A DNA stretch of 64,000 nucleotides from Octopus sinensis. Taxonomy: Eukaryota. The stretch covers positions 1-64,000 of the forward strand of contig NW_021832396.1 of NCBI RefSeq assembly GCF_006345805.1, in the 5' to 3' direction. The position numbers and the translations under genes are program-made. A model generated the notes under the pieces. The model searched no databases. It had not been told where the DNA came from and worked only from the letters and a program-made list of their open reading frames with translations. Positions 1-64,000 of this stretch are shown here, in pieces; position 1 is the stretch's first letter; every line of letters starts with the position of its first letter.

Positions 1-26
1 AAATCTCCCAGCTCACAACCTCAATG

Positions 27-69
<43 letters not shown>

Positions 70-81
70 TAACAATAATAA

Positions 82-637
82 ATGCCCTGATGCAGTACCA
101 GGCAGTGGCTCTCATGGCTGCTAATCTTAACTGATTGGAAGTGTTATCATGTACATTGTTTTGTCTTGGTATAAAAGATGGGCTACAGCAAATATTCTGC
201 TCAATACCACAGATTTGCTTGTCAGTTGTTTGACCTTAACCAGTTGAGCGTGTCCCTTAGTGGCTGACGATATGTGCATCTCTGATCACGAGCAGAAGTA
301 GTGGGGGAGCATCATAGCCATGTGTTGAGAGGGATTCTTTGGGGTTTGAATAGTTCACCTCTGGAAACATGGGTGGTTCTTTCAACATCCTTAAACAACC
401 CTTATTCAGGGACCTTTTAAGCGGGATGGGCTACTCGACCTGAAGAAAATTCTAACTGGGCCCCACCTGCAAGGTCATGTGCTGTTTATCTTGATATGAT
501 ATCACCATGTCGTGTTCATATGGTTGTGATCCATGTGCCTAGTGTACCCTTATCAGATGGGTAGTCATGATGGGTATACTGGGCTTCGTATATTTTACCC
601 CAGTGTCACTTTGATGGCATGAACTGCTCTCTCACTC

Positions 638-638
<1 letters not shown>
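82..638. mobile_element. ~560-bp non-coding insert flanked on both sides by (AAT)n; unclassified interspersed repeat candidate
   Basis: Complex sequence with no ORF, bracketed by (AAT)n at 27-81 and 639-670. Confidence 0.45.
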
Positions 639-669
<31 letters not shown>

Positions 670-774
670 CAACAACCTCAGTGCAAATTTTTTATAATAC
701 TTCAGCAATTTCAAAGTTTGTATCACATAGCATTGCTGTCCATATACAGGCATCATACAATGTGACTTTCACTC

Positions 775-870
775 TGAGAGAACACAACCCATCGCCTGGT
801 ACAGGAATCGAAACCACAATATTACGATCACGAGTCCAACACCCTAACCATTAAGCCACGTGCCTCCACC
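775..870 (-). mobile_element. tRNA-derived SINE head fragment
   Basis: Reverse strand reads GTGGAGGCACGTGGCTTAATGGTTAGGGTG...GGTTTCGATTCC (A-box- and B-box-like motifs). Confidence 0.6.
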
Positions 871-1285
871 TAGTGCTATATAACCCTTCTAAATAATCGC
901 CTCATCTGTTGACCTTACATTTTTGTGTTAGAAAGAAGAAATTTAATCCCCGTTGCTAATGCAACATAACCTTTCTAAATGATGGATTAATCTGAAGGGG
1001 AACATCTAATCATTTAGACACAATAATCTGGGATATTGGTGTGTGTGTTGATCCTTTTCTTACCATATTTCTGCTGAAATGCATTGCCTTTGTTTCAATA
1101 AATTTTGGAAATGATAAAGAATTTAACCTTATCATTACTAAACTATTGTTTGGAACATAAGGAAGGTTTTCTTTGGATCTCTTCAAAATTGAGGATTTGT
1201 ACACTAGAAACAAAAGCAATTTTAAGCAGGATGGTATGAAAAGGGTTCAACCTGGCTGATGTTACTATTTTTTTAAAATTAAAAA

Positions 1286-1556
1286 TAAAAAGTATATGAC
1301 GTATATTTGCCATTTAAATATGGCTAACCCCTAAGGGTGGATGCTACTGTAGCTTGTAGCCCCAGGAGGACACCTCCTCCAGCTGGCTATAGACACACTG
1401 GCTACAGCTGGAGGAGGTGTTCTCCTGGGGCTACAAACTACAGTAGCATCCACCCTTAGGGGTTAGTCATATTTAAACGGCAAATATACGTCACGATGTG
1501 TTGTAGCTACCGTTTATAACTCGCTCTGAGATTTATTATTGATTAAAAAGTATATG
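1286..1556. mobile_element. Fold-back insertion (89-bp arms at 1297-1385 and 1405-1493) with a 13-bp target-site duplication
   Basis: TAAAAAGTATATG occurs at 1286-1298 and 1544-1556. The arms match at 85/89 positions. The paralogous introns at 30.7 and 32.0 kb lack the insert. Confidence 0.8.
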
Positions 1557-1590
1557 TTTTACTGTTCATCTTTTGCCGGTGAAGAAACAG

Positions 1591-1778
1591 AAATGACAAC
1601 AAAAGATGCTGAAACTAATGGATCAGGAGACAGCTTACCAACCTATGCCTATGTCTTAATTTTCATATCTGTATTTGTAGCCATCGTTATCATAGTCTTC
1701 GTTGTCATATTCAAAAGCAAGTCTTGCATTAAGGTCAAAACTTCTATCACCAAGTACATATCTTGTAAGAAAGGCTAG
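1591..1778 (+). CDS. Orphan terminal exon: stalk + TM helix + short basic tail (xMTTKDAETNGSGDSLPTYAYVLIFISVFVAIVIIVFVVIFKSKSCIKVKTSITKYISCKKG*); end of an upstream paralog of the Ig-like receptor
   Basis: Contains a ~22-residue hydrophobic run. The exon and its upstream intron are homologous to the TM exons at 29.45, 30.74 and 32.07 kb. The homologous acceptor reads CG (1577-78), and an in-phase CAG lies at 1588-90. Confidence 0.6.
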
Positions 1779-1959
1779 GAATGATATTGGCCAACCTTAC
1801 TACTGACTTTCACTGATCCGGGTAGAATAGTTGGTTTTTGCATAAACTACCTCCATATTTTATGTAACATCATCATCATCGTTGGTTTGGCACCACCTTT
1901 TCCAAAACTCTGCTCCATCTTACTCCTGCTTGTCCAATACAAGCATGGAAAAGTGGACG

Positions 1960-2170
1960 TTAGAATGTTGTTGTTGATGATGAAGACGATGATATGCGAT
2001 TGATGATGATTGATGGTGATGACTTATGATTGATGATGATGATGATTGATGGTGTTGACTGATGGTTGATGATTGATGATGAGGATTGGTGATGAGTGAT
2101 GATGATGATGATTGATGATGAGGATTGGTAATGAGTGATGATGATGATGATGCGATTGATGATGACTTCT
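1960..2170. repeat. (GAT)n-rich microsatellite
   Basis: Degenerate GAT/GATT repeats. Confidence 0.9.
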
Positions 2171-3141
2171 ACTGAAACATTGTGCTTTTGTTTCAATCAT
2201 TTTTGAAACTGGTGAAGAATTTCGTAAAATAGCTTTGCCATTATCAATCTGGTGTTTGGAACATAAATTAACATACGCTAAACATAAATTAACATATACT
2301 AAACATAAATTAAGAGGAAATTTTGAATGGAAGGTTTTAATTTCGATTACTTTAACCCTTTTGTTACCATAATTCTTGTCCTTCACAGGTGCCAGTGCCA
2401 AGTAAAATGCACTAATGCTGGTGCTTTGCAAACGCATTCATGCCAGTGGCACGTGAAAAGCACACAGCATATTCTGTAGAGTGTTGGTGCTAGGAAAAGG
2501 CGGCGAGCTGGCAGAATTGGTAGCACGCTGGACGAAATGCTTAGCAGTATTTCATCTGCCTTAAATTTCGAGACCTCTACCGTAACAAATGCTTGTGTGT
2601 GTTACCAAGAAATTTATAGAGAGTGAAAAGAAAAAGGGAATTCTAAGCAAACAATTCTAGACTTGTGTTTTAAAAAGAATTCTACAAGTCCGTCTACGAG
2701 TGCTTGTGAATCGGTGATCACATTTTCAAGTGATGGTGTGCGTGAGTCTAATGCGAGTGGCAGTGATTCAGAAAACAATTCTAATAATAATACTTCTTAT
2801 TATAAATGATCTCAACATTCTTTTTACTTTAAATAAAATATTCTTTACATTCTGCTGTTGTTTTATTGTCATTTATTTTCGAGTATTACAAATTTTATGG
2901 ATAAAATATTTTTCTGGGAACGAATTACGACTTACAACATTGCTATTATGGGAAATTATGGCTCCGTTTTGCGAGCAATTAACTTGTATATCGAGGCATT
3001 ACTGTATATACCTCCCTACCTCCCTACATTCATACATACATACATAATACTTACATACATAATACATACATGCATACACACAGACATATATATACACACA
3101 CACACACAACATATGCCACGCATCCTCTTCCAAGTGAGTTT

Positions 3142-3183
<42 letters not shown>

Positions 3184-3410
3184 AATGTATGTATGTATGC
3201 GTATATATATATACATACATATATATATATACATCTACAAGAGATCTGGGTTCAAGTCCCATGGCTAGTTGTTGACAAATTTTTAAATGGCGGTGCCCCA
3301 GCATGGCCACAGCATGGCCACAGCGCATGAGCTGAAATTAGATGGAATGAAATGGAAAAAATATATATATAAATATGTATATATATATATATACATATAT
3401 ATGTATGTAT

Positions 3411-3910
3411 AAATCCTTAAATCCTTAAAAATGTTTTAGCCCGAAGGCCGCGGCCATGCTGGGGCACCACCGCTGAATGAGCTACACTAATTTGCGAATC
3501 CACCTCTGATACGTGGCACTTGATCAACAAGGGAGTTTGACGCTGCTGCCCGCATCCGCATCTGCTGTCGTGAGGTAGGTTCATCTGGGACTCCCAACAA
3601 GAAGAGATCCAGTTTAGTTTTAAAGAAACCCACATCCACACCATGTAAGTCTCTCAGGCATTTAGGGATGATGTTAAAGAGCTGTTGTCCTCTGAACACC
3701 AAGCTGTTGCTGTAACTGGACCTGTATTTTGATGGTGATGTTGGAATCCTTGGCACCATGCAGTGACGCCCCGTTCTGCGGTTGGGGTGACTTTGAATGC
3801 CAAAGTTTGGTACAAGACCCACCAGGATTTTCCAGATGTATATCACCGCATATCTCTCCCGCCTCCGCTCTAGGGAGAAGAGGTTTGATACCTTCAGTCT
3901 TTCCCAGAAG
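3411..3910 (-). mobile_element. 3' end of a CR1/L2-group LINE (ORF2 C-terminus, 3' UTR stem-loop, (TAAGGATT)-like tail)
   Basis: SLERRRE..IYIWKILVGLVPN...FNIIPKCLRDL...FKTKLDLFL..VPDEP matches the post-RT region of CR1/L2-type ORF2. Confidence 0.75.
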
Positions 3911-3946
3911 CTGATATAAATATATATAGGAGGGAATCGACCATCT

Positions 3947-4252
3947 TTGGTTTCAAGACAAAAGGCGTTCTTCCATCAGGATAATGTTCAATCACATACA
4001 GTGATGACATTCGAAAAGCTGGAGCAGTTTGAATGGGGACCGATGCCCCACCCACCGTTTTCGTTAGACATTACCCCATCTGATTGTCATTTATTCTGCA
4101 GTCTTCAAAATCATTTGGACACAAGAAATATGAATTCTGTAGATGAGATCAGAACAGCACTGGAGGAGAATCTTTCATCACAGATACATGACTATTGGAA
4201 GAGGAGTCTTGTAAGTCAACCAGATAAGATGGAAGAGCATCGTAGAAAATGA
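3947..4252 (+). pseudogene. Mariner transposase C-terminal fragment
   Basis: HQDNVQSH and HPPFSLDITPSDCHLFCSLQNHL are degenerate forms of the mariner HDNARPH and HPPYSPDLAPSDY motifs. Confidence 0.85.
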
Positions 4253-4799
4253 AGGAGATTATAGTTTAGATTTTGAAAAATAAATAAAAAAAACCCGCAT
4301 TATTTATGGAATGACACAGAATATGCGTTAATCCTTCACTCACCGATTTACGTGTCTGTCCGACTGTTTGTCTGTCTGTCTCTCTCCATCTCCGTCTCTC
4401 ACCCTCTGCACATTTATGCTGGCATCATATTTGGTCTCAAGGGAGGCTACTCACAAATATATTGTGCGGGAGTTATCTCCCTTGAACAATGCATCTAAAT
4501 CGCTCGACTGCCATTTTCTGATATCAATTATAGGTGGTTTATATATAAGAGTTCTCTCCCTTGACACCATTTACCCACAAAATAGATTTTATCGTCCGTC
4601 GTTTACTAGTTTCAATTCTTGGTCAACGACCATGCTGGAGCAACACATCAGTGTGTTTACTCTCACTCATCGACGGCTGGGCTTATCTCTCCTTAGACGG
4701 CTACTCATTCCTTCGTTCTCCTTTTGTCGAATTGCTAAGTTACGATGACGAAAACAGCCAAAACCGAAAATGAAGCGTTGACTTGGGAGATACGGAAGA

Positions 4800-5116
4800 A
4801 TATGTGTGTGTGTGTGTGTGTGTGTTTGAACCTTTGTGTGTGCGTGTGTGTGTGTGTGTGTGCATGCGTGTGTGTGTGTGTGTGTGTTTGTGCGTGCGTG
4901 TGTGTATGCGTGTGTGTGTGTGCGTGTTTGTGTGTGCGTGCGTGTGCGTGTGCGTGTCTGCGTGTGTGTGTGGCTGTGTGTGCATGTGTGTGTGTGCGAT
5001 CGTGTGTGTGTTGCATACTGTGTGTTGCGTGTGTGTGTGCGTGCGTGTGTGTTTGTGTGTGTGCGTGTGTGTGTGTGCGTGTGTGTAGTTTGCGTGTGTG
5101 TGTGTGCGTGTGTGTT

Positions 5117-5158
<42 letters not shown>

Positions 5159-5472
5159 CACATATATACATATATATCTATATCATGTATATATATATAT
5201 ATGTATGTATAATATGTATATATATATATATTATACATATATATATATAACATACATTATATATATATGTAATATATATATACATACATATGGAGAATAC
5301 GTTAAACGACGATGATGATGAGATGATGATATACATACATACATATATACATACATGTATATATATCTATGTATGCATATATGTTATATATATATATATA
5401 TTATAATATATATATATATACATATATATAGTATATATAATATATAGATATATATATATACATATATATATG

Positions 5473-5524
<52 letters not shown>

Positions 5525-5543
5525 ATATATATACATATATATG

Positions 5544-5577
<34 letters not shown>

Positions 5578-5890
5578 CATCTATATATATATATATATAC
5601 ATATTATATATATTATATATATATACATATATATATATACATATATATATACATATAATATATACATATATACATACATTATATATATATGTATATATAT
5701 ATATATATGTACATATATATATATATTTCTTTACTACCCACAAGGGGCTAAACACAGAGGGGACAAACAAGGACAGACAAAGGGGTTAAGTCGATTACAT
5801 CGATTACATCGACCCCAGTGCGTAACCGGTACTTAATTTATCGACCCCGAAAGGATGAAAGGCAAAGTCCACCTTGGCGGAATACATACA

Positions 5891-5921
<31 letters not shown>

Positions 5922-5937
5922 TTATGTATATATATGT

Positions 5938-5974
<37 letters not shown>

Positions 5975-6247
5975 GTATATATATGTGTATATATATATAT
6001 ATAATATATAATATATATATAGATGTATAATATACATATACATACATACATGTATATATATGTATTATGTATATATGTATGTATATATATATATATATTA
6101 TATATATATAAATATATACATACATATATATATATGTATATATATATATATGTATATGTATATATATATATTATATATATATATATATATGTTATATATA
6201 TACATATATACATACATACATGTATATATATGTATGTATGTATTATG

Positions 6248-6281
<34 letters not shown>

Positions 6282-6304
6282 TATATACATACATTATATA
6301 TAAT

Positions 6305-6335
<31 letters not shown>

Positions 6336-6487
6336 TTATATACATATATACATACATACATATATACATACATATATATGTATGTATATATGTATATATA
6401 TGTATATATATGTGTATGTATATATGTATATATATATATATTTTGTATATATATATGTATATATATATATTTATGTATATATATATG

Positions 6488-6545
<58 letters not shown>

Positions 6546-6566
6546 TGTATATATATATATACACAT
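4800..6566. repeat. Compound (GT)n/(AT)n/(ATAC)n microsatellite block with an embedded SINE fragment at ~5726-5880
   Basis: Direct inspection. All ORFs here are dipeptide artefacts. Confidence 0.95.
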
Positions 6567-6567
6567 G

Positions 6568-6742
6568 GTAAACGATCAAGCACACTCAAGCCAAGTGAGC
6601 ACTCAACTTGTTTTATTGCCAAAAGACTTGCAAGGCACCAGGGGCATCAAGGGACAGATTCGCACCCAGAGAACATGCTTAACGCTTTATTTTACTGAAC
6701 CTCCATTTGTCGTTCACCACAAGATATCATCCTGTATGTATG

Positions 6743-6745
<3 letters not shown>
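6568..6745 (+). mobile_element. 5'-truncated RTE LINE 3' end inside (TA)n, inverted relative to the copy at 6830-7600
   Basis: Close reverse-complement match to 6830-6985. Confidence 0.7.
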
Positions 6746-6826
<81 letters not shown>

Positions 6827-6829
6827 TAT

Positions 6830-7600
6830 TTATACATACAGGATGATATCTTGTGGTGAACGACAAATGGAGGTTCAGTAAAATAAAGCGTTAAGCATGT
6901 TCTCTGGGCGCGAATGTGTCCCTTGATGCCCCCTGGTGCCTTGCAAGTCTTTTGGCAAATAAAACAAGTTTTGTGCTCACTTTGTTTCTGTGCTTCTGGA
7001 TCATTTACTGTGTGTTTTCTCGAGTGGACAATAAAGCCTGCTTTGCTTCGTGCCATAAGACCACACTGACGCTAAGATTTCTATTTAGAGGAACGGTGTT
7101 TTGCCAGCGTACCTTCATGCTTGCACGAAGTTGTTCCCGGTGTTGCAGTCGATTTTTCTGAAACCTTAGAAGAAGCAGGACTAGTGCTAGGTCCTTGCGA
7201 TCTGGTGGTTTGTTTTTCCAGGAAGAAGAAAAGGGAACATTGCATCGTTTCAGATTGTCTTTTAGTTTGTCTTTGAAACGCAGGAATGGCCTTCCAACTG
7301 ACCTTCATGACAGGAATTGGCCCCAGAGAAGTTGCTTCGGAATACTTGAGAGATGACCATACTATCTAACCTGTATTTTGATGAGGATGACTTTAATACC
7401 TGATATGTTGCATTCTGATCGTACCTCACTGTTAGGAATATGGTCGCTCGGTTTTATGTTGGAGGTAGTACGCACGCATCGCATATGAAAAGCGTCAAGT
7501 TGGTTGATGTGCTTTTGGTACAAAGTCCAAGATTCATTACCATAAAGCAATGTTGTCAAAACCAACGACCTACATTAACTTTCACCTTTTACGATACCTT
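6830..7600 (-). mobile_element. RTE-clade LINE 3' fragment (decayed RT C-terminus + 3' UTR)
   Basis: VLTTLLYGNESWTLY..HINQLDAFHMRC, ..GRPFLRFKDKLKDNLKR are characteristic RTE post-RT motifs. Confidence 0.85.
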
Positions 7601-8724
7601 GTGGTTGTTACATAGATTGTGATTTCCCGATTGTGGAATCGATTTATTGATCCATTTTCGCATTATTGGACACGGTGGATCGAAGACGAGTGAAAGGGGA
7701 AACAGTTTTTAATGTTTTTCCCTCAAAATATACAGAAGCTCAGTTTTCTTGATATTGACGGAAAGACCAAAAGTCTTGGATGCATCGCAGAGACACAAAG
7801 TGACAAAGAGAGGGAGACGTACACACACACACACATACACATACACACACACATTACCACTCCGTCTGCGCACACATGTCAACACATACACACACGCACA
7901 TACAGAGCCACACACACTTTCAAACTCCTTCTGACTACCTATTGATCCGTCCATCTACGCACACATGCAAACACACACGCACGCACGGCTACACCCACCC
8001 ACTGTAGCTGCTGACTTCTCAGAGCCACATTAAAACACACACACAGATACTATCACACACAAACACACACACATATAAAGTTAGAGAGAGAGAAGAGAGA
8101 AGAGAAAGAGAGAGGAGAAAGAGAGAGAGAGGGAGAGAGAGAGAGTAAAGTTTATTTACTAACATAATGTGGCAGTACTACTTTTTAAAACCACGTCCGG
8201 TTAAAAAGTCACGTACGCCAAAATCACACTGCCTTCGTTTACAAAACCAGAGGGCGGTGTTCTAATTCGCGTTCTGTGGACGAGAAATTATCTAAGCATA
8301 ATTTTTCCCATTTGTAACAATATAACATCGATTTCTTTGTCTGGCGTAATGGCATATTTTTCCAAATACGCCAGCTACGCTAATTTGAACTGTCTAAAGT
8401 CGAAAGACACCCGTTGTTTTTGTCCTGTTATTATTATTATTATTATTATTGTGTTTTTTGTATTTATATTCGTGTGGCATCGTCCGTTTTTGTGTCCCTG
8501 TTTCGTATCAATTCGATCCTTTTTCAAAGAAATCTAATGCTCGTAGCTTAGTTATTCCATGGGGCTGGCCGGATCGGAGCGATCTCAAGATTAATCAGCC
8601 GAAATTGCGAGGATGATCCGGTTCTTGACTGAAGATTGAAGACTTCGAATGTCCCGTCCGTGTTTTTTGTATCGTCTATCTGGATGTTTTGTGTTCTTGT
8701 ACCAGTTTGTATTTATATATATAT

Positions 8725-8831
<107 letters not shown>

Positions 8832-8846
8832 ACATATATATGTATA

Positions 8847-8904
<58 letters not shown>

Positions 8905-9019
8905 TATGCATATACATACATACATACATACACACACACATACATACATACACACATACATACATACATACATACACACACATATATGTGTGTGTGTGTA
9001 TGTATGTATGTATGTATGT

Positions 9020-9500
9020 ATTTGACTGCGGCCATGCTGGAGCACTGCCTTTAGTCGAGCAAATCGACTAAAGTACTAGGTTTACAAATTCTAGTACTTA
9101 TTCTATCGGTCTCTTTTGCCAAACCGCTACGTGACGGGGATGTAAACACACCAGCATCGGTTGACAAGCAATGTGGGAGAACACACAAACATATACACAC
9201 ACACATACATACATACACACACATACATACATACATACATACACACACATATATGTGTGTGTGTGTATGTATGTATGTATGTATTTGACTGCGGCCATGC
9301 TGGAGCACTGCCTTTAGTCGAGCAAATCGACTAAAGTACTAGGTTTACAAATTCTAGTACTTATTCTATCGGTCTCTTTTGCCAAACCGCTACGTGACGG
9401 GGATGTAAACACACCAGCATCGGTTGACAAGCAATGTTGGGAGAACACACAAACATATACACACACACACATACATACATACATACATACATACATCATA
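9020..9500 (-). repeat. Tandem duplication (period 263 bp) of a CORE-type SINE 3' half plus (CATA)n
   Basis: TTTGACTGCGGCCATGCTGGAGCAC starts at 9021 and 9284 with near-identical bodies. Confidence 0.85.
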
Positions 9501-9692
9501 CATACATACATACATATATATAAAGATGAGAATGTGTGTCTGTCTGTGTGTCTGTGTGTCTGTGTGAAACCTTAAATCTTGAGAAGTACACAACCAATTT
9601 CATTTAAATTTTACGCATGCCTTATTTAGGGTCCACGTAATGTCATAGGCCAAAGAAATTTCAAACTTCTTGCCTTGTACATACATAGATAG

Positions 9693-9759
<67 letters not shown>

Positions 9760-10220
9760 TGCACAAATGTATATATATATATATAGATATATATATATAT
9801 AGAGAGAGAGAGAGAGGAAAGAGAGGGAAAGATATGCATGTACATATATAGATGTATCTGTATACATGTATATGTATAGATGTCTGTCTGTGTGTCAGTG
9901 TGAACCCCCAAAACTTGAGAACTACACAACCAATTTCATTCAAATTTTACACATACATTATTGAGGGTCCATGTAGTGTCATAGTCCCAAAAAATTTAAA
10001 ACTTCTTGCCTTGTGCGAGCCCAGAGCAATATCATATCTCCTTCACTATTTCAGTATTACGTGTTAAAAGTGAAACAATGACATCTCTCTATTGTAATGT
10101 CAGATATTTTCAATTTAATACTGAAACTATTAAAGTGAAACTATTATCTCATATATATATTTAGGTATACATACATACATACATATATACACACATATAA
10201 TATATATATTATGCATATAT

Positions 10221-10272
<52 letters not shown>

Positions 10273-10474
10273 TGCAATATGTATATATATATAGCTGTGT
10301 ATATATACATGTATATATATATATAGATGTATATATATACGTGTATATATATAGAGAGTATCTGTATACATGTTTATGTATAGCTGTATATGTATAGATG
10401 TATATATATAGATATAGATGTAGATGTATACATGTATATGTGTAGATGTATATATATATATCTATATCTATCTA

Positions 10475-10505
<31 letters not shown>

Positions 10506-10522
10506 ATATCTATATCTATCTA

Positions 10523-10909
<387 letters not shown>

Positions 10910-10936
10910 GTATATGTATATATATGTATATGTATA

Positions 10937-10990
<54 letters not shown>

Positions 10991-11384
10991 CATATATATA
11001 TATGCATACGCCTTATATACGCCCATGCACACACACATACACACAGACAGACCAACCAAACCCTTTTGGGTGGATTTTGTAGACAGAAACTGAAAGAAAT
11101 CAATCGTATATATGTATATATATGTAAGTGTACGTGTGTCTTTGTCTCTGTGTTTCCCCCTCGTCACTGCTTCACAACTGCTGTTCGTTTATTTACACCC
11201 CCATAACTTACTGGTTTCACAAGAAGAAACTGATAGAATAAGTACCAGGCTTATCAAAATAAAAAATCACTTGCCAGTGTCTCACATTTTTCTTTGCCCA
11301 CTCAGTTGTGTCTATCAATCTATCTTTTGTGTCTATCTGTGTGTAAATATATATATATATATATATATATCATTTTCTCTTTTT

Positions 11385-11755
11385 TACTTGTTTCAGTCAT
11401 TTTGACTGTGGCCATGCTGGAGCACCGCCTTTAATCGAGCAACTTGACCCTGGGACTTACTCATTGTAAGCCCAGTACTTATTCTCTTGGGTTCCTTTTG
11501 CCGAACCGCTAAGTTACGGGGACATAAACACACCAGCATCGGTTGTCAAGCAATGCTAGGGGGACAAACACAGACACACAAACACACACACGCATATATA
11601 TATATGTATATATATATGATGGGCTTCTTTTAGTTTCCATCAACCAAATCCACTCACAAGGCTAGAAGACACTTGCCCAGTGTGCCACGCAGTGGGACTG
11701 AACCCGGAACCATGTGGTTGGTAAACAAGCTACTTACCACACAGCCACTCCTGCG
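11385..11755 (-). mobile_element. Near full-length tRNA-head CORE-type SINE (other copies at ~52015-52405 -, ~53150-53455 +, ~55335-55738 -; decayed copies at ~24.4-24.7 and ~28.5-28.8 kb)
   Basis: Minus strand: GGAGTGGCTGTGTGGTAAG...GGTTCAGTCCC (A/B boxes), GGCAAGTGTCTT core, and tail CAGTCAAAATGACTGAAACAAGTAAAA. Confidence 0.85.
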
Positions 11756-11879
11756 CCTATATATATATATATGTTGGCCTGCTCGCTTAGCCAGCAGGGT
11801 GGCGTCATTTGAAGGCTAAAACAATGCGAAGCGCATTGTGACCAGCGATTTGTAGCAACATCTGATATCCTGGTCGGTC

Positions 11880-11911
<32 letters not shown>

Positions 11912-12099
11912 ATATGTTACGCCACACGTATATGTATATATATATATATACTTATATATATATATATATATATATATGTAGTTAATCCAAACAAGAAGGC
12001 ACAAAAAAACACAACAACGCGAGGACGTGGAACAAATATAGTATTATTGGACGCTCAGGAAAGAAGGGAAGAAGGAGGGTTTAACGTTTCGAGGAGGAA

Positions 12100-12194
12100 T
12101 GTGTGTGTAAGTGTGGATATGTGCGTGTGCGGAGGTGTGCGTGTGTGTGTATGTGTATGTGTATGTGTGCAATGATGACACGTGTGTGTGTGTG

Positions 12195-12227
<33 letters not shown>

Positions 12228-12559
12228 GTGGTTGTGGATGTAGGGCTAGTAGTAGGGCTAGTAGTGTGAAGGTCGAGGAAGAAGGAGTGGTACCTTTTGT
12301 CTCTACCACAGGTCAGTTCTGCTACTTTGAAGTATGTGTGTGTGTGCGTGTATGTATATGTATCGTGTGTGTGTTTTTTTGTAGTGTGTATGTATGTGTG
12401 TGTATGCGTAGAGTTTGGGTGTGTGGCGAATAACTGTGCTTTACTTAGTGTATGTGTAGGTGTGTGATTGTACGTGCGTATGTGTGTATACATATATGTA
12501 TAATTGTGTGCCGTGTGTATGGGATGTATGTGTGGGTTCATTTGTGTGTGTGTGTGTGC

Positions 12560-12649
<90 letters not shown>

Positions 12650-13020
12650 GTGTGTGTGTGCGTGCGTGTCGTATGTGTGTGTACGTGTGCGTTTGTATGT
12701 GTGTGTGCGTAAGCATATATGGGTGTATATACGTGTATCCGTGGGGTTGTGAGTCTTGGGTGTGTGCATTCGTGTGCGTGTGTGCGCATGTTTATGTGTG
12801 TGTGTCTGTGTGTGTGTGTGTGTCTGTGTCTATATGTGTATACGTAAGTGTATGTGTGTGTACACGTGTAGGCATATATTGTGTGTATGTATATGTATCG
12901 GTGTGTATGTGAATTTGTGTATGCGTGTGTGTGGGTGGGTTTTAGGAGTTGTGTGGGCGTAATGTGCGTGCGTGTGCTTGTGTGTGTGTGTGTGCTTATA
13001 TATATACATGTGCGTGTATG
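12100..13020. repeat. (GT)n/(GTATGT)n microsatellite block
   Basis: Direct inspection. Confidence 0.95.
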
Positions 13021-13612
13021 TAACTGATAACCTAACGACAGTTCACATTAAAAATATTTATACATTCTGAGGGAAACGCTTCCTTTTCATTACTTTTCTA
13101 AGAATTGTATATATAAAAAAGAGTAAAGAGTATATATATATATGGGTTAGGCAGACACGAGAAGAAAGTAATCTCCTCCCTCCCTTCCTCTTATTAGTTA
13201 CCATTCCTCTACCACCATTTTCCAATTCACTTTCACTTTCTTTCTGAACCATCTTCGTAATAGAAAGCCGTCGTGTTAGGATCTATGGACCCACAAGATT
13301 ACAATTCTAGGGAAACGGAGCTAAAGAAATTAAAAGGTAAGACAATTCGGTATACCTCCACATGTACGCCCCACCCCCAGCGCATCTGAATTTTCGAAAC
13401 TCCTCTTCCTAATCACAGAAAATAATAATTCTGATATAATCAAAGTTCTTTTTGTCATATTCGTTTTCTATGCAGCCGTTAAAAAGAGCGGTCGCAGTGC
13501 GCGCACTCGCGCATATGCTTTAATAGTCGTGACTTGTCGATCCTAGCGCGAGTGCGCGTACACGCTTTTACATGCTTCAGTCATTTGACTGTGGCCATGC
13601 TGGAGCACCACC

Positions 13613-13876
13613 GGATCTTTTCCTTCTGAACGGCACATGTCAACACAATTTCTAGTTAACTAAACACTTTAAAACTTCGTATAATGGTAGAATGTGTCAA
13701 AATAAAACAGTTTTTCTCTTGGCTTTCTTGAGAAAATTGTAATTTGTAAGTTTAACGTAGTTTAATTCTTTGAATTTTAACCAATCCTACGGCTTCTATT
13801 GAGCTAAAATCAATTTTAAAAGTGTTTAGTTAACAAGAAATTGCGTTGAAAACTGCCGTTCAGAAAGAAAAGTTCC
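13613..13876. mobile_element. MITE with GGATCTTTTC...GAAAAG(T)TCC terminal inverted repeats, inserted into a CORE-type SINE
   Basis: TIRs at both ends. The flanks are GCACCACC and TCACCACC (7-8-bp TSD). The host SINE resumes after the element. Confidence 0.8.
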
Positions 13877-14026
13877 TCACCACCTTTAGTCAAGCAAATC
13901 GACCCTAGGATTTATTCTTTGGAAGACTATTAATTAATCTATCGGTCTCTTTTGATGAACCGCTAAGTTACAGGGACGTAAACACATCACCATCGGTTGT
14001 CAAGAAAGGCCCCCCCCCACACACAC

Positions 14027-14074
<48 letters not shown>

Positions 14075-14175
14075 CGGGAAGCTTTATGAAAATAAACAAA
14101 AGACGAAGGCAGGTGGAAAACAAACGAACAATTGTATTAGTATGGCACTCAGGATATATATATATACATATATAC

Positions 14176-14435
14176 ATCGCTTCGATTTACCCACCTGTTA
14201 CACCAACACTTCCGCCCCTGAACCCTAACTCTATAAACTAGTGCAAGCCCTGGTTTTTTCCCCTACTCGATTTTTCAATTCCTGCCGATAGAACACGGAT
14301 CTCAGAAGATGCCGAGATAAGGAAAATTTTGACTTCACAACCTCGTTCATGTTCTCCATGTTTAATGCGTAGATCGTAACCCTAATGCCACCCCCATTCG
14401 TTCTCTATAATTATTATTATTATTATTTTTAAAAA

Positions 14436-14480
<45 letters not shown>

Positions 14481-15532
14481 GTTTGACTTTTGCTTTATAT
14501 TTATACATGTTGGCCCCAAGTCTCACCCGGAGACCTCAAGAGACAACAGGTTGGAAGTTCACGTTGTTGTTATGCCTAGTGTGCCATATATTTGGTTGTT
14601 TTTTGTGTTGTACTGGTAGATGTCTAAAAAAAAATGTTTGCTTTAATCCTTGCAATTACATAGAAAGTATTTTGCGTAGGATATGAGCAGTTCCCATGAG
14701 CACTATCTTTTGAATTTCTGCCATTTTTGGGTTTCCTGGTATATTAGCTTATTATTATTGTTATTATTATTATTATCATTATTATTATTATTATTATTAT
14801 AATCATCTTTATCATTATTATTATTATATTATCTATCTCATTCTCTATCACGTAAGCATAGCACCGATAGCTTTGTCTTCCTGCTTGCCTTAAGATCATG
14901 CTTATCTGTTAAATCAAAATGTCTCATTTATTTATCCTTCCTAACCAAGGTTATCATTTCGTTCATCCATTCTCTTTAATTTCTCTAGCCATAATATACA
15001 AGGGCAGAAGACGATGCTCTAGTCTAAACTCGCCCAAACTCCCTAAGAATTTCTCTCTCGCTCGTATTTACTGCCTGACTACCCAGCTCTGACCTCGCTC
15101 TCTCCGTCTCATTGTCTCCTCCAATTTACCACTGCTGTTTCTTTAAATTATGTTTCCCAAAATCTGAAAATATTTTTCGATTCTATCTCAGGATTTCGGC
15201 ATTTGATGTTCCGTTAATTTATCTCACCGAGTACCCCTAAGAATTTCTTCCTTCTCCCTCGTGGTGTATTTACTGCTTGTCCCCTCTCTTTCTCTCTCTC
15301 GCTTCGATTTACCCACCTGTTACACGAACACTTCCCCCCTTTAACCTTAACTCTATAAACTAGTGCAAGCCCTGGTTTTTTCCCCTACTCGATTTTTCAA
15401 TTCCTGCCGATAGAACACGGATCTCAGAAGATGCCGAGAAATGGAAAATTTTGACTTCACAACCTCGTTCATGTTCTCCATGTTTAATGCGTAGATCGTA
15501 ACCCTAATGCCACTCCTCCTTCGTTCTCTATA

Positions 15533-15564
<32 letters not shown>

Positions 15565-16010
15565 GATTATTATTATTATTATCATTATTATTATTATTAT
15601 CATTATTATTATTATTATTATTATAATCATCTTTATCATTATTATTATTATATTATCTATCTCATTCTCTATCACGTAAACATAGCACCGATAGCTTCGT
15701 CTTCCTGCTTGTCTTAAGATCATGCATATCTGTTAAATCAAAATGTCTCATTCATTCATTTCTTTATTTATTTATCCTTCCTAACCAAGATATTTATAGA
15801 AAATTTCATTACAAAATATCCATTCTATGATGTTATTCAAGTGTTTAAGTCTTCACTGATAATGGGGGGAAACATTAGGCCAAGTGTTCAAGTACTCTGT
15901 TTGAACTGATTTTTCAATTCCTGCCGATAGAACACGGATCTCAGAAGATGCCGAGAAATGGAAAATTTTGACATATTTAATGCGTAGATCGTAACCCTAA
16001 TGCCCTCCCC
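14176..16010. repeat. Local duplication, period ~1.1 kb (14176-14990 vs ~15300-15790), with a third partial copy at ~15905-16010
   Basis: CGCTTCGATTTACCCACCTGTTACAC...GTAGATCGTAACCCTAATGCC and the downstream TATCTATCTCATTCTCTATCACGT blocks recur. Confidence 0.8.
14480..14752 (-). mobile_element. 5'-truncated R4/Dong-like retrotransposon 3' end (second family) between (ATT)n tracts
   Basis: Minus strand encodes NIPGNPKMAEIQKIVLMGTAHILRKILSM*, homologous to the C-terminus of the 16.3-19.6 kb element. Confidence 0.75.
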
Positions 16011-16268
16011 CTTCGTTTTTTTTTTCTTTTTTTTTTGTACTTGTTTCAGTCATTTGACTGCGGCCATGCTGGAGCACCGCCTTTTAGAGTACAGCAGGGA
16101 TCACCACCTCCTGCCGGAGCCTCGTCGAGCTTTTAGGCGTTTTCGCTCAATAAACACACACAACGCCTGGTCTGGGAATCGAAACCGCGATCCTCCGACC
16201 GCAAGTTCGCTGCCCTAACCACTAGGCCATTGCGCCATTCTCTATTATTATTATTATTATTATTATTA

Positions 16269-16324
<56 letters not shown>

Positions 16325-16326
<2 letters not shown>

Positions 16327-19300
16327 TAGTTTTATTTTTATATCGTGCTTTCACTTCACTACCGAGCGCAGCTCTGTGTGCCTTGGGTATGTGCTGTGAT
16401 TTGTTGTGATGCTCTGATGGTTATTGTATGGAAAGTGTTCTGCATAGGATGTGTGCAGTGCCTAGTAGTGAAATTTTCTGTATGTTATATGTGTTTGTAA
16501 GTCCTGGTGTTTTTGTTATGTATTTGTCTGAATATTTTTTTATCATGCCTAATGCACCTACTATGATAGGAATTGTTTCTGTTTTTAAATTCCACATTCT
16601 GGTTACTTCTATTTCCAGGTCTTTGTATTTTGAAAGTTTCGCCATTTCTTTTAGAGACACGTTGTCATCTGCCGGTATTGATACATCAATTAGAAAGCAT
16701 TTTTTTTACTTCATGATTTCTAACAACTATATCTGGTCTGTTGGCCTTAATTTCTCTATCTGTGTGTATCGGCATATCCCAAAGTATGGTTGCTTTTTCG
16801 TTTTCTGTGACATTTTCTGGTGTGTGCCTATACCATCTTTTTTCTGTTGTTATTCCATAATGTTGGCGTAGCTTCCAGTGTATGTAGGTTCCAACTCTGT
16901 CATGTCTGTGAATATATTCCTTCTTAGCCAGGACTGGGCAGCCAGAGATAATATGATTTAATGTTTCTTGTCCATCTCCACATATTCTGCAGTTACTTGT
17001 TATATTTCTTTTCATTACATGTTTTTGGTAATTTCTGGTGAGGAGGCTTTGGTCTTGTGCTGCAATTAAAAATCCCTCTGTCCCTGCTTTGAGTTCTGAG
17101 CTTCTCAACCATTGCTGGGATTTTTCTTTGTCTATTTCTTTTGCGTTTAGTTTAGTCCAGTATTTACCATGAAGGGGCTTTTCTTGCCATCGTTTTATAA
17201 TGGTTCGTTGCTGTTCTATTTTTAGTTTGGATTTCATTTGTTTTATAGCTTTTGCTGTTTCTTCATCTTCTTCTTCATATTTATTAGGTGGTATGATTTC
17301 TTCTTTGTATTTGTCAGCTTCCTTAAATACTGAGAACAGTTTTTTTGTTTTGCTCGTGTTTTGCCGCTATTTATATCAGTTTTCCTTACTTCTGAAGTAG
17401 ATATTTTTGCAGTCCTATGGTGGTTATTTTATAGTAGTTTTCCAGCTGCATAAGGCCTCTACCACCTTCTATACGTTGTATATATAGTCTTTTATGTCAG
17501 ATTTTGGGTGATGCATCCTAGATCCTGTCATTATTTTTCTTGTTTTCCTATCTATTTTGGTCAGTTCATTTAGTGTCAAGTTAAGGATATTGTAGCTGTA
17601 ACTTATAACTGGGACAGCTAAAGTGTTGATACCTATTAACTTGTTTTTAGCATTGAGCTCTGTTTTTAGTATTGATCTAACTCGTCTATAATATTCTTTT
17701 TTTAAATTTTCTCTTTCATTTGTGTGTGTTGTATCTCATCTAGTTCATGGATTCCTAAGTATTTGTAAGTTTGGCTTTGGTCTAATTCTTTTATTTCATT
17801 GGTTTTATCTAGTGTGGTGTTGCTACTCTTAACTAGTTTTCCTCTTTTCATGGTTACTTTGGCGCATTTTTCTAATCCAAATTTCATATCTATTTCTTTG
17901 GTAAATCCATGAACTGTCTTTAATAGCGTTTCCAGCAGTTTGTCATTTGCAGCGTATAGTTTTAGGTCATCCATATATAAAAGGTGGCGAGCTGGCAGAC
18001 TCGTTAGCATGCCGGGCGAAATGCGTAGCCGTATTTCGTCTGCCGTTACGTTCTGAGTTCAAATTCCGCCGAGGTCGACTTTGCCTTTCATCCTTTCGGG
18101 GTCGATAAATTAAGTACCAGTTACGCCCTGGAGTCGATGTAATCGACATAATCCGTTTGTCCCTTCTGTGTTTAGTCCCTTGTGGACAGTAGTGAAATAC
18201 ATATATAAAAGTTGGTTGATCGTTTTGCCGTAACATTTATATCCACATCTAGTTCTATTTAGCATATCAGATAGAGGTGACAGTGCCAAGCAGAAAAGGA
18301 ATGGAGAGAGTATGTCTCCCTGGAATATTCCTCTTCTAATGGGGATGGCTTTGGTTTTCATGAGTCCCTCTTTTGTTTGGAGCTGTAACACTGTTTGCCA
18401 TTTATTCATAGAGTGCCCTATGAATTTTATAATTGTTGGTGCTACTTTGTTAATGGCTAGTGTTTCGAGGATCCATGTGTGGGGGATGCTATCAAACGCC
18501 TTTTTGTAGTCGATCCAGGCCATACTGAGGCCTTTCTTCTTTCTGTGGCTGTCTTCAGTTATGGCTTTATTAATCATTAGTTGATCTTTACAGCCATATG
18601 AGCCCTTGCGGCATCCTTTCTGCTCTTCTGGAAACAGGTTGTTTTCGTCCAGGTGCTTGTTCAATCTTTGCGATATTACTGCAGTAAATGCTTTGTACAT
18701 TGTAGGGGGACAGGTTATAGGTCTGTAGTTTTCTGGTTTTGCTGTCTCATTTGATTAAGGAATTAAAATGGTTTTCCCCTTTGTGGGCCATTCAGGCATT
18801 GTCTCTGGCTCTGCTAGCATGCTGTTAAAGTTTTCAGCCAGCTTTTTGTGCATTCCTGTTAGATATTTCAACCAGAAGCTGGGGATCTTGTCATGCCCAG
18901 GTGCCTCCCAGTTGCTTAGTCTTTGCAGTGCCTGGGTGACCTCTTCAGTTGTTATGGGGGTCCAAAGTTGCTCAGATGCTGAGTTTGTTGTTTTAATACT
19001 CCTTTTTTTTGGTTGTTCGTTCGCCGACCATATTTCTCTCCAGAATTCTTCCACTTCTTCTGCCGTTGGTGCTGCAGTGATTTCTATTTTATTTTTGCCA
19101 AGTTCTTGGGAGAACATTTTGGGGTTGGAGTTGAACTGTTTGTTTTGTTCAAAGAAACGTTGGCGTTTCTCGTACCGGCGGATCCTTTGTGCTTTGGCAA
19201 GAATATCTTGCTTTAGTTTTTCTTTTATCTCAGGTAAATCTTTTTCTGTGGTGTTGTATTTGCGGAGTATTTTTGTTTTCTTTTTGTTGCTCAGTAGCGT

Positions 19301-19609
19301 TGATTGTCTACTGATTTCATTAAGAATCGACAGATCTTTTCTCATTTTTTGTATTTTGTTTTGGATGTTATTTATCCACGGGGTTTGTTTGGGTGGTGGT
19401 ACTCCTGTTTGGATGGGTTTGAGTGAGTATCCAGCTTCTTTGGTGGCTGCAGTGGCTGCTGCGTATACTAAGTCATTTAGCTCAGTGATATCGCTTTTTG
19501 TTTCAGTGGCTATTAGTTCCGTGACGGCTAGGTTTATGTTGTTTATAATTGATGTTGTTGTTTTGTCTATTTTGATTTTTGGGAGGTATGGTCGGTGGTC
19601 CATTTTTTA

Positions 19610-19610
<1 letters not shown>
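16325..19610 (-). mobile_element. R4/Dong-clade non-LTR retrotransposon (RT + CCHC zinc finger + PD-(D/E)xK restriction-like endonuclease), inactivated, inserted in (AAT)n
   Basis: Motifs: YRPITC, EEQKGC, WIDYKKAFDS, GIFQGDILSP, LYMDDLKL, YKYLG, GGRGL, CRICG..ETLNHIISGC, RPDIVV, KLSKYKDL, HILCRTLS. It carries in-frame stops, frameshifts and a SINE insertion. (ATT)n flanks lie at 16243-16323 and 19610-19735. Confidence 0.92.
17984..18199 (+). mobile_element. tRNA-head Nin/Deu-domain-like SINE inserted into the YMDD codons of the R4 reverse transcriptase
   Basis: 12-bp TSD CATATATAAAAG at 17972-17983 and 18200-18211. B-box GAGTTCAAATTCC and GCCTTTCATCCTTTCGGGGTCGATAA domain are present. Confidence 0.9.
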
Positions 19611-19653
<43 letters not shown>

Positions 19654-19697
19654 CATCATTATCATTATTATTATCATTATTATTATTAATATTATTT

Positions 19698-19735
<38 letters not shown>

Positions 19736-19744
19736 TACCACAGC

Positions 19745-20385
19745 AAATCTCTTATATTTATTTCTTTACTACCCACAAGGGGCTAAACATAGAGAGGACA
19801 AACAAGGACAGGCAAAGGGATTAAGTCGATAACACCGACCCCAGTGCATAACTGGTACTTAATTTATCGACCCCGAAAGGATGAAAGACAAATTTGAACT
19901 TAGAACGTAATGGCAGACGAAATACCTGTTTCTTTACTGCCCATAAGGGGCTACACACAGAGGGACAAACAAGGACAGACAAACGGATTAAGTCGATTAT
20001 ATCGACCCCAGTGCGTAACTGGTACTTATTTTATCGATCCCGAAAGGATGAAAGGCAAAGCCGACTTCAGCGGAATTTGAGCTCAGAACGTAGACTTTTT
20101 CCATGTATGAAGGAAATGGATTAAATGTAAAATATTAATGAAATATAATAATAATGAAATAAAAGGTGGCAAGCTGGCAGAAACGTTAGCACGCCCGGCG
20201 AAATGCTTAGAATTTCACCTGCCGTTACGTTCTGAGTTCAAATTCCCCCAAGGTCGACTTTGCCTTTCATCCTTTCGGGGTCAATTAAATAAGTACCATT
20301 TACGCACTGGGATCGATGTAATCGACTTAATCTCTTTGTTTGTCCCCTCTATGTTTAGCCCCCTGTGAGCAATAAAGAAATAAAT
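19745..20385. mobile_element. Cluster of Nin-like SINE copies (two on -, one on +); other copies at ~33080-33430 (-) and ~61000-61385 (+, tandem pair)
   Basis: Same diagnostic motifs as 17984-18199. Confidence 0.85.
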
Positions 20386-20576
20386 ATTAACGAAATATCT
20401 TTTTCCTACCTCTTAAAATCATATATGATAATACCGAATAGATTTTCCTGGCTTGCCAGTCCTCAGTCAAACCGCCCAACCCATGCCAGCATGGGAAGCA
20501 GACGTTAAACGATGATGATGATGATATATATAATTATAATAGATTGTTACCCATTCGATTTTTAGGTAAACTTTGT

Positions 20577-20619
<43 letters not shown>

Positions 20620-21039
20620 TCTCTCTCTCTCTCGCCCAACACAAATATGAAACATTCTGGTGCCAAAAGTAGATTTCCTTTTTTGCGATTTTTGGCGACG
20701 ATACTTGTGGGGAGAGAGAGAGTAAGTGTCAAAAAATAGTGCAATGAGTGTAAAAAAATGTGTAGGAAACGAATATGAAGAAAAATACGCGTAAAGCAAC
20801 GGGAGGATGAGGAGAGGACCTCGGAAAATTCACAAGATCCGAGTTTTTCCCTTGTAACTTTTAGGAAAATGGGGTTTTTTTTCAATGAAATTTTATATAA
20901 TTACCTTTCAAACGGCATACATTACGATTATAAAGTAATTTGTAGGGAGAAGACTTTTGGAAAATTCCCAAGAATTCCAAAGAATTTGAATTCAGAACAT
21001 AAAGACTTTTGAAATACCCCTAAGCATTTTGTCTGGTAT

Positions 21040-21690
21040 TCTACCCGACTGGCCTCGTGCCGGTGGCATGTAAAAAGCACCATCCAATTGTGGCCGTTTG
21101 TCAGCCTCGTCTGGCACCTGTGCCAGTGGCACGTAAAAAGCACTATCTGATCGTGGCCGTTTGCCAGCCCCATCTGGCCCCTGTGCCGGTGGCACGTCAA
21201 AAAAACCATCCGATCGTGGCCGTTTGCCAGCCTCGTCTGGCACCTGTGCTGGTGGCACGTAAAAAGCACCATCCGATCATGGCCGTATGCCAGCCTCGTC
21301 TGGCACCTGTGCTGGTGGCACGTAAAAAGCACCATCCGATCGTGGCCGTTTGCCACCCTCGTCTGGCACCTGTGCTGGTGGCACGTAGAAAGAACCATCC
21401 GATTGTGGCCGTTTTCCAGCCTCATCTGGCACCTGTGCTGGTGGCACGTAAAAAGAACCATCCGATCATGGCCGTTGCCAGTCTCGTCTGGCCCCTGTGC
21501 CGGTGGCACGTAAAAAGCACCCACTACACTCACGGAGTGGTTGGCGTTAGGAAGGGCATCCAGCTGTAGAAACATTGCCAGATCAGACTGGCCTTGGTGC
21601 AGCCTTCTGGCTTCCCAGACCCCAGTTGAACCGTCCAACCCATGCTAGCATGGAAAGCAGACGCTAAATGATGATGATGATGATGATGAA
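21040..21690 (+). mobile_element. Meta-domain-like SINE with (GAT)n tail, carrying a ~7-8 x 63-bp internal minisatellite (other copies at ~32175-32570 +, ~50620-50910 +, ~54460-54700 -)
   Basis: GGAGTGGTTGGCGTTAGGAAGGGCATCCAGCTGTAG domain and CCATGCTAGCATGGAAAGC..GATGATGA tail. The unit GGCACGTAAAAAGCACCATCCG... recurs at 21254 and 21317. Confidence 0.8.
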
Positions 21691-21763
21691 GACATTTAAA
21701 GTTTTTCATATCAGTCATGCTCCAGCAGTCAGTTTTCATGCTCTAAAAATTATTTTTCAGACC

Positions 21764-21809
21764 ATGGGCCGTCTAATGTTCTCCTGTCTGATGATTGTAT
21801 TCTGTTTTT
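21764..21809 (+). CDS. Ig-like receptor exon 1 (coding): signal peptide MGRLMFSCLMIVFCF(Y)
   Basis: The start lies in ACCATGG context just after a TTTTTCAG acceptor (21760). It encodes a hydrophobic core and ends at a phase-1 GTAAGT donor (21810). Confidence 0.75.
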
Positions 21810-22592
21810 GTAAGTTTTATTTTGTTTTTGTTTAAGTTTTTGTTTTTTAAATCCTTTTTCCTTAACATTTAGTTTTCTAAAAATAATTGTTTCAAATATC
21901 ATTTACATTAACTTGGAGAATAATTTTTTTTTCTGCCAGTTTTTAATGTTTGTTTTTACAAATATGTTGTATTATTTATTTGGTTTTAGTCAATATAGTT
22001 ACAATCATTTTACAACAGTTCTTGTATCATCATCAAATTTTTTTTTTTTTGTTTTTTGACATCTGATCCATTTTCACATGGCGTACGTCTCAGCAAGACA
22101 ATTTACGAAATGTCTAAGTGGTACATCCCGAATGTTTTTAAAAATTGTATTGATTCATTTTTCACAATAAAAATATTTCAAAAACAAAAAATGTTTGCTG
22201 AAGTTTTTGAAGATGATCCAAAAAATATGATGTATGCATATCAGGAGTATTTGACAGTCCCAAAACACTTAGGAAGCAATGGGTTCTGACAACCAGGATT
22301 TTGTTAGAGGTTGGTTATGTCAGTGCATGACCAACCAATCGGATTTCTGAGTGAGAGGCTGGATCTGACCAGTTAGGACATAAAAACGTGAAACATTTTG
22401 GCCCGATATGGCCAGTTTAAATGCTAAAAGGTTAATGTTTTAACTGAGAACCACATTTTCAATGCCTTCTCTCAAACTACCATTGTATATAATGAGTAAT
22501 TAGATCTACTAGGGTTAATTATCATTTAATCATTATAACACAAATAGTAAACAATCCTGTTGATCAAAAATATTTCTTTTCCTCTTTTACAG

Positions 22593-22631
22593 ATTTCACG
22601 AGAGCAGGAATTTATAAAATTATTCAAAGTG
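22593..22631 (+). CDS. Ig-like receptor exon 2: (Y)FTRAGIYKIIQS(E), the end of the signal peptide and the start of domain 1
   Basis: Pyrimidine tract + TACAG acceptor and G|GTAAAT donor; 39 nt, phase 1-1. Paralogous to 26298-26354. Confidence 0.75.
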
Positions 22632-23303
22632 GTAAATGGATTTACAAACCTTTTTCTCCCTTGAAACTAAAGTCTTTTCAAATCTGTCTTCTATCTCTTT
22701 CTCTTAACTCAGAAGATTTAGTCACTGTTTGGGGTGTCTTTTTATTTTTTGCTTTTTAAAAAAATTCTTGGGCAGTTCACTAACACAACTCAGTCACTGA
22801 TATTGTTCTTTAGATAAAGCTACAGCTTTGAATCTGCCCATGGTTATCTCCCTTTGGCATTTCCCATTGATGAAGGTTAAAGAGCAAGAAACACGCATTG
22901 GGGAGTCCACTGAGGAGTGGTTTACATCTCAGGTTGAGATGGCTGTTGGGGGTCCGTATAAGATTTTGTTGCTAAAATTTATGTACAATTAATTGGTTTT
23001 AGCTTTACAGTACACCAAATTTTTAATTAATTTTTTAAATACAGTTCCTAATAATATTTAATTATAAAAATAGGATTTTTTAAAACATGAAATGTTTATA
23101 AGGGCCCACCGAGCAAAACAGGAATCAAAAGGGACCATAGGTGAAGAATGGTTGAAAATCATTGTGTTATAGGTAAGCACTGGGCAGATATGGTGTTTTC
23201 ACACCTTTTACCATCAGTGAGAAATCCTTCTCTTTGGTAAATGCAGTAAATTTGCCTTTAGAAGTTAAAATATGTCACAAACATATTTTAACTAAGGAGC
23301 ACA

Positions 23304-23340
<37 letters not shown>

Positions 23341-24694
23341 GTCATCATCATGAAATGTCCATGGATTGAGCTGTTCAATAGGATCCAGCAAGCCACAGGA
23401 TTGTGTTGAGCTCCAATCCCTGAATAGGCAGGGCTTATATTGTTTGATGACCCACCTAACACCGACCACTTTACAGAGTGTAGTGGCTGCCCCTTTTCAT
23501 TGCACCACCATTCATTTGGTTACTGTTATAGCTGGGATTATGATAGCCATTCTAAATAGGATTGCGGTTATCATGTCTATCATCATAATTTGATGTCCAC
23601 GGCCCCTTTTTAATGTCAATCATTTTACAGAGTAATTGAGCCTTTTTTTAACATGCAGTACCAAATAACTGGAAAGACAGAGGGAAAAGAAGAAAAAACC
23701 CTTGACTGGGGAGTGTTGCGGAGATGGATGTGGCTTTACACAATGTGTTGAGAGGTTGAAGTATGATAGAAGGACAGGAACATGTGTCTTACTGTAGAGA
23801 GTATATATGGTGATACTGCATTATATAAGGCAGGGCATGAGTAAATGGATAGATATGTGATTTATTCAGACATACACCCATGTCTGACGAACACACTGAA
23901 TATTTTTTTTAACCCCTTAATATAGGGTTTGGACGTAGAGAAGTTTCTCCATTTCATATTGAAATTGGTCCCTTAATCTTTAAGTTTCCAGATTAAAGCC
24001 AAAAGGGTTCTTGTCATGGTATCTATTAAAACACTTGAGAACCTCCAATGAATACATAAATTCAAGGAATGAGATTTTTTTACTGTATGTCCGCATCTCA
24101 GAAAATACATGTTGTCAGAATTTAAAAGGATACTACCAGACACTTAGTTAAGCATTAACATCTGGTTTACATCTGGTTTACATCTGCTTGCCATAGAATT
24201 ATTGTAATGTGGGTTATCTCCCTTGCTGCCTTAACATATACATACATAACAACATACATAGAAATAAGAGCTAAAGTGCTCTGGTGCTGCAGTCAATGCA
24301 CACGCTTGCATACATACATACTGGCAGCAACTGCAAATGGGTGAAGGTGGCAGTCGTGGTATGCCTGGACCGTCGACAGTTTGGGTTTTAACACAGAAGC
24401 CTCATCACCGACCCTGTTGTTGAGTGCTTATTTTAAGCATGGTACTTATTCTGTTGGTCGTTTTTGCTGAACTGCTAAGTTATAGGGATGTGAACACACC
24501 AACGCTGGTTGTAAAAACAGTGGTGGGGGAAAACACTGACACACACACACACACATGATGGACTTCTTATAGTTTCCGTCTACCAAATCCACCAGGTTTT
24601 GGTTGGCCCCAAGGTTATTGTAGAAGCTTACCCAGACTGAACCCAGAACCATGTGGTAGGGCAGTAATCTTCTTACTTGATTTCTTTATTTCAG

Positions 24695-24943
24695 AAAATG
24701 TTGTGCTTGGAGGAAGTGCTAGACTTTCTATATATATTCCAAACATGAAGAGACCCACGGTGTGGAAATGTGGAAACTATAAATACGAATGTGACAGAAC
24801 ATGCGCTAATGGCCCTGAATATACAGTTACCCACAGTGGTAACCATTCTGTTCTTTGGATCCGAAAAGTAACAAAGGAATGTTTGACTTGGATGTTTGAA
24901 GACGACAATATTAATGTTGGAAAAATTCATTTGAAAATAAACA
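24695..24943 (+). CDS. Ig-like receptor exon 3: atypical Ig-like domain 1 (NVVLGGSARLSIYIPNMKRPTVWKCGNYKYECDRTCANGPEYTVTHSGNHSVLWIRKVTKECLTWMFEDDNINVGKIHLKIN)
   Basis: TTTCTTTATTTCAG acceptor and A|GTAAGG donor; 249 nt, phase 1-1, open. The G-x-S-A-x-L, C-strand W and L-x-I-x-x-V spacing is Ig-like. Confidence 0.85.
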
Positions 24944-24957
24944 GTAAGGAAATGATT

Positions 24958-24989
<32 letters not shown>

Positions 24990-26297
24990 GATAAATGTGC
25001 AAAAGCTACCTTTATCAAAGGAAAAAATGATAGAAATATCCAACGTTAAGTAATTTCTTTTATTTGCTACACAGGCTAAGGATAAGGGGACAACACAATG
25101 ATAGGCGTAAAGTGTAGGGAGTTTACATGTTATGCAATGATAATAAAATATATAAACGATTTAACTTAAACGAAGATAGGAAGTATAGATTGCATGCAAC
25201 AACAGGAGATAAAAGAAAGAGATGACAGTGTTGTGTCTAGGGATAACCAAGGAATTTCATCATCCAAGATCTCCCTGAACACCAAGGGCATGTGACCCCT
25301 CCGATTCCTACTCTCCAACCCAAACAACTGGTTGTTTTTAAAGAGGCACGGGTGCCTCTTGTGTGTCACTCGTACAAGTGTTTTTCACGTGTCACCGACA
25401 CTGGCCATGGCCACAATTTCACTGAGCTTGACTTGTCTTCTCAAGTACAGCAGATGGTCAGAAATCTCGGTCACTGGTCATTGCTTCTGTGAAACTCAAC
25501 ATCTAAACATCATATTTCACCGACCCGTCCCAAATCTTACCGAGTCAACCTCTTCCATGGTTTGCCTCCACAGTTAGAAATCGGTACTTCTTTACACAAC
25601 TGTCGTTGTACATTTAATTTTAGAATGACATTATCGGATAGTTGAGAAACTTTAATATGGGCCAGATATGGTTGGTTTAATCCTTCAAGGTTCAGATCAC
25701 TCTGTCAAGTGTAATGTTCATTCATTTGCATTGTTTTGAATTAATCATTCATTATCTTCTTACGACATTTTGATGATGTAATTGTTTATCTTTAAACTGA
25801 CATTGTAGGGTAGGAGTGAGAGGCTGGATCTGGCCAATTTGAACATAAAACAGGTAGAATATTTGGCGTGGATATGGCAAGTTTAAATACTAAACAATTA
25901 ATTCTTTAGCATTTAGATTAATCTATCAAATGTAATGCTTATAAATTCAAAATGTTTTGAATTAATTATTCATTATCTTGTAGATTTCAGATTTAGATGA
26001 TTGCTTAATTTTACAATGACATTGTAAGTTTGGTGTGAGAGGCTGGATCTGACCAGTTTGGATATAAGAAAGGTGAAACATTTTGGCCAGACATGGCCAG
26101 TTTAAATGCTAAATGGTTAATGTTTGAACTGAGAACCACATTTTCAATGCCTTCTCTCACACTGCCACTGTATATAATGTGTAATTAAATCTACTCGTGT
26201 TAATTACTATTTAATTATTGTAACAGAAATAGGAAACAATCTTGTTGATCGAATGTAAAATCTGAAATTCAAAAGTCCTTGTATTCATCTTCCACAG

Positions 26298-26354
26298 ATT
26301 TGGCAAATGCAAACGATTTGAGGACAGAAGGAGTTTATAATATCACCCAAAGTG
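26298..26354 (+). CDS. Ig-like receptor exon 4: linker (N)LANANDLRTEGVYNITQS(E)
   Basis: TCTTCCACAG acceptor and G|GTAAGT donor; 57 nt, phase 1-1. Its flanking introns are paralogous to those of exon 2. Confidence 0.78.
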
Positions 26355-27070
26355 GTAAGTGGATTACCTTATCCCCTTTCGCCTTCTAAACTAGACACAA
26401 CTTTTTCAAATCTCTCTTCTATTTCTTTCACTCAACTCATAAATTTTATTCACTGTTTCATTTGTGTTTTTTGATTTCTTAAAACATTTATTCCGACCAG
26501 GCAGTTCACTAGCACAACTCAGTCACTGATAGTGACTGCTCTTTAGATAAAACAACAGCTTTGAATCTGCTCAGGTTTATCTTTCTCTGGAGTTTCCTAT
26601 TGATAAAGGCTAATGAGCCAGAATCACTCATCGGGGAATCCACTAGAATAGTGGTTTTTAACCGGGGTCAGTATGGCTGTTGGGGGTCCATATAGGATTT
26701 TGTTGTTAAAATTTATGTACAATTAATTGGTTTTAGCTTTACAGTACACCAAATTTTTAATCAATTTTTTAAATACAATTCCTAATAATATTTAATTATA
26801 AAAATAGGATTTTTTAAAACATGAAATGGTTATAAGGGTCCACCTGAGTGAAATAGAAATCAAAAGGGTTGCATTGTGTTATAGGTAAGCACTGGGCAGA
26901 TATGGTGTTTTCACACCTTTTACCATCAGTGAGAAATCCTTCTCTTTGGTAAATGCAGTAAATTTGCCTTTAGAAGTTAAAATATGTCACAAACATATTT
27001 TAACTAAAGAGGGATTACTTATGATTGGCAGTTTCACTCTTAGGGCACAAATAATAATAATAATAATAAT

Positions 27071-27965
27071 CCTGGAAACATGGATCCTAGAAACAGTAGC
27101 CATGAACAAGGTAGCACCAATAATTATAAAATATATAAAACTCTCTATGAATAAATAGCGGACAGTGCTACAGCTCCAAACAAAAGGAGGACACATAAAA
27201 AGCAAAGCCTTTCTCATTAGAAGAGGAATATTCCAGGGAGACATGCTCTCTCCACTCCTTTTCTGCTTGGCACTGACAACTTTATCTGACATACTCAACA
27301 GAACTAGATGCAGATGGCAACAACAATCAGCCACCTCTTATATATATGGATGACCTAAAACTGTATACTACAAATGATAAACAGCTGGAAACATTATTAC
27401 AGGCAGTACATGGATTTACCAACGAAATAAATATGAAATTTAGCTTATAAATAAATATAAAATGTGCAAAACAATCTTGAAAAGAGGAAAACTAGTTAAG
27501 AGTAGCGACATCAAACTAAATAAAGCAAATGAAATAAGAGAATTAGAAGCCAGACATACAAATATTTGGGAATAAAAAAAAAGAATACTATAGACAAGTT
27601 AGATTAATACTGAAAACAGAGCTCAATGCAAAAAACAAGATAATAGGTATCAACACTTTAGCCGTCCCAGTTATAAGTTACAGCTACAATATCCTTAACT
27701 TGACACTAAAGGAACTAATCAAAATAGACAGGAAAACAAGAAATATAATGACAGGATCTAGGATGCACCACCTAAAATCTGACACAGAAAGACTATATAT
27801 GCAACGTATAGAAGGTGGTAGAGGCCTTATACAGCTGGTAAACTATTATAAATTAACCACCATAGGACTGCAAAAATACCTACTTCAGAAGCAAGGAAAA
27901 CTAATACAAATAGCCACAAAACACGAACAAAACAAAAAAAAACTGTTTTCAGTCTTTAAGGAAGC
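27071..27965 (+). mobile_element. Decayed internal fragment of the same R4/Dong family, starting at an intronic (AAT)n
   Basis: GIFQGDMLSPLLFCLAL, HLLYMDDLKLY, MHHLKSDTERLY..GGRGL. The paralogous intron has only (AAT)n at 23305-23340. Confidence 0.88.
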
Positions 27966-28813
27966 TGTCAAAAGAGACCGATAGAATAAGTACTGGGCTT
28001 CCAAAGAATAAGCTCTGGGGTTGATTTGCTCGACTAAAGGCAGTGCTCCAGCATGGCTGCAGTCAAATGACTGAAACAAGTAAAAAGAGTGAAGAGAATG
28101 TATGTACATAAATATTTCAAATTTTTTTGCCACAAGGGCAGCTTGCGGAAGGTGGGGATGAGTGGATTACAGTGACCCCAGTATGCCACTGGTACTTAAT
28201 TTATCAACCCCAAAAGGATGAAAGCCATAGTCGACCTCAGTGAAATTTGAATTCAGAACGTAGTGGCAGGTGAAATACCGCTTAGCATTTTGCTTGGCGT
28301 GCTAACAATTCTGCCAGGTTGCTGCCTTGACATATATATACATAACAACATACATAGAAATAAGAGCTAAAGTGTTCTGGTGCTGCAGTCAATGCACACG
28401 CTTGCATACATACATACTGGCAGCAACTACAAATGGGTGAAAGTGGCTGTCGTGGTATCCCTGGACTGTCGACAGTTTGGGTTTTAACACAGAAGCCTCA
28501 TCACCGACCCTGTTGTTGAGTGCTTATTTTAAGCATGGTACTTATTCTGTTGGTCGTTTTTGCCGAACTGCTAAGTTATAGGGATGTGAACACACCAACG
28601 CTGGTTGTAAAAACAGTGGTGGGGGACAAACACTGACACACACACACACACACACAGATGATGAACTTTTTATAGTTTCCGTCTACCAAATCCACTAGGT
28701 TTTGGTTGGACCCAAGGTTATTGTAGAAGCTTACCCAGGGTGCCATGCAGTGGGACTGAACCCAGAACCATGTGGTTGGGCTGTAATCTTCTTACTTGAT
28801 TTCTTTATTTCAG

Positions 28814-29062
28814 AAAATGTTGTGCTTGGAAGAAGTGCTAAACTTTCTATATATATTCCAAACATGAAGAGACCTGTGGTGTGGAAATGTGGAAACTATA
28901 AATACGAATGTGACAGAACATGCGCTAATGGCCATGACTATAAAGTTACCCACAATGGTAACCATTCTGTTCTTTGGATCCGAAAAGTAACAAAGAAATG
29001 TTTGACTTGGATGTTTGTAGATGACAATATTAATGTTGGAAAAATTCATTTGAAGATAAACA
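28814..29062 (+). CDS. Ig-like receptor exon 5: atypical Ig-like domain 2
   Basis: Same splice sites and length as exon 3; 236/249 nt identical; open, phase 1-1. Confidence 0.85.
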
Positions 29063-29076
29063 GTAAGGAAATGATT

Positions 29077-29362
29077 TATAATAATAATAACAACAACAAC
29101 AACAACAACAATCATAATGATAATAATAATGATAATAATAAAAATAATAATAATAATAATGATAATAATAATAATAATAATAATAATGATAATAATAATA
29201 ATAATGATAATAATAATAATGATAATAATCATAATAATCATAATGATAATAATAATAGTGATAATAATAATAAAAATAAAAATAATAATAATGATAATGA
29301 TAATAATAATGATGATGATGATGATGATGATGATGATAATAATAATAATAATAATAATAATA
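29077..29362. repeat. Compound (AAT/AAC/GAT)n microsatellite forming most of the Ig2-to-TM intron
   Basis: Direct inspection. Confidence 0.95.
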
Positions 29363-29452
29363 AGGTTGGGATCAAAAGGGTTCAGCCTTATTGATATTAC
29401 TATCTTTTCTTCAAAACAAAAAGTATCTGTTTTCTTGTAGGACTTGAAGCAG

Positions 29453-29655
29453 ATGAAGAAACAAAAGATTGTGAAGCTGATGGATCAGGAATACCCACCT
29501 CTACCATTGTCGTCATTTTTGTACTTTGTCTTGAAAACATCATTCTCATAATCTTGTGGTTCAAATTCAAATTGCCTCCTTACGATTGGTGCAGGAACCG
29601 TGTCACCCGCAGGATACCTCGTAATGAACCCCAGAATCAACAGGTTGAGGTATAA
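29453..29655 (+). CDS. Terminal exon A: stalk + TM + tail ((N)EETKDCEADGSGIPTSTIVVIFVLCLENIILIILWFKFKLPPYDWCRNRVTRRIPRNEPQNQQVEV*)
   Basis: Phase-1 acceptors at 29440 (TTGTAG) and 29452 (GCAG) are both in frame. A hydrophobic run is followed by basic residues; TAA at 29653-55. Confidence 0.78.
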
Positions 29656-30737
29656 AAATGCTATGTTTTGCGATTTTTTTTTCTTATAGACTTTCAATGA
29701 TTGTATTAGTATATTCTGTTGTGTCTGGGGAGAGTCATTTTCTTTTTGTGCCTTATGATGTAACACATTTGATGTAGTGGTTTAGTCTCATCTTTTCAAA
29801 AACCCTGCTCAAGTGGTGGGGGGGGAACAAACACAGACACAAAGACCCCTTCCCCCATACACACATATGTCTGTGATTATAATTTAATACAATTCATTTT
29901 TATTATGGATATTCATGTAATGCATGCAACTTGACACATAGTAACCACCCAGGGGCAATACCTGGGGCACATCTACACATGAATGCTCCAAAGACTTGCC
30001 TCATGACTTTCACAAAAATGTATATTTTTTAAGGAAATTTTCTACAAATCCACTTCAGATGGTGTAGATTCTTTTTATACTCGAATTTGATGTGACAAAA
30101 TTTTCTGCCAAAAAATGTGATTTTTTTCTGAAAGCTATTTCTAACAAGTCAAGAAACCACATAAAAGTTATGCTTGTGTTAATCTCCATGGCAATAGCAA
30201 TATGTGAACAATGGATGATTTCGATTGGCTAAAATTACTTAACTTTAAGTGCATGTAACTTTTTTATTATTTGTTTTTAGAAATAATGAGTGTGATTTTC
30301 ATTATCCGTATCCAAAACTCCATCAGAACTATAATTTTTTTAAGTAATCAGGTGAAAATAGGCGTATTGATACAGTTTTGTAAAGTAATGAATGCCATGA
30401 AATTCATTTTCACCATAGATCGATACATAAACAGCTAATATCATTTAAAATTTGCGAATTTTGGATAATTTTATGTAGGTGCCTGTTTCCATAACAACAA
30501 GCCAAGTTGCTTACCATGTGTTCTTTTTCTCACTTTTTAAAAGCTAGTGTTTGGAACACAAGTTTATTTGAAGTCTTGATGGAAGGTTTTATTTTAGATC
30601 TCTTTAAAACAGGGAATTCATACAATAAAAACAAAGGCAGTTTTCAGTAGGTTGGGATCAAAAGGGTTCAGCCTTATTGATATTACTATCTTTTATTAAA
30701 AACAAAAAGTATATGTTTTCTTGTTCATCTTTTGCAG

Positions 30738-31080
30738 ATGAGGGTGCCGGAAGCAGCAGATCAGCAAACGGATCAGGAAGCAGCAGATCAGCAAATGGAT
30801 CAGGAAGCAGATCAGCAATGGATCAGGAATCAGCAAAGCAGCAAATGGATCAGGAAGCAGCAGATCAGCAAATGGATCAGGAATCAGCAAAGCAGTTAAT
30901 GAATCTGGAACCAGCATCCCCACCTGCGCCGTAGTCATCATTTCTGTACTTGGTCTTGTAGCCATCCTTCTCATAATCTTCTCTGTCATATTCAAGTGGC
31001 TTCTTTACATTTGGATCAGGAACCGTGTCAACGAGTGGATATCTCCTAATGAATACCAGAATCCACCGGTTGAAGCATAA
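30738..31080 (+). CDS. Alternative/paralogous terminal exon B: Ser/Gly NGS-repeat stalk + TM + Tyr-containing tail; a 1-nt deletion near 30817 shifts the frame (allele or sequencing error)
   Basis: TTTTGCAG acceptor. Restoring one A gives ..GSSRSANGSG..VNESGTSIPTCAVVIISVLGLVAILLIIFSVIFKWLLYIWIRNRVNEWISPNEYQNPPVEA*. The 3' flank is closely similar to that of exon A. Confidence 0.6.
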
Positions 31081-32070
31081 AAATGCTATGTTTTTTTATT
31101 TTTTCTTCTTATAGACTTTCAATGATTGCATTAACATATTCTGTTGTGTCTGGGGAGAGTCATTTTCTTTTTGTGCCTTATGATGTAACACATTTGATGT
31201 AGTAGTTTAGCATCATCTTTTCAAAAACCCTGCTCAAGTGGTGTGGGGAATAACACAAACCCACCAACACCTGTTGTCAAGTAGTGGGGAGGGAGGACAA
31301 ACACAGACACAAAGACCCCTTCCCCCATACACACATATGTCTGTGATTATAATTTAATGCAACTCATTTTTATTATGGATGTTCAGGTAATGCATGCACC
31401 ATGACATATAGTAACCACCCAGGGGCAATACCTGGGGCACATCTACACATGAATGCTCCAATGACTTGCCTCATGACTTTCACAAAAATCTATATTTTTT
31501 AAGGAAATTTTCTACAAATCCACTTCAGATGGTGTAGATTCTTTTTATACTCGAATTTGATGTGACAAAATTTTCTGCCAAAAAATGGGATTTGTGTTCG
31601 TACGTATCCCACCAATTTAATTTTTCATATTAAATTCCGATATAATTACAATCTACAAACTCTGAAAGGAATTTGTAGAAATTTTCATTTTTCTGAAAGC
31701 TATGAAGAGACAAAGTCAGTGGAGCATATCTGTGTGTGTGTGTGCTAATTGGTTTCACATAAATATTTTTCATTATAATTTTAAAGACTACATTTTTATT
31801 ATTATTATTATTGCCTTTGTTTCAATAAATTTTGAAAATAAAGAATTCAATGAAATAATTTTGTCCTTACTAAGCTAGTGTTTGGAACACAAGTTTATTT
31901 GAAGCCTTGATGGAAGGTTTTACTTTAGATCTCTTTAAAACAGGGAATTCATACAATGAAAACAAGAGTGGTTTTCAGCAGGTTGGGATCAAAAGGGTTC
32001 AGCCTTATTGATATTACTATCTTTTATTAAATACAAAAGGGTATATGTGTTTATTGATCATCTTTTGAAG

Positions 32071-32700
32071 ATTAGCAAACAACAAGATTTGGATCTAATG
32101 TATCCAGATGTATCCTACTCACTACAGATAGCGAAACAACATTTAAGAAGTTGATTATCCGAGTGGGATCACTGCCAGAGCAGCTGTCTGGCTTCCGTTC
32201 CGGTGGGCACGTAAAAAGCACCATTTGAGCGTGATCATTACCAGCGTTGCCTTACTGGCATGTGAACAAAACATCCTAGCGAGGTCGTTGCCAGTGCCGC
32301 TGGACTGACTCCTGTGCACGTGGCACATAAAAAACCACCATTTCGAGCATGGCCGTTGCCAGTACCACCAAACTGGCCCTCATGCCGGTGGTACGTAAAA
32401 AGCACCCACTACACTCTCGGAGTGGTTGGGCGTCCAGCTGTAGAAACTCTGCCAGATCAAGACTGGAGCCTGGTGCAGCCATCTGGTTCGCCAGCCCTCA
32501 GTCAAATCGTCCAACCCATGCTAGCATGGAAAGCGGACGTTAGATGATGAGGAGGAGGAGGAGGAGGAACCAGCATATACATCTATGCCATAGCCATCCT
32601 TCTCATAACCCTGTTTGTCATAATCCGATGCTAACACTTCCTGTCCATTCCATACTTTCTAAAGAACACCAGAATTCAATGGAGGCATAAAAATGCTACA
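32071..32700 (+). pseudogene. Terminal pseudo-exon C, split by a Meta-like SINE
   Basis: The upstream intron is paralogous to those of A and B. A TAG stop follows the acceptor directly. GGATCA|SINE|GGAACCAGC is followed by GTSIYIYAIAILLITLFVIIRC*. Confidence 0.65.
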
Positions 32701-35107
32701 TTCTGTGAATTCCATTTTTCAACATTGGCCAACCTTGTTATAGACCTTCACAGATTTCCATGCTGGCATGGGGCTGGACGCTTTGACCAGAGGTCATCAG
32801 CTGAGAAGCTGCACCGGGTCCCTGTCTGATTCAGCTTCATTTCTATGGCTGGATGACCTTTCTAATGCCAACCACTCCTGAGAGCGTCCTAGGTGCTACT
32901 GGCAGGTGGGTTTTACCACATGGCAGAAGAACAAGCCAACCCTCTCCACTAGAGTGTGTTTCTTTAACACTCAGGCTGTGGTGGTTGGGTCCCCTTCAGT
33001 ACTTGTTGGCTATAATTTTAGAAACCCTGAAATTCAAATTCAGGAAATATTCTTTTCTGCTCTAAGCACAAAGCCCGAAATTTTGGGAGAGGGGATCAGT
33101 CGCTTAGGTCGAACCCAGTATGCAACTGCTACTTAATTTATTGACCCTGAGGGGCCGAAAGGCAAAGTTAACCTCAGAATGTAAAGACAGAAATACCTAT
33201 TTCTTTACTACCTACAAGGGGCTAAATACAGAGGGGACAAACAAGGACAGACAAACGGATTAAGTTGATTATATCGACCACAGTGCGTAACTGGTACTTA
33301 TTTAATCGAGCCCGAAAGGATGAAAGGCAAAGCCAACCTTGGCGGAATTTGAACTCAGAGCGTAGTGGCAGACAAAATACTGCTAAGCATTTCGCCCAGC
33401 ATGCTAATGTTTCTGCCAGCTTGCCGCCTTAGATATTTTTTTATTCAAAATTCAGGAAATATTGAATTTTAAAGAAATAATAAATAAAAACAAAAAGATG
33501 GTAGAATTTTGTTTATAAAATTTTATTTTCGCTTCTGTAAATTTCATCATGAAATTCAAATCTGTCCTGATGCTTAGAACTTGTCAGAGACACAGCATTT
33601 ACATAAAAGTATACGTCATACATAAAAGAAAAAACAAAAAAAACAATGTACATATAGCAACAAGAGCACACACGGAGAAAAGGGGGCAAACTTAGGGTTT
33701 CTAGTATTGGGGGGGGGGCTGTTACACAGACACGTACACACATGCACTGAAACGTGTGTGTATAAACTGTGCCCAACACAAGAGCTTGTTAAAAACCTGC
33801 AATACAAATTGTGTGTGCGCGTGTGTATATATACATACATATACACACACATAAATACATATACGTATTTACTCATACACACATATATATATATAATATT
33901 AGGGAGTATATCCAAACTTATTACTTATTATATTATATTTAACTTTTGGTTAGTTAAAAAAAAAGGTTAAAAGTTTAAGAATTTAAAAATTTTAAATTTA
34001 AAAATTTTAAATATAAATTAAAAATTTTTTAATTTTAAATTTTATATATATATATATTGTATATTATATTAATTATATTTATTTTTTGCTTTTATGTTTT
34101 GGTTTATGTCTATCACTGTTTGAGTTGCCTAATAGTGGCTTTATCTCTAATTTATATATATATATATATTAATAAATGAAATAAAACATCTGCATATATA
34201 TAAACATATATGTACGTACCTACCTCTACATGTACATATACACGCATATATGAGTACAGGACACCAAAAGGAAGTCGAACACAATGAGAAACGGAAACAT
34301 AGACACAAACCAAAGGAACTGGACATTTATTAAAAAACAGCAAATATATATATAAGGGGATGAAAACAATTTTATTCAAATTTCTTGGTACTTCAAGTTT
34401 CAAAACATGACGCTAATCTTAGAAATTTCCAATGGCTAACAATTAGCATCAAGCTTTGAAACTCGAAGTACAAAGGAAACTAAATGAAACAAATTTGATC
34501 CACACATGTAACTCCCAATGAATGATTTGAGTGCCCTTCTTTTGTTTCTCCACTCATATATATATATATACACACATAATATATAAGGAATTAAGATCTC
34601 ATTACAGACCAAACTATAAACTCTTAGTAAAAGACAGTCTAAAAGCTTGAAAAAGCTATTAACAAAGGCAAGGTTTGGCCTTAGCAACAAAGACCAACCA
34701 TTCACTGTGTCTATAGGCAATGATAACCGGTGTTGTACATGCCAATTAATTCATACTGGCCCATGTATGAACACAAAAAATGTGTTGTAGTGTCCCCAAT
34801 GTATTGTAGTGTCCTCTCTGTCTAAACTCGTATGGTGAATAAAAAATAGTACAGTTGAAACCAATGAACATGACCGTCACCAAAACCATATGAACCTGAA
34901 GATTGCATAAATGCAAGAAAGTATACTAGTCCAATAAGAATGGACAATTAATATTTCATTTGTTCGTTAAGAATGGACAATTAATATTGCGTTTCATACC
35001 TTTTTACTGTTTTATTTTATATGATTATAAATAAAATGTGAAAAACAGAGTTGGAATTCCTTTGAGTAGTATATTCTTCTATACACAATCATACATACCC
35101 CTTTGTA

Positions 35108-35179
<72 letters not shown>

Positions 35180-35238
35180 CACCGTGACTGACCAGGCTAT
35201 CAGATGTTGGTACACACCGCTGGTCACAGTGCGCTTCG

Positions 35239-35433
35239 CATTGTTTTCGCCTTCAAATGACAGGTTTATCACAAAATCGACATTCAAGAGAAAACATCCA
35301 GCTCAAGTTATGGCTTCGGGTGTTGTGGCTTCCGATGGAAAGAAAATTCCTATAAAATTCTACAAAGCTGATGAAAAGATCAATGTTAATACTTACTAAA
35401 AGACTCAGAGATACCAGGTATTGACATGGCTTA
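35239..35433 (+). pseudogene. Tc1/mariner-superfamily transposase fragment (copies at ~36960-37155 and ~42431-42626)
   Basis: KHPAQVMASGVVASDGKKIP..KADEKIN..Y*..RYQVLTWL. All three copies share the same stop. Confidence 0.8.
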
Positions 35434-38400
35434 ATTTTATCCAAAATCCTCCAAAGATGCTCTCTGTATTGGCTGACAAATATTTTGCTCTAATAAAATC
35501 ATAGAAATCAAACGTGACATTGAAGATGTTACAAATGGAATAAAAACACATCCAGAAGCAATAAGTGGTTCTGCTTTAGAGTGTCGCAAAATGTGACCTT
35601 GTCGCAGGTCAAAGAAATGATGCCACGAAACATTAAACAAAGGAACTCAAACAATCCAAGCGGTTTGTGTTTAAGTGTGATTCATTATATAAGCTCTTTG
35701 TCGGATCATTTTAGCTTCCTTCTACTTCTAATGCTTTGCAAAAAGCAAAAGAGAAGTGAAATATAGACAAGCAACAACCGGCGAGTGCAGTTCTGTTGTT
35801 TATCATTTACGAATTATTCACTTCTGCAGTTGGATAAGATAAGGAGAACTGCGGATCCATGAAATAAGCTGCCAGACGAGATAGTGAAGATGCCGACGAC
35901 CGCTCGGTTCAAAGTCTCCCTTGACCAGAAATGGCCTGAACTCTTTGTATGACCACCCTCCCTGTACATAACTCCCTGTCCCACTACATGGCCTTGCTTT
36001 TGCTTTCTGAACCAATAAAAATTGAATTGAATCAAAACAATCTAAAGATGCCCAGTGAAATATAGACAAGCAACAACCGGCGAGTGTGGTTCTAGTGTTT
36101 ATCATTTATGAATTATGCAGGTTTGATAAGATTAGGAAGAAAATGGAGGAAGAGAACTTTAATTATGTTAAAGAATTTCTCCAAAAATATCCAAATAAAA
36201 TAAGTTGTTCTTTGTATTTGCTGCTAAATATTTAACAATACTACCTTAAACTTCAGAAATGCTATTAAAAGCAGGAGCTGAACAATTCTGTCCTGGTGCG
36301 GACATAAAGTCGCTTTGGACAATACGAAAGGAACGCATCTTCTTAGACCCACGTTCAGTACTTCTTGACTGATCCTTCATTTTTGGCAGAGTAGCTATAT
36401 TCTTGGGGCCAATGTCCAACATACAATGCTTCCACGAATTTCATACTGGCCCATATATGAACACAAAAAATGTGTTGTAGTGTCCCCAATGTATTGTAGT
36501 GTCCTCTCTGTCTAAACTCGTATGGTGAATAAAAAATAGTGCAGTTGAAACCAATGAACATGACCGTTACCAAAACCATATGAACCTGAAGATTGCATAA
36601 ATGCAAGAAAGTATACTAGTCCAATAAGAATGGACAATTAATATTTCATTTGTTCGTTAAGAATAGACAATTAATATTGCGTTTCATACCTTTTTACTGT
36701 TTTATTTTATAAGATTATACAGAAAACTTAGGATAGGGACTAATTATATCAAAAGATTTATCAAAAGAAATCCAGATAAAGTAAAACCTTCTGGGTGTTG
36801 GCTTTTCAAAGTTTTTGAACAACATTGAAAATGTCGCAAATTTTATCCAAAATCCTCCAAAGATGCTCTCTGTATTGGTTGGCAAATATTTTGCAATAAT
36901 AACATCCAAGAGATCAAAGGTGACATTGAAGATGTCAGAAACGGAATAAAAACACATCGCATTGTTTTAGCCTTCAAATGACAGATTTATCACAAAATCG
37001 ACATTCAAAACAAAACATCCAGCTCATGTTATGGCTTCGGGTGTTGTGGCTTCCGATGGAAAGAAAATTCCTATAAAATTCTACAAAGCTGATGAAAAGA
37101 TCAATGTTAATACTTACTAAAAGACTCAGAGAAACCAGGTATTGACATGGCTTAATTTTATCCAAAATCCTCCAAAAATGCTCTCTGTATTGGTTGGCAA
37201 ATATTTTGCTCTAATAAAATCATAGAAATCAAACGTGACATTGAAGATGTAACAAATGGAATAAAAACACATCCAGAAGCAATAAGTGGTTCTGCTTTAG
37301 TGTCCCAAAATGTGACCTTGTCGCAGGTCAAAGAAATGATGCCACGCCACGAAGTACTGAACCCACGTTCAGTACTTCTTGACTGATCCTTCATTTTTGG
37401 CAGAGTTGCCATGTTCTTGGTGCAAAAAGTCCAACATACAATGCTTCCACGAATTTCATAAAAAGCATTAGAAAGTATCGACTTGTTTAATTAACCAAGC
37501 AACTATATGCACAAGTCCATTAGGAATAAAACAAAGAAAAGTGACTGAAGCATTGAAAATATCACAAAATTTAGCCCAAACCATCCAAATGATAGAAGAT
37601 GTTGTTTGTATTGTTTGGCAGATATTTAGCAGAAACGTTAAGGGAAATCAAAGAACGTGACATTGAAGGGGTCACAAACGGAATGAAAACACATCCAGAA
37701 GCAATAAGTGGTTCTGCTTTAGAGTGTTGCAAAATGTGACCATGACACAGGTCCAGGAAATGATGCCTCTACACTTTATACAAGACAGTTGTGTCCCCAA
37801 AGTCCACCCCCTCCTCACCGTGGTGGGGACGCTGGCAATGGGTAGTGTCAGAGCTCTGCCGTCGGGAACTTCGGTTCCTGGTAGAGCCACCAAAGGCAGA
37901 TTGGTCTGACACCGAGTGGTATTAGGGCCACAACCCTGCAGACGGGGCTCTAGTGAAAATCAAAGTGGTTCTGTTTTAAGTACGACCCGTTATATAAGTT
38001 CTTCGTCTGATCATTTTAGCTTCTTTCTATTTCTAGCATCTTTCGTTGACAAGAAATGGAGTTTGATAAGATTACTGATAAGATTGTGAAAGATGCTTGG
38101 GAGAAATGAAACGAAACCATCAAACCCTTTGCAAAAAGAAAATGAGAAGTGAAATATAGACAAGCAACAACCGGCGAGTGTGATTTTATTGTTTCTCATT
38201 TAAGAATTATTCACTTCTGCAGTTGGATAAGATAATGAGAATTGAGGAGGGAGAATTTAATTATCTATCTCTTTTCATTTTCTATAATTGCTAAGTTTAT
38301 CAAAATGTACTTAAATTACACACATGTGCCACTATTGGTGCGTGGAAAGTGTCCGGTATGAAACCATTCTGTGGCACAAAAAAAAGGTTAGTGATCACTG

Positions 38401-39319
38401 CATTAGACAAAACTCAGGTTTCCAGTATAAATGCCATTTTAAGTGAGATTTTAAAAACCATCACCTTCTTTGTATTATTGTTTACCTCTTTTTATAAGGG
38501 TTTTCTTCAAAATCCTATCACTATCAGCTCTTAGCATGTTCCACTCAAAAGATGGAACAGTGAAATATAGACAAGCAACAACCGGCGAGTGTGGTTCTAG
38601 TGTTTATCATTTATGAATTATGCAGGTTTGATAAGATTAGGAAGAAAATGGAGGAAGAGAACTTTAATTATGTTAAAGAATTTCTCCAAAAATATCCAAA
38701 TAAAATAAGTTGTTCTTTGTATTTGCTGCTAAATATTTAACAATACTACCTTAAACTTCAGAAATGCTATTAAAAGCAGGAGCTGAACAATTCTGTCCTG
38801 GTGCGGACATAAAGTCGCTTTGGACAATACGAAAGGAACGCATCTTCTTAGACCCACGTTCAGTACTTCTTGACTGATCCTTCATTTTTGGCAGAGTTGC
38901 CATGTTCTTGGTGCAAAAAGTCCAACATACAATGCTTCCACGAATTTCATAAAAAGCATTAGAAAGTATCGACTTGTTTAATTAAGCAAGCAACTATATG
39001 CACAAGTCCATTAGGAGTAAAACAAAGAAAAGTGACTGAAGCATTGAAAATATCGCAAAAGTAAGCCCAAACCATCCAAATGATAGAAGATGCTGTTTGT
39101 ATTGTTTGGCAGATATTTAGCAGAAACGTTAAGGGAAATCAAAGAACGTGACATTGAAGGGGTCACAAACGGAATGAAAACACATCCAGAAGCAATAAGT
39201 GGTTCTGCTTTGGAGTGTTGCAAAATGTGACCATGACACAGGTCCAGGAAATGATGCCACTACACTTTATACAAGAAAATTGTGTCCCCAAAGTCCATCC
39301 CCTCCTCACCGTGGTGGGG

Positions 39320-40870
39320 ACGCTGGCAACGGGTAGTGTCAGAGCTCTGCTGTCCGGAACCTCGATTCCTGGTAGAGCCACCAAAGGCAGATTGGTCTGA
39401 CACTGAGTGGTATTAGGGCCACAACCCGGGACGCTAGCAATGGGTAGTGTCAGAACTATGCCGTCGGGAACTTCGGTTCATGGTAGGGCCACCCAAGGCA
39501 GATTGGTCTGACACCGAGTGGTATTAGGGCCACAACCCAGGACGCTAGCAATGGGTAGTGTAAGAGCTATGCCGTCGGGAACTTCGGTTCCTGGTAGGGC
39601 CACCCAAGGCAGATTGGTCCAACACCGAGTGGTATTAGGGCCACAACCCGGGACGCTAGCAATGGGTAGTGTCAGAGCTATGCCGTCGGGAACTTCGGCT
39701 CCTGGTAGGGCCACCCAAGGCAGATTGGTCTGACACCGAGTGGTATTAGGGCCACAACCTGGGACGCTAGCAATGGGTAGTGTCAGAACTATGCCGTCGG
39801 GAACTTCGGTTCATGGTAGGGCCACCCAAGGTGGATTGGTCTGACACCGAGTGGTATTAGGGCCACAACCCAGGACGCTAGCAATGGGTAGTGTAAGAGC
39901 TATGCCGTCGGGAACTTCGGTTCCTGGTAGGGGCCACCAAGGCAGATTGGTCCAACACCGAGTGGTATTAGGGCCACAACCCGGGACGCTAGCAATGGGT
40001 AGTGTCAGAGCTATGCCGTCGGGAACTTCGGCTCCTGGTAGGGCCACCCAAGGCAGATTGGTCTGACACCGAGTGGTATTAGGGCCACAACCCGGGACGC
40101 TAGCACTGGGTAGTGTCAGAACTATGCCGTCGGGAACTTCGGTTCATGGTAGGGCCACCCAAGGCGGATTGGTCTGACACCGAGTGGTATTAGGGCCACA
40201 ACCCAGGACGCTAGCAATGGGTAGTGTAAGAGCTATGCCGTCGGGAACTTCGGTTCCTGGTAGGGCCACCCAAGGCAGATTGGTCCAACACCGAGTGGTA
40301 TTAGGGCCACAACCCGGGACGCTAGCAATGGGTAGTGTCAGAGCTATGCCGTCGGGAACTTCGGCTCCTGGTAGGGCCACCCAAGGCAGATTGGTCTGAC
40401 ACCGAGTGGTATTAGGGCCACAACCCGGGACGCTAGCAATGGGTAGTGTCAAAACTATGCCGTCGGGAACTTCGGTTCATGGTAGGGCCACCCAAGGCAG
40501 ATTGGTCTGACACCGAGTGGTATTAGGGCCACAACCCAGGACGCTAGCAATGGGTAGTGTAAGAGCTATGCCGTCGGGAACTTCGGTTCCTGGTAGGGCC
40601 ACCCAAGGCAGATTGGTCTGACACCGAGTGGTATTAGGGCCACAACCCGGGACGCTAGCAATGGGTACTGTCAGAGCTATGCCGTCGGGAACTTCGGTTC
40701 CTGGTAGGGGCCACCCAAAGCAGATTGGTCTGACACCGAGTGGTATTAGGGCCACAACCCGGGACGCTAGCAATGGGTAGTGTCAGAGCTATGCCGTCGG
40801 GAACTTTGGTTCCTGGTAGGGCCACCCAAGGCATTTTGGTTTGACACCAAGTGGTATTAGGGTCACTACC
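39320..40870. repeat. 111-bp satellite, ~14 units, with a 333-bp higher-order trimer
   Basis: GACGCTAGC at 39430, 39541 and onward. Diagnostic variants recur every 333 bp (spurious ORFs start at 39518, 39851, 40184). Confidence 0.95.
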
Positions 40871-41250
40871 CGGCAGACGGGGCTCTGGTGAAAATTCTCA
40901 GAGTGTCTGCTTCGGCAACCGGCGGCTCCTCGGTCGTTCTGTCCCTGCGTCTGCGGACAATCTGTGGCAAACAGGATGTTCCTACATGTGGGATTGTTGG
41001 GGACCGCTTGTGAAATCAACATATTCCCACAAAACTTCTTCCGGAGGACCTCTCCATGCTCACGGGATCGCAGGTGGTCAGCGTGCGCCGATGGAACCGT
41101 GACTGGCTCACTATCTCCAGTGAATTGGCGCAGGACCGTCGTGCGTGGGGTGCCATGGTTCAAGATGCCTCAAGGGTGGTAGAAGAAGCCGAATCAACCG
41201 GCCCCGGATGAATGTCACCACAAGTACAAATACAAGTAAGTATACAAGAC
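40871..41250 (+). mobile_element. RTE-clade LINE 3' end with a (CAAGTA)-like tail
   Basis: EDLSMLTGSQVVSVRRWNRDWLTISSELAQDRRAWGAMVQDA..ESTGPG* followed by CAAGTACAAATACAAGTAAGTA. Confidence 0.7.
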
Positions 41251-41394
41251 AATCAAAAGAAAATAAGTTCTATTTGAAGGGTGAACGATTTCAGAAGTTT
41301 TTTTTGCCAGACTATTTGAGTTTCCCTGTATTTCTAGCAGATTTCGTTGCAAAGAACTACAAGAAGGAAAGACTGATGTTGTGAAAAATATTTT

Positions 41395-41436
41395 GGTGGA
41401 CAAGATGTTGTTTTAGAAATTGACGAATCCAAGTTT
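41395..41436 (+). pseudogene. Merlin/ISXO2-like transposase first catalytic motif remnant
   Basis: GGQDVVLEIDESKF matches the GG..V.EIDES motif. The match is short. Confidence 0.55.
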
Positions 41437-43419
41437 ATGCATTTGATGCCACAAATCTTTACACGATAAGAAAATTTCTTCGAAATAGGCCAAGTAAAAG
41501 AAAGTTCTTTCTTGCATTGGCGTCTCAAACTTAAGACAACACAACAAATGGAGATTGATAAACATTATAGATTGGTGCAGTCAAAAATATTTTAATAGTG
41601 TGAAGTGGGGAATGAAATTAAACCATGAAATGCTTTGTAAAGAAAATGAGAAGTGAAATATAGACCAGCAACAACCGGGGAGTGTGGTTCTATTCTTAAT
41701 GTACTTGGATAAGATTATAAAGAAAATTAAGCAAGGTGACTTAAAATATGAGAAAATTTCTTCGAAATAGGCCAAGTAAAAGAAAGTTCTTTCTTGCATT
41801 GGTGTCTCAAACTTAAGACAACACAAGAAATGGAGGTTGTTGAAGTTGTTCTGCTTTATGTTGTCACAAAATATGGCCAAGTGACAGGTCAAGGAAATGA
41901 TGCCACAAATCTTTACACAAGACAATCCAAATAAAAAAGGGCTGCTCTATTGTAAGAGTGACCCATTTTAGAAGTTTTTCTTTGGACAATTTTGGTTTCC
42001 TTCTATTTCTAGCATCTTTTCCTCGCAAAGAAACGGAGGTTGATAACATTGCATATTGATGTTGTGAAAAATGTTTTAGGGGTCATGGAAGGAAACCATT
42101 AAAGGACTTGTGAAACAAAACAGAAGTGAAATATAGGCAAGCAACAAGCGGCAAGTGTGCTTCTATCATTTATGAATTATTTACATCTGTAGTTTAATAA
42201 GATTATACAGAAAACTTAGGAAGGGGACTAATTATATCAAAACATTTATCAAAAGAAATCCAGATAAAGTATTGGCTTCTCAAAGTTGATGAACATTGAA
42301 AATGTTGCAAATTTTATCCAAAATCCTCCAAAGATGCTCTCTGTATTGGTTGGCAAATATTTTGCAATAATAACATCCAAGAGATCAAAGGTGACATTGA
42401 AGATGTCAGAAACGGAATAAAAACACATCACATTGTTTTAGCTTTCAAATGACAGATTTATCACAAAATCGACATTCAAAACAAAACATCCAGCTCAAGT
42501 TATGGCTTCGGGTGTTGTGGCTTCCGATGGAAAGAAAATTCCTATAAAATTCTACAAAGCTGATGAAAAGATCAATGTTAATACTTACTAAAAGACTCAG
42601 AGATACCAGGTATTGACATGGCTTAATTTTATCCAAAATCCTCCAAAGATGCTCTCTGTATTGGCTGACAAATATTTTGCTCTAATAAAATCAATGAAAT
42701 CAAACGTGACATTGAAGATGTTACAAATGGAATAAAAACACATCCAGAAGCAATAAGTGCTTCTGCTTTAGAGTGTCGCAAAATGTGACCTTGTCGCAGG
42801 TCAAAGATATGATGCCACGAAACATTAAACAAAGGAACTCAAACAATCCAAGCGGTTTGTGTTTAAGTGTGATTCATTATATAAGCTCTTTGTCGGATCA
42901 TTTTAGCTTCCTTCTACTTCTAATGCTTTTGCAAAAAGCAAAAGAGAAGTGAAATATAGACAAGCAACAAGCGGCAAGTGTGCTTCTATTCTATCATTTA
43001 TGAATCCTTCACTTCTGTAGTTTGATAAGATTATACGGAAAACTGAGGAAGGGCACTTTATTCATATCAAAAGATTTATCAAAAACCTGATAAACACAAA
43101 ATGTTCTCAGTATTGGCTTCTAAACGCCGAGCAACAGCATCACATTAAGTCAAGATGACATTGAAGATGTTTCAAAATTTATCGATAGACATCTAGATAA
43201 ATCTATTTGTCTTTATTACCAATGCAAAACGTCTGCTCATTGGTCAACAAACGGATGTTGTATACGCTTTATAAAAAAGCAACTGGAAAACACATCACCA
43301 CGACGGATTCGGTGGAGGTGTGGGCAGTCAAGTTTAAGGTTGACCCCCTCCAGAAGTAACCAAAAAGAGGACAGCGGTTTATAGAACACTGTCCATAAGC
43401 TGTAAAAAGATTGAGATAG

Positions 43420-43846
43420 CTTTGGAAGAAGCTATAGAGAAATGTCTGGAAGAAGTAAGGAGTGTTGCAACGTTCTACACTCACTCCATTGTGATGCTGA
43501 GGTCGCGAGAATGGGTATGCCTGCCGACCTACTGTGGCAGAAGAGTCACGAGAATTAGGATAGGCAGGGTACCACCAGAAATTGAAGAAGTGTGGCAGCA
43601 GTGATGCACAGAACCCACAAAGATGTAAAGATATTAAAAGTGGCAAGAACAAAGAAAACGAATTGCTGGGGTTATGGCCTGGAAATGGTCATCCAGGCCA
43701 CCCAGCAAGACCTGAATGAAATAGCAGAAGAGGTGTTGCTGCCGGAAAACAGAGTTCATAGTGGTGGTAGAAGGGTGACCTCCAACATGCTACCGCTGTG
43801 GAGAAAAGGGGCACATCAAAATAAAGTGCCCCCGGAAAAACAATGA
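43420..43846 (+). pseudogene. Decayed gag/ORF1-like retroelement fragment with a CCHC zinc knuckle
   Basis: EG*PPTCYRCGEKGHIKIKCPRK (CX2CX4HX4C) at ~43770-43840, preceded by GRRVTRIRIGRVPPEI. Confidence 0.7.
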
Positions 43847-45611
43847 AACCAGCATGAACAAAGTCAGCGTAGCAAAATGAAAAACGCAGCGTAGGTGGAG
43901 TGTATGGAAGATACAGAAGAAGAGGGATTTACAGAAGGGCCCAAAAGAACAAGAAAGGAAATAGATACAGCCCTGAAGAGTCCAAGCATTTACTGCAAAG
44001 ACAGACAGAAAGGTGATTATACATGTGCAGCAAATGCTGTAAGTGTGAGTGGCCACCTGCACCCATAGAAGTGACACAAGTTGGTGCTCCAGCAAGAAAT
44101 TGGAAAAGTCTCATCTGCTTGGAGTAGCACCCTTTTCCTCCAAACTGGGGATGAGGAAAAGAGGTCAAATAACTGACATCACAACGGGGTCTAGCGACTC
44201 TGCTCAGGTAATGGACTTGGCTGCAATTTATAATGTAAGCATATCCATGTTTATGCCTGGAAAATATAGAATCATATAATGAGGAAGATGAAATTACGAA
44301 TCAAATCAAGAGCTAAAAGCACTTACTCTTATTCCTTATAATGGAGGTCCTATCAGGACGTCTCCAGATGGCATCGTTCCTTATGAAGCTCATGAGTGAG
44401 AGTTTATCAAACATGTCTCAGAGTCTCATCAAATAAAACCAGATGAGAGCAGAAATTGGAAGTTTCTCATTGAAATATGAAGACGAAGAAATTACAAACT
44501 AAATCAAGAGCCAAACACTGTTATTCTTATTGTTCTTGTAGTCGATAACGGGTCCGTCAGACTCAAAACAAATGACAGATAACGTAAGATATGTTGGCTG
44601 CCCATATCATTATATGTCCCCCACATTATGAATGCATGATCCGACAGTGTGGTTTATACATTCTAGAGACACTGTTTTTTTGTCTCTGCATACAAAGTTA
44701 GGCAGCACCTGCACATCTTATGTATTCACTGCCCTTCCATAGGATGTCCTGTTGGAGATCCAGGACTTGATTACATCTCCGGATGACACTGTTCCTTATG
44801 GAACTCCCCAAGTGAGAGTTTATCAAGCCTAACTCAGAGTCTCATCAAATAAAAGCAGGAGATGAGAGCAGAGGAAGTAGTTTGATGTTTGTCATTAAAA
44901 TATGAAGAAGAGGAAATCACGAACTAAATCAGTTGTTCTAATTGTACTGGTAGTTGATAATGGGTCCATCAGACTCAAAACAAATGACAGATAACGTAAG
45001 ATATACTGGCTGCCCATATGTTTGTCATTGAAATATGAAGAAGAGGAAATCACGAACCAAGTCAACAGCTAAAAATGCAAAGTGTCATTGTTCTTGTAGC
45101 TGATAATGGTTCCATCAGACTCAAATCAAAAGAGATGACTAAGATAAAACAAGATCAACAGAGGAAATAAAAAATAATCCTCCTATTGTCGCTTCAACGG
45201 CCAGGAAGAGCCTCATGGAAAGACAGGAAACGGGTGGACCAGAGCAGTATTGAACCCATGGATTCTATGATCGGGTGAGAAAAATGGTTGCACATGCAAT
45301 TGAAGCGAGGACTATAGTTACTCCAAAGGACACGTGTTGTAAGTTCAATAACAAAATATACCTCCGGGAAGATTGGTGCAGCCATGGGGCCCCAGCCAGC
45401 TCGTAATGGCATGGTGGGACGGTGGCCTGAAAGAAAATATGTCAAGTGAGACATTTTATGAGTGTGTACAGTTATATACTGACGAATGGTCCAGTTATGT
45501 TGAACAGTTCCCACACCATAAAAAAATTGGGTGCCTGCTTCCATGCATCTCACAGAGATACGGAACCCTCAACCGATTCTTGGCGGTGGTGATGAGATTT
45601 TTTCTTGGGGA

Positions 45612-47570
45612 TGGGGGGGTCACTTGTCTATCCAACTGGATGCCTCCTCGGGGCCAGTTCTGCAGACTACACACTTGTTTGAAGGACACCCTGAACGGGC
45701 TGTAAATAAACAAACTCAACTCGGAGGCCTTGGTCGGACAAAAGAAGAATTTAAACAGAATGGGGGGGGGGTCAATTGTCTGTCCAACTGGATGCCTCCT
45801 CGGGGCCAGTTCTGTGGCCCACACACTTGTTTGAAGGACACCCTGAAGGGGCTGTAAATAAACAAACTCAACTCGGAGGCCTTGGTCGGACAAAAGAAGA
45901 ATTTCAACAACAGGATGGCGGGGGGGGTCACTTGTCTATCCAACTGGATGCCTCCTCGGGGCCAGTTCTGTGGCCCACACACTTGTTTGAAGGACACCTG
46001 AAGGGGCTGTAAATAAACAAACTCAACTCGGAGGCCTGGTCGGACACAAAGAAGAATTTTAACAGGATGGGGGGGGGGTCACTAGTCTATCCAACTGGAT
46101 GCCTCCTCGGGGCCAGTTCTGTGGCCCACACACTTGTTTGAAGGAACCCTGAAGGGGCTGTAAATAAACAAACTCAACTCGGAGGCCTGGTCGGACAAAA
46201 GAAGAATTTAAACAGGATGGGGGGGGGTCACTTGTCTATCCAACTGGATGCCTCATCGGGGCCAGTTCTGTGGCCCACACACTTGTTTGAAGGACACCCT
46301 GAAGGGGCTGTAAATAAACAAACTCAACTCGGAGGCCTTGGTCGGACAAAAGAAGAATTTAAACAGGATGGGGGGGGGTCACTTGTCTGTCCAACTGGAT
46401 GCCTCCTCGGGGCCAGTTCTGTGGCCCACACACTTGTTTGAAGGACACCCTGAAGGGGCTGTAAATAAACAAACTCAACTCGGAGGCCTTGGTCGGACAA
46501 AAGAAGAATTTAAACAGGATGGGGGGGGGGTCACTTGTCTATCCAACTGGATGCCTCCTCGGGGCCAGTTCTGTGGCCCACACACTTGTTTGAAGGACAC
46601 CCTGAAGGGGCTGTAAATAAACAAACTCAACTTGGAGGCCTTGGTCGGACAAAAGAAGAATTTCAACAGGATGGGGGGGCCACTTGTCTGTCCAACTGGA
46701 TGCCTCCTCGGGGCCAGTTCTGCGGCCCACACACTTGTTTGAAGGACACCCTGAAGGGGCTGTAAATAAACAAACTCAACTCGGAGGCCTTGGTTGGACA
46801 AAGAAAATTTCAACAGGATGGGGGGGTCACTTGTCTGTCCCACTGGATGCCTCCTCGGGGCCAGTTCTGTGGCCCACACATTTGTTTGAAAGACACCCTG
46901 AAGGGGCTTTGTAATAAACAAACTCAACTCGGAGGCCTTGGTCGGACAAAGAAGAATTTCAACAGGATGGGGGGGGGGGGGTCACTGTCTGTCCAACTGG
47001 ATGCCTCCTCGGGGCCAGTTTCTGCGTCCCACACACTTGTTTGAAGGACACCCTGAAGGGGCTGTAAATAACAAACTCAACTCGAGGCCTTGGTCGGACA
47101 AAAGAAGAATTTAAACAGGAGGGGGGGGGCACTTGTCTGTCCAACTGGATGCCTCCTCGGGGCCAGTTCTGCGGCCCACACACTTGTTTGAAGGACACCC
47201 TGAAGGGGCTGTAAATAAACAAACTCAACTCGGAGGCCTTGGTCGGACAAAAGAAGAATTTAAACAGGATGGGGGGGGGGGGCACTTGTCTGTCCAACTG
47301 GATGCCTCCTCGGGGCAAGTTCTGTGGCCCACACACTTGTTTGAAGGACACCCTGAAGGGGCTGTAAATAAACAAACTCAACTCGGAGGCCTTGGTCGGA
47401 CAAAAGAAGAATTTAAACAGGATGGGGGGGGTCACTTGTCTATCCAACTGGATGCCTCCTCGGGGCCAGTTCTGTGGCCCACACACTTGTTTGAAGGACA
47501 CCCTGAAGGGGCTGTAAATAAACAAACTCAACTCGGAGGCCTTGGTCGGACAAAAGAAGAACTTCAACAG
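45612..47570. repeat. ~150-bp satellite, ~13 units, each with a variable poly-G tract
   Basis: The unit ...GGGGTCACTTGTCTATCCAACTGGATGCCTCCTCGGGGCCAG...GGTCGGACAAAAGAAGAATTT repeats at a ~151-bp period. Confidence 0.95.
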
Positions 47571-47599
47571 AATGGACTGGCAAACCTGGATTGCAGAGG

Positions 47600-47810
47600 G
47601 TTACAACCACACCACCACCAAGAGTTTTGCTTCAGTATGGGACCCAACAGAAAAATGTCTCGTCAGGTACAACAATTTTTACTGATAAATGAGCCAGTTA
47701 CAAAGGGCCTTTCACCAAACTCGGCGCCTACATTCACCAAACAGTGAGTCATGCCAAGAATTTCTTGGTTCCAGACAATGAAGCATGCACCAGCCGTATT
47801 TAGACCTATT
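47600..47810 (+). pseudogene. Merlin/ISXO2-like (IS1595-related) DDE transposase fragment
   Basis: NVSSGTTIFTDK*ASYKG...YIHQTVSHAKNFLVPDNEACTSRI resembles GTTI.TD.W.AY...H.TVNH...F..P....TN.IE. Confidence 0.7.
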
Positions 47811-47889
47811 CATCTCATGAAAACATTAATTGATGAAATTAATTATTCACAATGCCGACAGCTCCATAAAGTGCCAATCTCTCAAAGTG

Positions 47890-48258
47890 GAAGATTTAGG
47901 ATTGAGACTGCCGGTGCCTTGTTGTACTCAAGAAGACCCATACCTCACAGCAGAATTGCTAAGACCAAGTGGTGTAAAGCATTCATGGAAGTCAGGAGGC
48001 AGTGTTTGCAGTGGCGCATTAACAAACCTGTGTGGTGCCACATAAAAGTGCCAGTGTGGTGTCGCATAAAAAGCGGCCCATGCTACCAAGATCCACCAAC
48101 AAAACTGATCTAGCGTGGACCTACAATCAGATACCCATCTAACCTGCTGATGTTCCAAACACAGCAATTGCCACGCCCTTCAGACTGAGTTTTTGTGGAT
48201 GCCCTTCAGCTTCCAGAATGCGGCACAGACATTTCAATGCTTTATAGACACCGTCAAA
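47890..48258 (+). pseudogene. Ty3/Gypsy reverse transcriptase remnant
   Basis: YNQIPI*PADVPNTAIATPF..F.WMPFSFQNAAQTFQCFIDTV (with a frameshift) resembles YHQIP..D..KTA..TPFG.FE...MPFG..NA..TFQR. Confidence 0.8.
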
Positions 48259-48359
48259 AATTGTCTCATTAAATAAATGGTTGTTTTTGCATAATAAGAA
48301 TTTTTATAGAACCTAATAATCTAGGACGGTAATAAATGATGCCTGTAAACAAAAATAGC

Positions 48360-49182
48360 CTTTGTTTCTTTACTACCCTCAAGGGGCTAAACAGAGAGGG
48401 GACAGACAAGGACAGACAAACGGATTAAATTGATTATATCGACCCCAGTGTGTAACTAGTACTTAATTTATCGACCCCAGTGAGAAACTGGTAGTTAATT
48501 TATTGACACCAGTGTGTAACTGGTACTTAATTTATCGACCCCAGTGTGAAACTGGTAGTTAATTTATTGACACCAGTGCGTAACTGGTACTTAATTTAAC
48601 GACTCCAGTGAGAAACTGGTAGTTAATTTATTGACACCAGTGTGTAACTGGTACTTAATTTAACGACCCCAGTGAGAAACTGGTAGTTAATTTATTGACA
48701 CCAGTGTGTAACTGGTACTTAATTTATCGACCCCAGTGAGAAACTGGTAGTCAATTTATTGACACCAGTGCGTAACTGGTACTTAATTTAACGACCCCAG
48801 TGAGAAACTGGTAGTTAATTTATTGACACCAGTGTGTAACTGGTACTTAATTTAACGACCCCAGTGAGAAACTGGTAGTCAATTTATTGACACCAGTGCG
48901 TAACTGGTACTTATAAATGAGCCAGTTAATTTATCGACCCCAGTGAGAAACTGGTAGTCAATTTATTGACACCAGTGCGTAACTGGTACTTAATTTATCG
49001 ACCCCAGTGAGAAACTGGTAGTCAATTTATTGACACCAGTGTGTAACTGGTACGTAATTTATCGACCCCAAAAGGATGAAAGGCAAAGTCGACCTCGGCA
49101 GAATTTGAACTCAGAACATAACGGCAGACAAAATACAGCTACGCATTTCACCCGGTGTGCTAATGCTTCTGCCAGCTCGACG
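48360..49182 (-). repeat. Nin-like SINE whose internal 32-bp segment is amplified ~19-20 times (48437-49068)
   Basis: The SINE tail and head are intact on either side. GACCCCAGTGAGAAACTGGTAGTTAATTTATT alternates with GACACCAGTG(T/C)GTAACTGGTACTTAATTT. Confidence 0.9.
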
Positions 49183-49279
49183 TCCTATTGTTTCATTTCA
49201 TACCATTGGTGGATTAGATTTATTTTGGTACAATACATGTAGACAGGTATTATCATCCCGCAGTGGAAAATATCTGCGT

Positions 49280-50485
49280 CCCCAAAGTCCATCCCCTCCT
49301 CACCGTAGCGGGGATGCTGGCAATGGGCAGTGTCAGAGCTATGCTATCGGGGAACTTCGGTTCCTGGTAGGGCCACAACCCGGGATGCTAGCAATGGGTA
49401 GTGTCAGAGCTATGCCGTCGGGAACTTCGGTTCCTGGTAGGGCCACCCGAGGCGGATTTGTCTGACACCGTGTGGTATTAGGGCCACAACCCGGGACGCT
49501 AGCAATGGGCAGTGTCAGAGCTATGCTGTCGGGGAACTTCGGTTCCTGGTAGGGCCACAACCCGGGATGATAGCAACGGGTAGTGTCAGAGCTATGCCGT
49601 CGGGAACTTTGGTTCCTGGTAGGGCCACCCGAAGCGGATTTGTCTGACACCGAGTGGTATTAGGGCCACAACCCGGGACGCTAGCAATGGGCAGTGTCAG
49701 AGCTATGCCGTCGGGAACTTCGGTTCCTGGTAGGGCCACCCGAGGCGGATTTGTCTGACACCGTGTGGTATTAGGGCCACAACCCGGGACGCTAGCAATG
49801 GGCAGTGTCAGAGCTATGCTGTCGGGGAACTTTGGTTCCTGGTAGGGCCACAACCCGGGATGCTAGCAATGGGTAGTGTCAGAGCTATGCCGTCGGGAAC
49901 TTCGGTTCCTGGTAGGGCCACCCGAGGCGGATTTGTCTGACACCGTGTGGTATTAGGGCCACAACCCGGGACGCTAGCAATGGGCAGTGTCAGAGCTATG
50001 CTGTCGGGGAACTTCGGTTCCTGGTAGGGCCACAACCCGGGATGCCAGCAATGGGTAGTGTCAGAGCTATGCCGTCGGGAACATCGGTTCCTGGTAGGGC
50101 CACCCGAAGCGGATTTGTCTGACACCGAGTGGTATTAGGGCCACAACCCGGGACGCTAGCAATGAGCAGTGTCAGAGCTATGCCGTCGGGAACATCGGTT
50201 CCTGGTAGGGCCACCCGAAGCGGATTTGTCTGACACCGAGTGGTATTAGGGCCACAACCCGGGACGCTAGCAATGGGCAGTGTCAGAGCTATGCCGTCGG
50301 GAACTTCGGTTCCTGGTAGGGCCACCCGAGGCGGATTTGTCTGACACCGTGTGGTATTAGGGCCACAACCCGGGACGCTAGCAATGGGCAGTGTCAGAGC
50401 TATGCCGTCGGGAACTTCGGTTCCTGGTAGGGCCACCCGAGGTGGATTTGTCTGACACTGAATGGTATTAGGGCCACAACCCGGC
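49280..50485. repeat. Second array of the 111-bp satellite family mixing 111-bp and 71-bp units (475-bp higher-order repeat)
   Basis: Spurious ORF pairs are offset by 475 bp (49339/49814 and 49521/49996); 475 = 3x111 + 2x71. Confidence 0.9.
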
Positions 50486-51064
50486 CCTAATTAGATGAAT
50501 GAGACACATCACGAAAACGACTGCAAATAGATATTCAAGACGACGACACGGAAAGCAAAGACCCTGCAATAACAGAAATACTTAAAGATATACATCAATG
50601 GAAATAGTAGTTGTGATACCGATCGTGGCTGTTTGCCAGCCTCGTCTGGCCCCCGTGCTGGTGGCATGTAAAAAGCACCATCCGATCGTCGCCGTTTGCC
50701 AACCTCGTCTGGCACCTATGCAGGTGGCACGTAAAAAGCACCCACTACACTCATGGAGTGGTTGGCGTTAGGAAGGGCATCCAGCTGTAGAAACACTGCC
50801 AGATCAGACTGGAGCCTGGTGCAGCCTTCTGGCTTCCCAGACCCCAGTTGAACCGTCCAACCCATGCTAGCATGGAAAACGGACCTTAAACGATGATGAT
50901 GATGATACCTACATCATTTGAAGATGATTGTCATGAACTCCATGGTAGTACACAAGTATCCCCTTTTTTATAGCCCCCCCCCCCACATGTAGACTAGATC
51001 CAAATTAAGAAGGACAACACTGCATAAAAGATCAACACAGGAATTTGGCACTGATTATTTTTAT

Positions 51065-51570
51065 GGGATCTTTTCCGTTTGAACGGCAGTTTTTAACATA
51101 ATTTCTAGGTAACTAAACACTTTTAAACTTCGTATACTGGTAGAATGTGTTTATAAAACATCATTTTTTTCTTGGCTTTATTGAGAAAATTCTATAGTTT
51201 GTAAGATATTTGGGTCTTTTCGGTTTGACCGGCAGTTTTTTAAAATAATTTCCACGTAACTAAACACTTTTAAACTTCGTATACTGGTAGAATGTGTTTA
51301 TAAAACATCTTTTTCTCTTGGCTTTATTGAGAAAATTCTATAGTTTGTAAGATATTTCGTCTGAAAATCCAAGCATTTTGGCAATTTTAACCAATCGATT
51401 ACCTCCATTGAACTAAAATCATTTGCTGCATCTAAAACTGAAACAACATCCTGTAACTAACCCTAACCCTAATTTTTTTTTCTTAATTGTTAATTGTTTA
51501 AATTATTTGAGGGTTAGTGACAGGATGTTGTCTCAGTTTTAGACGCAGCAAATGATTTTAGCTCAAAAGA
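51065..51570. mobile_element. GGATC-MITE derivative: duplicated terminal segment followed by a 57-bp-arm fold-back
   Basis: TIR-like starts at ~51066 and ~51212; inverted arms at 51408-51464 and 51510-51566. Confidence 0.7.
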
Positions 51571-53631
51571 GAGCACAGGATTTAGTATTTCTAAATTGAA
51601 TTTTTCCCTGTAAGTTAGGAATAATGTTCCCTCAAATTATTATTATTATTATATATATATATAGAGAGAGAGAAACAAATACTGGCACATTTTTTTGAGG
51701 GGATATCAACTCATTTGTCAGCATATTTCTGTTGAAATACATTGCCACAGTTTCAACTAATTAAAAAAAAAATGTAATTGTGAAAAATAATTTTGTCATT
51801 ATTAAGCTGGTGTAATTAACAAATTAGTTTGAATTTTGGGCAATTTAAAAAAAAAAAAACTTGAAAAAAAAAACAATGAATTTGTATCGTAGAACCAAGA
51901 TGGGGATGTAGGTATCAAAATTAATTAAACCAAACTGTTAATTAATAGAGTTAAAATTTTCATTAATGACTTAACTTTGGAAATCGTTATTGGACTAATC
52001 AACTTTTGTTATATTTAACTCCTTTGTTTTAGTCATTTGTCTGCGGCCATGCTGGAGCACCGCCTTTAAGCGAGCACATCGACCCCGGGACTTATTCTTT
52101 GTAAGCCCAGTACTTATTCTATCGGTCACTTTTGCCGAACCGCTAAGTCACGGGGACGAAAACACACCAGCATCGGTTGTCAAGTGATGTTGCGGGGACA
52201 AACAGACACACAAACATATACACGCACATACATATATATGACGGGCTTCTTTCAGTTTCCATCTACCAAATCCACTCACAAGGCTTTGGTCGGCCCAAGG
52301 GTATAGTAGAAGACACTCGCTCAAGGTGCAACGCAGTGGGACTGAACCCGGAACCATGTGGTTCGTAAGCAAGCTACTTAACACACAGCCACTCCTGCAC
52401 CTATATGAGTCTGTTAATTAAAGTCAACTTGAGTTTACTTATGTTAACTTCAATTTAATTGAAGTTAATGGATTTAATAGTTTTGGTACTTTTATAAAGG
52501 TGTTTTTAGGTGGGGTTTTTTTGAGCAAAAACGTATTTTTCGTTTTTTCTATAATATAAATGACGTTAACAATTTATTGATAACTAGCAGTATCGCCTGG
52601 CGTTGCTCGGGTTTGTAAGGGAAATAACTATATAAGCATTTTTAGAGAGTTACTTCCCTTATAAAAATCGAGCAAAAATGGATTAAAAATGCGGAAAAAT
52701 GATGGTAAATTTTTTTTTAAATCGTAGACTCATTGTAGACGTGCGCTAATATTAGGCTGTTAAGAAAGGAGACAATACTTTTGGAAGGTATGGTGGGGGA
52801 AAAAAAAAACAAGAAAAAAATGTGGTGAAATTTGAAACCAGACCGTTTAGTTTTACATATGAGACAAGACAGAACTATCTGCTGCTTTCTGGAAGGTCCC
52901 ATTATCACACAGAAAGACAACTATCGGCATTTTGGTCTTTCACATCAGGTACAGCGATTTGGTTGAGGAAATCTTTCAGGGTCAGAAAGAGCAGGTCACC
53001 GGCAGTTTCTGAAATGACAAGAATATAATACAAAATATTGACTTTTCTTTTAATTTGCCACCAGTGTGAAGGACGGACAGTGGGGCCAACAGAAAGTGTT
53101 AGGGTTTACATATAATGAAATGAGAAAAGAATTATACACAGGCATGACATCTTGAGCAAGTGTCTTCTGCTATAGCCCCGGGCCGACCAATGCCTTGTGA
53201 GTGGATTTGGTAGACGGAAACTGAAAGGAGCCTGTCGTATATATGTATATGTGTGTGTGTTTGTCCCCCTAGCATTGCTTGACAACCGGTGCTGGTGTGT
53301 TTACATCCCCGTCACTTAGCAGTTCAGCAAAATAGACCGACAGAATAAGTACTTGGCTTACAAAGAATAAGTCCCGGGGTCGATTTGCTCGACTAAAGGT
53401 GTGCTCCAGCATGGCTGCAGTCAAATGACTGAAACAAGTAAAAGAGTAAAGAGTAAGAGAGAGGCATGACAGTGTGGTAACATGCTTGCTTCCCAACCAC
53501 ATGGTTCAGGGTTCAGTCCCACTGCGTGGCACCTTGGGCAGGTGTCTTCTACTATAGCCTCAGGCCGACCAAAAGCCTTGTTAGTGGATTTGGTAGACGG
53601 AAACTGAAAGATGCTCATCATATATATACAT

Positions 53632-54451
53632 ACTAGCAGCATAGCCCGGCGTTGCCCGGGTATGTATGAGCCCCTAGTAGGCAACAACTAATCCCAATCT
53701 ACTCCTTTCCCTCTAGGGAATGAAGGCGCATGTGTAGGTTGCAATGTCTTCTCTTCACTCGAATACTTCTGTGTATACGATGTTCCTAGCTGTCCTTTGG
53801 GCGAAAACATGAAAATATCATTGCGCCTCCCAAGAGAGTTAAAAAGGTCGAGTTGCGTCCCCTAGACTGTCTGTGGTTTGTGTTTAATACACAAATCGGT
53901 TTGCTATGTGTGACACATATGATTTAATTAACCGATTTTTTCCAGTAATAAAGTATCCTATTGGAATAAAAAGGGCCATATAGCTCCTTGGAGCAGACAT
54001 GATGCTCACTGTGAATTAAAAAAAAAATTCCTGCCAATTTGTGAAAGATATTGTCGAAAATATGCCATCTTGAATTTAAACGGGATTTCCCAAAATGGCA
54101 TGATTTTATCGATTTTTTCTGATGGCAAGGTATTGCATGGAAAACTAACGTCAGAATTAAGTTTCTTAGGGTAACATTAAGCTTTACCATGAGTTTGGTG
54201 AAAATCGATTGCAAGTTGCGAAAACTACAACAGAAAATGTGTTGCATATAAGAAGCTTAGATTCTCGACGCCATGTTGAATTAATCAATTTTTTTCAGAA
54301 CTGGGGGAACTTTTCAAAATTTTAGCTGTGTTAGTTTTGAATTATGACATTGGGCTATGTGTGTGTCAAGTTTCATCAGAATCGGTTGAAAGCCGTGGTC
54401 AGAGTGAGGGTACAACCTGACAGACAAACTGCCGTTTATATATAGAGAGAT
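53632..54451 (+). mobile_element. Non-autonomous Helitron/Helentron-like element (5' piece also at ~52583-52660)
   Basis: Starts ACTAGCAGCATAGCCCGGCGTTGCCCGGG and ends ..AAGTTTCATCAGAATCGGTTG..GACAGACAAACTGCCGTTTATATATAGAGAGAT. This is typical architecture; no TSD was seen. Confidence 0.55.
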
Positions 54452-55756
54452 TCATTATCATCATCATCGTTTAACATCCGTTTTCCATGTTAGCATGGAT
54501 TGGACGGTTCGACCGGGGTCTGGGAAGGCAGCAGGCTGCACCAGGCTCCGGTCTGATCTGGCAGTGTTTCTACAGCTGGATGCCCTTCCTAACGCCAACC
54601 ACTCCGTGAGTGTAGTGGGTGCTTTTTACGTGCCACTGGCACAGAAGCCAGCACTGGCATCGGCCACGATTGGATGGCGCTTTTTATGTGCCACCGGCAC
54701 AGGTATCACAACTACAATTATATAAAGTGGAGGACAAACTTTCATTGGTCACATTCTTTTATGAAATTCATATACGGCATCAGACTAATCTTAAACTGTG
54801 AGAATACCACATTGTCACCCATAATTATGACCCGAGTATCGATCTATTGCATTTCAATCTGTTTTAGGGTTAGGGGTGGGGGAAGGGTATCTTTTTTTTC
54901 TTCAGAAATGTAAATAAACCCAATCTGTTTCTTAAACGAGGGACATATTCATACGGCACAGAATGTTTTTTTTACCTCAATAGACGTCATTGATTGGTTG
55001 AATACAGACTGGTCAACAGAAGCGGACCAATTATTCTTCATGACCACATGTTTCACTAATATCAATCTTATCGAGTGGCCAGCATGGGAATAAAAAACCT
55101 TACAAAGGTAATAATTATTTAAAACTATAAATTAGAGTATCTGAGAGAGACCACCATGCTGAAATAGCAGTCAAAACCCTGACCCTAAAAACACCTTTTG
55201 CAAGATTATTTTGTGTCTGAGTTCTCTCCTAGCGCTATAGGAACATTTAAGGTGGTTTTAGGGTCAGGGTTTTGACTGCTATTTCAGCATGGTGGTATCT
55301 CTCAGATACCCAAATATTGACTCTCCCTCTCTTTTACTCTATTACCTGTTTCAGTCATTTGACTGCGGCCATGCTGGAGCACCGCCTTTAGTTGAGCAAC
55401 TCGACCCCGGGACTTATTCTTTTTGTAAGCCCAGTACTTATTCTATCGGTCTCTTTTTGCCGAACCGCTAAGTGACGGGTACGTAAGCACACCAGCATCG
55501 GTTGTCAAGCAATGCTAGGGGAACAAACACAGACACACAAACACACACACATACATACATATATACATATATACAACAGGCTTCTTTCAGTTTCCGTCTA
55601 CCAAATCCACTCACAAGGCATTGGTCGGCCCGGGGCTATAGCAGAAGACACTTGCCCAAGATGCCACGCAGTGGGACTGAATCCGGAACCATGTGGTTGG
55701 TTAGCAAGCTACTTACCACACAGCCACTCCTGCGCCTATGTATATATAGAAATTTA

Positions 55757-56176
55757 GGATCTTTTCGGTTTGAACGGCAGTTTTTTCTAGTGGTGTCATA
55801 TGAAATTGTCACCCATAATTATGACCCTAGTATCGATCTATTGCATTTCAATCTGTTTTAGGGTTAGGGGTGGGGGAAGGATATCTTTTTTTCTTCAGAA
55901 ATGTAAATAAACCCAATCTGTTTCTTAAACGAGGGACATATTCATACGGCACAGAATGTTTTTTTTTTTTTTACCTCAATAGACGTCATTGATTGGTTGA
56001 AATTGCAGAAATTGAAGAAAAAAAAACAACAAATATCTTACAAACCATAGAATTTTCTCAATAAAGCCAAGAGAAAAAGATGTTTTATAAACACATTCTA
56101 CCAGTATACGAAGTTTAAAAGTGTTTAGTTACGTGGAAATTATTTTAAAAAACTGCCGGTCAAACCGAAAAAATCC
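55757..56176. mobile_element. 420-bp MITE with ~28-bp TIRs (GGATCTTTTCGGTTTGAACGGCAGTTTT)
   Basis: Both TIRs are present; the flanks are GAAATTTA and GAAATTTG. Confidence 0.88.
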
Positions 56177-56589
56177 GAAATTTGTAGTACCTACTTAGAA
56201 TTAAGTAGTTCAAACTATCCCTTTGTTTAATTTTATTTATCTCCAGCTGTCCCTTCCGGAATCCGTGGACACTTTATTTCTATCCGGTTATTCGTGTTTG
56301 GAAATACTTTAAATATTTCTTTCATCTCCTTTTACTTTCCTGTTTTGATAACATTAAGGATGGTCCAAATGCCAAAACAAATCCAGCATCTCAGTTGATA
56401 ACATACAAATAGATCATCATCATCATTGTTTAACGTCCGCTTTCCATGCTAGCATGGGTCGGACGATTTTGACTGAGGGCTGAGAAGACAGATCGATAGA
56501 GAGAGACAAATAAATAGACAGATAGATAAATAGATAGGTCTTCCTGGGGCTATAAACAACAATAACACAGTCTTCTATAGGATCGCCAC

Positions 56590-57330
56590 ATTCAGTTGAG
56601 AAATATAATTTGTAAGATATTTGTTGTTTTTGTTTCTTCAATTTCTGCAATTTCAACCAATCAATGGCGTCTATTGAGGTGAAGACGTTCTGTGCTGTAT
56701 GAAAATGTCCCTCGTTTAAGAAAGAGGATCTTTTCGGTTTGAACGGCAGCTTTTTAAAATAATTTCCATGTAACTAAACACTTTTAAACTTCGTATACTG
56801 GTAGAATGTGTTTATAAAACATCTTTTTCTCTTGGCTTTATTGAGAAAATTCTATAGTTTGTAAGATATTTGTTGTTTTTTGTTTCTTCAATTTCTGCAA
56901 TTTCAGCCAATCAATGACGTCTATTGAGGTAAAAAAAAAACATTCTGTGCCGTATGAATATGTCCCTCGTTTAAGAAATAGGATCTTTTCGGTTTGAACG
57001 GCAGATTTTTAAAATAATTTCCACGTAACTAAACACTTTTAAACTTCGTAATTATGGGTGGCAATTTCATATGACCCCATTAAAAAAAAACTGCCGTTCA
57101 AACCGAAAAGATCCGGTTTCTGTAGAAAAAAAAAATCCCCCGAAGATGGGTGTGGTCCATCTCCTTGCGCGTCGGGTCCACTTTTCTGTTTGACCGGCAG
57201 CTTTTTAAAATAATTTCCACCTAACTAAACACTTTTAAACATCGTATACTGGTAGAATGTATCATAATTATGGGTGACAATTTCATATGACCCCATTAAA
57301 ACAAACTGCCGTTCAAACCGAAAAGATCCG
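56590..57330. mobile_element. Nested and deleted GGATC-MITE cluster including a 134-bp mini-element (56981-57114)
   Basis: TIR starts at 56726 and 56981; reverse TIR ends at 57114 and 57329. Confidence 0.8.
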
Positions 57331-57796
57331 GTTTCTGTACAAAAAAAATCCCCCGAAGATGGGTGTGGTCCATCTCCTTTACCTTTGCCGCAATCCGATG
57401 AAATTTTAGGCAAGGTCTGCGCATCGGGTCCACTCTTCTTGAGTAGTACCAAATGTTTTCTTAATAGACTGCTTCTGTCCTTTAGGATTTAGGCAACGAT
57501 ACATTCAACCCTCTCTCGTCCACTGCGCACATTTAAAAGCTTTCTCTACGTAACCCACCGCGAGTCCTTAAAAAAAATATCGACCAGCTTTTCAGGATCG
57601 TTCACAATACCAGTAATTATAAATAACCCTAGTCGGTCCCCTTATAGCGTTAACATTTCAGGGCCCTTGTATCCCACTAGTCCCTAATTTGCCCTTAAAT
57701 CACACTAAAAAAAGGTTTTTCGAATGTTTTCCACACGCGGGTAACCATACGATTATGCAAAAAACCAAAGCAAGGTACTACTTAAGAACAGTGGCC

Positions 57797-58030
57797 CCGG
57801 TGCGCGCACTCCGGCTAGCTAGTCGTGACTAATCGATCCTACGACTACCTTGCAAAGTAAATAGAGCACAAAATAAATAATTTTTTCACACAAAGTAAAT
57901 AATTTTTGTTGAACAAGGCAAATAAAACACAAAATAATTTTTTAAACAAAGTAAATAACACGCAAAAACACAAAGTAAGGATCGACTAGTCATGAGTAGC
58001 TAGGGCGGATGTGCGAGTACGCGCACCAGG
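57797..58030. repeat. Imperfect GC-rich inverted repeats around an A-rich spacer (MITE-like)
   Basis: 57797-57840 is approximately the reverse complement of 57978-58030. Confidence 0.6.
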
Positions 58031-58039
58031 ACGCAAAGC

Positions 58040-60678
58040 AATACTTTCTTTGTGTGATTTAAAGTCGATTTAGCTGTTATTTCTAGCACATCTCATACCC
58101 CAAAGCAGTACTTTGTGATTTAAAGTCGATTTAGCTGTTATTTCTAGCACATCTCATACCCCAAAGCAGTACTTTGTGTGATTTAAAGTCGATTTAGCTG
58201 TTATTTCTAGCACATCTCATACCCCAAAGCAGTACTTTGTGATTTAAAGTCGATTTAGCTGTTATTTCTAGCACATCTCATACCCCAAAGCAATACTTTG
58301 TGTGATTTAAAGTCGATTTAGCTGTTATTTTTAGCACATCTCATACCCCAAAGCGATACTTTGTATGATTTAAAGTCGATTTAGCTGTTATTTTTAGCAC
58401 ATCTCATACCCCAAAGCAATACTTTGTATGATTTAAAGTCGATTTAGCTGTTATTTTTAGCACATCTCATACCCCAAAGCAATACTTTGTATGATTTAAA
58501 GTCGATTTAGCTGTTATTTCTAGCACATCTCATACCCCAAAGCAATACTTTGTATGATTTAAAGTCGATTTAGCTGTTATTTCTAGCACATCTCATACCC
58601 CAAAGCGATACTTTGTGTGATTTAAAGTCGATTTAGCTGTTATTTCTAGCACATCTCATACCCCAAAGCAATACTTTGTATGATTTAAAGTCGATTTAGC
58701 TGTTATTTCTAGCACATCTCATACCCCAAAGCAATACTTTGTATGATTTAAAGTCGATTTAGCTGTTATTTCTAGCACATCTCATACCCCAAAGCAATAC
58801 TTTGTATGATTTAAAGTCGATTTAGCTGTTATTTCTAGCACATCTCATACCCCAAAGCAATACTTTGTATGATTTAAAGTCGATTTAGCTGTTATTTCTA
58901 GCACATCTCATACCCCAAAGCAGTACTTTGTGTGATTTAAAGTCGATTTAGCTGTTATTTCTAGCACATCTCATACCCCAAAGCAATACTTTGTGTGATT
59001 TAAAGTCGATTTAGCTGTTATTTCTAGCACATCTCATACCCCAAAGCAATACTTTGTGTGATTTAAAGTCGATTTAGCTGTTATTTCTAGCACATCTCAT
59101 ACCCCAAAGCAGTACTTTGTATGATTTAAAGTCGATTTAGCTGTTATTTCTAGCACATCTCATACCCCAAAGCAATACTTTGTATGATTTAAAGTCAATT
59201 TAGCTGTTATTTCTAGCACATCTCATACCCCAAAGCAGTACTTTGTATGATTTAAAGTCAATTTAGCTGTTATTTCTAGCACATCTCATACCCCAAAGCA
59301 ATACTTTGTATGATTTAAAGTCGATTTAGCTGTTATTTTTAGCACATCTCATACCCCAAAGCGATACTTTGTATGATTTAAAGTCGATTTAGCTGTTATT
59401 TTTAGCACATCTCATACCCCAAAGCGATACTTTGTATGATTTAAAGTCGATTTAGCTGTTATTTTTAGCACATCTCATACCCCAAAGCAATACTTTGTAT
59501 GATTTAAAGTCGATTTAGCTGTTATTTTTAGCACATCTCATACCCCAAAGCGATACTTTGTATGATTTAAAGTCGATTTAGCTGTTATTTTTAGCACATC
59601 TCATACCCCAAAGCAGTACTTTGTATGATTTAAAGTCAATTTAGCTGTTATTTCTAGCACATCTCATACCCCAAAGCAATACTTTGTATGATTTAAAGTC
59701 GATTTAGCTGTTATTTTTAGCACATCTCATACCCCAAAGCGATACTTTGTATGATTTAAAGTCGATTTAGCTGTTATTTTTAGCACATCTCATACCCCAA
59801 AGCGATACTTTGTATGATTTAAAGTCGATTTAGCTGTTATTTTTAGCACATCTCATACCCCAAAGCGATACTTTGTATGATTTAAAGTCAATTTAGCTGT
59901 TATTTTTAGCACATCTCATACCCCAAAGCAGTACTTTGTATGAGTTAAAGTCGATTTAGCTGTTATTTTTAGCACATCTCATACCCCAAAGCGATACTTT
60001 GTATGATTTAAAGTCGATTTAGCTGTTATTTTTAGCACATCTCATACCCCAAAGCGATACTTTGTATGATTTAAAGTCGATTTAGCTGTTATTTTTAGCA
60101 CATCTCATACCCCAAAGCAATACTTTGTATGATTTAAAGTCAATTTAGCTGTTATTTCTAGCACATCTCATACCCCAAAGCAATACTTTGTGTGATTTAA
60201 AGTCAATTTAGCTGTTATTTCTAGCACATCTCATACCCCAAAGCAATACTTTGTGTGATTTAAAGTCAATTTAGCTGTTATTTCTAGCACATCTCATACC
60301 CCAAAGCAATACTTTGTGTGATTTAAAGTCGATTTAGCTGTTATTTCTAGCACATCTCATACCCCAAAGCAATACTTTGTGTGATTTAAAGTCGATTTAG
60401 CTGTTATTTCTAGCACATCTCATACCCCAAAGCAATACTTTGTATGATTTAAAGTCGATTTAGCTGTTATTTCTAGCACATCTCATACCCCAAAGCAATA
60501 CTTTGTGTGATTTAAAGTCGATTTAGCTGTTATTTCTAGCACATCTCATACCCCAAAGCAATACTTTGTATGATTTAAAGTCGATTTAGCTGTTATTTCT
60601 AGCACATCTCATACCCCAAAGCAGTACTTTGTATGATTTAAAGTCGATTTAGCTGTTATTTCTAGCACATCTCATACT
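58040..60678. repeat. 63-bp satellite, ~42 units
   Basis: Unit TACTTTGTATGATTTAAAGTCGATTTAGCTGTTATTTCTAGCACATCTCATACCCCAAAGCAA. Confidence 0.97.
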
Positions 60679-61949
60679 GCTTTAATGTTTTTTTGTGTTT
60701 TTGATAATGAACAATAAAGGCCAAAGGGTTTACTTACCTTTAGAGGTGCAGAAGTTTTTCGGCGGGTTTCAAATTGTCCAACGTCTCAACGGAAAAAACT
60801 GGGAGAATGATTAAAGAGCGAATCAGGGGACGTAAATAAGGGAGAACGAACTCGAGTGAGTATGAGTGAGGCTAAAAGGAAAACTTTGTGGATTCTGGGT
60901 GTGGCAGAATAACGAGGATCTTTAGATATTTCTCTGCTGTTAGGAAGGGCTAAAAAAGGTACGATGATTTTAGGCGGGATCCTTCACGGCAGAATAGTTT
61001 GCGCGCCTGGCGAAATGCTTTGTGGTATTTCGTCTGCCGCTACGTTCTGAGTTCAAATTCCGCCGAGGTCAACTTTGCCTTTCATCCTTTCGGGGTCGAT
61101 TAAATAAGTACCAGTTGCGCACTGGAGTCGATATAATCGACTTAATCCGTCTGTTTGTCCTCTTTGTGTTTAGCCCCTTGTGGGTAGTAAAGAAATAGGT
61201 ATTTCGTCCGTCTTTATGTTCTGAGTTCAAATTCCGTCGAGGTCGACTTTGCCTTTCATCCTTTCGGGGTCGATTAAATAAGTACCGGTTACGCACTGGA
61301 GTAGATATAATCGACTTAATCCGTGTGTCTGTCCTTGTTTGTCTCCTCTGTGTTTAGCCCCTTGTGGGTAGTAAAGAAATAGATTTCATTAGTCTGATAC
61401 ATGTTAGTAAAGATTTTTCTTCAGAGATAAAACGGATTTCAAAAGACCAACTGAAATGAAAGTTTTCTCTCCTTTAGCACAAGCACCTGGGGAAACATAA
61501 GGGCACCGCCCAACCATTTCGCCTGACCCACTTTTGAGGAGGAAGTAAAACTGAAGACAACTCCAACTAAGGCCATCATACCATCATCCGCCATGCCAGG
61601 TGACCAATACCCCAGATCGTTCCATTCCCGACCTGGTCTTCTGATCCATGTCAGGTTTAAGCATCATAGGGGCACCGGATGAACGGAACCCGGACACGAG
61701 TGGTGCCGACGACGATCTTATCTCAGGAAACATGGTTATGGTACAATATAAAGATCTGTGGATAGCCCTGTTGAGGGTTGTTAGGGTTTGATCCTTCTTC
61801 AGACGTCCTGGAAGCATTAGATGTCCTTCTAGAAGAGGAGCTCATTCCGGCGGTGAAGGCTGGGGTTGCTTTCTTGCTAATGAAGCGGACCTCTGCACTT
61901 CTGAAGTTGGGTTGCGACCGATCCTTAACGAATGACGACGGAAGAATGT

Positions 61950-62880
61950 ATAGTGAAGGGGAGGGTGATAGTTATAGATGTATTATAAAAGGGGGAGGAG
62001 GTTTTGGTAGTAGAGAGAGGAAAAGAGGACGAAGATGTAGTGTGAAAGAGAGAGAGAGAGGATGAGAGTAAAAACATAATGGGAGTGGTAGTAATAGATG
62101 TACTGTAACAGGAGGAGGAGGTTTTGGTAGTAGGGAGAGAAAAGGAGGACGAAGATGTAGTGTGAAAGAGGGAGGGAGGAAGAGAGTAAAAACATGATGG
62201 GAGTGGTAGTAATAGATGTACTGTAAGAGGAGGAGGAGGTTTTAGTGGAGCGAGAGAGAGAAAGAGTAATGTGACAGCGAGACAGGAAGAGAGTAGCAGT
62301 TTATGGGAGTGAGAGTAATAGATGTACATTAACAGGAGGAGGTGGTTTCAGTCGAGGGAGGGGGAAAGGACGAAGGAATAAGGTGGATTGTGAGAGTATG
62401 AGGGTAGGAGTGGCAGTATTAGAGAGTTATAGGAAGAGGGAGTCATTGTGATTGGGTGACGTACTAATAAGTGTTATTGTGAAAGGGGGAGGAAGGTATT
62501 AGTGGGAGAGAAGGACTGGCGAAATAGTCAGAGAGATGAGAGAGGAAATAAGAATTTATGAAAGTAGAGAGAGAGTGTGTCGGGAAGTGGACGACGCTGT
62601 AAGAAATAGGAGGGAGAGAGAGATATTAAGGGAGTGGTAGTAATAGGTGTACTGGGAAAGAGAGAGGAAGGTACGATGTGTGAGGGAGAGAAAAGAAGAA
62701 AGGGAAGGCGTAGTATGAGAGAGTTGAATAAGAGAGAGAGAGAGAGATATTGTAAGAGAGTGACGGGAAAGGAAGACAACGTGAAAGAGGAACAGTATGA
62801 GGTAATAATTGTGAGTGTTAGAGAGGAAGACACTGTGAGAGAGAGATACGGAGGTCGAGGAAGACACTATAAGAGATTTA
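61950..62880. repeat. Purine-rich degenerate tandem repeat (~120-bp period) decaying rightwards
   Basis: GGAGGAGGTTTTGGTAGTAG...GGGAGTGGTAGTAATAGATGTACTGTAA recurs at ~61995, ~62115 and ~62235. Confidence 0.75.
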
Positions 62881-62885
62881 AAGGG

Positions 62886-63792
62886 GGATCTTTTCGGTTT
62901 GACCGGCAGTTTTTTCTAGCGGTGTCATATGAAATTGTCACCCATAATCATGACCCTAGTATCGATCTATTGCATTTCAATCTGTTTTAGGGTTAGGGGT
63001 GGTGGAAGGGTATCTTTTTTTCTTCACAAATGTAAATAAACCCAATCTGTTTTTTAAACGAGGGACATATTCATACGGCACAGAATGTTTTTTTACCTCA
63101 ATAGACGTCATTGATTGGTTGAAATTGCAGAAATTGAAGAAAAATAACCACAAATGGATCTTTTCGGTTTGACCGGCAGGTTTTTCTAGCGGTGTCATAT
63201 GAAATTGTCACCCATAATTAAGACCCTAGTTTCGATCTATTGCATTTCAATCTGTTTTAGGGTTAGGGTGTGGCGAAGGGTATCTTTTTTTCTTCACAAA
63301 TGTAAATAAACCCAATCTGTTTTTTAAACGAGGGACATATTCATACGGCACAGAAAGTTGTTTTTTTTTACCTCAATAGACGTCATTGATTGGTTGAAAT
63401 TGCAGAAATTGAAGAAAAATAACCACAAATGGATCTTTTCGGTTTGAACAGCAGGTTTTTCTAGCGGTGTCATATGAAATTGTCACCCATAATTAAGACC
63501 CTAGTTTCGATCTATTGCATTTCAATCTGTTTTAGGGTTAGGGTGTGGCGAAGGGTATCTTTTTTTCTTCACAAATGTAAATAAACCCAATCTGTTTCTT
63601 AAACGAGGGACATATTCATACGGCACAGAAACTTTTTTTTTTTTTTTTTTTTACCTCAATAGACGTCATTGATTGGTTGAAATTGCAGAAATTGAAGAAA
63701 AAAAACCAACAAATATCTTACAAACCACAGAATTTTCTCAATAAAGCCAAGAGAAAAAGATATTTTATAAACACATTCTACCAGTATACGAG
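62886..63792. repeat. Head-to-tail tandem of three GGATC-MITE left portions
   Basis: TIR starts at 62886, 63156 and 63431 (periods 270 and 275). The third copy extends further but lacks the right TIR. Confidence 0.88.
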
Positions 63793-64000
63793 TAAGATAA
63801 TTGCATAGAATAAAAGTAAAAAATCCATCGTCTCACAATCAAGATGAACCAAAATTATAAACACTCATCAAATTTTTATTTTTCTAAATTCAAAAATTAC
63901 AAAAAGAAAGAAAAGCGAGAGTAAAACCACTTGAGTAGGAAATAAAACAAAGGGTGAAACAGGATTTATCAAATTCTCAAAAGCCATGTAATCAAAACAA

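What the first reader, a model, noticed from the sequence alone, without database searches (positions are those of the whole stretch)
21764..32700. Hidden modular receptor: signal - Ig-like x2 - choice of three TM/tail exons, all phase 1
Seen: six exons with canonical GT-AG sites join into an uninterrupted ~280-aa type I membrane protein that the ORF track misses. Every intron is phase 1, so either Ig module can be skipped. The Ig2 donor could splice to terminal exon A, B or (dead) C, each with its own paralogous intron and 3' flank. A further TM paralog lies at 1.6 kb. Known: symmetric phase-1 exons are the IgSF shuffling pattern, and tandem, fast-evolving IgSF clusters with alternative tails typify immune and self-recognition receptors. 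Inference: a lineage-specific, combinatorial cell-surface receptor family. I do not recognise a named orthologue.
Basis: partly seen in the sequence, partly recalled or inferred. Interest (0 to 1): 0.85.

Follow-up and report, generated by a model that had tools for sequence, protein, structure and literature searches.

The report
Octopus two-Ig membrane protein gene
This is a real, already annotated but unstudied Octopus sinensis gene for a small cell-surface protein with two divergent immunoglobulin-like domains, from a gene family seen so far only in octopods; the proposed choice between three membrane anchors does not hold up in this sequence.

Summary
The six exons are real. The window is Octopus sinensis scaffold VCDQ01005255.1. 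RefSeq already annotates the gene as LOC115229017, "uncharacterized protein", isoforms X1 and X2.

Each ~97-aa module folds as an Ig domain. The AF2 model has pLDDT 89, and all top Foldseek matches are V/I-set Ig domains. Pfam's Ig models stay below cut-off, and the canonical B-F disulfide is absent. Instead the family has an invariant Trp and a YEC-x3-C motif.

Named relatives (at least 20 O. sinensis loci) come only from Octopus species and Argonauta. I found no paper on the family.

The "three alternative tails" claim fails here.
- Ig2 spliced to exon B in phase 1 meets a stop before TM-B, because of a 1-nt deletion in a 27-bp repeat. That reading is intact in O. vulgaris.
- Gene models in both species instead splice exon A to exon B in phase 0, reading B in another frame as a Gln/Asp/Glu-rich cytoplasmic extension.
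- Exon C has been dead since before the species split.

Skipping of Ig modules is annotated in the O. vulgaris orthologue. Compared with that orthologue, the window gene lacks 16.3 kb, including a third Ig module. Function is unknown; a surface recognition or adhesion role is inferred.

The parts
21764..21809 (+). Exon 1: ATG and most of the signal peptide (MGRLMFSCLMIVFCF). Phase-1 donor GTAAGT.
   Evidence: Hydrophobic core has Kyte-Doolittle mean 2.72.
22593..22631 (+). Exon 2 (39 nt, phase 1-1): end of the signal peptide plus strand A of Ig domain 1 (YFTRAGIYKIIQS).
   Evidence: Strand E10-12 of the AF2 model lies in this exon. The orthologous exon in O. vulgaris has intact splice sites.
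24695..24943 (+). Exon 3 (249 nt, phase 1-1): body of Ig-like domain 1, strands A'/B to G, with WKC...YECDRTC...KEC.
26298..26354 (+). Exon 4 (57 nt, phase 1-1): inter-domain linker plus strand A of Ig domain 2 (NLANANDLRTEGVYNITQS). Paralogue of exon 2.
   Evidence: Its O. vulgaris orthologue has intact splice sites but is skipped in the O. vulgaris gene models.
28814..29062 (+). Exon 5 (249 nt, phase 1-1): body of Ig-like domain 2. It differs from exon 3 at 13 of 249 nt and is 89% identical in amino acids.
29078..29363 (+). (AAT)n microsatellite in the last phase-1 intron. It marks the junction where the window lacks 16.3 kb present in O. vulgaris (linker 3, Ig domain 3 and a 14-kb intron).
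29441..29655 (+). Tail exon A: juxtamembrane segment, TM helix (IVVIFVLCLENIILIILWF) and a short cytoplasmic tail. Alternative acceptors at 29441 (X1) and 29453 (X2). Either it reads to the stop at 29653-29655 (...QVEV*), or the donor at 29649|29650 is spliced to exon B.
30738..30899 (+). Exon B as used in the RefSeq models: phase 0 after exon A, adding a 53-aa Gln/Asp/Glu-rich tail (MRVPEAADQQ...NQQSS*). It overlaps the 27-bp repeat at 30749-30916.
   Evidence: The same junction is annotated in O. vulgaris (P0073, P0074) and in LOC118762047 (P0085).
30871..31080 (+). Relic TM/tail reading of exon B (NGSGISKAVNESGTSIPTCAVVIISVLGLVAILLIIF...PPVEA*). It cannot be reached in frame from the exon B acceptor in phase 1 because of a 1-nt deletion near 30812.
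32071..32690 (+). Tail unit C: a dead pseudo-exon. Phase 1 meets TAG at once, a repeat is inserted at 32186-32568, and the TM remnant at ~32560-32690 is degraded. O. vulgaris shows the same state.
1560..1775 (+). Terminal TM/tail exon of the upstream neighbouring family member. The rest of that gene lies off the start of the window.

Best explanation
The locus is a real protein-coding gene, O. sinensis LOC115229017.

Product (shown by sequence, model and hydropathy):
- A small type I membrane protein: signal peptide, two divergent I/V-like immunoglobulin-fold domains, one TM helix and a short cytoplasmic tail.
- Each Ig domain is built from a pair of phase-1 exons: a short exon carrying strand A and a 249-nt exon carrying the rest. 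Exons or whole modules can therefore drop out without breaking the frame.

Family (shown):
- It belongs to a fast-evolving family found so far only in octopods, much of it clustered in tandem on one chromosome. Members carry 1-4 such modules.

The 3' end (shown by sequence; usage rests on gene models):
- It is a tandem array of duplicated tail units, not three interchangeable anchors.
- Unit A supplies the membrane anchor.
- A weak donor overlapping A's stop codon can splice to unit B. B is then read in a different frame from its ancestral TM frame, as a low-complexity acidic and Gln-rich cytoplasmic extension.
- B's own TM reading has decayed in O. sinensis. Unit C is an old pseudo-exon.

Function (inferred):
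- The protein sits on the cell surface and binds a partner through the exposed faces of its Ig domains, where sequence varies most (for example the outward-facing residues of the F-G hairpin). That would make it a recognition or adhesion molecule.
- Splicing may vary the number of modules and the C-terminus (...VEV-COOH versus the extended tail).
For: - Exact ORF and splice sites. Identity to RefSeq isoforms X1 and X2 at the same coordinates.
- Collinear O. vulgaris orthologue at 96-97% nt identity, with three isoforms. That annotation added alternative forms only from Iso-Seq/RNA-seq assemblies through PASA (PMC10700109).
- Ig fold: AF2 pLDDT 89.4 and pTM 0.81. All top Foldseek PDB matches are Ig V/I-set domains, probability 1.00, TM-score 0.5-0.67.
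- The module profile also hits obscurin-type I-set arrays at E = 1e-26.
- Buried and exposed positions alternate on strand F: W79, F81 and D83 are conserved, while 80 and 82 are variable.
- TM segment Kyte-Doolittle mean 2.89.
- The A->B phase-0 junction is modelled at three loci in two species.
- B's phase-1 reading is truncated in 3 of 3 O. sinensis copies and intact only in O. vulgaris.
- C carries the same insertion in both species.
- Exonic divergence between the species is 5.6-6.4%, against about 3.5% in the flanking introns. dN/dS is 0.55-1.9.
Against: - I saw no RNA reads. All splicing evidence comes from gene models.
- Pfam Ig models stay below cut-off for this protein (I-set 17.1 bits against 23.7).
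- The gene lacks the third, membrane-proximal module that its O. vulgaris orthologue and closest relatives have.
- Its TM helix carries a Glu and an Asn mid-membrane.
- dN/dS near 1 is also what relaxed constraint would give.
- The locus is on an unplaced scaffold. The 16.3-kb gap and the 1-nt indel could be assembly errors.
- The phase-0 tail is open in all three frames simply because of the repeat. Its C-terminal half is not conserved between copies, so it may be splicing noise.
- The function is inference only.
Confidence: 0.62

Rival explanations
1. One reading: a combinatorial receptor in which the Ig2 donor chooses among alternative terminal exons A and B (C being dead). Each would give a different TM helix and tail, as with the two alternative TM exons of insect Dscam1.
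For: - A, B and C are tandem paralogous units with the same acceptor context.
- In O. vulgaris, exon B read in phase 1 from that acceptor is fully open through a good TM helix.
- Family members do carry different C-termini: two TM types, and ends that look GPI-like or secreted.
Against: - In this window, phase 1 into B stops before the TM.
- The same is true of both B copies on scaffold VCDQ01005367.1.
- No RefSeq or O. vulgaris isoform joins an Ig exon to B. All of them use A for the anchor.
- A database search with the GSG-repeat + TM-B peptide found no protein using that reading. This is a weak negative, because the search also missed known positives.
Confidence: 0.1
2. A decaying gene copy. 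A deletion removed the third Ig module, the B exon is frameshifted and the TM helix has picked up polar residues. The locus may be transcribed but drifting towards a pseudogene.
For: - The window lacks 16.3 kb, including D3, relative to O. vulgaris.
- dN/dS is about 1.
- Exon A is only 80.7% identical to its positional orthologue, where the flanks are 96-97%.
- Glu and Asn sit in the TM helix.
- B is frameshifted.
Against: - The 840-nt ORF has no stop or frameshift, and all ten splice sites are canonical.
- Both modules keep every invariant or near-invariant core residue of the family (W37, C46, C50, I69, W79, F81).
- Two-module members exist elsewhere in the family (P0009, P0011, P0014, P0015).
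- The unusual LCLEN TM motif is shared with another locus (P0085). That argues for a retained tail type rather than random damage.
Confidence: 0.18
3. Partly an assembly artefact. The missing third module and the 1-nt frameshift in exon B are errors of a long-read assembly in repeats, on an unplaced scaffold. The true O. sinensis gene would look like the O. vulgaris one.
For: - The deletion junction lies exactly in an (AAT)n microsatellite.
- The indel lies inside a 27-bp tandem repeat.
- The scaffold is unplaced.
Against: - Two other O. sinensis B copies also have broken phase-1 readings, with a different repeat structure.
- Exon A differs from A of O. vulgaris by about 19%, far more than collapse or polishing errors would explain.
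Confidence: 0.1

Closest known systems
I-set / V-like immunoglobulin-superfamily domains of cell-adhesion molecules (structural neighbours found here: antibody VL domains, obscurin and twitchin I-set domains, Kirrel3 Ig5, sDscam Ig1, CD2)
   Same: - Beta-sandwich of 8 strands.
- Invariant Trp on strand C.
- A 'YKVT..(N)TSTLWIxxV' D-E segment that aligns to titin and obscurin Ig domains.
- The layout of type I membrane IgSF molecules.
   Different: - No B-F disulfide.
- An invariant YEC-x3-C pair in the C'-D region instead, plus an optional C40-C76 pair that appears or disappears together.
- Pfam Ig models are not reached at their gathering scores.
- Each domain is split by a phase-1 intron after strand A.
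Alternative TM exons of Drosophila Dscam1 (exons 17.1/17.2) and the cassette arrays of chelicerate sDscam (from my own knowledge, not tested here)
   Same: Duplicated exons in tandem within an IgSF gene. Symmetric-phase Ig exons allow in-frame combinations.
   Different: The duplicated tail exons here are not mutually exclusive alternatives. B is read after A, in another frame. B's TM frame is broken in this species.
Lineage-specific, clustered, divergent IgSF families of invertebrates, such as the Hydractinia Alr allorecognition family and snail FREPs (from my own knowledge, not tested here)
   Same: A taxon-restricted multigene family in tandem clusters. Its Ig-like domains are hard to detect by sequence, evolve quickly and have many splice isoforms.
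   Different: There is no fibrinogen domain, unlike FREPs. I saw no ITIM- or ITAM-like motifs in the tails by eye. There is no evidence of allelic hypervariability or of any recognition phenotype.
Dual-coding or frame-switched alternative exons (for example INK4a/ARF; from my own knowledge)
   Same: One stretch of DNA (the exon B repeat) can be read in two frames, depending on the upstream splice partner.
   Different: The repeat has no stop in any forward frame, so an open frame is not evidence of selection. The tail sequence is poorly conserved between copies.

Membership tests
Immunoglobulin superfamily (Ig-like fold, I/V-type) | Two-sheet Greek-key beta-sandwich that superposes on solved Ig domains | tested here: met
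   AF2 on a 39-sequence module alignment gave pLDDT 89.4 and 8 strands. All 50 listed Foldseek PDB matches are Ig domains or whole Ig-containing chains and complexes (9 at E<=1e-3, the rest 1.0-1.8e-3), probability 1.00, TM-score 0.49-0.67.
Immunoglobulin superfamily (Ig-like fold, I/V-type) | Match to a curated Ig sequence model (Pfam I-set, Ig_3, ig or V-set) at the gathering score | tested here: not met
   The window protein scores 17.1 bits on I-set against a cut-off of 23.7. Only 5 of 39 modules give any Ig hit at E<0.01. The profile against PDB sequences is non-significant: titin 0.16, CD2 0.92. Two paralogues carry precomputed PF07679 hits. The module profile does hit obscurin I-set arrays at E = 1e-26.
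Immunoglobulin superfamily (Ig-like fold, I/V-type) | Canonical inter-sheet disulfide between strands B and F | tested here: not met
   The modelled B strand (residues 22-27) has no conserved Cys in the 39-module alignment (one member has a Cys at its first column). The F strand (residues 78-83) has Cys only in a subset of modules, at position 82 (F-C-D). The invariant Cys residues are C46 and C50, in YEC-x3-C. Some genuine Ig domains also lack this bond, so it is not decisive.
Immunoglobulin superfamily (Ig-like fold, I/V-type) | Conserved Trp in strand C packing into the core | tested here: met
   W37 is invariant in 39 of 39 modules and lies in predicted strand E35-39.
Type I single-pass membrane protein | N-terminal signal peptide, one C-terminal hydrophobic helix of about 19+ residues, basic residues after it | tested here: met
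   Hydropathy only. Signal core Kyte-Doolittle mean 2.72. TM IVVIFVLCLENIILIILWF scores 2.89 and is followed by KFK. No dedicated predictor or experiment was used.
Mutually exclusive alternative terminal (TM) exons | Each alternative exon gives an in-frame anchor when joined to the common upstream donor | tested here: not met
   A meets this. B stops before its TM in phase 1. C stops at its first full codon.
Mutually exclusive alternative terminal (TM) exons | Transcripts that join the upstream exon directly to each alternative | not testable with these tools
   No read-level RNA data were available. Among gene models only ...->A and A->B junctions occur.
Octopod 'YECDRTC' Ig-module family (unnamed; defined here) | A ~97-aa module with W37, YEC46-x3-C50, I69 and W79-x-F81-x-D83, encoded by a short exon plus a 249-nt exon | tested here: met
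   Both window modules score 153-154 bits against the family HMM and carry all the invariant residues.

The most novel reading that the evidence does not exclude
The family could be an octopod-specific surface recognition code. Variable exposed faces on unusual, disulfide-shifted Ig domains, skipping of modules, and switching of the C-terminus (a ...VEV end versus an acidic Gln-rich tail made by reading a duplicated TM exon in another frame) would together generate cell- or individual-specific identities. One example would be the skin-sucker self-recognition known from behaviour, or haemocyte non-self recognition.
Probability: 0.07. Interest if true: 0.8.

Novelty: new member of a known kind. 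Interest (0 to 1): 0.35.

Why it matters
The finding gives a structural identity to a block of octopus genes that databases list only as "uncharacterized": membrane proteins with 1-4 divergent Ig-like modules. More than 20 loci are named in O. sinensis alone, seemingly confined to octopods, and no paper on them turned up. Taxon-restricted IgSF families are frequent sources of immune, adhesion and neuronal-wiring specificity, so this one is a reasonable candidate list for expression and binding studies in cephalopods. The locus is also a compact example of how tandem exon duplication, gene conversion, microsatellite-bounded deletion and frame-switched reuse of a duplicated exon reshape a receptor gene between two sibling species. 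It is not a new kind of system, and its function remains open.

Tried and rejected
- **Pfam and PDB sequence searches of the whole protein.** Only sub-threshold Ig hits came back, so the Ig assignment rests on the fold and the profile evidence.
- **Further family exons in the window.** tblastn with 29 family proteins found only the known exons and the 1.6-kb tail exon. Weak 'CGFRWKENSYKILQS' matches at 35324, 37024 and 42516 have no splice sites and were rejected as chance.
- **Literature.** Twelve LOC identifiers and two keyword searches found nothing on the family.
- **Search for proteins that use the GSG-repeat + TM-B reading or the Gln-rich tail.** It returned one protein (P0085) and missed known positives. 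It is a poor negative test.
- **Exact look-ups of P0001 and P0005 on contigs.** Both failed because only the longest isoform is indexed. P0029 and P0074 worked.
- **dN/dS.** Values scatter from 0.55 to 1.9 on 2-5 synonymous differences. That is too few to separate positive selection from relaxed constraint.
- **ITIM, ITAM and similar tail motifs.** I saw none by eye. The C-terminal V-E-V resembles a class II PDZ ligand, but it is not family-wide, so I make no claim.
- **Disulfide geometry.** It could not be checked because model coordinates are not exposed.


Full report
**Where the window comes from.** That entry is [quoted passage not shown]. The longer isoform X1 (P0029) maps to contig VCDQ01005255.1 of assembly GCA_006345805.1 at 21764-30899, the same coordinates as in the window. 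The window is therefore positions 1-64000 of an unplaced 68,872-bp O. sinensis scaffold. Composition (32-50% GC), microsatellites and satellites fit an octopus genome.

**Checking the observation.** The exons are 21764-21809, 22593-22631, 24695-24943, 26298-26354, 28814-29062 and 29453-29655.
- Each has a polypyrimidine-AG acceptor and a GTAAG/GTAAA donor.
- All five introns are phase 1.
- The joined ORF is 280 aa with no interruption. Residues 1-279 equal the RefSeq protein.
- The internal duplications are real. 22351-23299 matches 26035-27011 at 80% nt. 24223-24989 matches 28319-29108 at 93% nt. The three tail units share upstream and downstream flanks.

Joining 29062 to 30738 in phase 1 reads "EGAGSSRSANGSGSSRSANGSGS", then slips frame and stops at "...EPASPPAP*", immediately before the TM-B segment.

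Both RefSeq isoforms continue past exon A. The last codons of A are GAG|GTA TAA. The GT (29650) is used as a donor and joined to the exon B acceptor (30738) in phase 0. That gives [quoted passage not shown], with the CDS ending at 30899. Isoform X1 differs only by an acceptor 12 nt upstream, at 29441, which inserts RLEAD in place of N.

**The orthologous locus in O. vulgaris.** The window is collinear with OX597842.1 at 27.44-27.50 Mb at 95-98% nt identity. The orthologous gene has three isoforms.
- P0074 (413 aa): D1, D2 and D3, then tail A, then tail B in phase 0.
- P0005 (349 aa): the same modules, but ending in A (...PPVEV*).
- P0073 (330 aa): skips D1.
- P0074 and P0005 skip the orthologue of exon 4, although its splice sites are intact. 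P0073 lacks it too, because it joins exon 2 directly to D2.

The genome paper states that alternative forms were added by PASA from Iso-Seq and RNA-seq assemblies (PMC10700109). These isoforms are therefore indirect transcript evidence for spliced expression, for module skipping and for the A->B junction. A third locus, O. sinensis LOC118762047 (P0085), is also modelled with the A->B phase-0 junction.

**Exon B is not a working alternative anchor here.**
- In O. vulgaris, exon B is open in phase 1 from the same acceptor, through GSG repeats and a good TM helix. It is also open in phase 0.
- The window differs by a 1-nt deletion ("gc-aatgg") inside a 27-bp tandem repeat (30749-30916). The deletion breaks both readings relative to O. 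vulgaris.
- The two B copies on another O. sinensis scaffold (L004, VCDQ01005367.1) have a different repeat structure, and they too stop before the TM in phase 1.
- So the TM reading of B is not maintained in O. sinensis.
- The repeat has no stop in any forward frame. An open phase-0 tail is therefore not in itself evidence of selection. Only its first ~12 residues are conserved between copies.

**Unit C and copy number.** Unit C carries a repeat insertion (32186-32568, related to 21109-21692) and an immediate TAG in phase 1. O. vulgaris shows the same state, so C died before the species split. L004 carries four units (A', B, B, C), so the number of tail units varies.

**Differences from the orthologue.**
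- Between the end of D2 and tail unit A, the window lacks L003 17403-33722, or 16.3 kb. That segment holds linker exon 3, a third module of the membrane-proximal type (with F-C-D...C) and a 14-kb intron.
- The junction lies in an expanded (AAT)n tract at 29078-29363.
- Exon A is only 80.7% identical to its positional orthologue, although the flanks are 96-97%. Its TM helix reads LCLENIILI where the orthologue reads LCLVAILI.
- The LCLEN form recurs in LOC118762047, so it is a retained tail type. Gene conversion among tail units is the likeliest cause. This is inference.

**The modules are Ig-like.**
- Pfam gives only a sub-threshold I-set hit.
- I extracted 61 modules from 29 family proteins and aligned 39 distinct ones (A1). 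Invariant residues are W37, C46, C50 and I69. Nearly invariant ones include W79, F81 and D83.
- AF2 on this alignment gave pLDDT 89.4, pTM 0.81 and eight strands. The first strand lies in the short exon.
- All 50 listed Foldseek matches against the PDB were immunoglobulin domains or chains containing them: VL domains, nanobodies, obscurin I-set, Kirrel3 Ig5, twitchin and sDscam Ig1. Probability was 1.00 and TM-score 0.49-0.67.
- A profile search of 1.84 billion representatives found 54 proteins. These are small octopod proteins plus giant multi-Ig proteins (obscurin-like, from lamprey, coelacanth and gar). In the three such giants I scanned, Pfam finds arrays of I-set domains.
- The canonical B-F disulfide is absent. 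C40 and C76 appear and disappear together across modules, which suggests an alternative bond (inference).
- Conservation alternates along strand F, as expected for a strand with one buried and one exposed face. The variable positions 80, 82 and 88 face outward on the F-G hairpin.

**The family.**
- All named relatives are "uncharacterized" or "hypothetical" proteins of O. sinensis, O. vulgaris, O. bimaculoides and Argonauta hians.
- At least 20 distinct O. sinensis LOC identifiers appear. Many sit on one 21.3-Mb contig, and the O. vulgaris members sit on one 34.6-Mb chromosome.
- Members have 1-4 modules and several kinds of C-terminus.
- The nearest non-cephalopod hit checked is a weak match in abalone.
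- Some unnamed Logan-derived hits could not be assigned to species.
- No paper mentions any of twelve LOC identifiers. Keyword searches found nothing on the family.

**Rate of change.** Orthologous Ig exons differ at 5.6-6.4% of nucleotides, against about 3.5% in the flanking introns. dN/dS is 0.55-1.9, but it rests on only 2-5 synonymous differences. D2 of the window is closest to D1 of O. vulgaris, which points to exchange between modules. This fits fast evolution but cannot separate diversifying selection from relaxed constraint.

**Verdict.** The finding describes a real gene, already annotated, from an uncharacterised family seen only in octopods. Its product is a type I membrane protein with divergent Ig-like modules.
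- The exon structure, the phases and the Ig call are right.
- Modular skipping is supported by models of the orthologue.
- The "choice of three tails" is not supported. A is the anchor, B is a frame-switched 3' add-on whose own TM reading has decayed, and C is long dead.
- Function is unknown. I commit to a surface recognition or adhesion role as the most likely, at moderate confidence.
- A drifting gene copy and partial assembly error remain live rivals for the peculiarities of this particular locus.

Noticed in passing
window 16686-19603 (- strand); also ~27340-27370 (+) inside intron 4: Remnant of a non-LTR retrotransposon between the two family genes (RVT_1 at E=3.6e-16, plus a zf-RVT hit below its cut-off). 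A second reverse-transcriptase-like fragment (YMDDLKLY) lies inside intron 4.
   Followed up: partly
window 21057-21521; related copies at 32186-32568 and 50619-50742: A 63-bp tandem array (7.4 copies) ends about 240 bp upstream of the start codon. A related repeat element is the insertion that disrupts dead tail exon C.
   Followed up: partly
window 39317-40873, 45613-47575, 48437-50484, 58048-60677: Large satellite arrays downstream of the gene: 111 bp x14, 152 bp x13, 32/64-bp and 111/182-bp arrays, and 63 bp x42 at 97% identity. No family exons lie among them.
   Followed up: no
L004 (O. sinensis VCDQ01005367.1) exon starts 1893, 4513, 6970, 8218: A second scaffold carries a four-unit tail array (A', B, B, C) with a 2.46-kb period between the two B units. 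It starts at the contig end, so its Ig exons are not seen. This shows copy-number variation of the tail units, or it is a haplotig.
   Followed up: partly
window 29521-29535 (codons for LCLEN in exon A): The TM helix carries a mid-membrane Glu and Asn. They are shared with LOC118762047 but absent from the O. vulgaris orthologue and from exon B. A charged TM residue could mediate pairing with a partner subunit, or it could be damage.
   Followed up: partly
window 32071-32075 and L003 36681: Splicing Ig2 to unit C in phase 1 would meet TAG at once, giving a soluble two-Ig form ending ...KINN*. The same holds in O. vulgaris. No gene model uses this.
   Followed up: no
window 29441 vs 29453: Two acceptors 12 nt apart for exon A give RefSeq isoforms X1 (RLEAD) and X2 (N).
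   Followed up: yes
proteins P0022-P0028 (other chromosomes; Octopus and Argonauta): A more distant subfamily has one such module followed by a different Cys-rich domain and one or several TM segments. It is the only branch with named Argonauta members.
   Followed up: no
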